From contig JAAOMT010000762.1 of the NCBI GenBank assembly GCA_016748015.1, positions 558,001-622,000 of the forward strand: a stretch of DNA of 64,000 bases, given 5' to 3'. Both the position numbers and the translations under genes were made by a program. Every line of letters begins with the position of its first letter. Within the stretch, counting starts at the first letter, position 1. Shown here piece by piece: positions 1 to 64,000 of the stretch. The notes under the pieces were generated by a model. The model did no database searches. It was given only the letters and a program-made list of their open reading frames with translations, and was not told the DNA's origin. The DNA is from Geosiphon pyriformis uo1 (Eukaryota > Fungi > Glomeromycota).

Positions 1-1720
1 AGCTTGCCAAATATATTTTATAGTTTAAAGTATTTTCTAATATCAAAAATTTTGAGAGATCTCTTTTATTTCAATATAATTAATTCTTTGAAATGCTTTA
101 AAATTGTTTTTAATGACAGATTGTTGAATAAACATGAGTCAATTATGAATTGGAAAACTTTTTATTATTGAAAAAAACTAAGTTTTAGAAGTCTAATATT
201 GTTGTGATTTAAAAAGACTTCAATTTATATGAGTAGCCATTGTATAGAATCTGGTAAGATTACTTTTGTCTCTGATTGCTTGGATTTTTTTTGTTTACCT
301 AAATTTTCAAATGTTTAAGGCTATTTACACAGATTGTAAACAGATGTTTTTAATATTTACATAAATAGCTCTTTAAAGTAATTGAATACTGTAGAAATTA
401 CTAACAGAACAGTAGCATATTTTTTTAATATTAAAATATACAGGTTGCTGTTTTCTATAATATTGGAACTTCAAATAATTGCTTTGGCTTTGGGGTGTGT
501 TTTTTTATTGTGCTTAATAATTGTGTATATAAAAAGTCAAACAGTTCTAAATACATATGTTTTAAAATTTAGGCTTTATTAACCAAACTTTTAAAACAAA
601 TACTAAGTAGAAAGATATTATATAGTTAATTTAATTAAGTTTAAGAATATTTTTGTTAGATAAATAAAGATCAAAAATTATTCAAAAGACATTAATAATA
701 ACAAAACTGATGTTTTTATATATAATACAACTAATTCTGACTTTTTTTTCTGTGAGAGTTTATAAAAGATTTATAATGGCTAACAGCCAAATTGTCTTAA
801 AAAATACTTATTATTTTATTCAGAATATTTGTAAAGCTGTTTGTAAAACTCAATAGAAAACCAGACTAAATACAAAAGTTATAGATAAAGCATTAATTAA
901 AGACATAAATTGGATTAATACTTTAACAGTTTGACATCTGAACTCATATATGCTTTCTAAGTTTATAAGCAAAGCTTTGGCTGTTTTTTACATATATCTG
1001 ATAAAAACAGTTCATAAAAAACTCTTAGTTGCTATTAAAAAAAAATTTATAACAAAAATTATTTAAGAATATTATGTTTAATATATAATAATATTAAATT
1101 TTTTAATTACATTTTTACTTGTTCAAAAAAAGCTGTAATATGTTCTGAGATTTTGCTAAATCATATTAATTTGTAAAAGTTTTTAATAGATGGCTGCTTT
1201 TTGTTATCTTTTTTAGTACTGTATATTCTCTTTTTGAAAATATTAGATGTTAGTATTTATGTGGTTTTGTATAAGAGTTTTATATTCAAAAAATAAACTG
1301 ATAAAACAGTTTTGATCTTTGAAAATAAGAAAAAAGCTGTATTAGTAGTGGTCAATTTCACTTATTATTTGGCTAAGAAGTATTAAAGTAAGTTGTAATT
1401 ATTTAAAACAAAATTCAGAATTGATATAGAAAAAAATAATCTAATTAATAACATAGAGATAATTTTTGCTGTTTTTTGTAACATGTTTAGTTGTTTATTA
1501 ATAAGTGTTGTTTGTTTGCTTAGTATTATTAAGTTATTTGCTGTTAGTTTTAGTTTGTATAAGACTTGTTTTTTCTTTTTAGGTATTTGTAATAATGTAA
1601 AAGTATACATAAGTACATAGTGTTGTTTTGATTGGTTTAAGTAGCTAGTTATATGTAAAAAGTATATAAACCATATTTAGTTGGACTTACTTAGTTTGTT
1701 TCTGTATACTAGATAATAGT
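1..1720 (+). mobile_element. Degenerate non-LTR retrotransposon (LINE) 3' part: RNase H, Cys-rich zf-RVT-like region and 3' UTR
   Basis: Decayed YTDGS-like motif near 355 and LELQIIALAL (ORF 382-582). Colinear with the better-preserved minus-strand copy at 9245-10960, including the 3' UTR. Confidence 0.75.
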
Positions 1721-2363
1721 TGGACCACACTCATTAAATAAATTATTAAAAAAAACTCTATTACCAAACTTTCAAAAAAATTTTCAAATTTTAATAGTAA
1801 TCAATCTGAGTACCAAGTTACAAAAAACCCTAATGAATTCAGAACTTATCTGTAACAACATATTCAATATTTAAAAAAAATATCTTTAAGATATTTTGTT
1901 TAATTGCTTTTACAATTAAGAACATTTTATTTGTTAAAACTTTATTAGTTTTACTATAGAAAAAGTAATATTTACTCTTTGTTTTGGTTGTGATTATAAA
2001 AATAAGAGAAATAAATCCAAATTTCTTTTAGTAACATAAATAATTTTAATTAAAAATTATTTTTTTGATGTAAATAATATTTTTATTTAATAATAAGTAC
2101 AATTGAGTTCTTTAATAGTTTTATAACAATGATTTAATTTCTTAAATAATATTTTATTATTTCTTTGATTTATTAAATATTGGCTATTAAACATGAAATC
2201 TGAAATCTGAAATCTGTCTTTTTTTTAATATTAAAACCACTATATATATACCTATTTGTAGTTTAATAAAATAGCATATTGTGTTTGCTGCTATTGCTTG
2301 GTTAATTTATCATACTATTTATGATTTTGCTGGTAACAACGGGTTGAAGTTTCAGTTAATATA

Positions 2364-2480
2364 GTTGCGTAATGTAGCCTTGATTGGCCCGAGTGACTGG
2401 TCACATGTAGTAAGAGCGTGAATTACATTTAATTTAGAACACTTGGTTGTTGTATTGTATAGTGATCGGGCCTCACTCGC
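2364..2480 (+). promoter_or_regulatory. Candidate PNO1 promoter elements: reverse CCAAT box (ATTGG 2383), E-box GTCACATG, inverted GGCCCGA/TCGGGCC pair
   Basis: A GC/CpG-retaining patch 150-270 bp upstream of the ATG in otherwise AT-rich DNA. Motifs read by eye, function not shown. Confidence 0.3.
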
Positions 2481-2633
2481 TAAACTGATAAAAAAAAAGA
2501 TAATTAAAAATGTAGTTGTATATATTTTTGTAATAATAGAATTAAATATGTTAATTAGGAATTTTAATAAATTAGTTTTAAAAATCATCCACTTTGATAA
2601 TTGGCTAGATTAAATTTCTTTGCAAATCCGACC

Positions 2634-3672
2634 ATGGACAGAATAAAGAACTCGAAAAAAAATGGACAAATTGAGCCTTACAGCAATGAAGGGCTAAACC
2701 CATTGCAAAACTTGGAACAAGGGGATGAGACGGGAGATGATGATATGGAAGTCGAAACTGAAAAACCCAATTTTGCTCCTCTACAAACCGCACTGTTGAA
2801 GGTAGTTTCTCCCGGTCCTTGAATCAAAACTAAGTTAAGAAAGCTAACGTCTAATACTTTAGGGTAATACAATTCAAATGCGCAAAGTTCTTGTTCCACC
2901 TAACAGATATGCCCCCTTGAAAAAGTCCTGGAAGAATATCTACGAACCATTAGTAGAACATTTGAATTTACAAGTTCGAATGAACATGAAGACTTATAAT
3001 GTTGAACTTAAAGTTAGGTTTCATCTGGTTTAAAAAGATACCAAATAATCAATATTAGCTATATGATTACACGAAAAATATAGACATCAAAATATACCAG
3101 TGAAACTGGTGCTTTACAAAAGGGTGCCGATTTTGTGAAGGCTTTTATGCTGGGTTTTGATGTTGAAGTAAGTATATTGTGAATTTATTTCTTTCCAAAC
3201 TGCTAATATAAGTTATATTTGACCAGTAGGACTCAATGGCCATATTACGTATGGACGACCTCTATATAGATTCATTTGAGATCAAAGATGGTAAATTTCA
3301 TATTTCTTTCCCACGTCCACTCAATCATTGACGCCTCTTCAGTTAAAAATTTGCAAGGTGATCATCTTTCTCGTGCAATTGGTCGCATCGCTGGTAAAGA
3401 CGGCAAGGTGAAATTTACTATTGAAAATACTTCCAAGACCAGAATAGTGTTGGCAGACACGTATGTACTAAATATTTGTTCATTATCTGTTCATAATTCA
3501 AATGCTTCTCAATTCAGATCTCTTAAATTATAGGAAAATCCATATACTTGGGACTTTCCAGAATATTAAAATTGCGCGGGATGCAATAGTCTCTTTGATT
3601 TTGGGAAGTCCACCTGGGAAAGTATATGCGAACCTCAGGACCGTTAGTTCGCGAATGAAACAAAGATTTTAA
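2634..3672 (+). CDS. PNO1: Pre-rRNA-processing KH-domain protein PNO1/DIM2, 6 exons, 239 aa
   Basis: Exons 2634-2801, 2863-3012, 3084-3167, 3230-3290, 3343-3460, 3534-3672 (720 nt, GT-AG introns). Translation includes [63 protein letters not shown] and [15 protein letters not shown]. Confidence 0.96.
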
Positions 3673-3865
3673 CTGATAAACTCAGAATAATTCTCATCTT
3701 TAAAAAAAATTATTTGCGATAAAATTACATTTAATACAGTCCAAGATGTCTACGGAATAACGTGAAGAAATAATTTACAATTTGAACAGATTAAATAAAT
3801 TTCTGACAAATGAATGGGAAAGAAAATCTCAATATTCGTAATATTCATCAAACCTATAAAAATAA

Positions 3866-6800
3866 TTAAGGAATGCTGGTGCGCACATAAAACAAGCTGT
3901 AGGCGGCGCGAGTCTAACAGAAATGTAGTAGTTTATGAGATTTGATTAAAGTTTAAACCAAAGAGTGATATTTTTAGATAAAATTACCATGACATTTCTT
4001 TCATCGCATACTGAGACGCGGCTGTCGTCGAAATTGTGCCATTCTTGTCGATAACCATTACGAACACAAGCTGTATAGTGACCACCATTTAATCCCCCAT
4101 AATGGTTTGACACAGCATATAGATCGTAAAGATAAGGAGGCCCACGTTTTGGTGCCAATGTACGGGTGCTGCTCTGATCGTTGAGGTTTAATTGCATTTT
4201 GAGACCAATTTCAGCTGTCGGGGCTAATGGTGGTAACATATAATGAGTCAAATCTAAGCTCCGTAATGGAAAATCTACAACGGTTTCTAATTTATCCCTA
4301 AACGGTCCTTTGAATGAGAAACGTTTCAGATGTATCAGAAGAATGTCTGGTAGGCGGGACAAGGTAAGCCTTTTTACAGTGCGCCGTCGAGTCTGACATC
4401 TTGGGCATTGCCAAGCATCTTCACCATCAAGTATTTCTTCCCGCACGAATTCATTCAGACAGTCATGCAAACCGATTGGATTATAATTTCGATTTTTAGT
4501 AGGAATTGGCAATGATAGGTACATAAACGTATTATAAGTCGTTGAAGTTTTGCCGCAAGTCATACATTCCAGTCGATTACGGAATTGGCCTTGGAAAAGA
4601 CTGACAACGATTGACCAATTACGTAATGTATAATTTTCCCACTCAATCTCGGATACTTTTTGTGGTGGCAAAAGTTCTCGTTGTTCCTCTTCTTTCTCTG
4701 TCAACTCTCTAATCGGCGGCTTGTACTTTGGAACATTCAAATCTTCATGCAAGCCATCAAGTAGGAAAGCCAAAAATTCCTGGGAATCTTGTTGATCTGA
4801 TCCAGAAAATTGTGGGGCAAACCGTCCAATAGCTTCTTTGAATGATACAGGGGAAACAAAGGTATATTGTTCGCTCCACATATAGTGAAGAAGTTTTGCA
4901 AAAGAGTTTGACAAAAGGCCTTTAGTTCCGAGAGGATTAACAGTGTTGATATGACGTCGGTAGCTGCCATTCAGAAAATATCGAGAAAATGGGATAGTAC
5001 CGCTCAAACATTGAATGACAGAATTCATAAAGCAAGTATTTCCCAAGTTTTTAAGTCCCGTAGTCCCGATACCCGATCCTAACTGCGAAAAACTACTTTC
5101 AGAAGGCGGAAAGCGTTGATGATTAGGGCCTAGAGACATTGACGGTCGACGAAACATATCGTTATCTTCCTTTAATAAAGGTGAGGGGACAATTGATGGC
5201 AAAGGTACTTTATTCTGCGTTAATGAATTTGAATTTGAGGATGGTAAAGTTGGATCAGGCAATGGTTTTTTTGGGGGTGGTGGTGGTGGTGGTCTTTGTG
5301 GTCGAGGAGGAGCATATTCTGGGTTATTAATCCGAGTAAAGCTATTAAAAGGATGGTCTATAAAAGTCCTGCGCCTTTGTAGGCTAACATTGGACTGAGT
5401 GGCCACCGGAGGCTCTGGAAGAGTAGATGGTGCTTGTCCAGATGAGCCAATGTCAGTATTGTGAGGCGAAGATTCTTGCGATGGAGTAATCAATTTTGCT
5501 GTATGATTATTTTCAGTCGAATATCCAGCAGGAAAATTTTGATTATTGTTATATTGCTGAGTGTATGAAGGTTGATTATAATTGGCTTGAGTCATAGATT
5601 GCATTTCAGAACCAGTCGGGTGCAAAAACTGTGGACGGAGATGATTTTAGCAAGATTTTATCTTAGATTTTACAAACCAATTTGAATGATCAGCTTACCA
5701 GGTCCATATAATTGGTTGCATATGGAGTACGAATAACCCCTTGTTGTTGAAAATTTGCGACTTGTTGGGAAGGATTGCTAAAGTTTTGGTGCAATTTGTG
5801 AAAAATAATAAATTTCTTTTGAATAAATTATTGAATGATCAGGGTTTTCATTACTTTAGTCAAGATCGTTTTTCATTGAAAAGGGAAACAATCCAGGGAT
5901 TCTCACTTGACAATTTCTGCTATATTCGTTATAATCAAGTAGTAATTCTTTGAAACTTGACATACTCGATATTATTCGGTTTTTGAAGAGATCCCGTCCA
6001 ATTACGATTATCTGAAATCAATATACCATTTCGTTTGGTTTTATCATGCTGTGGTAAGGGTTCTCTCACTCCAATAATGCTCGTCTTAGAAACGGCATTT
6101 TCAATGCCAGCATCGCCGGTCAATCGCTTCCAGCCTTCAAACCCACCCACTAATAAAACGGGAGGACGTTTTGGTGGCTTTTGAAATTCATTCACCCAAA
6201 TAGCTTGTACGAGATTGTACATCGGATACTTGTTATCTCCAAGCTTATTACTTGGGACTGAATTAGAATTTCTTGCGGAGGTGATGTTTGGATTATGGAC
6301 AGAATCTTGATCATGATAGACGATTAAATCAAATGTGTGGCGATCGGAAAATAATTTTTGTTCGTTTTGAGGAGAAAGAATAAGACGATGCTCCAAGTCT
6401 ATCGAAGAAATCCTATTGTAGTTAGGATCATTAATGTTGGAAACTGATTAATATAATGAAAAGCTAAAATTTATCTGTGAATTTTTTGCTCGAGAAACAT
6501 CATTATAATATGATATCAGTAGCTTATGATGATAGTTTAACACACGGTAAGGATCAGGTTTACTGAGAGATAAATAGTTGTAAAATTTAAACATACCCGT
6601 CAATCAAGATTAAAGGTTCCAAGCAAATTATATTCTCGGCTTTTATGTGACCATTTTGAAATGGTTCACGATTTCTTATATCCAAAATCAAGATTTTAGG
6701 GGCATTTTTTTCAATTTTGAGGAACTTTTCAAGTTCGGTGGCCTTAATTGTGTTGGTCACTGGGAAACCTTCTAATGGGTCCGGAGCCCGAGAAGCTTTT

Positions 6801-8017
6801 ATCGGGTCTGGCGGGTGTGATATTGGGTTCACCAATGATTGATTCGTTGATAATTCGCTCGTAGATGGCTTTTTTAAAGAAACAACACTTTCAATATTCT
6901 TTGGATCATTTTTCCTGTAATTTTTATCAATTGATGTCTTGCTCCCCGAGATTGATTGAGCAACTAGTCCATCATTTCGTAGATTAGCAATCCTTTGAGC
7001 GATACTCGAATTCAGTGGTCCCATAGTCTGTGAATTATTCTTTGAGGAACTATTAGAAGTAACACTCCCGATCATGCTTTCTCCAAAGATGTAGACAGGG
7101 GAAGGTTCTATACCCAACAATGTATTTGAAGTATCCAAAGGTGGAAATCTTGGGTCATTGTTATTTGAGACTGATATTTTTGTTGAGTTTGGCGGAGTAG
7201 GATGAGGAACAGGCATTTTCAGATCGATTATTTCTTCTGTATTTCTGGCTGCTCCATCCATTTTTATTAATTGCTCATGTTTATTGTCTCGTTCTTCTAG
7301 TAACTTCGCCACTTCTTCAGCATCTTCTAATACACCAGGGATTTTCTGTATAAATTATAATTGTATTAGTTATATTTTGAAGATAATTTTATGTAAAGAA
7401 AGTATTTTCAATACAAATTACCCGTTTCAGCTCAAAATAATCGTAACTAATATCTTCTGTCATATGGTTAAAGTCTTTGTGATGTGGCACCACTTCTAAT
7501 ATTATACTTTCAATGCGTTTTGATTTTAATAACTCAAGATGAAAATAAGATCTAGCAAAATAAGTGAAGAAATCTTCAATGCAGATAATGGTTACCTAGC
7601 GACTTTGAGTGATGTCACGTAGAGGGTATTAAGGTCTTGTTTAATTTTGGCATTTTCTGCCTAAAGTGGTGTAAAATTTTCGGTGATTTTTTAAAAGCCA
7701 GGTGTATAACCAAAAAGGCGCGGTAAGTTACAACATAAAAGGTGTTGTGACATGAAATTTCGAAAAGCAATCTTAAATAGGTCTTGTTCAAACAAAATCT
7801 ATTTAGAATTTAATTTGAGCAAAAAGGTGACAAGCCAGCAACCCTGAGGTTCAACAAGACCAAAAGTCATTTTGGTAAAAATTTAAATTACCTGATCTAA
7901 AAGACTTTTAGTGGACTTTAGCCAAGTTTTGATTTTATAACTTGGGTCCACTTTAACAATCGCTGCTTCTTTGAGTTCTGATATGTTAATATGAGAATTT
8001 GGCATTTGCGCGGCCAT
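3866..8017 (-). CDS. DOA4: Ubiquitin C-terminal hydrolase, USP8/DOA4(UBP4) type: N-terminal MIT-like region, rhodanese domain, Pro-rich linker, peptidase C19; multi-exon
   Basis: Cys box GLKNLGNTCFMNSVIQCL, QQDSQEF, Zn ribbon CMTC..CPRC, His box SNHYGGLNGGHYTA, rhodanese ILILDIRNREPFQNGHI. ATG at 8017; last exon TRAAYSLFYVRTSIP* ends at 3866; GT-AG introns. Confidence 0.92.
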
Positions 8018-8329
8018 TTTCTTAAAAATGACCGTACTAAAACCAACACAAGTAGCTAAATTGGCTCCCAGAATATACTGCAATCGGCTTGAACCCCTTT
8101 TTTCAAATATCACTCCTAAATCAAACCCGGGCAATTTTAACGAAATACGTCTATCATACCACCTTAAAGTTAGACTCAGATCATTATCAAAACCTGTATT
8201 ATATACCTCAATGTATTATATTAATACATGATAATAAATTACCAGGAATTGTAAGGCATCAGCAAGTAAGAATTTTATTTTATTTTATTTTGCAGGTTTA
8301 AATTTAAATTAATAATTATTTTAAAAGTA

Positions 8330-9230
8330 AGGTTCTTTAAAGTTTTCAAATTTTAAATGTTTTGGTTCATTATTTAATATATATTAACAAAATATGTTAT
8401 TATTTAAAAATTATTTTTACAACACAATTATTATATATTAAATATGAATTATACAACAACTTAAATATATTTAGTTATTTAAATTAATGGTAATTATTTG
8501 TCTTTTAAATTAAAAATAGTTAATATTTTTATTTTATTAAAATAATTTATAAATATTTATTTTTTATAAATATGTTTATATATTTAATTTTCTGTTATTT
8601 TTTATTTATTTTTCTGTATATTTTATATTTAATATAATTTATTATAATTAATTACAATTGATTAATAACTCCAAAATTATAAATATTTAAAAAATAATTT
8701 TTATTTTTATTTTTAAAACTTATAAACAAATTAGTATTATAAATAAATATATAATTTAAAAACTTGTAAATTAATGCTTTGGTAATTAAATTTAAATATT
8801 TTAATTATTGAATTTTTTGTATTTAAGTAATAATAGCTGGTAATATTTGGTGTTTTATTTTTTTGATAAGTAATTAGTTTATTTTGGTATTTTTTATTCT
8901 TTTAATAAATAATTTAACTATTAATAAATTAATTTTATACTTATTTTTGTGTTTTTTATTAAACAATTTTTAATATTATAATTTTAATGTTTTATTTTTA
9001 ATTAATTAGTTTAAAACAAACAAACAAAATAAAAATAATAATAAATAAAAAGTTAATATTTTATTAATAATTATAATTAAAAACTATTATTTTAGTATTA
9101 TTAAATTTTTTAAATATATATTAATAATATTTAATGCTTTTATAAATAAAAAGTTAAAAGTAAATAATTTTTGTAATATAAAATTTCTGAAAATTTAAAT
9201 TATTTTTTTATTTTTTTTTTAATATTAAAT
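8330..9230. repeat. Extremely AT-rich tract, probably a repeat mutated to saturation
   Basis: Almost no C or G and no recognisable ORF. It lies between the USP8 promoter and a LINE. Confidence 0.4.
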
Positions 9231-9244
9231 AAGTGCAGTTTAAT

Positions 9245-10960
9245 TGCTATTTAGTATATAAAGTCAAAACTATAAACTCCAATTAGATATAATTTATGTA
9301 TTTACAATATGTAACCAGTCACTTAAACTAATTAAAGCAATACTAAGCTTCTATACAAACAGTAACCTTACCACCCAAACCAGAAAAAAACAAGTAAGAT
9401 ATACAAAAACCAAAACTAACTCCAAAAAAATTATTAATACCAATTAATCTAATTATACTATCTAATAAAACTAGTATTGAATTAACAGACACTACAGGCA
9501 TTACCCCTGAATTACTAATTAAATTATCTCTCTTTATATCTGCTCTAAATCTAAACCTGAATTCCTACAACTCAAAATAGTATCATTTACCCAAACCTCA
9601 CACAAAATCAACTAAAATCTGGGCAGTCTTCTTATGATCTTCAAAAATCCATACCATTTTCTTAAACCACCTCATAGATACAAAGCTCTTATAAAGAAAT
9701 GCATACATACCAACATTAAATATATATAAAAGAAGAGATTTTACAATCACAAAAAAGATAAGAAAACAAAAACCAGTTAGAAACCTCCAAAATAAAATAT
9801 GCTTAAATAAGATTGCCTTATAAGAAACAAACTCTTTAAAACACATAAATACATAATTGGAAAATTCAACTTTTCTATAATATAAACATAAAACACCAGA
9901 ATAATATTTGTTATAAAGTTTCTTTCTAATAACAACAGGCAGTTTTTTATAGACAGTCTTCATAAAATAAATATGCAAGCCAGCTGAAACTTTGCTTGTA
10001 GACCCTAACAGCATGTGTAAATCTGGATGCCAAACTGCCATAATATGAATTTAATCAATATTACGAACCAAAAAACCATCTAAAACTCTAGAACCAAAAC
10101 TAATTTTCCAATATACATAATTTACTAACCTAAAAATATTCTAAACAAAATGATAAACATTACCAAAAACCAGTAGACTATTGGTCTTAATAAAGCATTT
10201 GCACACATTAGTTAGCAGCAGCAAAAATAAGTGAGCAGTCACACCTGTCAAAACATCTGTGCAAACATTGCCTAAAACTCTTAAGTAGCCTCTAATCTTT
10301 GATTAGACTACAGAAATGTTTTTATTAATAATTAAATTCACAATATGCCTTTTTTTTATTCAACAACTACTATGAAAATCAGAACCAGGTAATTTCAACT
10401 CTAAGACACATGCATTCAATGTGGCCTAACTGTCCAAACACACTACTATTAAATAAGAAGAGAACACACATTTCAAAGCCAAAGCAATAGCCTGTAATTT
10501 GGCCATTATAAAAGACAAAAGCTTATTAACTCTAATTTTAATGTTCAAATTAATCTCAGAAAAAAATACAATAGCACTTTTAGTCACATTAACAGAACCA
10601 AGCTTTTTTAAAGAATCATCTGTATATACAGTAAAAGTATTTGACCAGATCTCAAGCAGACCATTCTTAATATCAGAAAACTGACCAGATAACAAAATAT
10701 TATTAATATCCAACACTAAATTTCTAGTAGAAAACACTGATGTGAGCACAAAATCATGTAAAAACTTTGATACCAAAACAAACTAAGAAGACACAGATCC
10801 CCTAGGGTCTAATCTCTTTTAATATTGGAATGTTTTCTAATCTAAAACTTTACTGTGTTTGTCTAAAAATCTGTTACAAAAAGTCATACCAAATCTCTTT
10901 AAGAAACTAATTCAATTATAATACAATAATAGTTTCAAGACACTTAAAACAAAAAACCAG
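9245..10960 (-). mobile_element. Degenerate LINE 3' part: RNase H and zf-RVT-like Cys-rich region
   Basis: ORF 10426-10776 has VYTDDSL...AKLQAIALAL...CLDS (RNase H). ORF 9598-10041 has LPVVIRKKLYNKYYSGVLCLYYRKVEFSNYVFMC. Homologous to 1-1720. Confidence 0.85.
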
Positions 10961-10979
10961 CTATTTTATTTTTCTTAAA

Positions 10980-11100
10980 TTATTGTTAAAATTTTTGGTA
11001 TTTTTGTTAATATTTTTGAAATTTTTGGTATTTTAAAAATTTTTGCTAATTTTTTAAAATTTTTAAAATTTTTAAAATTTTTAAAATTTTTAATATTATA
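10980..11100. repeat. 9-10 bp tandem repeat (TTTAAAATT)n, probably a decayed LTR-type GAATTCCAG array
   Basis: Periodic units visible. Full C>T/G>A conversion of the 9-mer array in LTR-D would give this sequence (inference). Confidence 0.45.
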
Positions 11101-11507
11101 TTATCTAATAATTTTATATATATAATTATTTAATTTATGCTATAATAACTATTATTTTTTTTAATATTAAGTTTTAATAAAATTCAAAATTTTTTTAAAT
11201 AATTTTAATTATATTTTTTTTATTATTGTATTGTTAATTTCTATTTTTAATTTTTAAATTAAATATTGTTTTTTTTTAATTAATTATTAATGTTTTTATA
11301 ATTAAATATAATAATATTTTATTATATTTTTAAAACATAAAATAAGTATTTAAAAAAACTTTTTTTTTCTATGTTCAAAATTTTTCAAAACCAATTTAAT
11401 AAAAAAGTTTTTTTTGTTTTTTAATTCTTTTTATTATTTTATTTTTGCTATTTTATTAAACACAAACTTTTTAATTATTGTTTTAATAATTATTACTAGT
11501 AATACAA

Positions 11508-13474
11508 TGTCTAAAAAAAATTAGTTAAAAGTATTGTCTTAAAATTAGTAAGTAGAAATCTAATACAAAAATCCAAAATGTCAATTAATAAAATAAAGCA
11601 TTTAAGTAATAAAACAGATTTAAAGTTCAAGTTATTTTTATATAGTATTGGTTAATTTGAGAATATAAATACTTTTTTTAATAATATAATAAATGGCTTG
11701 GCTATATATAATATTAGCTATAAAGCTAAAAGTAAAAGTAATAAATTTTTAAACTCTTATACTAATATTTTAAAAGCAAAAAAATTCAATTCTAGTAAAA
11801 TAGTGATCTTTTTTTTTAAGTTATATAATTTTCATTTTAATAATAGTAGTAATATTATAAATTTTTTTTTTCATTAACTAGATTTATTTTGTATTTTAAT
11901 ACTTATATCAAAAAAAAAAGCTTTAATTTAATAAAATTTTACATATTAGACATTAATTTCTTAATTATATTTAATAAAACTTTAAATAACAAGTTTAGAT
12001 TTATGAAAAAACTTTTTTATAAAATCAATAGTTTTGGAAAAGCCTTAACTTTCACAAAATTTTATGGTATTATTAGGATATTATTATATCTAATTTTAAT
12101 TTTAAAATATTTAAGTAGTTAACTATAAGAAAAAAAATTTTAATTAATATCAATTTAAAAAAAATTAATATTAGATTAAATTTAAAAATAATAGTAAAAA
12201 ATTCCAATAAATTTTTTTAAATTAATAATTGAATTAATACTGTCTAAATTTGGCAAAATTGTTTTTATTAAAATACAGTTTATTAGTCTTTAACAAAAAA
12301 TTTTGGTTAAATTTAAGAGTTCTAAAATTACTAATCTAATTATAACCAAATAATTAATATTGCTAAAAAAAATTTGGTATGAATTATTAAAACCAATGCT
12401 AATAAATATATGTAAAATCTAAAAAATTATTATTATGCTTTTTTATATACTTTTCTGATAAGCACAATTGTTTATAATTTTTAAGTTTAATTTAGTTTTA
12501 TAATAAAAAAATATGCTTCATTTCTTACAACTTTGTTTTCTATACACAAGTATATTGTACTATTAGGTGTTTTAAGTCTTTTATAGTTAAAAATACTGCT
12601 ATTTATTTGATTTCTGTAAATAAAAATATTAATCTAATTTAAACTGATTTATGTTTTTCTAAATATATTAAGTATAAAAAATTTGGTCACATTTTGGCTA
12701 TTTGTAATAATAATTTTAAACTATTTGTTTAGAGTTCAAAAAAAAAATTTTAAAGTTAAATAAAAGATATTTTATTTTTATTTATGCTAAAAAACAGATT
12801 TTTGTGTCTTATCTGATTTTTTTTGGTAAAAAAAACATGGGTTTTTGTAGTAAATAGTGATTTAAAATGTCTTTTTTTTAAGTTATCTACTGTTGTCTTT
12901 TTGGCTAATATATTAATTAATAATTTCCAAAAAGTTTTTGTTATTTTGATTTTGGTTTTTTAATTAAATACTCTTAAATATTTTTTAAAGCTTTTATTTG
13001 ATTATATTATTGAAATCTCTCATAAATAAGATGGCTTTTTTTTTTGCTATTATTAATTTATGTTGTAAAAACATCTGTTTTAAATGCTAATCTAGTATTA
13101 AACATAGCAGTTAATAAGCTGTTGTATATTTTTTCTGTTTTGTGTATTAATTTTAATATTTTTTAAGACATATTTTTTAGTAGATTCAAAGTTTTGACCA
13201 TTAAAATTGGTAATTTGAAGACTAATATGGTGATTTTAGAAAATTTAATTAAAATAATTATAAATAAACTGAAATTTTTTAGTTTGAATAATAATATTGT
13301 GTTTTTTTTTTATCTTTAATAAATAGTTTAACTTAAAAAGTAACTATATATAATATTAAAAAAATAAATATTTCTGTTAAAATAATATTATTAAGTGACA
13401 TCATAAATTTAAAAATAATATTTCAATAATTATTAAAATTAAGCTTTGCTCTAATATTAAATCTTAAATAATAA
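11508..13474 (+). mobile_element. Degenerate LINE 5' part: ORF1 (CCHC knuckle near 12660-12710) and start of ORF2 APE endonuclease; continues at 36961
   Basis: Back-mutated reading gives K(I/V)ATCNVRG..N.PAKQ.DIIKWH...ISI.TETKL...IRPWI. The sequence breaks at an LTR end (13475) and resumes as NKFLGIQMFTS at 36961. Confidence 0.7.
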
Positions 13475-13656
13475 TATTATAAATAAATTTAATAAGATAA
13501 TATTATAATTTAAAAGCTGATTAAATATAAGTATGATAGTTTCTTTAATTATATTAGTTATTAGTTTTTAATAACTTTTTTATTTAAAGTTATATCTATT
13601 AAGTTTTTTTGTTATAAGATACAGTATTTTGGTTTTTTAAATTATGTTGTTTTTGT

Positions 13657-14610
13657 TGTTACTCAAGTAGAAAAACCAATTTAAATCTATAAAAAAAATA
13701 TAATTAACATGTAATAATATAAAAAAAATATGATAATATAAAATAACACAATATAATATTTAATAATTTAGGATAATACAAAATAATACACAATAATATG
13801 AAATAATATAGAATAATTAATTATAACATAGAATTATTAGTTATAACATAAAAAACCAAAACAATAACAAAAATAGTAAACAATAGTTAATAATAATAAA
13901 TAATCAAAAAAAATCTTATAAACTAAAAAAATATATATAAAAATAAATAGTTTTAGCAAATAAAAAAGAACAAAAAAAGACAAAAACCAATTTTTTTTTA
14001 TATATTTTATTTTAAACTTAATAAATCTTTTTATTTTATTTTTTTTATATTTTGTATTAATTATTAAATAAAATATTATTCAATTCACTTATATATAAAT
14101 CCAAAATTTGTATTGTTAAAATTAAATTAATTAGTTCTCTTATTTTTGTTTCAGATCAGATGTTATTAATATAAAACAGCTTTAGAATTCTAATGACTTA
14201 GACCAATTGCTTTTGATTATGATAATTAACAATACTAATTTTTTTTTTGTTTTTTTTTGTTTTTTTGTGTTTTGTTTTTTGTTTTTTGTTTTTTTTCTTT
14301 TTTTGTAAACTAACAATTATAAAAATTAACTGTTTGAAAATAGATTTTATGATAGTTTAATAAAAAAAAAAGCTTTTTTTAGGTTTAGATATTAATTTAT
14401 TTTGTTAATTTATTAAAAAAGTGAAAAAACAATATTAGATCTTAATAATTGCACTCAACTAGCTCAGAAAAAATAGCTTATATCTATAATTATGAACTGT
14501 TAAAATGTATTTTTGTGCTTTATAACTAAAAAACTTTATGGGTAAATTTACATATAATAAAAAAATCTTTAAAGACTTATAATTTTAGCATATTTTTTAT
14601 TGTTATTAAT
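13657..14610 (+). repeat. Family-B LTR (TGTTACTC...), inserted in another B LTR and interrupted by a C LTR
   Basis: Aligns with 19339-19577 plus 27318-28000 and with the reverse of 36000-36960. Confidence 0.75.
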
Positions 14611-15583
14611 AGAATTTTAGTTATTAATTAACATAATTTTTATTATTAAATAGCATATATTATTATTATTTTAATTATTACTTATTATTTAATTAAATTA
14701 TTAAATATTAGTATTTAATTAATAACTCAATTTATATAATACACAAATATAATGATTAATATACTAAACTCTATAATATTTAAGAATTCGCTAAAATTTG
14801 TAGAAATTTGTAAAATATTTTAATAGTTTACCAAAATAACTAATAGTTTATAGAAACAACTTATAGTTTGTTAAAATTTATTTTTAGTTTATTAAAATTA
14901 TAGCAAAGAAAAAGTTTAAGTTTATAAAATAGTACTATAACAAATTATATAAAAAAAAAGCTTTTTTTTCAAAAAAAAATATTTTATATTGAAATAATAC
15001 TTTTACTTAAAGTTATTATCTTTATATTATTACAAATTAAATAAAAAATCAAATACTTTAAAAACATAAATCTTTTAATTATTGTACTTAAAATTTTCCA
15101 AAAATCCAATTAACATTTTGAAATTGATTAGCTACCAATTTCAGTAATCTGTTAATAACTTTAAACTTGAACAAAAAACACTTTTCTTATCAAAAAATTT
15201 TTTCTTTTATATTTTTTTATATTTTTATATTTTTTCTATTATAATTATTAAAGTAGCCTATACACAAAATTTCTGTAAAAAAGTTGACTTTTACAACAAA
15301 ATAACTACATATTTTTAGTAAATTTTTAAGCAAGCAATTCCTAGAAAAAAGTTGACTTTTACTACAAAGTAATTACATAAAATAATTAATACAGAATTGG
15401 TTATTCTATTTATAAATCCAGTACTTTAAATTATAGAAAATAATTTAAAGATAAATTTAGTTATTAAAGGTTTAATAGCTTTTAATAATCGAGAATTAAC
15501 AGCAAAACATCATTAGTAATATTCAAAAAAAGAGACCAAAAATTTTTAGTAATATTTAGTGCTCTTTTACAGAAACAATACAG
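14611..15583 (+). repeat. Family-C 5' LTR plus PBS remnant
   Basis: Aligns with 44075-45048. Followed by TTTAGTGCTCTTTTACAGAAAC, compare TTTGGTGCTCTTCCATGGAAAT at 45049. Confidence 0.8.
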
Positions 15584-18500
15584 TATTATTAGAAGTTTTT
15601 GGTCTCTTTTTCTGAATATTGTTAATGTTGTTTTTGCTGTAAATTTGCTATTATTAGAAGCTATTAAATCTTTAATAACTAAATTTATTTTCAAATTATC
15701 TTTTATAATTTGAATTGCTAAGCTTATAAGTAGAATGACCAATTCTATATCAGTTATTTTATGTAGTTACTTTGCAATAAAAGTCAACTCTTTTTTAGAA
15801 ATTGCTCATTTGAAAACCCACTAGAAAGGTGTAATTACTTTACTATAAAAGTCAACTCTTTTACAAGAAATCTTGTCTGTAAACTACTTTATTGTATATA
15901 ATAAGAAAAAAAAAAAAATGTAAAAAAAAAAAATTTTATTAAGAAAATTGTTTTCTGTTCAAGCTTGAAGTTACTAACAGATTACTAAAATTAATAGCTA
16001 ATTAATTTCAAAATATTAATTGGATTTCAAAGAATTTTAAGTATAAATAGTTAATAATTTTTGTTTTTAAAGTATTTATTTTATTAATAAAAATAAAAAG
16101 TATTTTTAAAATAAGATAAAATATATAATTTCGAATTAAATATATTTTTTTTAAAAAAAAAACTCTTTTTTTATACAACTTATTATAGTACTAGTCTATA
16201 AATTTGAACTTTTTTTTCTGTTATCATTTTGATAAACTACAAGTTATTTTTATAAACTATAAATAATTTTAGTAAATTATTAAAATATTTTGCAAATTTT
16301 GGCAAATTCTTGAATGTTATAGAGTTTAGTATACTGCATGATCTGATTATTAAATTTGTGTATTATATTAATTAAATTATTAATTAAATAGTAATATTTA
16401 ATAATTTGGTTAAATAATAAATGATAATTGAAATAATAATAATATATGCTAATTAATAATTAAAATTCTATTAATAACATAATTTTCTTCTTAAAACTGA
16501 GCTTTGTTAAAATTCAAGTACTATCTATAATATTGAAATAATAATCCAAAATTATTGATGTAAATTGGTTTAAAAATTGTTAAAATCTTAGTTCTGTGAA
16601 TTTGCCAATATATTGAATCTTTATTGGTTGGAGTATTAAATTTTGTAGAACATTTTTATAAGTATTGAATAAATTATAAAGTCTAAAAACTGTTTTAAGT
16701 TTATAATAAGTATTTATTGGTCCAGCTGTTGTCTTGGATTCATTGTAAATTTGATTCTATATAACTTTAAGAGTAATATTGGTTGCTTTGAATTCCAGTT
16801 TTTGTTAGTACAGTGTTTTTCCAATTTGAAAATATCAATAAATTGGAGTATATTTATTGTTTTTATTAAAACATATTTGAAGTTTTTATTGTATTATAGC
16901 ATTTAAGAAAATATTAATAGAAATAAACAATAGATTTTTTTTAAAGCTTGCTTTAAAAGTTTTAATAAGTGACTTTTATAATAACTTTTTGTGTTTTTTT
17001 TATAATAATAATAATTCTAAGAATTATTTATTACTAAAATTGTAGTTTTTTTTTAAATATAATTAATTTAACTTCTATTAAATATTATAGATAAATTAGA
17101 AAGTATTTTCAAAGCTAATATTAATTTTTGAAATATTTGTTAAATATTTCAGAAAATAAGTATTATAAAATTAAATAAAATTTGGTAAAATGAAAGAATA
17201 AAAAAGAAATTATTTTTGATATAGTGGTTTTTATATATATTTTTAAAATTAAGTATTTTCTAATAATTATTTTACTATTTTTGTTTAATGTTTCTGTGTT
17301 ATTTAAAAAAAAATTACTAATATAATTAAATAATTTAAATGTTTAAGTTTGGTTGTTGTTGTATTATAACTATTGTTTTTAAATTTCAGAGAATATCTTC
17401 AGAATTAATTAAAAGGGAATATATATTAATTTGTAAAATTAATAATATAGGATTGATTCTAAAATAATAATGTTTTAATCGATTTTATGTGTAATTTTTG
17501 CTAAAATTTTGTTATCAAATTTTAACTTGCATAATCTATTGCTTAAAACTTTGTGAATATAAAATAATCTATCTTATTTATAATTAAATTTTCTATTTCA
17601 TTTTTTTTCAGTTTTAGTTCTGTATAAGAAAACTTTATTTCTAATTTTAAATTTATTAGTAGCTGGTGGCAATTTGTTATCATGTTATTTTTGTTAAGCT
17701 TAAAAGTATTCAATATGAATAATTACAATTTGTTGTTTTTTTTTAATGTACTAAAAAAAATATAGGCTTTTTATTAAAATGTTTCTTGAAAGTTTTCTTC
17801 TGTAATAAGTTATATTAGATATATTTCTATTATAAAATTAATTAATAATATTGCTGTTTTTCTATAAATAAGATTAAATAGTATGTGTTTTATGGTATTT
17901 TGTTTTAATATTCTATAAACTAATAATACTTATAAAATAAAGATATCTTATTTTTGTTCAAAATTGGTCAAGATTTTGACTAATAATTCACATAATGTTT
18001 AGTTAAATTGTTTTACAAATTTATTTGTTTATGAGTAATAGAATGATAATAGTAGTTATTTGACATTAAATTATTCACAAATTTTTGTATCAAGTTGTTT
18101 ACAAAATGTGTTTTTTAATTAGATAAAAGTTTAATTAGATATTTATATCTATAAATAATATCTTCATAGATGAAATTTGCTATTGATTTTGTATTTGCTC
18201 TTTGAATAACTCTGGTTTTAGGCTATTTAGTAAGATAATCTACTGTAACTGCAATCTAATAATTTTTTTTAAATGGTAATTGGTAGTAGTCTAACTAAAT
18301 TAATTTCTACTTTGTTAAAAATTTATTTAATTTTAATTGGATTTAAAGACTTAATAGAACAAATTTTTTTTTTAACAACTGTTATATAATTCTATGTATT
18401 GTCAAATATATTAATAATAAATTGGTGTATATATTGTAAAAAATAGTTTTTTTTTGTTTTTTTGTACTAATTTAAGTAGATTGGTTGAATTTTTACGATT

Positions 18501-19030
18501 TTAATAATAAATTTTGTTATAATAAAGGAAATATTGTTTTAATTGGTATTATAATTAATGCTTTTTAATTAAAGATTAATTTTTTGACATAATAAGAGTT
18601 TTTAAATAGGTTTTGATGTTATTGTAGTTTTTAAAATCTATTGTTTGTTAATTGTTTATTGTTATTAAGCTAATAAATAGTAGTAAAATTGATATTGGTA
18701 TTAATCTTGTCTTTTTTTTAAAAGACTATTAACATTAGTGTGTAATTTTTTAAATTTGTAATAAACAATATATTTATAATTGGCTAGAAAATCAGTTTAT
18801 TGAAATTGTTTAATACTAAATTTAAATCTCTTTTTATTAAGCTATTTAAAACTAATATTATCAGTAATAATGTTAAATTTTTTTTCTTTTTTTAGATACT
18901 ATTAAAAGTGTTTAAAAATTCAGATAACTGTTATTGTTTTTAATTTAGTAGAATCATATTTGAGTTTAGTTAGTTTGAATGTTTTGTTATAAAAAATTAC
19001 TTATTTATTGCTATTGTTATCTAATTGTAA
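15584..19030 (-). mobile_element. Truncated, decayed family-C Ty3/Gypsy copy: RNase H end, integrase, ORF3, PPT, 3' LTR (15584-16479)
   Basis: Reverse complement is colinear with ~50500-53947. The LTR ends in ...AATAACA at 16479, next to a PPT-like TTTTCTTCTT. Confidence 0.8.
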
Positions 19031-19577
19031 TAAGATAGTACTAAAAGCTGTATATAAAACATTAGTGACTAGTTAGAACTATACTACAAGATTTAGAACT
19101 AATTATTATTATTAAATACAATCTATGTATAACAATTTAAATTACATAAAATATGTATATAAATACTAAAAATATAAAAGAAGATGTTAAAAATACTTTT
19201 AATATAGATTTTTCAAACAAATTTATAGTTTAAAAACCTACAAAAAGCAATACTTGACACAATAATTAAATATTATATCAAAAAAACAATTTTAATAAAT
19301 ACATAAAATTTTGCAAAAGCTCAATTTTAAAAAAAATATATTATCTAATTAGAAAAACCAATTCAAAAGCTATTAAAAAAATGTGATTAAAATATGATAA
19401 CATAAAAAAAATATGATAATATAATAATACAAAATAATATATAATAACTCAAAATAATATAAAATATTACATAATAACATAAAATAACACAGAATAATTA
19501 GCTATAATATAAGATAACTAATTATAGTATAAAAAAATAAAGCAATAACAAAAATAGCAAGCAATAATTAATAATAA

Positions 19578-22500
19578 TGTTATAGTTGAAATACATAGTT
19601 TTTATTAATTATTATATGTATTAGTTACTAATATTATATAATTAACCATCTTATTTTTAAATAGTAATTATTAATTTGATTAATAATCTGACTATTAACT
19701 TAATTATTGACCTGATTATTAATTTGATTATTAACCTAATTATTAATCTGATTATTAACCTAGTTAATGACCTAATTATTGATCATTTTTAATAGCTATA
19801 TAAGTAATAAATCTCTTAAATATAGCAAAATATGTAGTAATTAATAAAAAATAAATAAAATAACAACTATTATCTCAATTTTTTTTTATTGTTTATTTTC
19901 TTTTCCTTATCTTCAAGTATTTGAATATCTTGGAATAAAAAATTATTTGTTGGCATTTATTTACTCTTTTCTTGACTTATATAATTGTAGCATTTAAAAA
20001 TTATTGAATAAAATGTGACTGAAAAGTATATTTGATATTTAATATTGAATTCTAAAAACACTGATATAAGACATAAAATTATATCAATATGTTATTATTT
20101 GTTAACAATATAGATTATCTTTCTACTTTTAGATTTCTTGGTTATCTTTTAAAAAGAATAGTGATTGAGATATTTTATAAGACTAATCTTGCACATTGAC
20201 TTCATATTTATTTAATTTGCTTCTCTTTAATTAATTCTATTATTCTACAATTCTGTTCTCTTTTGCTATCTATTAACTTATTATTTGAACCCATAACATA
20301 AAAATAGTGCTCCTTGTAAAACTGTTAAAATCTATATTGTATTTATTGTATAGATAATTATTTATATCTGCTACAATAATTAAAAGAATACTTTATAATA
20401 CATAACAAAAATAACATAAATTTTATTAAACTCAATTTTCTGTTTTTCTGCTTAATCTGCTTTTCTGTTAAAAAACAATCCAGTTAACAATTTTAAAATT
20501 TTTGAAACTGGTTTTTAAACAAATATTTAACTGAAACCTATACTGTCTATATAATTTATTTCTTTAATTAAGTTTATTTTAAAGAAGTCTTTGAAGAAAA
20601 AAACAACTATATTAATTAGCTCTTATACTTAACAATTTTTAAATAACAGCCTCTTAATTTTAAATACCTGAATTACCAAATTCACATCTAAATTGCTGCT
20701 TACTAGTTAGCTAAAACCTCTTTTGAAAGAGAAGAAAAAAGTTACCAAACCACTTCTGTTTTTGATCTCTTTTTAAGTGAATCAGATTATTCTATACAAA
20801 CAATTACTCTTTAATCAATAACTGTTGACTCCATGCAAACAAATATTTTAGCTACTTTTTAAAGTATACAAACTGTTTTAGGACAAAAAAACAACATCTT
20901 ATTACCATTATTTAAAGATAATATCTAAAATTCAATTGAATAGTTAGACAACTTTAAAAGAGCAGTTACAGCCAACCAATATTATACTAATTACAAGTTT
21001 TAAATTGTTAGTAGATATCTTTAAAACTTTTTTGTTATCTGGTTTTTACAAAAAACTGATCTTAATGTCCAACAAAAAATTATTAAATAAACACCAGCAA
21101 ATGCCAAAGAAGACAACATCTCTTTTACTATTCAGTTTGAAAATAAATTCAAAACTCCTATTTTAATCTTAAAATGGCATATAGAATTAGAAAAAAGAAT
21201 CCAAAACTTTGGTAAAGTTATAACTAAATATGCCAAAGCAATCAAAAAACTTATTAAATAAGTAGACTTTAAAAGAAATTGAACAAAAAAGCAAAAGATT
21301 TATTTTTTTACAAAAGGATTAAAAACCAATTTATCTTATGTTTTTTGGTCTTTTTTGGTCCTAAAAAACAATTTTACAATAAATATGATCATTAAGTTTG
21401 CACAAAGAATTAAAAACAATTAAAAAATATATTTAAGATTTACTTAACTAGTTTTTGTTTCTATTCCTATTTTGGCCTCTGTTTTTTAAATAGCTGCTAT
21501 CTCTTTTACTGCTCAAACTTAAAATTCAAATAAACAGTTAATAGATAGACTTACAGCCAATTTTGTCCAGCTATTAGAGCTCTTAGTCTAAGCAGTCAAA
21601 AAAAATTAACAATTCCAAAAATCCAGATTTGAATCTTATTTTAATTAGCTCTAATAATCTTCTTATCAAAAACAACAAAATTGTGATTCACTTATGTATT
21701 ATCTTTGTGGATTAACTAAATATTTCTCAAAAAATTGCAATAATTCTTTATTATTTCTTTTAGTTTCTAGAAACAATAATACTTAAAACAACAGATCTAA
21801 CAATAATAATGCCTTCAATTAAAGATCTAACTATATCAACATCGATTTTTTTGAAGAGAATCTTTTAATTGAAGTTACTGTTTATTAGTTTTTAAATTAA
21901 TAAATGTACTTCCAAAAGATAAAAGTACAAGCCAATTAGAAAAAAACTTTTTTTATACTTTTAACTTAATTAATAATAATCATAATATAAATAAATTAGC
22001 TATTAACTCCTTTAAATTTACAAAAAAAAAGAAAAAAGCCAAGGTTGATTTTGTTCTAAACTTTAACAAAGTTTTAATTTTTACTGCTAATAACAATAAG
22101 TTATCAAAGACTAAAGTTTTTAAAAATCCTTCAAAGTTAAAACTTCCAAAGATAATACAAAAATCTGGTCTTTATTTTATTGTTAAAGATCTTATGAAAA
22201 CTCTTATACATATTACTTTTGGCCAGTTAATAACCTATTTACAATTCAAAAAAGATTTTTAAAAATCCTTAATCCCAAAAAAAAAGATACCAAAAACTAA
22301 TAAGTATTCTTGCCAAGCTAAACTTGCTGACAATAGTAATGTTATTTTTTTAATTTACAAAGCCCAAGTGACTGGTTATTTTATTGATTTAATCTTAGAC
22401 AGTAAATTATCTGTAAGTATTATTATTAAATATTTTTTGGAAGCATTGAAAGAAAAATTAATAAACTCTTAATTAGATTTATGACCAATATATATGGTGA

Positions 22501-25500
22501 CAAAAAAAAAAGTTTTGGCATAACCAAAGCTGTTTTTGTTCATATTAATAACATTAGTATTAAAACTAATATAGAAGTATTTAAAACAAAAAAATACATC
22601 ATAATTGTTGGCAATAAGTGGTTAAAAAAAGCAAAAGTTTTGCTTGACTATAAACTTTGTAAACTAATTATTAGATGTAATAAAAAACCAATTGTGATTA
22701 AATACTGCTATTAGACAACTTTCTTAGTACCTAAGCAAAACTAAGAAGAAAAACAATCAGATAAATCAAACAATAAAAAAAAATAATGAAGAAAAAAAAC
22801 CAGAAGAACAAAAAAACTGTTAAACTTGCTTATATTATCTTTACTAACAATAACAAACTACTAAATAATATTAAAGCTAACAAATAAAAAATCATTGTAA
22901 ATAACAAGCTAATCTGTTGGTCTTATTATAATATGCTCAGAAAAATTTTTGACCAAAAATCTGGCAAGAAAGTTAAATATAGTTATTAGTAATATGATCT
23001 TTGTGTTTGGTATTGGTATAATAAATCTCTGTATTTTTCTAGTAATAAATACAAATTCTGTCTAATCTATTACAAAGATTGAGAATCTATTAGCTTAATA
23101 CCAAAAAAAGAGATAAAAAAAGTGCAAAAGTTCTTTGAAAATAAACTACCAAAGATACAGTTATTAATAATAAAGCAAAAAAAACTCTCCTTAAAAGAAA
23201 AAAAGATAGCCATTGAAAATCTGTTGGCTAAAAACAGTCCAGTTATTTCAAAAAAAGATGATATTCCTGGATGTATTTATGTAATACAACATATTATTAC
23301 CATTAGAAAAATTTGTTCTATCTATTTAAAGCTCTATTAATTTAATTATTACAATAACAAATTTATTAAAAAAGAAATAAACTGAATGAAAAATTTTGGA
23401 TTCATACAAAAAACCAAGAGTAAATAGACTTTTTAAGTTGTAGTAATATTCAAGAAAAGTAAAACCCTATGTTTTTGTGTTAACTACTGTCAATTAAATG
23501 TTATCACTAAAAGAAACATATACTTACTTCTCAAGATTAATGCAATATTAAATCAATTTAATGATACTGCTTTCTTTTTAATCATTAATTTAACTGCTGA
23601 ATTTTGGCAAATAGAGATGAATTCAGAAAGCAAAAAAAAAATCGTATTTATTATCAAGTATGGTATATACAAATTTACAGTTATGTTCTTTGATCTTACT
23701 AATATTCTTTCTATCTTTTAATATCTTATGGACAAAGTATTTGAATTAGTCAAAAAAAACTTTGTTCTAGTTTACTTAGATAATATAATAGTATACTCAA
23801 AAACCTAAAATAAATATCTTAAACATTTGCAAAAAGTTTTTAATCTTCTTAGAAATGCTGGTTTCAAAATTAACCTAATTAAATCTTTCTTTGAATATTA
23901 ATTTACCTAGTTCCTTGGTTATCTTATTACAAAAAATTGAATCTTTTCTGATTTTGCCAAGATTAAAAAAGTTCAGAACATTAAATAACTAATAAACATT
24001 CATAAATTACACTCTTTTCTTGGTTTGGTCTTTTATTATTGCAAATTTGTTAAAAATTTCTTCAAAATCGCCTTTTTTTTTAATCAACTATTCAAAAAAC
24101 TGTTAATTATTACTGGGATACACATTAGCAAAAAGTTTTTGAAACTTTGAAAAAAATACTAGTCATTAAATCAATTCTTATACAATCTGATTTAAATCAA
24201 TCTTTTATTTTTCACACTAATACATTTGGCTTTAGACTTGGTACTGTTCTTTCCTAAAAAGATAAAGATAACAAAAAGCATATTATAGTTTATGCCAGTC
24301 AACTATTTTTTCCAACAGAACAAAACTACTCAGTTATTAAACAAGAATGTCTGCCAATAGTATAAGCTATTAATTATTGTGATAAATATTTTTTTGGTGC
24401 CAAATTTCTGATAGTAACAGATTATCAAGCTTTGGTTTGACTGTACAAAAAAAAAACTGAAACACAAATAAATAACTTACTGGATACTTCACCTAGATAA
24501 ATTCGACTATGATATACAATATTATAAAAAAGCTTATTATTAAAACACTAATACTTTTTTTAAACTTTTCATTCAGTAATAGTACAATTTTTCCAAACCA
24601 AATTAATCTAATTATTAGTAACTTCTTCTTAAAACAAACATAATTATGAACTTAGACAACTACTTTATTTTAATAGAATTCTTGAATAAAAAATAATATT
24701 TACCAGACTATATTTAATAGCAAAAAAAACAATTAAATTTTTATTTGATCTGCCAAAACCAACTATACAAAAAAAATAGAAAAGATCTTAACCATTTTTA
24801 AAGAGTCATTAAATTTAAAGAAAGAGAAATTGTGATCTATAATATGCATATTGATTCATTAGCTGGACACTTTAGAAAATCAAAAACAATTCAGAAAACA
24901 CTTGTTTGCTATTATTGGCTTATATTGAAGAAAGACATTGTTAAATACATTAAAACCTGTAATATTTGCCAAAAAAATGAAAACCCAATTACAAAGAAAA
25001 TATTCATTTAATCTCTGTTGGTCAATTATTTGACAAAATTAATATAAATGTTGTTGGATTTTTAACAATAATTCTTAATAACAATAGATATATTATTATA
25101 ACTATTAACTATTTTATAAAGTAAGTAAAAACAAGAGCTACTTTAGACTAAACAGCCAATTTCATTTATAAAGATATAATTTATTGCTATTGCTATTTCA
25201 AAAAATTTTTATCTGATAGAAAAAAAGCTTTTCTCAATATATTAATTAAAAAACTTTGTAGAAAAATGGGAATACATTATAAACTTTTTTTTTATCACTT
25301 CTAAATAAATGACTTAGTAAAACATTTCAATAAAACACTATATAAAATTCCAATCAAAACCAGTGAAAAAACAAACTTATAAAACAAAATACTGTCTTTA
25401 ACTTTGTTTACTTATAAAACTGTAAATTATAACATAACAAGTTATGAACTTTTTTATCTGTTTTATAAACAAATAGCAATTTTGCTAATAAAAATTAATA

Positions 25501-27317
25501 TTAAGACAATACTCTTTGAAGAAATCACAATAGAAAATTACAAAAACATTTTGCAAAAAAAACTTAATACTATTTTTGACTTCTTTGTAAAAACACAAAT
25601 AATTGTCTTTGAAAAGATAAAACAGTTTTAAAAAAAGCTTAAAAAAAAATCTATAAAAAACTTTTCTTAAATATTGATAACTTAATTTTAGAATATTGCT
25701 TAGACAAAAACAATGTTTATAGTAATAAATTCTTTAATTAGTAAAAAAAATTCTTTATAGTCAACAAAGTTTTAAACAATGGTTTTTATATCTTATAAGA
25801 TTAATATGAAACAATATTTAATAATTACTTTGTTTATAGTATATAATTTAAAAAATATTACAAATAACTTGATTGATTACCTGTTGTAATAATACTAATC
25901 TAAATAATCAGCAAAAATCAGATATAAATAAATATATTATTTCCAAAACAAAGATATTTTTAATTAACATAAATAATTATTTTTTGAATTAAAACATTCA
26001 AAATACTTTCTATACTTTCTATAAGTATTGAATCAAAAATTATTCAAATGTTATTCTAATTATTGAAAAACAAACTATTATAACTAATAATAATAAAATA
26101 TATACTATTATTAAACCAAAGAAAACTACTACCAAGAAAGAAAAAATTAGTAGTAAATTGGATAAGTATCTGCTTAAAAACATTACAATAGCAATATTCT
26201 CTTTTTTTATTATAATTAGAAAAACAATTAAAAAAATCTTGTTCATAAACAAAAACTTGTCATATAAAAGACAATTAAAGCTTTATGGTTAACTTGGTAA
26301 AATTACAAAAGACATAAAACTTATAAAAAAAACAACTTCAAAAATACAAATGGAAATTTTGGACATTATATAATTAGATGTTCTAAAAGTTTTGACCATT
26401 GCCAAAAGAGTTAAAATTTTTATACAAAAATTTGGTTTCTTGGATATAAAGCTTATTTTATTTTAGATATTATATACTTTATTTACAAAAAACTTTAACA
26501 AACTAGTTAGCTTTGAATTAAATAAAAATTTTCAGATAGACTACACCATAAATAATTTAATTTTGTTGAGTTTAATCTTTTTAAAAAAAATAATGTTATA
26601 ATTGAAACACATAGTTTTTATTAGTTATTATATATATTGGCCATTAATGTTATATAATTAGCCACCTTATTTTTAGATAATAATTATTAATCTAATTAAT
26701 AACTTAACTATTAACTTGATCATTGACCTAATCATTAATCTAATTATTGACCTAATCATTAACTTAGTTATTAATCTAATTATTGATTATTTTTAATAGC
26801 TATATAAGTAATAAGTCTTTTAAATATAGCAAAATATATAACAATTAATAAAAAATAAATAAAATAACAACTATTATCTCAATTTTTCTCTTATTACTTA
26901 TATCTTTTTTTTTATCTTCATGTGTCTGAACATCTTAGAATAAAAGATAACTTGTTGGCATTTATTTTATTTTTTTCCTAACTTATATAATTATAACATT
27001 TGAAGATTATTAAATAAAATGTAATTGAAGAATATATCTAATACTTGATATTGAATTCTAAAAGCGTTGATATAAGACAAAGAATTATACTAGTGTATTA
27101 TTATTTGTTAACAGTATAAATTATTTTTTTATCTTCAGATTTTCCAGTTATCTTTAGAAAAAATAGCAACTGAAATATTTTGTAAGACTAATCTTATATA
27201 TTAAATTTATATTTATTCAATTTGCTTCTTAAAATTAAATTCTCTTTAATTAATTCTATTACTCTATAATTTTGTTCTCTCTTACTATTTGTTAACTTGT
27301 TATTTCAACTCATAACA
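19578..27317 (+). mobile_element. Full-length but pseudogenised Ty3/Gypsy family A (7.7 kb): LTRs 19578-20298 and 26594-27317, gag, protease, Cys-rich domain, RT, RNase H, separate integrase (ATG 24646), ORF3; no dUTPase
   Basis: Two ~720-bp direct repeats TGTTATA...CATAACA, ATAA TSD, PBS-like TAGTGCTCC at 20305. LILDS protease near 22385, LCFCVNY and VYLDNI RT motifs, H-H-C-C and catalytic integrase remnants. Confidence 0.93.
19665..19790 (+). repeat. 12-bp tandem array in LTR-A U3 (consensus ~CTGATTATTGAC, ~9 units; also at 26680-26790)
   Basis: Periodic units visible in both LTRs. Confidence 0.75.
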
Positions 27318-30061
27318 ATAATAAATAATCAAAAACAATCTTGTAAAACTAGAAAATATGTATAAAAATAAGTAGTTTTAACAAATAAAAAAAAGAAAAA
27401 AAGATAAAAATTCATTTCCTTAAAAACATATCTTAGCTTTAAAACTTGATAAATTTTTTTTATCTTATTTTTTCTATATTTTTATATTCACAATTAAATA
27501 AAATATTGTTTAATTTACTTGTATATAATCTTCAAATTGTGTTGTCAAAATCAAGTTAATTATTTTTTTTATTTTTATTCCAGACCAGATACTATTAGCA
27601 TAAGCAGTTTCAGAATCCTAACAACTTAAACTAATTGTTTTTGATTATAATAATTAACAATACTAATTTTATTTTCTTATTTTCATTTTTTTTGAATTTT
27701 TTTTTTTTTTTTGGTAAAGTAGTTATATTAAAAAATTAACTGTTTGAAAATAGACTTTGTAAAAAAAGAAACTTTTTTTAGGTTTAAATATTAATTTTAT
27801 CTTGTTAGCTTATCAGAAGAACAAAAAAATAACACTAAACTTTAGTAATTGTACTTGACTAGTTCAAAAAAGATAGTTTACATATATTTAACTGTAAACA
27901 GTTAAACCATATTTCTGTATCTTATAACCAAAAAACTCTATAAATAAATTCACATTTATTAAAAACTTTTAGAGACTGATAACCCTGATCTGTTTTTTAT
28001 ATTAAACAAATAAAACTCTTCAAGCTTTTTAACTGAAAATTAGAGCACTAAATATTATTATTATATCTTATTAAAGTTACTTATAATAATAAAACTTTTT
28101 GTATTATTTGTGAAAAGATCTTATTTAATGAATACAACTGAATTAATATGCAATTTAAAAAAGTTACATGTGATTTTATTTGTCAATATATTATCTTTAT
28201 AACCAACTAAGTAAGAGAAAAAACCTTTTTTAATACCATTTATAATAGAATTCTTAATTATATATATTATTATTTATATAATACTAAACAACTATATAAT
28301 ATGACTAAAACAAACATACAAAGTAGAATGGCCAAAAAAATTCGAAATTGAAAAGCACTTTTAAAAGTAATTAAGGAAATTGCTAAGTACAATCTTTTAG
28401 ACTCTTTAAAAAAATTTCAAAATTATTATCAAAAATTTTGTTTATATAAAAAGAACAGAAACAATATCTTGTACAAATTAATACTTATTTATATAAAAAC
28501 TACTTAATTTTTTGTTAATTACAATAGTATTTTAACTATTAATCTTAGTTTAAACCATTAGAAAAAGCAATTTAATTTGGAAATTATTTAGATCTTAAAG
28601 TATAAGATAAAACTCCAAAAATATTAGAAATGCTAATAAATAACTTATATATTTTTATTGATTTTTAACAAGAGCTTAATATTAAATGTTTTTTTAATAA
28701 CAACCAAAAAATTCTATCAAAATAAGCACATATAAATGATGTTAAATTTGATTTTTGATACTCTGAAAATTAAACACTAATATTAGAATCTTTTACTATT
28801 ATCATAATTAATTTAAAAATAGTATTTAAAATACCAATTAGAATTATGTTATAATAACTCCTTAATTTAGTTCAGCCAGAAATAAAATTAATAAAAAAAA
28901 AATTATAAATTCCAAATATACAGAAAATTTTATAATCTTATTATACAATAAATCAGTAATTAAACTAAAAAAAATTGTACAAGCAATTTTCTTACTTTTA
29001 CTTTGAATTGACAAATTAATCACTATTAAAATCTGAAAAAAGCTAAAAAAAACCAAATACAAAACTTAAAGTTTTAGTTTTACAAAAACAGTTATTTTAT
29101 CTGTTAATTATATAGAAATAATACAAAAAAACTTAAAAATAATTTGAATTAATAAAATAATGACAATTTTATTTTTTAAAATATATTTATTTAACACATA
29201 TAAAAAAGCAATAAAAAAAATCTTATATTTAAGCCTTATGCTTTTTTCTATGAACAATTTTTAATTGGTTTTATCAACTTATACATATTATATTATAGCT
29301 ATTTGTAAATAGAAATACTTATTTACAACTTATCTAAAAAAACTATATACTTATCTAAGAATACAGTTTAAAATATTTGAGCATAGATATTATTAATAAA
29401 CATAAACTCAAAAAATCTTTAACTTTTCTCAGTTGGTATTATATTACAAAACTAAATTAATTCTATTAAAGCCAAATATTAAATATTATTAAATAACCAG
29501 TGAAAAGTTAATTAAGCTTAATCTTAGATTACTAGATTCTGTTTAACAAAACAATTAAAAGCACTTATCTTAAAATACTTAGATATTTTTGCCAAAGAAA
29601 ATAAATTTAGTCAAATTAACTTGGTTTATTATCAGTTTTATACAGAAAATACATTATTTATTAAGCAATAAATTTATTAAATATTACTGCCTGAACATAA
29701 TTTTATAAAAAAAAAAGTCGATTAAATGTTAAAAAACAGACTTATACAATCTTTTATAAATTCATAGTTTTTATTTGTTATATTAATACAGCTAAATCTA
29801 AGATAACTTATACTAAGATAATCTATAATTTGTAATAAGTCATGACATTTTAAATCTACTAATTTAGTAGTTAAAAAATTCTTATGTTTATAATTCATAC
29901 CTGTAATATCCAATACATAACTTTTTACTGTTAGTATGAGTTATTTTAAGTGTTAAATTTAGTTTAAATTTTGTTAATTCTGATAAAATTACAGTAAAGC
30001 AAACCAATATTTTTATAACTAAAAATGCTATATGATAATATAACATTACTTATTCAACAGA

Positions 30062-30905
30062 ATAATTATTAATTATGTAAGTAATCAAGTTAGAGTTTTG
30101 AATTATTCTAAGTTTTAAATTATTATTAATTGTGTAAATAATCAAATCGAAATTTTGAATTGTCCTAAGTTTTAAATTATTATTGATTTTGTGAGTAATT
30201 AAGTTATAGTTTCAAATTGTCTCAAGTTTTAAATTATTATCAATTGTATGAGTAATTAAGTTGAAATTTCGAATTGTCCCAAGTTTTAAATTATTATTGA
30301 TTGTATAAGTAATAAAGTTAAAATTTCGAATTGTTTTAAGTTTTAAATTATTACTGACTTTATAAATAATCAAGTCAAAGTTTTAAATTGTTTTAAGTTC
30401 TAAATTATTATTAATTGAATAAATAATCAAGTCAGAGTTTTGAATTATTTCAAGTTTTAAATTATTATTAATCTTGTAAATAATCAAATCAGAGTTTCAA
30501 ATTGTCTTAAGTTCTAAATTATTATCAATTGTATAAATAATTAAGTCAGAGTTTTGAATTGTTTTAAGTTTTAAATTATTACTAATCTTGTAAATAATCA
30601 AGTTATAGTTTCAAATTGTTCCAAGTTTTAAATTATTATCAATTGTATAAATAATCAAGACAGAATTTTGAATTGTTCCAAGTTCTAAATTATCATTAAT
30701 TGTATGAATAATTAAGTTGGAGTTTCAAATTGTTCCAAGTTTTAAATTATTATTAATTATATAAGTAATTAAGTCAAAGTTTTGAATTGTTTCAAGCTTT
30801 AAATTATTATTAATTGTATGAATAATTAAATCAAAGTTTTAAATTGTTTTAAGTTTTAAATTATTATTAATTATATGAATAATCAAGTCGAATTTTTGGA
30901 TTAGT
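30062..30905. repeat. 57-bp minisatellite, ~15 units, in the 5' region of the pogo-like element
   Basis: Unit ~AATAATCAAGTCAGAGTTTTGAATTGTTCCAAGTTTTAAATTATTATTAATTGTATG. The phase shifts 3 nt per 60-nt line. Confidence 0.95.
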
Positions 30906-30957
30906 TCTATCTAATCAAAGTTTTAATTGTACTTTTCTTTTGCTTTTTAATTTCACC

Positions 30958-32475
30958 ATGTCTAATAGCAAAAAGCATGTTATCTTTTTAGCTTGTATTT
31001 TGCAAAATTATGAGAATGCTACACTTTATAATATGCTTATAGAACTTGATTGATATTATAAAAATGATAAAACCCAATTAAAAACTACAAGGCACTTTAA
31101 GAAAAACAGTTTTCTATACATAAAACAATTTCTTGTTTTGGCTTAAATCAAAAATAAATCAAATTTTCATTCATGAACAAATACAATATATGACTTACCA
31201 ACAAGTGTATACATACAGTATGTAATTTTAACTTTAATAAAGCACTTGTTATTTTTGTTCAAAAGACAGAATTGTATGAAATAATACTTACTGAAAATAT
31301 AATTCGAACTGCTAGCATAAAGTTTTATAATCAATTGAATATTTTAGAAAATAAACATTAAAAGCTATTCAATAGCTGATTTGAAAACTTTAAAGATCAT
31401 GTTGAATTGTATTTACTTTACTTTTATAATAAGTATTATCAGTTAATATTGAGTGTATTGGAGATAAATGAGTGTATATAATGATATTTTTTGCTAATTA
31501 GAAGTTATGCAATATTTTTAATATAAATAAAACAACACTATTTTATATTATACCACTAAATCAAGATTTTACTATAATACTATATCATGATACTAAACAA
31601 TTAAAAGTGTAATTGATACTTGTTTTTATAATTAATAGTAATAAAACTAAATATTTGCTACTATTTATTATTGATCATGCTAAACATTTATGCTGTTTTC
31701 AAAAAATAGAAAAGCAATTTGGTTTTTAATATTATTCAAACACTTATACTTAAATGACTGGTATATTTTTTGATAATAGTTTGTTAATTAAGATTATTAA
31801 CTATATAAAAAAAATCAAAACATATTGTTGTTAGTAAATAATTTTGTTAATTTTAATTATAATATAAAATTTATTATAAATATTTATATAGAACAGTTTG
31901 TATCTAACTTAACAATACATATTTAGTCTATAGATGCTATAATTATTTATTGTTTTAAAACACATTACTGTTACCATTTTTTTATCATTCATTGGATTTT
32001 TTTGATAATAGTATTAATGATATTTATGTAATTAACTAACTTTAAGCAATATGTTTAATTTATAAAACATGTTTTAAATGAAATAATTGCTTATTATTAA
32101 CACAAAGTTGGCATTTTTTTAATCAATACAAATGACAACTTTTAAAATAAAACTGCAAACTTAAAAATAATAATTAATTATAATTAAAAAATAGTATTAA
32201 AAAAGATTAGGAATTGCTACAAAAAGTTTAATTGCATATAACCAAATTATATATACTTATTAATTAAAGAGTTGGTAAATCTATCTAAAAAAAACAATAC
32301 AATTACTTTGAAACATTTAAATAAAAATAAGATTGCAAATTATATTATAACAAATCATAAAACAAAACATAATAGCTCTGATAAAAAACAAAAAATACAG
32401 AAAGTAATAAATATTAAGAATATACTAATTGTTATTACAAATCTTGAACAGTTTATAGAGCAAGAAATTTTATAA
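30958..32475 (+). pseudogene. CENP-B/pogo-type HTH + DDE_1 transposase pseudogene
   Basis: Decayed motifs: NS*FENFKDH (GWL..FK.R), IFNINKTTLFY (IFN.DET.LF), LLLFIIDHAKHLCCF (PL.IIG.AK.PRCF), ILLLVNNF (LLL.DN), HI*SIDAIIIYCFKTHY (QP.D.GII..FK.HY). Confidence 0.85.
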
Positions 32476-35400
32476 TGCAGTTAATAAGCTTGTTTATATT
32501 AAATATATACTTTATAAAAGAATACAAGATAAATAAAAACAAACAATTTTTACAAATTTCTTTAATATTGCATAAATTATTTAAAAATTCTTATAAGAAT
32601 ATGCAAATAAATTTATTTTTTAATAATATTATATTTATTTTTATTATATATATATTATATATACTTAAATCTGAAAAAACTTATAACATGTAATAACTCA
32701 TAGCAATTTGTTTTTATCAAGAATATAAGTTATTTCAGATTTGACTATATAAAAAAAAAATTAAATAAATTCTGTGTTAATTATAAAAAATTTAATATTA
32801 TTATAAAAAAGAATATTTATTTTTTATTACAAATTAATAAAATTTTAAATATTTTAAGTAAATTCAAATGGTTTTTAATCTTAAATTTCATTAGTAGATA
32901 TTAAAAAATAACTATAAATTCCAATGACCAAAAAAAAACCACTTTTACAATTCAAAATAATAATTATAAATTTAATATATTACTATTTAGATTAACTAAT
33001 ATCTTTGTATTATTTTAAAGACTAATAAATATCATCTATTTTAGAATTTTGTAAAAATCAGTCATAATCTACTTAAATAACACAAACATATTTTTTTCAA
33101 CATTTGAGATTTATTTTAAATATTTGTAACAAGTTTTTAAAAATCTTTAAACTATTAAACTGAAATTTAATCCCAAAAAATACTTTTTCAAAAAATCATA
33201 ATTTGTTTTTTTAAGACACATAATTAGAAAAAATAAACTCTTCTATGTTTATAATGTTTTGAATAATAGAGCATATAAGTTATGTTTAAGTAAAAAAATT
33301 TTGAAAAAAGTTGTACATAATAATTAATTAAAAATTTATTATTAACAACAATTATCTGATTTGTTAACATCTGAATTAGAAACACATATATCAATTATAT
33401 CTTCTGACCAAATCTTACAAAACTTGGAACCAATAATAATTATTGAACATTATCTAAAAGACAATTAATTTGATCAATTCTATTTTAGTTATTATTATTA
33501 ATATTTAAAAAAAATTAAAACAATTCCAAAAATAATTAGAAAAATCAAAAACATTAAATTATTAAAAAAATTTTTTAATTTTAATATATAAAAATAAATT
33601 ATTTTAGTTATTTATTTTATTATAAATATATTTAAAAATATTATAAATACTTCACAACTTTTATTTTGGCTACTATAAAAATATAATTTTTCATTAAAAA
33701 TTACTCTTAATAATTTTAAAATATTATATAAAAAAAATTCAGCCATACAAAAAAACAAGTTAAACAAAAATCATTTTAACTTTTATCATAAAAAACAAAA
33801 AAGTATCAACATATTAATTAATAAAATCATAAAAAAATTTTAACTTTTAAAAATTATAATGCCTAAAGAAAAAACAAACTTAATTGCTTTTTTTGCTATA
33901 TATATTTTATAATAGCTGCACAATTAGACTTTCAAACAATTTACAATAAAAAAAACAATAAGAAATTTAATAAAACAAAACTTCAAAAGTTTAAAAAACT
34001 GACTAGAAAAAGCAATTCTAAGCACTATTTTAGAACAATACACTAACTTTATGTACTGTTTTAATATTATTTAAAAGTACTATTAACAAATAAAATAAAT
34101 ATACTTATTTTTAATAAAATTAGAAAACTTACTAACAAAAAATTTCAAGACTTACAAAAATGAATAGTCTTAACAAGTATGCAGAATTTTATGTTAAATA
34201 TTAATATTAAAAAAATACACATTAATTTTAACAGAACTTAATCTTAAAAAAAAAAATATTATTCAAAAAAAATCAAAAAAAAATCAAAAATAATAATATT
34301 ATAATATATTAATCAATCATTAAATAACAATATAAATAATATAAATTAATAAACAAAATTAGAAAATATAACATATATACAATAATATATAAAACATGTA
34401 CAAACATATCCAATTTAATATAATTATAAACAAGTAAGCCAAAAAACACTTACAATTAAATAAAAAATCTAATAGCTTAATAATTACTTATTAATAGGCA
34501 TATATATATATATAATAACTTTTTAATTAGAAAAAAACAGAATAATAAGAAGTTAATTAAATAAAAGAAAAAAAAAAAGTGAAAAAATTAGATTATAATT
34601 CTAAAAAAAGCTGAAAAATATGTTTTTTTAGCTTTAAATTATAATATTTACTGATACTAAGATTAGTAAAATTAAAAATCTTTTTTTTTTATAATCTAAA
34701 CCACAAAAAAGACTGTTAAATCTTTTCTGTTGTTACTTTTTATTATTAAAAACAATAAAATACTTGACACAATAACAGAGCATGGATAAAATTTAAGCTT
34801 GACAAAATTAAAAACATGTTAGAAAAATATACTCTATATATAATTATATAAAATTTACTCATATTAATATCTTGGCCAAAATCAACAATTAATTTAAAAA
34901 TCTGAAACAATTTCTTTATGTTTTGAAAAAATAATCTCTGATCAAAATTATTTTCAAATACTAATTTTGTTAAATTCTGTTTTTTTTTTTAATTTTTTTT
35001 AAATTTATTAAAAATAGAATACTATCTTATTACAAGTAAAAAAATACAGATATTTGATATTAGCATAATATAAAATATATATATTTATAAAAGTCTCAAA
35101 AAAAAACACAATTAAAAGTATAAAGATATAATAAAATTTTTTTTTGGAGAATTAACATAGTAATAGCTATTAACAATAATTTTAATGAGAATATTACACA
35201 ACATATTAAATCAAATAAAAGAATACTTACTAAAAAAAATTATCTAATATTTGCTAAAAGTTAAGAAAAACTTATGGAAATAATTTTCAAGTTCTTAAAT
35301 AAAAAAATAATAATAATCTATCAAACAAAAATCTAGCATAAATTAAGAATAAGCTTTATTAAAATTAATATATTATCTACATATTACAATTAAATAATTT

Positions 35401-36960
35401 TTAATATTATTATTTAATTTAAGGCTATATTAAAAGTTAATTATAGTATAATCTCCAAAAAAAACACATTTTGTAATAATAATAAGATAGTATTATTAAT
35501 AAAAAAAATCTTAACTTTTTATTTGCTATATATTAAAATTTTTTTTGTATAGATGATTATTGGATATTGCTTTCTATATCTAATTCAAATTTTTTAAAAG
35601 AAACTTTTATACTGTAGTTTTTTTTAAGTTGTAGATAATAATTTTTTGTGTATTTCTTAATTTCTTTGTTAATAAAAAGAAAAGTTTTCATAATTGCTCT
35701 TTTGGTAGTTAAAATTAAGTATAATAACAAGTTTTAATAAATTTGCTTTTTGAGTTTTCTAGTATTTGCTGTTTTACTTAAATGATAATAAACTTTAATA
35801 TATATGTAATTAAAAATTTACTTTTAATGAGAATTGTTTCTTCTAAAATTCTAAAGTTTTCTTAAAAGTGTTAATATAGTGCTTTTTTAAAAAACAAGTA
35901 ATTTTTTTTGAGTGTTCTAATAGTTATTATTTTGTGAATTTTCTGAACGCTTTGTTTTTATAAATTTTATAATCTTACAAAAAGCACCAAATATTATAGA
36001 TAAACTTGATAAAACAATGTTATAATTTTTAGTGTTTATAATTTGAAAACTAATTAAATATAAATATAATAGTTTTTTTAACTATATTAGTTATTAGTCT
36101 TTAAAAACTTTCTTATCTAAAGTTATATCTACTAAGTTTTTTTGTTATAAAACACAAAATTCTGGTTTTTTTAATTGTGCTGTTCTTATTATATTTCTTT
36201 CTAAGTTAATAAGCATAATTACTAAGATTTGGTATTGTCTTTTTACTTTTTTAATAACCTAATAAGATAAAGTTAATATTCAAATTTAGAGAAAACTTCT
36301 TTCTTTTACCAAGTTATTATAAAGTTTATTTTTATATAATTAATTTTTAATATTGTCATTTTACAAAAGAAAAAAGAAAAGAAAAAAAAAATAAATAAAT
36401 AAAAAATAGAAAAAAAAAATATTGTTAATTACTGTGATAAAAAACAATTGGTCCAAATTATTAAGATTTTAAAGTAGTTTATGCTAATAATATCTGGTTT
36501 AAAATAGAGCTAATAAAAACAAACAATTTAATTTCAATACTTAGACTATAGAAATTATTTAAATGTAAATTAAATAATAAAATATTATTAAATTGATTTA
36601 CAAATATATAAGATAAAATTTAATTTAAGCTAAAATTAAGATATAAAAAGAAAAGTAATTTTTGTTTTTTTTTAATTTGTTAAAATTACTTATTTTTATA
36701 TATATTCTTTAGTTTTACAAAATTGTTTTTAATTGTTTGTTATTATTAACTATTACTTATTATTTTTGTTATTGCTTTATTTTTTTATACTATAACTAAT
36801 TATTCTATGTTATAATTAGTTATTTAGTGCTATTTTATATTATTGTGTATTATTTTAAATTATTTTGTATTATTTTATATTATTACATTTTTTTTTATAT
36901 TATTATGTGTTAATTACATTTTTTCAATAGTTTTAAATAAGTTTTTTGACTCAAATAATA

Positions 36961-37350
36961 GTAAATAAGTTTTTAGGTATACAGATGTTTACTTCTAATT
37001 TGAATTTTGAGTATTTAAGTATTAATATTGCTTTAATTATAAATAAATATTTAGCCAAGCATGTTTTAAAAATTTTGAAAATTCTTAATAAGTTTTTAAT
37101 AATCTGTTTATTGTTTAAAAACAAATAATTAGTTTTTGTATTAAAGTTATATACAGATACATTTTTGAAAAAACATTTGAACTAAGCAGTTATTATTGGT
37201 TTTTTTTTAGTTTATATATATAATAAAAATACTTTTATTATTTTAAGAGATAATTTTAATAAAAATAATGTTAAATATAGTGCCAATTTCAAAAAATATA
37301 TAAATTTGGGTTTGGTTAATTTCTTAATTAGTAGTTTATTTATTAAGTTT
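36961..37350 (+). mobile_element. Continuation of the LINE APE endonuclease interrupted at 13474
   Basis: NKFLGIQMFTSNLNFEYLSINIALIINKYLAKHV...ICLLFKNK, followed by a decayed ILGDFN motif near 37240-37260. Confidence 0.75.
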
Positions 37351-37379
37351 TCTATTTAAAAAAACTCTAAAAACATTAA

Positions 37380-38131
37380 AAAAACTATTAACTTCATTTT
37401 TATTTTATCTAACTTGGTAAATACATATAGTTTAGTAAAATATTTTAACTAAACAATGTGTAAATTATTAGCCAAAGTTTCAACCAATTTTGAGCAGAAA
37501 TGGAATATCTTTATTTTATTAATATTATTAATATATAGAATACTAAAACAGAATACAATAAAACACACATTATTTAATTTGACTTACAAAAAACAGCAAT
37601 ATTACTAATTAATTTTGTTATAGAAACATATTCAGTATAACTAATTACAGAAAAATACTTTCAAAAAACATTTTAATAAAGAGCCTATACTTTTTTCAAT
37701 ATATTAAAAAAAAAACAATAAATTATAGCAATTTATATTAAATATTTCTAAACTCAACAAAAAAACAGCATAATAACAAACTACTATTTATTACCAACAA
37801 ATTCAAAATTAAAAACAAAGTTTTTTTGCACAAAATTAAGACAAAAAACAATAAAATAAAAAATTTAAACATAATAAAATAGACTATTCTATATTAATAA
37901 AGTTCTAAACAATAGATTATATAAGTTAAGACTTAATAACAAAGTTTTAGTAAAAATTGTACATGAAAATTGATTAAAACACTATTATTTTAGAGCCAAT
38001 TCTGAATCATTAATTCCACAAATTAGTATAAATTCTTTTTTAATTAATTTTAAAGATATTTTCTAAAATTTAAAAACAATAGTTATAATAAAACAATAAT
38101 CAAATTTAAATATTAAATTTATTTATATTAA
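37380..38131 (+). mobile_element. Family-C integrase C-terminal fragment
   Basis: Aligns with ~51440-52180, for example TTAGCCAAAGTTTCAACCAATTTTGAGCA. Confidence 0.8.
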
Positions 38132-41100
38132 TGTTACAGATTGGAGTAACAAGTTAACAAATAGCAAAAAATACAGAATTGTAGAGTAATAAAATTAATT
38201 AAAGAGGATTCAACTTTAAAAAGTGAATTAAATAAGTATAGATTTAATGTATAAGATTAATTTTATAAAATATTTTAGTTGCTATTTTTTTCAAAGGATA
38301 ATTAGAGAATCTAAAAATAGAAAAATAGTCTATACTGTCAATAAATAATAATACACTGATATAATTCTATGCCTTATATTAGCACTTTTAGAATTTAATA
38401 TCAAGTATTAGATATACTTTTTAGTTATGTTTTATATAATAATTTTCAAATACTATAATTATATAAATTAGAAAAAAAGTAAGTAAATATTAACAAGTAA
38501 TCTTTTATCCCAAGATATTTAAATATTTGAAAGTAAGAAAAGAGAAATAAGCAATATGAAATGAATTAAGATAATAGTTGTTATTTTATTTCTTTTATTT
38601 CTTATATTTGATTATATTTTTTTATATTTAAAAGACTTATTGCTTATATAGCTATTAAAAGTAATGTTACTCATAAAATATAGGAAGTATATTAGCATAT
38701 AAATTAGCCAATTATAGGTAGACATAGTAAATATGGAATTCCAGGATTCCTTTCAGAAGAATTGCAGGATTCCAGAAATTACAGGATTCTCACATAATAA
38801 ATTGCAAGATTCCAGAATTCCAGGATTCCTCTCAAAGGAATTGCAGAATTTCAGAAATTTTAGGATTCCTGACATAAAGAATTAAGGAATTGAGGAATCT
38901 CAAATACGTATATATAGCAGTAGTATCAGAAGTTAGAAAATTAGTCAATGAAACTTAGAGTTAATTGATTCACAGAGTCAATTAGACTCATAGAATCAAT
39001 TAGACTCGCAAAATCATAATTATTAAAATTAAAAAAAAAAGAGAATCAACACAAAGAATCCTTAACTTAGTTACCACAATTCTCAAATAAATAATTATTT
39101 ATTATATCCAATTTATTTTTACTATCAACATTTTATGTTGATAGTAACTGATACTTAACCATACTAAAACAATAGCTCTTGATCATGGCTATTGATGGAA
39201 TACTAACTTGCAAATTGTCTTGACTTATTTCTTATTTTCTCTTTATCTTTTCTTTATTTTCTTTATTGTCTACTAACTTGATTAAAGGATTTACTCTTGG
39301 AGGACTTACAGCGAAATAAAACTTACTTAAAACAATACTTACTCTTGGAAAACTTATGGAGAAATAAACTTGCTTAAACAATACTTACTCTTGGAGGACT
39401 TATGGAGGAACTGATATCAAGAAACAGCACTAGTATACACTTACAGAAGATATCATATTAGGAGAATCATCAACCATCAAGTTGAGCAAGCCATCAACAA
39501 AACTATGGTTTTAGGAAACTACTGATAAACTGTTACCATTGAATCTTTGTCTATTATACAAAGAACTCAATTGGAAAACCTTCAGATAAAATATCTTCAG
39601 ATTATTATCGTCACCAATCACCTTGAGCACCAAGTTAAGGTTTGTTATTCACTCAACACCTCAAAGAATCACCTATAACAGTGGTTAATGACCAGATTAA
39701 TAACTAGATCAATAATCAAATTAACAGTTAAATTATTAATTAGCTCAATAATTTTCAACTGTAATATTATTTTTTTAAAAAAAATTAAGCTTTAGTAAAA
39801 TCAAGCTATTTATGAAATAATCTTATTAAAAAATTTTGTTTAATTTAAAACTAACTAGTTTAGTAAAGTTTTTTGTAAATAAGGTATATAATACTTGGAA
39901 TAAAATAAGTTTTGTATTCAAGAAACCAAATCTTTGTATAAGAGTTTTGGCTCTTTTGGCAATGGTCAAAATTCTTAGAACATTTAAATATATAATGTCC
40001 AAAATTTTTACTTGTATCTTTAAAGTTGTTTTTTTTATGAGTTTTATGTTTTTTATGATTTTACCAAGATAACCATAGAGTTTTAATTGTCTTTTATATG
40101 ACAAATTTTTTGTCTATAGGTAAAATTTTTTTAATTATTTTTTTAATTATAATAAAAAATAATAGTATGCTTGCTGTTATGCTTTTAAGTATATATTTAT
40201 TCATTTTACTACCAATTTTTTTTCTTCTAATAGTAGTTTTTTTTGGTTTAATAACAGTATTTGTTCTATTGTCATTAGTTATAGTAGTCTGTTTTCTAAT
40301 AATTAAAGTAGTGTTTAAATAATTTTTGATCCAATACTTATAGAAAATATAGAAAGTGTTTTGAATGTTTTAATTCAGAAAATAATTGTTCATATTAATT
40401 GAAGATATTTCTGTTTTAAAAATAGTGTATTTATTTATATCTGATTTTTGCTAATTAATTAAGTTGGTATTATTATAACAGATAATTAATTAGATTATTT
40501 GTAATATTTTTTGAATCATATATTATAAACAAGACAATTATTAAAAATTGTTTCATATTGATCTTATAAGATATAAAAAATATTGTTTAAAACTTTGTTA
40601 ATTAAAAAAAATTTTTTCATTGGCTAAAAAATTTATTATCATAGATATTATCTTTATTTAAATAGTATTCTAAATTACCAATATTTAAAAACAATATTTT
40701 ATAAGTTTTTTTCTTTTTAAGTTTCTCTTAGAACTGTTTTATCTTTTCAAAAACAATTATCTGTGCTTCTATTAATAAATTAAAAATAATATCAAGTCTT
40801 CTTTGCAAAATGTCTTTATAATTTCCTATTGTAATTTTTTTAAATTGTATTGTCTTAATATTAATTTTTATTAATAGTATTATTATTTATTCATAGAACA
40901 AATAAAAAAATTTATAACTTGTTATATTATAATTTACAGTTTTATAAACAAACAAAGCTGAAAACAGTATTTTGTTCCATAAGTTTGTTTTTTTATTGGT
41001 TTTGGCTAAGGTTTTATATAATGTTTTATTAAAATGTTCTATTAAGCCATTTGTTTGAGAATGATAAAAAAAAAAGTTTGTAATGTATTCCCATTTTTCT

Positions 41101-43887
41101 ACAAAGTTTTTTAACCAAAGTACTGAAAAAAGCTCTTTTTTTGTCAGATAAAAATTCTTTGAGACAGCCATGACAACAAATTATATTTTCATAAATAAAA
41201 TTGGCAATGAAGACTGCTGTTTAGTCTGAAGTGGCTCTTGCTTCTACCCACTTTATAAGATAGTTGGTAATTGTGATAATATATTTATTACCATCAAAAG
41301 TTATTATTAAAAGTCCAACAACATCTATGCCAATTCTGTTAAATGGTTAACCAATAGAGATTAAATGAATATCTTTTTTGTGATTAGGTTTTTTTTTTTT
41401 TTGGTAGATGTCACAGGTTTTGATGTATTCAGCAATATTTTTTCCAATGTAAGCTAATAATAATGAGCTAAAATTTTCTGTATTGTTTTTGTTTTTTCAA
41501 AGTGTTTAGCTAATGAATTAGTATGCATATTATAGATTATAATTTCTTTTTCTTCAAATCTGATAACTTTTTGGGAGTGGTTAGGATCTTTTCTGTTTCT
41601 TTTATATAATTAGTTCTGGTAAATCAAATAGAAATTTGATTGTTTGCACAATTGTTTTTTTTGCTGTTAAGTATATTCTGGTAGGTATTGTCTTTTATCC
41701 AAAAATTCTATTAATATAGAGTAGTTGTTCAAGTTTATTATTGTGTTTGTTTATGAAAATATTATTAATAATTAAGTTGGTTTAGTTGAAAAGTTGTATT
41801 ATTACTAGATGGTAAGTCTAGAAAAAGCATTGGCATTTTGATAATTAGCTCTTTTATGATGTTGAATATTATAGTCAAATTTATCCAAATAGAGTATTTA
41901 GCGAGTTATCTGTTTATGTTCTAACTTTTTTTTGTTGTATAGCCAAACTAAGACTTAATAATCTGTTACTATTAGGAATTCCACACCAAAAAAATATTAA
42001 TCCCAATAACTAATAGCTCAAAGTACTGCTAAGCATTCTTGTTTAATAACTAAATAGTTCTTTTCTGCTAGTATGAAAGTTTTACTAACATATACTATAA
42101 TATGTTCTTTACCAACTTTATCTTTCTGTAAGAAAATAGCACCAAGTTCATAGCCAGATACATTAGTGTGCAGGATAAAAGATTGGTCCAGATCAAGTTG
42201 TTTAAGGATTGGTTCAGTAACAAGTTTTTTTTTCAGAATTTCAAAAGCTTTTTGTTAATAAGTGTCCTAGTAATAATTAATATTTTTTCTGAGTAGCTAA
42301 TTAAGAGAAAAAATGATTTTGGAAAAATTCTTAATAAATTTGTGATAATAAAAAGCCAAACCAAAAAAAGAGCATAGTTTAAGAACATTCTTTGGTTGTC
42401 TAATGTTTTGGATTTTTTCAACTTTAACTGAATCAAAAAAGATTCTATCTTTTGTAATAAGATGACCAAGAAACTGGGTGGATTATCGTTCAAAGAAAGA
42501 TTTAATTGGGTTTATCTTAAAGCCAGCATTTTTTAGGAGGTCAAAAACTTTTTGTAAATGTTTTAGATATTTATCTCAAGTTTTTGAATATACTATTATG
42601 TCGTTTAAATAGACCAGAACAAAGTTTTTTTTTACTGATTCAAATACTTTGTCCATTAGGCATTAAAAGATAGAAAAAATATTAGTAAGACCAAAAGACA
42701 TAATTGTGAATTCATAGATGCTATACTTGGTAGTAAAGACAGTTTTTTTTTTGCTTTCTGAATCCATTTTTATTTGCCAAAATCCAGCAGTTAAATCAAT
42801 AGTTGAGAAGAAAGCAGCACTATTAAATTTGTCTAGCATTATATTAATCTTGGAAAGTAGATACATGTCTCTTATAGTGATGGCATTTAATTGGTAATAA
42901 TTAACACAAAAGTGTAGGGTTCTATTTTTCTTGAATATTATTACAACTGGAAAAGCTCATTCACTCTTGGTTTCTTGTATAAATTTAAGATTTTTCATTC
43001 AGATTATTTCTTTTTTGATAAACTTATTATTGTGTTAATTGGATTAATAAGGCTTCAAATTAATTAGGCAAGTTTTTCTGGTGGTAATAGTATGTTGTAT
43101 CACATAGTTTTGTCTAAGAATATTATCTTTTTTTGAGATAACTGGACTATTTCTAGTCAACAGATTTTTAATATCTATTTTTTTTCTTCTTAAGAGGGTT
43201 TTCTTTGTTCTATTACAAGTAATTGAATCTTAGATAATTCATTTTCAAAGAACTTTTATACTTCTCTTAGTTTTTCTCTTAGTATTAGACTAATGGGTTT
43301 TCAATTTTTGTAGTAGATTAGGCAGGATTTGCATTTATCACTAGAAGAATACAAGGGTTTATCACACCAGCACCAGACACAAAGGCCATATTACTAATAA
43401 CTGTATTTTGTTTTCTTGTTAGGTTTTCTATCAAAGGTTTTTTTAAAGATATTATAGTAGGACCAACAAATTAGCTTGCTATTTACAATGATTCTTTTTT
43501 TGTCAACTTTAATATTGTCTAATAGCTTGTTATTGCTAGTAAAGATAATATAAGTAAGTTTAGCAGTTTTTTTTTGTTCTTCTTGATTTTCTTTTTTATT
43601 GCTCTTTTTATTATCTGATTCATATAATTGCTTATCTTTTTGATTCTGGTTTGGTACTGGAAAAGTTGTCCAATAATGACACTTAACCATAATGGGCTTC
43701 TCACTACATCTAATAATTAGCTCACAAAGTTTATAGTCAAGTAGTGCTTTGGCTTTCTTGAACCATTTATAGCCAACAATGATAGTGTATTTTTTTGCTT
43801 TAAATACTTTTATATCAGTTTTAATGTTAATACAATTGATACAAACAGAAACAGCTTTGGCTATATTCAGACCTTTTTTTTTGTCAC
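38132..43887 (-). mobile_element. Second family-A element (A'): 3' LTR 38132-39766 split by a solo D LTR, ORF3, integrase, RNase H, RT, Cys-rich domain, protease cut at 43887 by element D
   Basis: Reverse complement is colinear with 22500-27317. ORFs 42663-42866 (FSTIDLTAGFWQI...SFGLTN), 40887-41171 (SQTNGLIEHFNKTL) and 43394-43927. Confidence 0.92.
38665..39680 (+). repeat. Solo LTR of family D (1016 bp, TGTTAC...ATAACA) with a 9-bp GAATTCCAG array (38735-38900) and a ~46-bp triplet repeat (39290-39410)
   Basis: TG...CA ends, flanks GTAA/GTGG as a decayed TSD. Homologous to the reverse of 43888-44074 plus 53948-54654. Confidence 0.88.
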
Positions 43888-45093
43888 TGTTATAGTTGAT
43901 TATTTGGGGTCTCAAATCAAATAACAAACCAGTAATTTGGTGCTAATTTGCTTGATAACATTGGTAATATCTGTAGATTATATGTATCTGAAGGTTTTTG
44001 GATAAAGTTTTTTGTATAATAAACAAAGATTCAAGTGTGTTTTTTTTTAATGATGTTTCTGTGTCAACCTTCAGTATTACCAGACAAAATTAAAGATATT
44101 GCTTAACATGAAATTACCCTTATAATTTTTATCATTAATTAGCATTTCAAATTATTACTTATTACATTTAGCAAAATACCTGAAATTATCATTTAATTAA
44201 TAACCCAATTTGTACATAACACAAATGTAAACTAATTGTGATGATCAATCATACAATACCCCAAACTATGTAACATTCAAGAGCTCACTGAAATTTGTAG
44301 AAATTCACTGAAATAATTGATAGTTCACTGAAATATTTAATAGTTCACAGAAATAATTTGTAGTTTACCAAAATGTATCTTTAGTGCAGCGAAATTGTAG
44401 AAATAAGCAAAGTTCAAGTTCATAGAATAGTGTTACGACAAGTTGTATAAAAGAAGAGCTTCTTTTTTCAAGAAAATGTATCTTACTTCAGATTTAACAA
44501 TTAGAATTATTCTTTACACACAAAAACAAAATAAATATCAAATAATTTGAAAAATCAAATCCTTAATTATTTTCTTTTTGAAATTAACCAATTCCTACTA
44601 AACAGTTTTGAAATTGATTAGCTATCAATTTCAATAAACTGTTAGTGACTTCAGGCCTGGATAGAAAATGTTTTTTTTAACAGAATTCTATTTCTTTTAC
44701 ATTTTTTTTATTTTCTTTCTTTTATTTTCTTATTATAATCATTAGGGTAGCCTACAGACGAGATTCCTGTAAAAAAGTTGACTTTCACAGCAAAGTAACT
44801 ACACATTTTTAGTGAGCTTCCAGATGAGCAATTCCTAGGAAAGAGTTGATGTTTACTACAACATAACTACACAAAGCAACTGGCACAGGATTGGCCATTC
44901 TACTTATAAGCCCAGCAGTTCAAATTATAAGAAATAATTTGAAAATAAATTCAGTTATCGGAGGTTCAAACACTTCTCATAGTTGTGAATTAACAGTATT
45001 ACAACAAACATACAAGAGCTAAGAAGAGACCAAAAACCTCTGGTAACATTTGGTGCTCTTCCATGGAAATAACACAGCAACAACAAATTCAAA

Positions 45094-47500
45094 GTGGCAA
45101 CCACACCAGACACAGCAACTCTAAAGTATTACCAGTCAATTTACACACACTGCAAGCAAAGATTCAACATTCCAGACGGAATTAAAGTTGTCAAGAAATC
45201 AGTATACCAATACATTGAAAACTACATCAACAATTATCTTTTTAGAAACTACAACATTTCAAAAGTTAGAAGCAACCTCTACAATAATTTAGTGCACTAT
45301 TTACAATTGGGAACAGAAGACCTGAACAGTGAAACACTTGCTACCTACTTTCAAGAACTTAATTTTAACATTATTGAGTATTGTGAAGAAAAATACCCAG
45401 TACAGTCTAAATACTCTTTTGACTTTGAATCAGAGACAAAAACAAGCAACAAAGACAAACCAAAATTGTAGCAATACTCAAAAACCACTCCAAATACTCC
45501 AATACTACCAAAAACAACTGCCAAACACTTACAAACACCTAAACAAGGAACCAGTTCAAAACTTCTACTCACTATTACACCTTTTCTAGCTTTACTTGCA
45601 CAAGCAGAAACTCTTAATTTATCTTTAAATCGATTTTCAAGACTAGAAGATTATACATTACTCAGAAGTCCCACCAGGCAACAAGAAACTCTTTAGACTA
45701 GTACTAATCTTCTTGACTATTTAGCAGAAAATACAAGCGAACACTCTGAAACATTAGCCAACAAAGAAAACGTTTCTGAATCCATTAAAGAAGAAGTAGA
45801 ATCTGAAAAAGAAAGTGAATTAATAGATAACAAGAAAGAAGACAAAATGACAGCTTATATTGCAAAAATTCCCGAATTTAATGGAGAAGATATTGAGACC
45901 AGTCCTCAAGAATGGCTTGACCAAGTTACTAAAGCTGGAGATGCAAATGGATGGAATGCTGCCAGAATGTTAAGAACAATTCCCTACTTTCTCAAAAGAA
46001 CAGCAGGCAAATGGTTCGAAAACTTGATCACCCCTTTTAATGACTGGACAGCTTTCAAAACTGCCTTCTTAGAACAATTCACTGATAACAGCACCTCCAT
46101 TACTCTTCAAAATTGTTTTCACAATATCAAACAAGAACCCTCCGAATCTGTCATGACTTATATTGGGAAATTCAACAAGCTTTTCAGACAAATTTGCCAA
46201 CTTGAAACTAATGATTATTATTTCGATGCTCAAATCTTGGATCAATTTATCACTGGTCTAAAGGATAAACTGATTAAAAAAGTTCACCCACATGCCCTAG
46301 AAAATTTAAACTCTGCCATACAGTATGCAAAGAGATACGAAATGGTCATAAAAGAGGCCAATCGCACAAAACTTGTAAACTTAGCCATTGAAGAAACCAG
46401 CTTAGCAGCTGAGGAGAAAATTGACCAACTCATAAAGAAAGTCGAAAACTATTTCACCAACCAACAACAACAGCAACCCCAAAGATATCAACCACCCCAA
46501 AGACAAAATCAAAATACTTTCACATTACCCTCTAATAACCAGTCTCAGAATTACCATTACTGTAAAATTTCTGGCCACTGGAAAAGAGATTGCAGAAAGT
46601 TACAATGAGACCAACAAAATAGAAGTAATCAACGTTACTCTCCACTACAGCAATCTTATTATCAACCACCACCACCAGCTTACTATCTACCAGACCCCAA
46701 TACCAAAATAACTATTATCAGCTCATCTCACAGCCAATCTAACAGCAATACCAACAATTACCCACACTATATTATCAAGTACCTGCTCAAAGATTGATTA
46801 CACAAAATCAATTCACACCACAAAACTGATACCAAGTAAACAACAATAGAATCAGTTCGAACAACCAATTGGTTCTCCAAAATTCCACTCAACCAAAACC
46901 CAACCACTATCACACTCAACCCAGTTATTTAACAATGCCAGAAGAACAGGATTTTTACCATACTGCACTTTCGAAAGGTAGAGCTGCAGCATAACAACAA
47001 AATCTTTCTCATAACCACACCACTATTCTATCAGCCAGAATTGCTGAAAATGCCAATCTCTCTGATATCTTTCCTTTCGAGTTTGAAGCCAATGAGTCAC
47101 CATTCCTGCTCAGCAATGCAGTTACCAATGAACAAAAAGCAATCACTGCTATGTACACTGAAGCAGAAGTCGAAGGAAAGACAATTTGCTTGATCCTAGA
47201 CAGTGGATCTGCCGGAAGCATCATCATCTACCAGTTGATGCAACAGTTAAAGAGAAATGTTGACCAACCAGCTCAGACAATAATTGTCATTGCTGATGAC
47301 ATAAAAAAGACTTCCATAGGAGAAATTGACAATTTTCCATTCACTCTTGATGGAATCACCATTCCAGTCAAAGTTCTTGTAATGAACATGCCCTAGTATC
47401 AAGCCTTTGTCGGAAATGATTGGCTCCAAAAAGCCAATGCAAAATTAGACTGAGAAACCCAAGAATTACAACTCTTCTATTAAAGACAACATCACCGAGT
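45094..47500 (+). pseudogene. Element C gag (N-terminal extension, capsid, decayed CCHC knuckle, Q/P/Y-rich linker) and aspartic protease
   Basis: IPEFNGED..PQEWL..ANGW, IKQEPSESVMTY, YHYCKISGHWKRDC, LILDSGSAGS. Scattered stop codons attributable to transitions. Confidence 0.9.
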
Positions 47501-48479
47501 ACCCACTACTTGTGGTATATTCAACAAACAATCAGAGAAAGCCCCTGTCTTCGAATTTGAAGAGGAGAAAGAAAAGCCTATAGTCAAAACATTTATGGCC
47601 CTTGAATCAACATCTAACTGGGCTGAAGAAACTGAGCAAATGTATTTTGCAACAAAATCATATTTAGAGAAACCAGAAACCCCTGAATAGAACATTCATA
47701 TTCTAAACCAGAACCAAAAAAATGACACTCTTATATTTCACTCAAATGCAAAAACTGTCACAAGAAACTCTCCTCAATGGGAGCCTGCATTTCACCTGAA
47801 GAAGAATATAAAAATCATACTTGTTATTACTGCAAAGCTTGCCACAGAGAATGATGGGGCCATCTAATAAAAAGAAGTGGAAAATGGGACAACACCTCTT
47901 GTTTGACTTGTGAAAATGCACTACCAAAAGAATGCAATTGAATTGATGTAGCAATGAGAGGAGGAGTCTGTGATCAAACCTGTCAATATGTTTTATCAAT
48001 TTCAGAGAAAGTCAAAAAAGGAACCCCTTTTGATGTTGCTTATAACAGCACCCTCAACAAACTGTACCATTACCTTCATGATGCCAAAATGATTTTCGAT
48101 CTAACAGTGGCTTTAATCAACGGAGCCACTCAAGAAAATGTTCGTCAAATGAAAGAATCAGAATACATTGCATACACTTTTGAAATCGCTGGATACAACT
48201 ACAAAGATGAAGTAAAAGTATATTACCAAATTGCCAGTCACATTTACTCGACCAAAGAAGCTCAAGCTCAATGGCTAGAGCAAATGAACATTAAATTGTG
48301 TAAAGAATGCATAATGCCTTGTGATGAGCAATGGTGCCCTGAATGCTATGCTCTTAGCATTTCTCTGCCTAGTGAAAATGATGAAAACAAAATTGAATTT
48401 AGAGAACCTGAGACAACAAAAAAAATTAAAGCAACACCCATCTATTTCATCAAAAATCAGCCTGCCTTACAACTCAAAT

Positions 48480-48890
48480 ACTTCAACAACAACGGACAAA
48501 GAATAAAACCTGAAAAAGCACATGAAATTAATGCCGGATATGACCTAAGATATTCAGACAAGAATACTCTTGTTCTCAAACCCAAATTTCTCACAAAAGT
48601 CAATCTCAAAATTGCCCTCGAAATTCTGCCAGAAGCAATGGTTCAAATCGCCTCCCAGTCTTCTCTGGTAAGCAAAAGAATCAATGTTAGAGTAGGAATA
48701 ATTGATGCTGGATATACTGGTGACATAACAATAATACTCCAAAATGAAACCAATAAACCTTTCAAAATTGAACATGCTGAAAAAATTGCTCAAGCCATCT
48801 ATTTAACATTTCAGGTTTACAATTAATCAATCAAAGAAAACAATTGGAAAAAAGTGAAAGAGGAACCCAAGGTTTTGGTTCAACTGGACA
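48480..48890 (+). pseudogene. Trimeric dUTPase domain within element C pol
   Basis: All five motifs present: AGYDL, IASQSSL (IA.RS.L), GIIDAGYTGDI, EKIAQ, ERGTQGFGSTG. Confidence 0.93.
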
Positions 48891-49319
48891 ATTCACAGTT
48901 CCAGTAAACATAGCTCTTAATGAACAAAGTGAATTTCACCAAATTCTATGACTTCCACAACCAATTACTATTTCACTCTTTGGAGAACACCCTAAAATTT
49001 ACACTTGTGAAAAGCCAATGACCACACAACAAATTTTTGAGTCCAATGAATGAATCTGCTTGGAACATAATATCTCGATCCCAAATATTTACATCCCAGA
49101 AGGAACAAAGAAAGTCTGAGTTACTTTTTACAACCCCAATAATTACCCCATAGTTTTACTAAATAACTTAGAAATTGGAGTTATTTACAGTAATATCTTT
49201 CAACAAGAATTACCCCAAACAGTCCCCAATTTTTCTGAAATTATTGGACATTCACTACCAAAAATCAACCCAAATCTCAGCTCTGAAAACTACCATGTTG
49301 TCATGGAAAAACTATCTCA

Positions 49320-50730
49320 AATCAATATGGGACAACTTAAATCACAACAACAGAGCCAGCTCAAAGAGCTAATTGCAGAATTTGCCGATATTTTTGCCAA
49401 AAACAACAATAACTTAGGAAGAACTGATTTGGTTCAACATCAAATTTACACAGGAGATGCCAAACCAAAATGACAGCAAGCCTACCGAGTTGCTCCAGAA
49501 AGTTACCAATTTATCTGCAAAGAAGTACAACAGATGCTCAACAATGGGCTTATTCAACCATCAATGAGTCCATAGGTCTCACTTATAGTCTTAGTTAAAA
49601 AGAAAAATGGAAAAATACAATTTTGTGTTGATTATCGACAACTCAACAGTGTCACCATTGGAGATGTCTACCCTTTTCCCCAAATTGATGATATGCTAGA
49701 TGCTCTTGGGAAGTCCAAATACTTTTCGACATTAGATTTAGAGAGTGGATACTAGTAAGTTGCCATGGATCCCAAAGATTGTCCCAAAACAGCATTCACC
49801 ACTCAAGGAGAAAATTATGAGTTCAATGTAATGCCTTTTGGATTATGCAATACACCAGCAACATTCCAAAAACTCATGGATGTTGTTTACAAAGGCCTCC
49901 TTTGGAAGTCAGTAGTCGTTTATCTTGACAATACTGATGTTTATTCTCCATTATTCGAATTACACTTAAAACACCTGCAAGAAGTTTTTCAATGATTATG
50001 AAAAGCAGGACTGAAACTCAACATTGAAAAATGCTACTTTGGAAAAACAAGCTTGGCCTTCCTTGGTTATATTATTAGTAAAGATGGAATCAAACCAGAC
50101 TCTAGAAAAATCAGCACTGTTAAAAACTTCAAAACTCCTCAAAACACTACAGAACTAAGAGGATTTATAGGGTTAGCTTCTTACTATTGGAAGTTTATCA
50201 AAGGATTCTCAGAAATTGCAAAACCTCTCAACCAGCTTATTACCAAAAACGTCAAATACAAATGGACTGCTGAACACCAAAACACATTTGAAATCCTCAA
50301 AGAAAAACTAACAACAGCTCTAATTCTCGCCTATCCAGATTTCAGCAACCAATTACAGTTAGCAACAGATGCCTCTTATACCACCTTTAATACCATTCTA
50401 TCACAGTTAAATGACAATGAAAATGAGCAAATAATTGCTTATGCTAGCAGAACATTGAAACCAGCTGAAAAGAACTATCCTGCAACAGAATTAGAAACTG
50501 CAGCAGTAATCTGGGCCCTACATCATTTCAACCTTTATCTCAGACCCAAAGAATTCGATATTATCACTGATAATATTGGACTTAAATGGCTTCAGAACAA
50601 AAACACTTAGCTAAATACAAAACAAATCTGATGGACAGAATTTTTAGCCAACTACCAATATATTGTACACCACAAATCAGGAAAACTCTATACCAATGTT
50701 GATTGTTTCTCAAGAATAAGGCAAGATTAG
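49320..50730 (+). pseudogene. Element C reverse transcriptase and RNase H
   Basis: FCVDYRQLN, FSTLDLESGY, MPFGLCNTPATFQ, VYLDN (YLDD), LATDAS, AYASRTL..AEKNY...ELE. Ends NVDCFSRIRQD* at 50730. Confidence 0.95.
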
Positions 50731-50776
50731 AATAGAAAACCAACACCCATTTAAATTAACAACAAAACAACAAACA

Positions 50777-52162
50777 ATAAACCCCAAAAACTACAACAAT
50801 CTTAAACAATATTTGGAGACATTAACAATTCCAACAGATTGGTCCTCAGATAAAAAACATCCGTTACTACAATAAGCCAAACAATACTTCTTATACAACA
50901 ACATGATTTATTATCAAAACTTCAAAAACCCAGACAATCCACTCAGATTAATACAAGAACATGAAAAAGAAACTATTTTATATAACATGCACTCAGACCT
51001 TTTATCAGCACACCTAGGAAAAGACAGCACCACCCAGAAAACACTAGAATATTACTTTTGGCCTCAAATGAGAAAAGATATTCATGAATACATTAAGTCT
51101 TGTAATAGTTGTCAAAGAAGAGAAGGAACTCACTCTACAGAACCTTTAAACCCAATCAAAGTTGGACAGCCTTTTGACTGAGTTCGTATTGATTTAATCA
51201 GACCACTACCTATCACAAACCAAGAAAACCATTATATTGCAGTAGCTGTAGACTATCTCACCAAATGGCCTAAAGCCAGAGCCATTCAACAAGCAGATAC
51301 AAAATCAGTAGCAAACTTTATCTACGAAAACATTATTTGTAAACATGGATGCCCAATAGAACTTTTATCTGATCAAGGAACACATTTCGTGAACAATTTA
51401 ATCCAGAAAATTTGTGGATGATTTAATGTCAAAAGACTATTATCTTCACCCTACCATCCACAAACAAATAGACTTGTAGAACATTTCAACAGAATATTGT
51501 GTGAATCATTAGCCAAAGTCTCAACCAATTTTGAGCAAGAATAGAATTTCTTTATTCCATCAGTATTACTAGCATATAGAACACTAAAACAAGATACCAC
51601 AAAACACATACCATTTGATTTAACCTATGGAAAGACAGCAATATTACTAATTAGTTTTATAATGGAAACATACACAGTACAACCAATTAATAAAGACAAC
51701 TTTCAAGAAACACTACAATGAAAAGCCTACACTCTACTTAGCACATTGGAAGAAAAACAACAAATAGCAGCCACCCATATTAAACACTTTCAAGCTCAAC
51801 AAAAAGAATAGCATGACAACAAATTGCCTTCAGTTACCAATGAATTTAAAATCAGAAACAAAGTTCTCTTACACAGAACTAAAGCTAAAAAACAATGAAG
51901 TGGAAAATTTGAAAATAAATGGGATGGACCATTCTTTATCCATGAAGTCCTAGACAACAGATCATACAAACTAAGACTTGATGACAAAATCCTAGCAAAA
52001 GTTGCACATGGAGATCATTTGAAACACTATAATTCCAGACACAATCCTGAACCATTAATTCCACAAATTGGTACACATTCCTCTTTAATCAATTCTGAAG
52101 ATATTCCCCGAAATTTAGAACCAATAGTTGTCATTGAACAACCTCTCAACTTGAACACTTAA
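50777..52162 (+). pseudogene. Element C integrase in a separate reading frame (HHCC, DDE core, GPF/SH3-like tail, no chromodomain)
   Basis: MHSDLLSAHLG...SCNSCQ, IDLIRPL, AVDYLTKWP, LSDQGTHF, YHPQTNRLVE, KWDGPF. Frame is +1 relative to RT; start codon ATA inferred from ATG. Confidence 0.9.
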
Positions 52163-52285
52163 TTTAAATTTATTATTATAGTTATCTCCTTATAATTTAG
52201 AAACAATCTCACAAAAACAAAGCAAAAATAACATAAAAACCCATTCACCAAAAATAATTTTCTGTTATTTTTCAAATCTTTTATA

Positions 52286-53005
52286 ATAACTATTCCTCAA
52301 AACATTCAACAATTATCCCAAAAACTAATGTTAATTTTAAAAACAATACCTGAATTATTCATTACTATTACTGGAAACCACATTAATTATACCCAAACAG
52401 AAGTAGTTACAAATTTAGCCCCAAATTCACAAAAATATCACCCATATAAGAAAAACACAAGAAGTTATTCTGGAATTCACCTGCCAGAACTTTTAAAGCT
52501 TGTTTTAAGAGAAAACTTAATGCTCACTCTTATTAGTATTCCACAAAATGCTACTATTCAACAAAAACTTCAACTGTGTCTTAATGAAGAAAACTACAAC
52601 TATACTCTAATATATAGATATTTTTACATTGGAAAAACACTTCACAAATGAAAACGGGAGCTTACAGCAGCAAACCTCACAAAAGAAGCTATTTGGAAAC
52701 AACTCCACAATAAATTCAAGACAACAGCTGGACCTACAAACAGTCATTATAAACTAAGAGCTGCTCTTAGACTTTATGACCTATTCCACACCTGTGAAAA
52801 CGTCTTACAAAACCCAATTTTACAGCCTTTAAAGATTCAATATATTGGAAAGCTCACAGAACTGAAATTTCAACAATTTTCAGACCAAATTTTTTCAATA
52901 ATTTTGGATTATTATCTGGAAATTACAGACAGTACTTGGACTTCGATAGAGCTCAATCTTGAGGAGGAGATTATGTTACCAGATAAAATTAGAGATATTG
53001 CTTAG
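52286..53005 (+). pseudogene. Element C ORF3, ~240 aa protein of unknown function overlapping the PPT and 3' LTR
   Basis: One frame with a single TGA (52649, CGA-derived). Continues KRELTAAN...LRAALRLYDLF...YIGKLTELKFQQF...LNLEEEIMLPDKIRDIA*. Start codon inferred from ATA. Confidence 0.75.
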
Positions 53006-56000
53006 CATGAAATTACTCTTATAATTTTTATCATTAATTAGCATTTCAAATTATCACTTATTATATTTAGCAAAATACCTGAAATTATTATTTAATTTAT
53101 AACCCAATTTGTACATAACACAAATGTAACCTAATTGCAATAATCAATTATGCAATACCCCAAACTATGTAACATTTAAGAGCTTGCCAAAATTTGTAAA
53201 AATTTGCCGAAATAATTGATAGTTTACTGAAATATTTAATAGTTTGCAGAAATAACTTGTAGTTCGCCAAAATGTATCTTTAGTGCAGCAAAATTGTAGA
53301 AAAGAGCAAAGTTCAAGTTCATAGAATAGTGTTACAACAAGTTGTATAAAAGAAGAGCTTCTCTTTTTAAGAAAATGTATCTTACTTCAGATTTAACAAT
53401 TAGAATTATTCTTTACACACAAAAACAAAATAAATATCAAATAATTCGAAAAATCAAATCCTTAATTATTTCCTTTTTGAAATTAACCAATTCTTACTAA
53501 ACAGTTTTGAAATTGATTAGCTACCAATTTCAATAAACTGTTAGTGACTCCAGGCCTGGATAGAAAATGTTTTTTTTGACAGAATTCTATTTCTTTTACA
53601 TTTCTTTTATTGTCTTTCTTTTATTTTCTTATTATAATCATTAGGGTAGCCTATAGACAAGATTTCTGTAGAAGAGTTGACTTTCACAGCAAAGTAACTA
53701 CACATTTTTAGTGAGCTTCTAGACGAGCAATTCCTAGAAAAGAGTTGACGTTTACTACAACATAACTACACAAAGCAACTGGCATGGGATTGGCCATTCT
53801 ACTTATAAGCCCAGCGGTTCAAATTATAAGAAATAATTTGAAAATAAATTCAGTTATTGGTGATTCAAACACTTCCCATAGTTGTGAATTAACAGCATTA
53901 CAACAAACATACAAGAACTAAGAAGAGACCAAAAACCTCCGGTAATATCGGGTTAATATAGTTTGTTGTCTATCACTTCTCAGAATTATAATTCTGTCAA
54001 TTTTTTTCTCAATGTGGTGGCTGGCAATCTTCTGGTAAGCTATCCTCAAATTGAGTGTCTATCCTTATCCCTAGGTCTTTTACCAGTGCTATATCCTGAC
54101 ATCAATAATTCAATACTTAATTTTTAATTAATTAGTATACAATGATAAAAGAAAAAATAAAAGAAAAAAAAGTTAACAAAGAAAAATAAGCCAAGACAAT
54201 TAAGTTAGTATCTTGTCAATAGCCATGATCAAGAATTATTGTTTTAGTGTGGTCAAGTATGTGTTATTATTAACATAAAGTATTAATAGTAGAAAATGAA
54301 TTAAGATAGCAAATAGTTATTTATTGATATTTGTGATTTGGAAGATTGTTTTAAATAAAATCTAAACTGAGAGATCTGTTTTTTCTGCTTCTAATACTAC
54401 TGCTATATATATATATTTGAGATTTCTCAATTCTTTCATTCTTTCTGCCAAGAATTTTAGAATTCCTGGAATTTTGCAATTTCTTGAGAAGAATTCTACA
54501 ATTCTGTAATTCTGTAATTCCTTGTATAAGAATTTTGTAATTTCTGGAATTCTGTAATTTCTCTGAGAAGAATCCTGAAATTCCATATTTTACTACATTT
54601 TACTTCTGATTGACTAATATATACTACTATGATTCTTATCTTTTATGAGTAATATTATTCTCTCTTTTTAATATTGAGCTCCATTGAGATCTCTGAACTC
54701 TCTTAATTCTTTTTTCTTGATTATTTTTTGCACTTTTTTTTCAAGAATTACTTGTGTTATTTTGGTCTGTAATTTTTTAAATTGGACATTGGTCATTTTA
54801 CCCATTTGATTCATAGTAACTGTATCCATTATTGTGTTAAGTAGTATTTCTGGTCAGTCTTAAAATCCAGCATGTAATCAATAGATGATTCTTACTTGTG
54901 TTGTTAGATTGTTTTTTTCCACAAATTGCTCAAGTTATTGCAGTATTGTTGTATCGAATAATTGTTTTGTTTTATCTGTATATAAGTTCTGAATATTCAA
55001 ATATTGTTCCAAATAGAAATAACAAAAGTTTCTTGGAAATTGTTGTATCCATCAATTCCCATGTTTCTATCATCAATTCTTGATATGATATATCTTCTGT
55101 TTGTATTTTTATTGTCTTTTTTACTTTTGTTATTATCTTGTCAATGATGTTTTCTGGTTTTTTTTGTTCTTTATGTTGAAGTCTCTTTTTTGTATTTTTA
55201 TATTGAATAGTTTGTTAGTTAATGATAATTTTCATATTCTGTTGTTAAATCAGTTGGAATAGTTGTTGTACCAATGTGTATATCTTGTTAGTAATTTCCA
55301 TTTTTTTGGTATCTTTTGTCATATATACTGTGTCTTTATATATTCTTTTGGTTGTTTAATTTGATGTGTTTGGTTCAATAATTATTATTGGTTCCAGATC
55401 TTATAGAATTTTATTTGGTTGAACTAGTATTTATTGTACTTCCAGTTGTGAAAAATTATTGATGGATAATAATACTATATGATAATATGGTTTCAGTTAA
55501 TTACCATGTGCTGCTTTGGCTAAAATTTTGTTGTTCCATCTTAATTTATATGTTCTATTTCCAAGAATTTCTTCTATGTAAAATGGTCTGTCTTATTTGG
55601 GATTAAATTTTTCATTTTATTGTTTTTCCACTTTGGTACAATATAAAAGTACTTTGTTTCTAATTCTGAATTTAATTGGTTTATCTGGTAGTTGGTTATT
55701 ATGTCTTTCTTTTTGTTTTTCTTGTGACTTTTAAATATTATTAGCTGCTCTTTACCATTTGTTTTCTAGTGTTTCTATTAAGTCATATGTTTTTCTTAAT
55801 AATGTTTTTTGTAAATTGTCTTCTGTTATTGGTTCAGTTAGATACGTATTGACTTCTATTTCAACTGGTAAGATTATTGTTCTATCATATACTAATTCAA
55901 ATAGTATTGCTTGTGTAGTATCTTGTTTCATTGTTCGATAAGCAAATAATACTAATAATATAAACAAATCCTATTCATCTTAATTTTTTTGACTAATTTT

Positions 56001-59000
56001 GGCAATTGATTTACACAATATTCTATTGAATCTTTTGACTAAGCCATTGGTTTGTGGATAATATAGTGATGATAATAATCTTTTTATTCCAAATCTTTGA
56101 CTTAATTCTGCCAATATTCTATTTACAAAATGAGTTTCTTGGTTGGATAGTAATTCCTTTGGGCATTTATGTCAACAAATCAAATCTTGATAAACAAATT
56201 TGACAACAGATTTTGCATCTGCTCTTTGAATGGTTTTTGCTTTTGGCCACTTAATAAGATAATCCATGGCTACTGCAATATATCTGTTTCCTTTGCTGGT
56301 TATTGTTAATAGTCTAACTAAGTTAATTTCAATGTAATTGAATAGTTGTCCTACTTTAATTGGTCTCAATGGCTCACTGGGTTTTGTTCCTTTTTTTTTT
56401 GACAAGCATCATAATTTTGAACATATTGGATGATATCTGGATATATGAATGGCCAATAGTATTTTTTTCTGGTTCTTTCTATAATTGCTTCTTTATGGAA
56501 ATGTCCTGCTGTTAGATCTGAGTGCATATTAAATAGTATTGTTTCTTTCTCTGGTTTCGTAATTACTCTAAGTAGTTGGTCTGAATTCTTTCTGTTTTTC
56601 CAATATAAGATATTTTGGTAAGTGATAAAATATTTGGATTGTTGTTTTATGTTGTTTCATTTTTTTGGAGATAATTTCTCCTTAAACTGCTGGGTATTAA
56701 TATAATGTTGGAGTTGTTGATATTTTTGTGTATTTATTTTTTTTATATTTTTGGGTTAAAATGTTAGATTTGTCTCATTTGTGACAAACTATTAGTATTT
56801 CTGTTTTTTTTCCCTTTTTGTAATGTACTGTATAATTAAATAGTAAAAGTTCTATTTTCCATCTAGCATGGTAATTGTCTTCAAATTTTTGCTTCTGAAT
56901 TGAAGTTAATCCTTTATAATCAGTGTATATGTTAAATTTCTGACTTAAGTATTTCTTCCATTTCATAACTGCTCAATATATTGCTAAGTGTTCTAGTGCT
57001 GAAGTTTCATAGTTCTTTTTAGCTGAACTTAAGCTACAACTAGCATATACTACTGGGTGTTTTCTTCCATCTGGCTCTTTCTGAAATAATACAGCTCCTA
57101 ATGTTTGACCTAATGTATTGGTTGTGATTATGAATGGCTTGCTATAATCTGGATAGATTAATACTGGAGCTTGAATAAGCTTTCTTCTTAATGTATCAAA
57201 AGCTTTTTGCTGGGTTTTTGTCTATTCATATTTGGTATTCTTTGTTTGGAGCTGGTGTAATAACTGAGCCAGTTTAGAAAAGTCTTTAATGAAACATCAG
57301 TAGTAACCTACAAATTCTAAGAATGCTCATAGTTTAGTTAAGTTAATGGGTACTGGAAAGTTTTTAACTATTTTAATTTTGTCTGGATCCATCTTGATTC
57401 TGTCTTTGCTCATAATATGTCTTAAGAATTTTAATTTTGTTTTGCCAAAGAAGCATTTGGTGGCATTTAACTTTAATTTGGCTCTTCTTAGTCTTTCAAA
57501 TACTTGTTAGAGATGATGTAAATAATCATTAAATGTCTTGGAGAACACATTGGTATTATCTAAGTAAACAACTACTGATTTCCATAATAGTCTAGTATAG
57601 ACAATTTTTATGAGCTGTTAAAATATGGCTGGAGCATTTATTAAGCCAAAAAACATAATTCAAAATTCAAAATTTTTTTTTTGGATTGTAAAAGCCATTT
57701 TTTCCTTATTTTCTGGTTTCATGGCTACTTGCCAGTAATCACTGTTTAAATCTAAAGTTAAAAACCATTTTTTTTTTCAAAAGCATTGAAAAGTTCTTGG
57801 ATCTTTAGAGTTAGATAACTATCTCCTTTTATTACTCTATTAAGTTTTTGGTAATCTACACAAAAGTGGATTTTTCTATTTTTTTTACAGACTAGTACTA
57901 CTGGTAATGACTATGAACTTATTGATAGTTGAATTAATCTATTGTTTAACATCTGATTGATTTCTTGTTAGATGATTTCATGGCTTGCTAATGGTACTTA
58001 ATATGCTCTTTGTTTGATTGGCATAACATCTCCAGTTTTAATTTAATGTTGGATTATGTTAGTTCTGCCAAATTTATTTTTACTGGCAAAGATGTTGTTA
58101 AAGTTGTTGAGTAATATCTTCAGCTGCATATGTTGTAGTAAGTCTAAATTTCTCAAGTTTATCTGTTTTAATTGTTCTAATTAGAGTAAATAGACATTTT
58201 TTTTGTCCATATATTGTTTGTAATATGATGTCTACATATTTACACAGTTGTGGAAAAACTGGAATAGAATTTGGTGGTTGTTCTTTAACTTTAGTGCTTA
58301 AATATTTGATGGTGATTTCTTTTGTTATTTCAATGATATCTTCTGTTATATTGTAAATGGGAATCTTGATGTGTTTAAGACTTTTGGCTGGTATGTAAAA
58401 ATTGGTGAGTTCAACTTTTTCTGATTCACATATTGCAGCTTCTGCTTCAAACATTTGGGCCTGATTCTTTACTTTTTTTTCTATGGCTAACATGTACTAA
58501 TTATATGGCAGAATGGAAATTGATTAACAGGTGGAGATAATTTCTCCCTTGTTAATAACCTTTTCCTCTGCCATATTGACTGGTACATTTATTCTACACA
58601 TGGATTCGAATCTACTTATTTCTCTAGCTGTAATTCCTAATTTTTCTTTGTTTTCTATTGATATTAACTGAGCTATTTTAACCAGAAGTAGGAATATTGT
58701 CTGTGCTATCTTTTTATTTAACTCTATAATATAGGCTTTTTTTAAGTCATTTTGTAGCATTGTAATGATATTTCTTATATATCTTGCATCAATTATTTCT
58801 TTTCTAATGTTAATTCCTTTTTTTGCTAAACTATTTCTGGATGCTAACTGAACCATTGTTGTTGCTGGAATTTTCAGTGCTACTTTTAGATTAATATATA
58901 TACATAAATGTGGTTCTAATTTAATGGTCTTTTTTCCTGAATATCTCAAATCAAACTCTGCATTGATATTATGCACACATTTTGGCATGATACTTTCATT

Positions 59001-61670
59001 ATTATCACTGAATTATTTAAGTTTCTGCTTTTTGGTAAGATCAGAAAGCATGATATATTGTTTGGGGTTTGAATCTAAATTCAAATCATTGTTATTTTCC
59101 TGGCTATTTTAAACAGAACTGAACTTATTGTTTTTATTGTTATCATTGTCAGAGTTTGAATTGGAGTTGAATATTGATTCTAATTCTGATGTGCAGCTGT
59201 TAATTAGTTTTTCTTCCTTTGAGATCATGTAAATCATGTATGGTAGAAGATTGTAAATAAGGTTACACTCATTACAATATTGAAAGTCATATGGAATCAA
59301 ACAGTGGTCACATAATCAGATATTTAATTGTTTTAAACATTACTCTTGTTCTTCCTTAGTGAGTGCTAGATTCTGATAATGTTTGTGGAATTGTTCTGAA
59401 TTCATAGCATCAAAGACAATATTGGAGTTCGAAATCCAATCAAGTTTTATGGGTTCTGGTGGGTTATTTTTTATTTTTCTTATTTCTTCTTTTGATATGT
59501 CTTCAATTTTGGTGAAAGCCATTTGCCAGATTTTATTGTTGTCATGTGGACAACCATTTAAGTGTTTTACTACTCTTTTCTAGACAGCATCTATTGGTGT
59601 TTTTTTGCATACTTAATTACTGATTAGAATTGTGTATTGGCATAATTTGTTGCATATTCCTTCTTTTTCAGGAATGTTATTCCACATTTTTTTATCAAGA
59701 AGAGTTTCTCTACAAGCCAAGTATGGTTTGTTGTTCTATTTTTCTTGTTGTTTAGGTCATTCAAACTATTCAAAGATGTATAAACAACAGTAATATTTTG
59801 TGGTTGTTGGTCAGTCCTCATTATTACTACAACATGTGTCTATTGTTAACAATTTTTTGCCATAATTGACACAAGTTAGCTTGAGTCAATAATAGTTTGG
59901 CTGTGATTAAGTGATAGTGAAGTATGTTGTTGAGTTAAAGGTGGTGGCTTGAGTTTTTTCTTTTCTTTTTTCTTCTTATGTAGGCATTAGTGGTAGATTG
60001 TTGTGGTCAGTATTAGCCCATAAGACTTCATAAGCTTTTTAGATGGGTTTTTTCTCTTTTTTTTCTAATTTTATTAGTGGCTGTTCATTGGTGATGGTTC
60101 TGAAATAATTGTAGGTTGCTGGTACTCAAGTGTGTTAGCCATTCTGGCTGAGTTGTAGTTTCTGAGTATTCCAGTTAAGCACAGCATTAGTCTTGGACAG
60201 CCAGTTATTACCAACTAGTGCTTGGTACTAGATGGCTTCCATAATGAGAACTTTAATTGGTGTGACAATGCCATTGACTTTAAAGAAAAAGTCGTTGATT
60301 TTGCTTATTAGAGTCTTTGTTGCCCTATTGGCAGTAATTATTCATGTACTGGCAGTACAATCAACTTGGTGACCTAATTGATCCATGAATTTTTGAATAA
60401 TGATGCTGCCAGCTGATCTACTGTTTAGAATCAGTTTAATGGGCTGAACATCAACTTTAGCATCTGTATACATTGCTATGATAGGTTTTGATTCTAAAAT
60501 GGCTCTATTGAATAATGACATTTCAACTGGTTTCTTGAGTTCAAAAGAAAAAATGGCAGTAAGTAATTTATTTTCAGTAATAGTAATTGATAATATGTTG
60601 TTGGTAAGTAACTGCTTTTGTTTGGATTCCAGCTTATTGGATGAGGCATTTTTTGGGATAACCAGGAAACTTAAATAGTTTTGGGAATTTGGATTTTGGC
60701 TGTACCCAATTCCCAAACTTTACTGCCATAATCTTGCTGGCTGCTGAGATGAGCTGGGAATTGGCTGATGTATCACCATCACCAATTGCCAGTTTTATTG
60801 AGTGTATGTGATTTTTGGCCTTGGATTTCTGGATATCTGAACTGAATTTTGGGGTGGTATAGTAACAGGTTGTAATTAATAAATTACTTGTGGCTGTGAT
60901 TGATAAATAACTAAAGCTGGGGTTTGATAGATTAGAAGTACATATATTGGTTATTGTGTTATTTGTGGGTAATAGGATTGATATTGATATGATTTAGTTG
61001 ATAGATTGTTGATATAGTTTTGGTTTGAAATCTGCGATTAGGGTTTTGATATTAATTACTCAATTGTTGACTATTAATTCTGGCATAGCAGTCAACCTTA
61101 ATGTGATCTTGTTTACCATAATTGTGGCAAATATGTGTTTTTTGCTGCCACAATAATTATGTTACTGCAGAACATGACTGATTTTGGTGCTGATTAATGG
61201 TTCTAGAATTGTCACGACATTGTGGCAATTAATATATGGCCTAATTATTATTAGCTAAGTACCCTTCTAGTTTTTGATTAATTGAATTACTAAATTGTTT
61301 CAATTTAAAATCCAATTCAGATAATCTATTCATTATTAGATTGATGGCTTGGGCATGGTTTGCTTCGAGTTTGGCAGATTTGAAATCTCATGTATTAGTA
61401 ACTGCATCTTGGAAAGTTTGCAGGTGCATTGGGCATATGCATTGGAGAATGCTACTGCATAGTTCACGAATAAACTGGTTCAGAATCTGTGATGCTGTAA
61501 AGTAATTCACATTAATCACTTGTATTTGACACAAGTTTCTATAAAAGCATCTTAGGTAAGTAGTAACTGCTTTAGTTTCTCTTTGCTTAATAATAGTAAA
61601 GATATTGGCTAAGTGGTTAATACTATTATTGTTGCTAAAATATCTCAAGAACTTCATTTTAAACATGTCA

Positions 61671-64000
61671 AAAGTGATGCTTATTTTTTTGGTTTTTTGT
61701 ATAAATTCAAGATTTTAATGAATTTATTATTACAGTGATTGAATTAATAAGACTTTAGATAAATGGAACAAGTTTTTTGGCAGTAATAATGTGTTTTTTT
61801 AGATAATTAAACTATTTCTAGCCAGCAGATTTTTAATGTCAATTTTTTTTTCTTCTAAGAAGAATTTTCTTTGTTTTACTATTAATAATTGTATCTCTGA
61901 TGATTTACTTTCAAAAAACTTTTGTACTTTTTTTATTTCTTTTTAAGATATCAAGCTGATTGGTTTTTAATCTTTGTAATAGATTAGACAAGACATGTAT
62001 TTATTACTGAGAAAATACAATAGTTTATTGTATTAACACTTAATACAAAAACCATGTTATCAATAATTGTATTTGGCTTTCTTGTTAGGCTTTTTATTAA
62101 AGATTTTTTTAAGAATATTATAGTAGAGCCAGCAAATTAGCTTGTTATTTACAATAATCTTTTTTTTGTTAGCTTTAATATTGTTTAATGGCTTTCTATT
62201 GTTGATAAAAATAGTGTACATAAGTTTAGCAGATTTTTTTGGTTTTTTTTGTTTTTTATTACTCTTTTTATTATTTGATTTATATGATTGTTTTTTTTTT
62301 AGTTTTGTTTGAGTACTAAAAAAGTTGTTTAATAACAATACTTAACCACAATAGATTTTTTATTACATTTGATAGTTAATTTACACAGCTTATAATCAAG
62401 TAAGATTTTGGTTTTCTTAAGCCATTTATTGTCAATAATTATAGTATACTCTTTAACTTTAAATACTTTCATGTCAGTTTTAATGCTAATACCATTAATG
62501 TAAACAAAAACAGCTTTGGATATGTTCAGATCTTTTTTTTGTCATTATATATATTGGTTATTAGTCAAGTAAAAAGTTTATTAATTTTTCTGTCAATTGC
62601 TTCAAAAGAGTGTTTGGCAATAATACTAACAGATAATCTACTGTTTAGAATTAAATTAATAAAATAACCAGCTACTTGGGCTTTGCAAATTAAAAAAATA
62701 ACATTATTATTGTTAACAAATTTAGCTTGACAAAAACACTTATTGGTTTTTGGTGTTTTTTTCTTTAAGATTAATAATTTGTGAAGATTTTTTCTAAATT
62801 ATAGATAAATCATTAACTGGCCAAAAATAATGTGAACTGGAGTTTCTATAAGATTTTTGATAACAAAATAGAATTCAAATTTTTGTACAATTTCTGGGAA
62901 TTTCAACTTTGAAAAATTCTTAAAAACTTTGGTTTTTGATAGTTTATTGTTATTAACAATAAAAGTTGAGACTTTATTGAAATTTAAAATGAAATCAATC
63001 TTGGTTTTCTTTTTTTTTCTTGTAAATTCAGAGGGGTTAATGGCTAATTTATTTATGTTATGCTTATTATTAATTAGATTAAAAGCATAAAAGAAGTTTT
63101 TTTCTGATTGGCTTGTATTTTTACTTTTTGAAGATATACTTATCAGTTTAAAGACTAATAAACAATAGCTTCAACTAAGAGATTTTTTTTAAAAAAATTG
63201 ATATTGGCTTAATTAGATCTTTAATTAGGAGTATTATTATTATTAAATCTGTTGTTTTGATTATTATTGTTTTTAGAAATTAAAGAAGACAATAAAAGAT
63301 TGTTATAGTCTTTTGAAAAATGTCCAGTTAGTCCATAACAATAGTATACAAGTAGATTACAATTTTGCTGTCTTTGATATAATGATTGCTAAAACTAATT
63401 AAAGTGTAATTCAAATTTGGATCTTTGTTGTTGTTGGTTATCTCTAACTGCTTGTGTCAAAAACTCTAATAATTAGACAAAATTAGCTATAAGTCTATTT
63501 ATTAATTGTTTTTTATTTTTTATGCAAGCTCAATAATCATATCTATTATAGAATTATTTTTTAGAACCAAAAGAGGCCAAAGAACATAAAATAATTCAGT
63601 TCTTAATTCTTTTATAAAAGAGTCAATCTTTTGTTTTTTAATTTAGTTTCTTTTAAATTTGTTTTTAAATTAAATAGTAAAGGAAGTGTTTTTTTTTCTA
63701 GTATTTGTTAATATTCATTTAATAATTTTTTAGTAAGCACCAATATTAGTTTCTTGTAAGAATTATGTGGCAAAAAAATCTTAAAGATAGCCACCAACAA
63801 TTTGGAATTTGTAATCAACATTATATTGGTTGGCTGTAACTGCTTTTTCAAAGTTATCTAACTATTTAATTGGATTTTGAACATTATTTCTAAATAATAA
63901 TAATAGAGTATTGTTTTTTCACTCTAAAGCAATTTGTATATCTTAAAAAGCAGCTAAAATGTTTGCTTGTATAAAGTCAACAGCCATTGGTTCAAAGGTA
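61671..64000 (-). mobile_element. Third family-A copy (gag, protease, Cys-rich domain, RT start) joined to element D gag without an LTR; runs off the window
   Basis: Reverse complement is colinear with ~20810-23430. It duplicates 42950-43887, so it is a distinct copy from A'. Confidence 0.85.

Follow-up and report, generated by a model that had tools for sequence, protein, structure and literature searches.

Whether cytosines are lost from repeats alone, in contexts not limited to CpG, and by what kind of process, is the question raised by a stretch of 64,000 nucleotides (hereafter the window) from Geosiphon pyriformis. An earlier note, made from the letters alone, had proposed such a process in what looked like an early-diverging fungus, and the host does belong to the Glomeromycotina.

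Features of the window, with positions counted from its first nucleotide
Feature	Position	Strand	Remark
Spared single-copy island	2339..8265	.	CpG o/e ~1
PNO1-like gene	2634-3672	+	Spliced in RNA contigs
DOA4/UBP-like gene	within 2339..8265	-	Spliced in RNA contigs
Older copy, same family as young element	14601..19054	.	LTR on +, followed on - by an inverted LTR with 3′ internal part
Second Ty3/Gypsy family, B1	20810..26607	+	Spectrum shared; ~79% identity to B2 and B3
57-bp tandem array, ~15 units	30061..30909	.	
Second Ty3/Gypsy family, B2	39753..43887	-	RVT_1 match
Likely 4-bp target-site duplication, left copy TCAG	44071..44074	+	Right copy TCGG, 53948-53951
5′ LTR, Ty3/Gypsy element	44075..45048	+	31/59 transitions (17 C>T, 14 G>A)
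gag frame	45697..46608	+	Retrotrans_gag; Ty3_capsid below cut-off
pol region, many stop codons	46995..52160	+	Four recognizable domains
Polypurine tract GAGGAGGAGA	52961..52970	+	AAGAAGAAAA in older copy of family
3′ LTR, Ty3/Gypsy element	52974..53947	+	28/59 transitions (18 C>T, 10 G>A)
Second Ty3/Gypsy family, B3	61785..63995	-	Second-family copy

Differences between the LTRs of the young copy

The 974-bp LTRs of the young Ty3/Gypsy copy were found to contain 64 differences in an ungapped comparison, consisting of 59 transitions and 5 transversions (ts/tv ~12), and the BLAST alignment was also without a gap; the recount returned the figures given earlier (~64, ~59 and ~5, no indels). With C/G taken as the ancestral state, the transitions were assigned by 3′ context to CpG (24), CpA (16), CpT (10) and CpC (8), followed by one that was not assignable, which agrees with the claim that a third or more trace to CpG and many to the other contexts. 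The rate per available C-copy was 24/68 (35%) in CpG, 16/222 (7%) in CpA, 8/88 (9%) in CpC and 10/212 (5%) in CpT, and TCG was the top trinucleotide (11/14). The CpC and CpT sites, of which 18/148 differ vs transversions at 5/970 sites (Fisher p=1e-12), cannot be CpG with a lost G; a near-total CpG origin was not found, most changes being untraceable to CpG.

The 5′ LTR was found to begin with TA where the 3′ LTR has TG, and the 3′ LTR to terminate with TA where the 5′ LTR has CA. The copies of the likely target-site duplication differ by a single G>A, at a CpG, and no alignment within the window was found to span the insertion junction as an empty site. The LTR distance was 0.070 by K2P, 0.043 minus the CpG changes and 0.005 from transversions only, and dating by LTR divergence overestimates the ages, as had been expected. 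The family is still very high-copy, with 9868 contigs aligning to one LTR. The comparison of run X1 with LTR1 contained 118 transition places and 14 transversion places, to be read qualitatively, as the contig alignments give summed depths and not allele frequencies and the places come from the best 40 of 149 variant rows.

Spectra of the gag and pol families and of older repeats

The gag frame was the query that yielded 119 genomic copies for the mutation spectrum, and the named relatives were all G. pyriformis proteins (119/119). In 85 of the 119 copies, amino-acid changes requiring a non-CpG C>T or G>A were found at 287/3636 (7.9% per site), vs 12/15343 (0.08%) for reverse transitions and 33/31447 (0.10%) for transversions, which upholds a strong directional change reaching non-CpG cytosines. 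The classes comprised P>S (76/746), G>E/D/K (90/629), M>I (53/353), H>Y (8/216), C>Y (2/97), R>K (29/437) and T>I (29/1158), and Arg-CGN codons were retained at 224/552 (59% lost). All 119 copies together contained 369/4588 (8.0%) non-CpG forward and 43/14096 (0.31%) reverse changes. The 34 copies outside the main set were found to contain 1.9% apparent reverse change, with 68/69 events in 10/63 columns, mainly five near-even K/R, N/D and N/S columns, and these events probably reflect differences between subfamilies, or G>A changes now in the majority. Since the window copy differs from the family majority at many gag columns, its own codons were not used for trinucleotide contexts.

The pol region was found to contain an aspartyl protease, a dUTPase, the RNase H-like domain of RT and an integrase zinc-binding domain. 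At the pol columns that 60 outside relatives conserve, five window copies were found to contain 78 changes of C>T/G>A type, 1 of reverse type and 11 others. Searching with the pol protein gave no G. pyriformis entries, and the named AMF copies were too few to serve as a control across species; no relatives of the locus were found in the metagenome locus scan.

Roughly half of the young copy's C/G were found as T/A in the family's older copy, and the 25 TGG aligned there had become TAG (9), TAA (8), TGA (3) and TCA (1), with 4 unchanged. The earlier picture of older copies driven to near-pure A/T, with TGG becoming TAA and the polypurine tract poly-A, was thus right in direction and too strong in degree: TAA accounts for 8/25, the tract reads AAGAAGAAAA and is not pure poly-A, and the old repeats of the window, A/T-rich as they are, still contain 14-17% GC. 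Changes were found in copies of Ty3/Gypsy elements, in further dispersed repeat pairs and in the tandem array, whose units 1-14 contained 21 columns varying by C/T or G/A only, 6 columns with other changes, 29 invariant A/T columns and 1 invariant G column.

Context, timing and the single-copy island

The rate was found to follow the order CpG >> (T/C)pC-H > (A/G)pC-H. A 5′ T gave the highest non-CpG rate in the LTR pair (18/85 vs 14/172, p=0.005) and in the pooled older pairs (387/552 vs 562/1103, p=8e-14); in three of the four pairs a 5′ T or C raised the rate 2-3 fold, and the pyrimidine preference was missing in one (43/68 vs 55/94, p=0.63). The gag classes, picked post hoc and with one CpG-like column dropped, gave 214/2165 for a 5′ pyrimidine vs 98/2948 for a 5′ purine, and two ApC-context gag columns were found at 24-25%. 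About half of the ApC and GpC sites differed in the old pairs, and no -2 preference was seen inside TC. The 3′ bases A, C and T behaved alike in five tests (p=0.11-0.73), with no CpA preference, and the canonical RIP indices exceeded the usual thresholds in 3 of the 127 windows scored. CHG equalled CHH in the old pairs (152/270 and 697/1228), and the LTR pair contained 2/44 vs 29/210.

The strand ratio was not overdispersed across the gag copies (chi2 47.9 on 84 df), the mutation load per copy was near-Poisson (dispersion 1.43), neither LTR contained strand runs beyond chance, and the derived states were uncorrelated between gag copies (3993 pairs, mean n*r2 1.06); bursts, one of the two patterns of timing raised earlier, were not found in these data. 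Non-CpG C>T per transversion was ~26 in the LTR pair and ~41 in older pairs, so that the change keeps pace with age, and C>T per transversion was not lower in copies 70-80% identical. The change from C:G to T:A is one-way, affects both strands, and arises independently in each copy after insertion. An origin in reverse transcription, by a dUTPase-related route or otherwise, was rejected, as the two LTRs are not alike and the changes lie on both strands.

The single-copy island was found to contain 167/263 of the window's CpGs, and the genes keep CpG as the earlier note had stated. The CpG o/e was 0.67-1.57 in gene introns and flanks and 0-0.21 in repeats, CpG was retained in the upstream and intergenic DNA adjoining the genes, and GC and CpG were found to drop within ~100-200 bp of the start of repeated DNA as judged by read depth. 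In two single-copy genes with CpG retained, the introns contained 26% GC (95% CI 22-30%) and the fourfold sites 28-41%, implying just 2.3-2.9 C>T per T>C. The single-copy differences in run X3, few and unpolarised, comprised 4 exon sites with 3 transitions and 1 transversion. Judged by base composition, by which the neutral single-copy sites were compared, the single-copy genes, introns and promoters look spared and the process looks restricted to repeats, as had been claimed. A sequencing artefact is unlikely, since a contig of run X1 was identical to 2043-8549; X1 may be the window's source.

Candidate processes and their meaning

The spectra and the analogy with other fungi favour, at slightly better than even confidence, a continuous methyltransferase-linked deamination of methylated repeats, with CG well above CH. 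Methyltransferases would mark cytosines in silenced repeats and the marked cytosines would then deaminate continuously, as vegetative nuclei divide and not in rare bursts before meiosis; the fast CpG class may stem from DNMT1/DNMT5-type CG methylation, and the broad non-CpG class from a DIM-2-type enzyme that methylates non-CG sites more weakly. The size of the excess would need enzyme-assisted deamination or missing T:G repair beyond plain chemistry, which is the weakest step, and the outcome would be ORFs killed by stops and missense and old repeats at their present GC. The AMF clade is described as having DNMT1, DNMT2, DNMT5, DIM-2 and RID, and R. irregularis, of another genus, as having 32.5-49.5% of cytosine methylated by LC-MS (PMC8298701); mCG sites are given as 13.8% of cytosines, below the LC-MS figure (PMC8647823). 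No methylation data or DNMT inventory for Geosiphon was found in the literature search. Phycomyces TEs are described with CG and CHH methylation and without CHG enrichment (PMC11258239), whereas CHG here mutates like CHH in old pairs, which counts against the methylation reading. Dim2 of Zymoseptoria tritici, as described by Moller et al. 2021 (PMC8016269), drives a mitotic, cytosine methyltransferase-tied mutation of repeats with >95% C>T, and the change in Geosiphon resembles it in being repeat-focused, gradual and on both strands, mitotic timing here being presumed; however, the Dim2 changes are given as >98% CpA with CpG spared, whereas CpG is fastest here and CpA, CpC and CpT are about equal, which also counts against methylation. 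A dedicated, meiosis-independent Geosiphon repeat mutator, methyltransferase- or deaminase-based and with YpC and CpG preference, as an early-branching RIP shared with other non-Dikarya and missed by CpA screens, is put forward tentatively.

Canonical RIP depends on RID, precedes meiosis, is set off by sequence homology and not by the state of the chromatin, makes many mutations per event and is often strand-biased. True RIP by a homology-guided RID-type enzyme would here require a cryptic stage, sexual or parasexual, with many weak, broad-context rounds added to ordinary CpG decay, and is considered unlikely. The excess is RIP-like in size (non-CpG C>T 26-100 fold over reverse), all the repeat kinds named above are affected, RID is listed for the AMF clade (PMC8298701), contexts differ among fungi (PMC4352252), and strand bias would average out over many weak rounds. 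Against it stand the missing CpA preference (p=0.14-0.31 for 3′ A, C and T), the absence of strand-biased copies, the near-Poisson load, the nearly silent indices, the undiminished ratio to transversions in the 70-80% identical copies and the copy number of the family, and the canonical form, an option in the earlier note, fits worse. Neurospora and other Pezizomycotina, as described in PMC4352252, PMC12543289 and PMC13297926, share with Geosiphon the one-way change on both strands in several repeat kinds, the very high ts/tv, the destroyed ORFs and, by composition only, the apparently spared genes, and differ from it in CpA preference, strand-biased bursts and responsive indices, and in lying within the Dikarya. 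A genome-wide GC-to-AT bias with CpG decay, in which selection or biased gene conversion holds G+C in genes and repeats are untargeted beyond CpG methylation, would suit an AT-rich genome with such introns and the transitions at three of the four exon differences; it is quite improbable, as the measured rates imply an equilibrium of ~1% GC (~4% with the all-119 figures), far from the intron and fourfold values, simulated CpG-only hypermutability (10-100 fold) stops at 23-28% GC and not at 14-17%, and the drop lies close to the repeat boundary.

The 5′ T and gag pyrimidine preferences would suit a TpC-preferring AID/APOBEC-type deaminase on repeat chromatin or element cDNA, but the preference is only 2-3 fold, CpG dominates, strand-coordinated runs and a -2 preference are absent, and cDNA editing predicts matching LTRs changed on one strand; this explanation is very improbable. 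The organism lives at the soil surface, and the 5′ pyrimidine preference would also suit UV damage to dipyrimidines that methylation amplifies and silent chromatin leaves unrepaired. No tandem CC>TT excess was found, however (P>F 3 and G>K 12, vs ~14 expected from independent hits), ApC and GpC are heavily changed and CpG is kept beside the genes, which leaves UV damage barely credible.

The CpG/TpCpG hypermutation of transposons described for Basidiomycota and 'some lower fungi' (Amselem et al. 2015; Clutterbuck 2017 as cited in PMC11451569) is alike in the repeats nearly without CpG, the genes that keep it and TCG as top trinucleotide, and unlike in that 34/59 LTR transitions here are non-CpG (1 more unassigned), at tens of times background. 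RIP outside Dikarya was also proposed in the Entomophthorales, from dinucleotide indices in the Ty3-inflated genome of Zoophthora radicans (PMC10515909), which is of another phylum, whereas the spectra here are polarised and such indices barely respond. A RIP screen of 1,239 genomes, Geosiphon not included, scored 'no_rip' for 7/7 Glomeromycetes and 3/3 Endogonomycetes, and RIP signatures are cited as absent in Gigaspora margarita (PMC8647823). The literature search, with the Geosiphon genome paper, Venice 2020, Bewick 2019 and Clutterbuck 2017 outside its scope, returned no prior report of the signature in Geosiphon.

The repeat erosion likely reflects a RIP-like genome defence linked to methylation, in a lineage from which the screened members scored without one. 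CpA-based indices are blind to it, CpG-adjusted Kimura ages fail to correct for it (0.043 vs 0.005 from transversions), and many G. pyriformis 'hypothetical proteins' are mutated transposon copies. Repeat-directed C>T mutation has been regarded as largely an ascomycete trait, and a strong, broad-context form in a fungus of the Glomeromycotina is relevant to when mutagenic genome defence originated and to whether it requires sex.

Substitutions in the LTR pair and in other repeats

The main element, a Ty3/Gypsy copy (coordinates are tabulated below), was found to contain gag followed by remnants of protease, dUTPase, RNase H and integrase as domain matches, and its pol was interrupted by many stops. 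LTR elements make up 41.2% of the G. pyriformis genome (PMC11952901). The two LTRs contained 64 differences by ungapped comparison and BLAST, comprising 59 transitions, 5 transversions and zero indels, and the approximate counts of the earlier note were reproduced exactly. With C/G as the ancestral state, CpG accounted for 24 transitions (35% of C-copies) and the contexts CpA, CpC and CpT together for 34 (5-9% of C-copies), with one more unassigned, in agreement with the many non-CpG changes proposed earlier. Part of the CpA calls may be former CpGs whose G was lost in both copies; the CpC and CpT sites, which cannot be decayed CpG, differed at 18/148 vs 5 transversions in 970 sites. One LTR contained 17 C>T and 14 G>A changes and the other 18 and 10, and the changes are therefore post-insertion and on both strands. 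A 20-bp tandem repeat within the LTR contained many of the CpG-derived differences; at one CG in it, the first of the LTRs compared had CA and the second TA, or the reverse, and a second, non-CpG hit is needed to explain this. The poly-A polypurine tract described earlier for older copies was overstated, the older copy of the family containing AAGAAGAAAA at this position.

Among the best 120 of 393 gag matches, one was the window's own protein and 119 were named Geosiphon pyriformis proteins. Together with the Ambispora match of the DOA4-like gene, they place the host in Glomeromycotina, most probably as G. pyriformis. These 119 were aligned to the window frame with gaps and poorly matching segments masked (columns 50-303 used), and 85 copies matching seven diagnostic columns formed the main set. 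The context was fixed by amino-acid changes, namely P>S and G>E for CpC, M>I and H>Y for CpA, and R>K for CpT. The main set contained such non-CpG changes at 287/3636 site-copies (7.9%), reverse transitions at 12/15343 (0.08%) and transversions at 33/31447 (0.10%; two columns account for 18), and all 119 copies contained 8.0% forward vs 0.31% reverse; across the two sets the excess was therefore 26 to 100 fold. The 34 copies outside the main set contained 9.0% forward vs 1.9% reverse changes, the latter mostly in a few near-even columns. Residues with only A/T at the first and second codon positions (K, N, I, F, Y) were changed in 26/5155 cases. Arg-CGN codons were retained in 224/552 cases, or ~0.45 hits per C, and CpG was therefore ~5-6 fold faster than other contexts. 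Heavily hit copies were under-sampled because the proteins used were annotated, stop-free and top-ranked.

Where pol columns were conserved to at least 85% in 60 outside relatives, the five window copies scored had 78 changes of C>T/G>A type, a single one of reverse type and 11 of other kinds, and a 57-bp tandem array showed the same C>T/G>A pattern. A more diverged repeat pair of 64% identity, presumably LINE-derived and without a Pfam match, had a ts/tv of just 1.6.

The dUTPase of the main element was placed between protease and RT. The long frame near its 3′ LTR is possibly a third ORF. The head-to-head LTRs consist of a + strand LTR with a primer-binding-site remnant and, immediately after it, an LTR and 3′ internal region in inverted orientation, as either an inversion or a nested insertion on the opposite strand. 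The contig of run X3 that matches the LTR is spliced elsewhere and is probably RNA, perhaps from a transcribed, less mutated family member.

Features of the window and their coordinates
Feature	Coordinates	Remarks
PNO1-like gene (+)	2634-3672	
Between/around 3′ ends of the two host genes	3672-3990	genes convergent
DOA4-like gene (-)	3.9-8.1 kb	nearest: Ambispora gerdemannii ubiquitin hydrolase (71%)
Intron crossed by RNA contigs	3914-3987	
Older copy of main-element family	14601-19054	
Head-to-head old LTRs, main-element family	14601-16470	77% identical
57-bp tandem array	30061-30909	~15 units, 81% matched
LTRs of full-length Ty3/Gypsy element	44075-45048 and 52974-53947	974 bp each
20-bp tandem repeat in LTR	44285-44365	
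LTR match to X3 contig	44822-44966	14 letters differ, 8 being A>G or T>C
gag frame	45697-46608	
dUTPase domains, two different Ty3/Gypsy elements	48500-48810 and 58524-59012	
Long frame, integrase-to-3′-LTR gap	52232-53005	139 + 117 aa, one TGA between; no Pfam match

Sequence context and tempo

No significant difference was found between A, C and T as the 3′ base (p=0.31 in the LTR pair; p=0.14 in the pooled older pairs). The 5′ base did make a difference, T raising the rate (LTR pair, 18/85 vs 14/172; older pairs, 387/552 vs 562/1103), the 5′ effect being absent in one of four pairs compared. In the old pairs both pyrimidines were also raised two bases away on either side (-2 and +2), so the 5′ preference may partly be a pyrimidine-tract or conditioning effect. 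Apart from two ApC columns, the gag classes pointed the same way, with changes in 9.9% of cases after a 5′ pyrimidine vs 3.3% after a 5′ purine. CHG equalled CHH in the old pairs.

Between gag copies no correlation of derived states was found, and no strand bias per copy beyond chance. The mutation load per copy was near Poisson (dispersion 1.43), and the C>T and G>A loads increased together across copies (rho 0.48). Non-CpG C>T changes per transversion were ~26 in the young LTR pair (on 5 transversions), ~41 in older pairs and ~75 in gag. The process looks like steady erosion and not one burst, a picture that many weak bursts would also give.

Composition of host genes and repeats

Sequencing run X1 had a flat, single-copy depth between ~2450 and 8270, and this stretch was flanked by repeated DNA on either side. 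Nine introns, placed in both host genes from RNA contigs of runs X2 and X3, were found to contain 25.8% GC with a CpG o/e of 0.81, and there was 28-41% GC at fourfold sites and 29-33% GC in the flanks, vs 14-17% GC and a CpG o/e of 0-0.12 in old repeats; the genes at 2.6-8 kb thus keep CpG, as was noticed earlier. The shift between gene island and repeats was abrupt. In simulations with an intron-like background, decay at CpG alone halted at 23-28% GC. Base composition around the two genes argues strongly, if indirectly, that the process is restricted to repeats.

One RNA contig each in X2 and X3 spans both genes across an intron. Overlapping 3′ ends are possible, and a contig alone does not show overlap.

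Relation to known systems and possible mechanism

A C>T mutator of broad context is real and well quantified in this Glomeromycotina fungus and apparently confined to repeats, judged from base composition. It is a variant that does not match RIP and is broader than known CpG hypermutation. CpG hypermutation of fungal transposons was reportedly treated by Clutterbuck in 2017. It was already described by Amselem et al. 2015 (PMC4352252), and is included in the present pattern, which goes beyond CpG. Badet and Croll reported RIP-like signatures in ascomycetes only and scored 7/7 Glomeromycetes and 3/3 Endogonomycetes as 'no_rip', and Geosiphon was absent from their list. A literature search, with subscription papers (including the Geosiphon genome paper) outside its scope, returned no report of the signature in Geosiphon.

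Continuous methyltransferase-linked deamination is somewhat favoured as the cause: methylation of repeat cytosines would be followed by ongoing deamination, CpG far above CH, and such a course would fit the excess of CpG over CH and would also agree with the absence of bursts and the abrupt edge of the repeats. The AMF clade retains DNMT1, DNMT2, DNMT5, DIM-2 and RID, and 32.5-49.5% of cytosine is methylated in R. irregularis (PMC8298701) vs mCG sites at 13.8% of cytosines (PMC8647823), a gap that suggests non-CG methylation. Phycomyces TEs contain CG and CHH methylation (PMC11258239). Mitotic C>T in Z. tritici is caused by Dim2 at CpA only (PMC8016269), whereas the window repeats showed no CpA preference.

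True RIP is unlikely; the repeats are alike in outcome, but neither its CpA preference nor its bursts were found, the copies were without strand bias, and the pattern is therefore not classed as RIP. The usual RIP index thresholds were passed by 3/127 windows along the sequence. A genome-wide bias is improbable, since the rates measured in repeats would lead to about 1% GC at equilibrium, far under the intron value, although three of the four exon differences in X3 were transitions, with one transversion, all unpolarised. A deaminase is slightly less probable still, and UV would be a very improbable cause.

The 119 'hypothetical proteins' (P0122-P0240) in the public G. pyriformis annotation were mutated gag copies of one family. 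With such copies annotated as proteins, the gene and orphan counts of G. pyriformis would be inflated.

Follow-up and report, generated by a model that had tools for sequence, protein, structure and literature searches.

Retroviral ORFs that extend across the PPT and into U3, or that encode an accessory regulator beside the 3' LTR, include HIV nef, MMTV sag and foamy virus bel/tas. LTR retrotransposons are known to carry additional ORFs (aORFs) between pol and the 3' LTR, both sense and antisense (PMC11963269; PMC5408684; PMC9289625), and dUTPase is known in fungal gypsy elements (PMC2864245). The sense aORFs of Ty3/gypsy elements include env-like ones (PMC11963269), while the third ORFs of dUTPase-bearing LTR elements from bdelloid rotifers encode env, a GDSL lipase or a DEDDy exonuclease (PMC5408684). 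The TRP28 ORFs of plant Retand elements are conserved, Pfam-recognised and antisense, lie between pol and the 3' LTR, and have been proposed to encode a DNA-binding regulator (PMC11963269). Two further proteins serve as functional models. VANC, from the Arabidopsis DNA transposon VANDAL, is a family-specific protein that lifts methylation from the element encoding it (PMC6719617), and CERV, a non-env accessory protein of the C. elegans LTR retrotransposon Cer1, is made from a spliced mRNA and was shown to export genomic RNA (PMC10309623).

We analyzed a window of Geosiphon pyriformis DNA, by which we mean the whole 64,000-nt stretch, which is A/T-rich and filled with nested, decayed LTR elements. 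One of these, element C, is a dUTPase-bearing Ty3/gypsy element (44075–53947) with an ORF between integrase and the 3' LTR, here called ORF3 (Table 1). ORF3 represents a family of accessory proteins, real, under selection and apparently undescribed, in fungal Ty3/gypsy elements, extra ORFs as such being known. It has the features of a sense aORF, since it is in sense orientation, lies between pol and the 3' LTR, occurs in many copies and is under selection. It shares slot, orientation, copy number and occurrence in distant families with the Ty3/gypsy aORFs (PMC11963269), but differs in having no membrane segment, no significant family match in Pfam, PHROGs or NCBIfam, a fungal host and a separate integrase before it. 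As in the bdelloid elements (PMC5408684), a non-env third ORF accompanies a dUTPase, although Geosiphon ORF3 shows no enzyme signature or match. TRP28 resembles ORF3 as a conserved accessory ORF in the same interval (PMC11963269), but ORF3 is sense and fungal, and TRP28 was absent from its Pfam scans. Among the titles and abstract openings of papers listed by our literature searches, we found no description of the ORF3 family. Term look-ups in PMC11952901, PMC3248453 and 10.1101/2021.03.30.436303 returned no such ORF from the parts covered, and these families may be present in the TE library of PMC11952901.

Table 1 Coordinates of element C, its ORF3 and the related slots in the window.
Feature	Position	Strand	Remarks
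5' LTR of element C	44075–45048	+	974 nt; 93.5% identical to 3' LTR
gag (Retrotrans_gag), protease, dUTPase, RT and RNase H remnants of element C	45697–50730	+	RNase H frame stops at TAG 50728–50730
Integrase of element C	50777–52162	+	Separate ORF, 46 nt after RNase H stop, other frame; SH3-type domain and short tail, no chromodomain seen
Non-coding A/T-rich spacer, integrase to ORF3	52163–52285	+	Transversions vs C' frequent; no codon periodicity (8/11/10)
ORF3 of element C	52286–53005	+	239 codons and stop; ATA at Met1 position; in-frame TGA 52649–52651 (codon 122); TAG 53003–53005
N-terminal module, residues 7–37	52304–52396	+	Predicted helix and β-hairpin; conserved in all families; pLDDT 55–67
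Basic linker, about residues 38–64	52397–52477	+	Predicted disordered; conserved Pro-Tyr
Helical core (predicted), residues 65–215	52478–52930	+	pLDDT about 80–94 from residue 71
GAGCTC motif, PPT (52961–52969) and spacer	52949–52973	+	Recognisable in 8/8 3' ends compared
3' LTR of element C	52974–53947	+	974 nt; first 32 nt encode ORF3 end
ORF3 remnant of C'	16463–17157	-	Read-through branch; 172 bits
ORF3 remnant of D	54668–55301	-	Ends LNGAQY-stop at PPT; 60 bits
ORF3 remnant of E	33625–34247	+	Frame ends at PPT; 48 bits
C-terminal ORF3 remnant of B	19139–19330	+	Family-G-like; ends FAKAQF-stop
Coding-looking remnant, same slot, of A	25950–26590	+	No detectable ORF3 homology
Coding-looking remnant, same slot, of A'	39750–40300	-	No detectable ORF3 homology

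Element C has the paired LTRs of a Ty3/gypsy element, with one TG end and one CA end intact, and is flanked by TCAG and TCGG, a 4-bp target duplication with one transition. The Pfam domains follow in the order PF03732, PF13650, PF00692, PF17919 and PF17921, with the PPT at 52961, giving the gag-PR-RT-RH-IN-PPT order of the group; the one departure is that integrase is not continuous with pol. Comparison of the two LTRs reveals that 59 of the 64 mismatches are transitions, 12 of these 59 in CpG context, while CG is by far the rarest C dinucleotide remaining in the 5' LTR. LTR divergence thus overstates the insertion age, because changes at CpG are strongly over-represented relative to the CpG that remains. 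The mutation load of element C is methylation-like. By dinucleotide, the C-to-T changes between the LTRs number 27 at CpA, 12 at CpG, 11 at CpT and 8 at CpC. Element C appears to have inserted in the 3' LTR region of element D (43900–54660), forming a nested stack. Its dUTPase lies between protease and RT at 47942–48826 with a cysteine-rich stretch before it, and others are seen in D (58689–59678) and at 28142–28833. Between the 5' LTR, which it directly follows, and the gag domain lies a 132-aa frame (45073–45471), possibly an extended N-terminus of Gag or a further accessory ORF.

The preliminary description, made from the sequence by itself, had reported an ORF of about 240 residues after integrase. 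Its length holds, and position 52286 aligns with Met1 of intact relatives (MTIPQ..., 239 aa), but the frame is not open; with ATA at the start and a TGA at codon 122, this copy is dead. A first protein search returned 204 homologues at E ≤0.01 among 344 candidates. The 120 matches listed were all G. pyriformis gene models, the best 89% identical; 28 of them extend over the full length from Met1, and another 36 begin at Met15 and have 221–225 residues. In a profile search of 1.84 billion representatives we obtained 35 matches, the source of which was established for 21, namely 19 from G. pyriformis and two metagenome proteins, P0164 (234 aa) and P0166 (230 aa); the other 14 are close, C-like sequences. 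Searching with distant members found 63 proteins among 5,472 candidates (61 from G. pyriformis, 2 from ENA), which define two more Geosiphon families, G (about 244 aa) and H. No match was found in phages, viral contigs, metagenome contigs (C profile) or five prokaryote genomes.

Between families ORF3 identity is 21–30%, with homology over the full length. The families share clear profile similarity, the lack of which the preliminary description had named as evidence against it: hhalign gave 95.6% (E 1e-8) for C against G and 99.5% (E 4e-22) for C against the metagenome pair, both full length. The gene order is shared as well. Metagenome contig L004, which carries P0166, holds RT/RNase H, integrase, spacer, an intact ORF3 30% identical to that of C, PPT and LTR-like DNA in this order. 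ORF3 occupies the same slot in five window copies and L004, and all six copies with DNA context sit directly upstream of the PPT/LTR. Among the proteins compared, 31 gene models join a C-terminal integrase piece to an ORF3 piece, which supports the same neighborhood elsewhere in the genome. We set aside ORF3-containing gene models above 428 aa, as they look like spliced chimeras and not like real fusions. A query of the ESM Atlas with P0166 returned first a 98-member eukaryote cluster, most commonly Mucoromycota, at 0.94, with a recognition value below the tool's mark, and we treat this link as a lead only.

We compared the junction upstream of integrase in C, C', D, A, A' and L004. In 6/6 cases the RNase H frame stops and a separate integrase starts 24–66 nt later, with gaps of 0, 1 or 2 modulo 3 (window 50728–50779; L004:772–801), and the elements therefore have three cistrons. 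The integrase start codon is ATG in A and L004 and ATA in C, C', D and A'; that of ORF3 is ATG in D and L004. In gene models that include the integrase end we find PF24626, an SH3 domain, and no chromodomain; nor did Pfam scans of ORF3 itself match one. Integrase ends in a short tail that C, family G and, in part, L004 have in common. This arrangement, in which an integrase outside the polyprotein would need another route into the particle, suits a role for ORF3 as an integrase adaptor that brings the enzyme into the Gag particle or tethers it to chromatin for target choice in place of a chromodomain, and the conserved tail points the same way. We consider such a role, the main rival of the one proposed below, less likely, since A and A' have a split integrase without a detectable ORF3-family member and since between C and L004 identity is far lower for ORF3 (30%) than for integrase (55%). 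The predicted complex of ORF3 with the C-terminal part of integrase scored 0.04 in a run without alignments, which is informative neither way.

Selection on ORF3 was assessed between C and C' from transversions alone; post-insertion transitions swamp ordinary dN/dS in this pair (pS 0.43, pN 0.23). Transversion pN/pS was 0.28 over 225 codons (p 8e-6), an estimate for this single pair rather than family-wide, and 0.285 for the C-terminal part of integrase. The other two sense frames at ORF3 gave 1.0 and 1.8 and the antisense frames 0.74–2.8. By codon position the ORF3 transversions number 17/12/32 (p 0.005), compared to 8/11/10 in the spacer, where an alignment was searched for a shared motif and none was seen. 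ORF3 is under purifying selection, like integrase, and the ratio is far from the value near 1 that would have counted against the preliminary description. These results bear on two further ideas, one of an env-like protein or a movement protein of membranes, the other of a reading frame that stays open solely because cis elements overlap it. The ORF does lie in the env slot and its last ~25 codons overlap cis elements, yet selection is specific to its frame and homology extends over its whole length. Furthermore, the highest 19-residue hydropathy is 0.71–1.14 in 5/5 ORF3 proteins, leaving no hydrophobic stretch, and there are only 1–3 cysteines. Both ideas are already largely refuted and we hold them to be very improbable. 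As judged by hydropathy, the lack of a signal peptide or transmembrane stretch noted at the outset is borne out.

Next to element C, several copies in the window retain an ORF3 remnant. Scored with a multi-family profile, C', D and E reached 172, 60 and 48 bits, where the reversed window as control gave at most 6.1, and hhalign returned 98.9% for D and 98.0% for E, in keeping with the homology first proposed for these copies. Element B, absent from the original list, holds a C-terminal remnant that scored 19.5 bits with the family-G profile against 2.9 for the control. The A and A' slots had been included too, and for these no match above 1.4 bits was found nearby with the profiles, while hhalign gave 0.2%, below shuffled controls, so that their membership of the family is unsupported. 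One frame of the A slot has 5 stops in 230 codons, compared to 25 and 26 in the others, and the differences between A and A' fall 12/12/21 by codon position, a third-position excess. From its sequence, the A/A' slot looks coding and would be a different or far more distant ORF. All quoted motifs were found in place; the [IM]-[GR]-K-[LM]-T-x3-F motif belongs to a domain that C, D and E truly share, but its weaker match in A is unsupported. As had been observed, the LTRs of these elements are unrelated: blastn matched that of C to none of those of D, E and A. The C and C' LTRs are 70% alike.

The PPT of element C, GAGGAGGAG, at 52961–52969, is translated EEE, and the LTR starts at 52974 with the stop codon TAG as LTR nucleotides 30–32, as the preliminary description had it. 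A motif around GAGCTCAA lies upstream of the PPT in 8/8 3' ends (C, C', D, E, B, A, A' and L004) and probably acts in cis, in the priming of the plus strand or in integration. The GAGCTC palindrome sits a few bases upstream of the PPT, whichever frame reads it. In C, C' and both metagenome families the frame reads ELxLEEEIML and runs into the LTR. D, B and family G use another frame, GAQx, and stop at the PPT, and the decayed frame of E ends at the same place. In a tree of the ORF3 core, a 99/95 branch separates the read-through rows from the others; the tree was built from 20 rows chosen from the families with the tails left out, the tool warned of long branches, and the ends compared are those of families other than H. 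A nef-like read-through is thus confined to one branch and is not, as first suggested, a trait of the family. This branch reads the conserved GAGCTC/PPT DNA in a stop-free frame and so runs into U3. The tail is predicted at pLDDT 44–49, outside the folded core, and the PPT/U3 overlap is probably passive, because its residues are dictated by cis-acting DNA. The likeness to nef, sag and bel/tas is one of position only, with an overlap of 32 nt, in one branch and outside the folded core.

The conserved motif before the PPT, as DNA or RNA, raises a role for ORF3 as a Rev- or CERV-like factor that binds element RNA, perhaps at the 3' GAGCTC motif, and acts in export, packaging or translation of the downstream ORFs. 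Three separate ORFs would need post-transcriptional control, the basic linker would suit RNA, and CERV of Cer1 is a precedent (PMC10309623), set beside ORF3 by description and not by sequence. We judge this unlikely, as the motif is recognisable in A and A', which are without a detectable member of this ORF3 family, and Pfam scans of ORF3 matched no RNA-binding family.

We used AlphaFold2 with a 49-row alignment to predict the structure of ORF3 (mean pLDDT 73, pTM 0.61); an earlier model from a shallow alignment had reached pLDDT 43 and its fold search was uninformative. Residues 31–60 carry a net charge of +4 to +7 in 6/6 family representatives, while the whole protein is near neutral, with a pI of 5.8–8.9. 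The conserved core positions are YxYxxIGxxL, GxTN, AxRLYxxF, C, L and G-K-L-T-x3-F. Most conserved columns hold hydrophobic or aromatic residues, Gly or Pro; basic or polar residues occupy three (138, 156 and 162), and no invariant acidic or His/Cys catalytic set is seen. Judged by these alignments, ORF3 is a conserved, selected, soluble protein of about 230–245 residues without a recognisable catalytic site. The small, helical accessory protein proposed earlier, not env-like, agrees with the predicted core and the hydropathy.

Scans of Pfam, PHROGs and NCBIfam gave no significant family match, and hence none to a described env or accessory family; such a match is what the preliminary description had said would go against it. 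PDB sequence searches gave 5 matches at E 0.45–0.89 and then none. Foldseek with the better model found nothing at E ≤0.001 in PDB or BFVD, and VIA structure comparison reached a best Z of 5.2 among 48,161 chains and 4.3 among 987, with the N-terminal module barely covered. The best structural row was the CHD1 C-terminal domain (Z 5.2, RMSD 2.9, 80 aligned), which is below the tool's meaningful level for helical bundles. Four fold searches of the better model thus gave nothing significant, which is not proof of a new fold.

Several weaker candidates were followed. Features resembling DUF1016_N and ParB-HTH clusters (0.86–0.89) are weak leads only. Weak DUF1016_N matches were seen over residues 90–175 (6/47 members, best E 0.015; background in PMC4316617), and this domain, the YhcG N-terminal domain (PF17761), was rejected as unproven. 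The window copy scored 13.5 bits against a 32.8-bit cut-off, and hhalign against a 74-sequence YhcG profile gave 0.75% with a score of 16.4, where the best shuffles reached 18.6. An FtsQ match, at 19.5 bits against a cut-off of 366, was rejected as chance level. A relation to phrog_23683, which matched 31/47 C/C' members (best E 1.4e-4) and 21/49 in the wider alignment, is a weak lead.

A soluble, predicted helical domain with conserved buried residues, a variable surface and fast divergence could be that of a protein that acts on a host RNAi, methylation or restriction factor, or that limits copy number, without binding nucleic acid. The family and fold searches detected no host-like domain or mimicry, and we regard this as quite improbable.

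We propose instead, with a probability of about 0.4, that ORF3 binds nucleic acid and sustains expression of the element that carries it. Nucleic-acid binding had been put forward in the preliminary description, together with integration targeting, integrase packaging, LTR trans-activation and anti-silencing, all of which stay candidate roles here. ORF3 would be translated from its own AUG, by a subgenomic RNA or re-initiation, as we infer from integrase also being a separate ORF. It would enter the nucleus through its basic linker and bind the nucleic acid of its own element, most likely LTR DNA or chromatin. Binding would be family-specific and have a trans-activating or anti-silencing effect, so that the element stays transcribed against host cytosine methylation. 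The protein is soluble and apparently non-enzymatic, has a basic linker and is selected, and its element carries a methylation-like load. In Rhizophagus irregularis, a related fungus, TEs carry CG methylation (10.1101/2021.03.30.436303). The faster divergence of ORF3 than of integrase, in step with unrelated LTRs, is as would be expected of a reader of family-specific LTRs. VANC is a precedent for the mechanism (PMC6719617), by functional analogy and with no homology to ORF3 detected. Against a role in expression stand the near-neutral pI, the failed DUF1016_N lead and the sub-threshold Z of 5.2, and the heavy C-to-T load shows that copies were not protected. A basic linker and fast divergence would suit RNA binders or protein adaptors equally well.

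More tentatively, these elements may form a tricistronic fungal Ty3/gypsy lineage (gag-pol without integrase, integrase, and ORF3), in which ORF3 would have a new fold and would either free its own LTR from methylation, as a first fungal counterpart of VANC, or load the separately made integrase into the particle; its domain would be spread through a larger unannotated Mucoromycota protein set. An anti-silencing or integrase-loading role, if true, would add a new step to the cycle of LTR retrotransposons. LTR elements make up 41.2% of the G. pyriformis genome (PMC11952901), and a gene of this kind, retained by several families, is a direct candidate explanation of their expansion despite heavy C-to-T decay. 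ORF3 also explains some 200 or more G. pyriformis 'hypothetical protein' gene models as transposon parts. The protein is small and soluble and has intact natural copies, and would be amenable to expression, structure solution and assay.

Finally, we observed further repeats in the window. A tandem array at 29947–31044, with a 57-nt period and ~15 copies, lies just after an RT fragment (29552–29644). Tandem repeats of 10–12 nt occur inside LTR-like repeats of several families (13703–13967, 19374–19598 and 26586–26920) and are possible, putative binding arrays. A long inverted repeat within 14633–16470 is made up of a C-type LTR (14633–15583) and the C' 3' LTR in opposite orientation. The window also holds a GC-richer host gene at 3946–8215 on the minus strand, which looks, from its translation by eye, like a Doa4/USP8-type ubiquitin protease.
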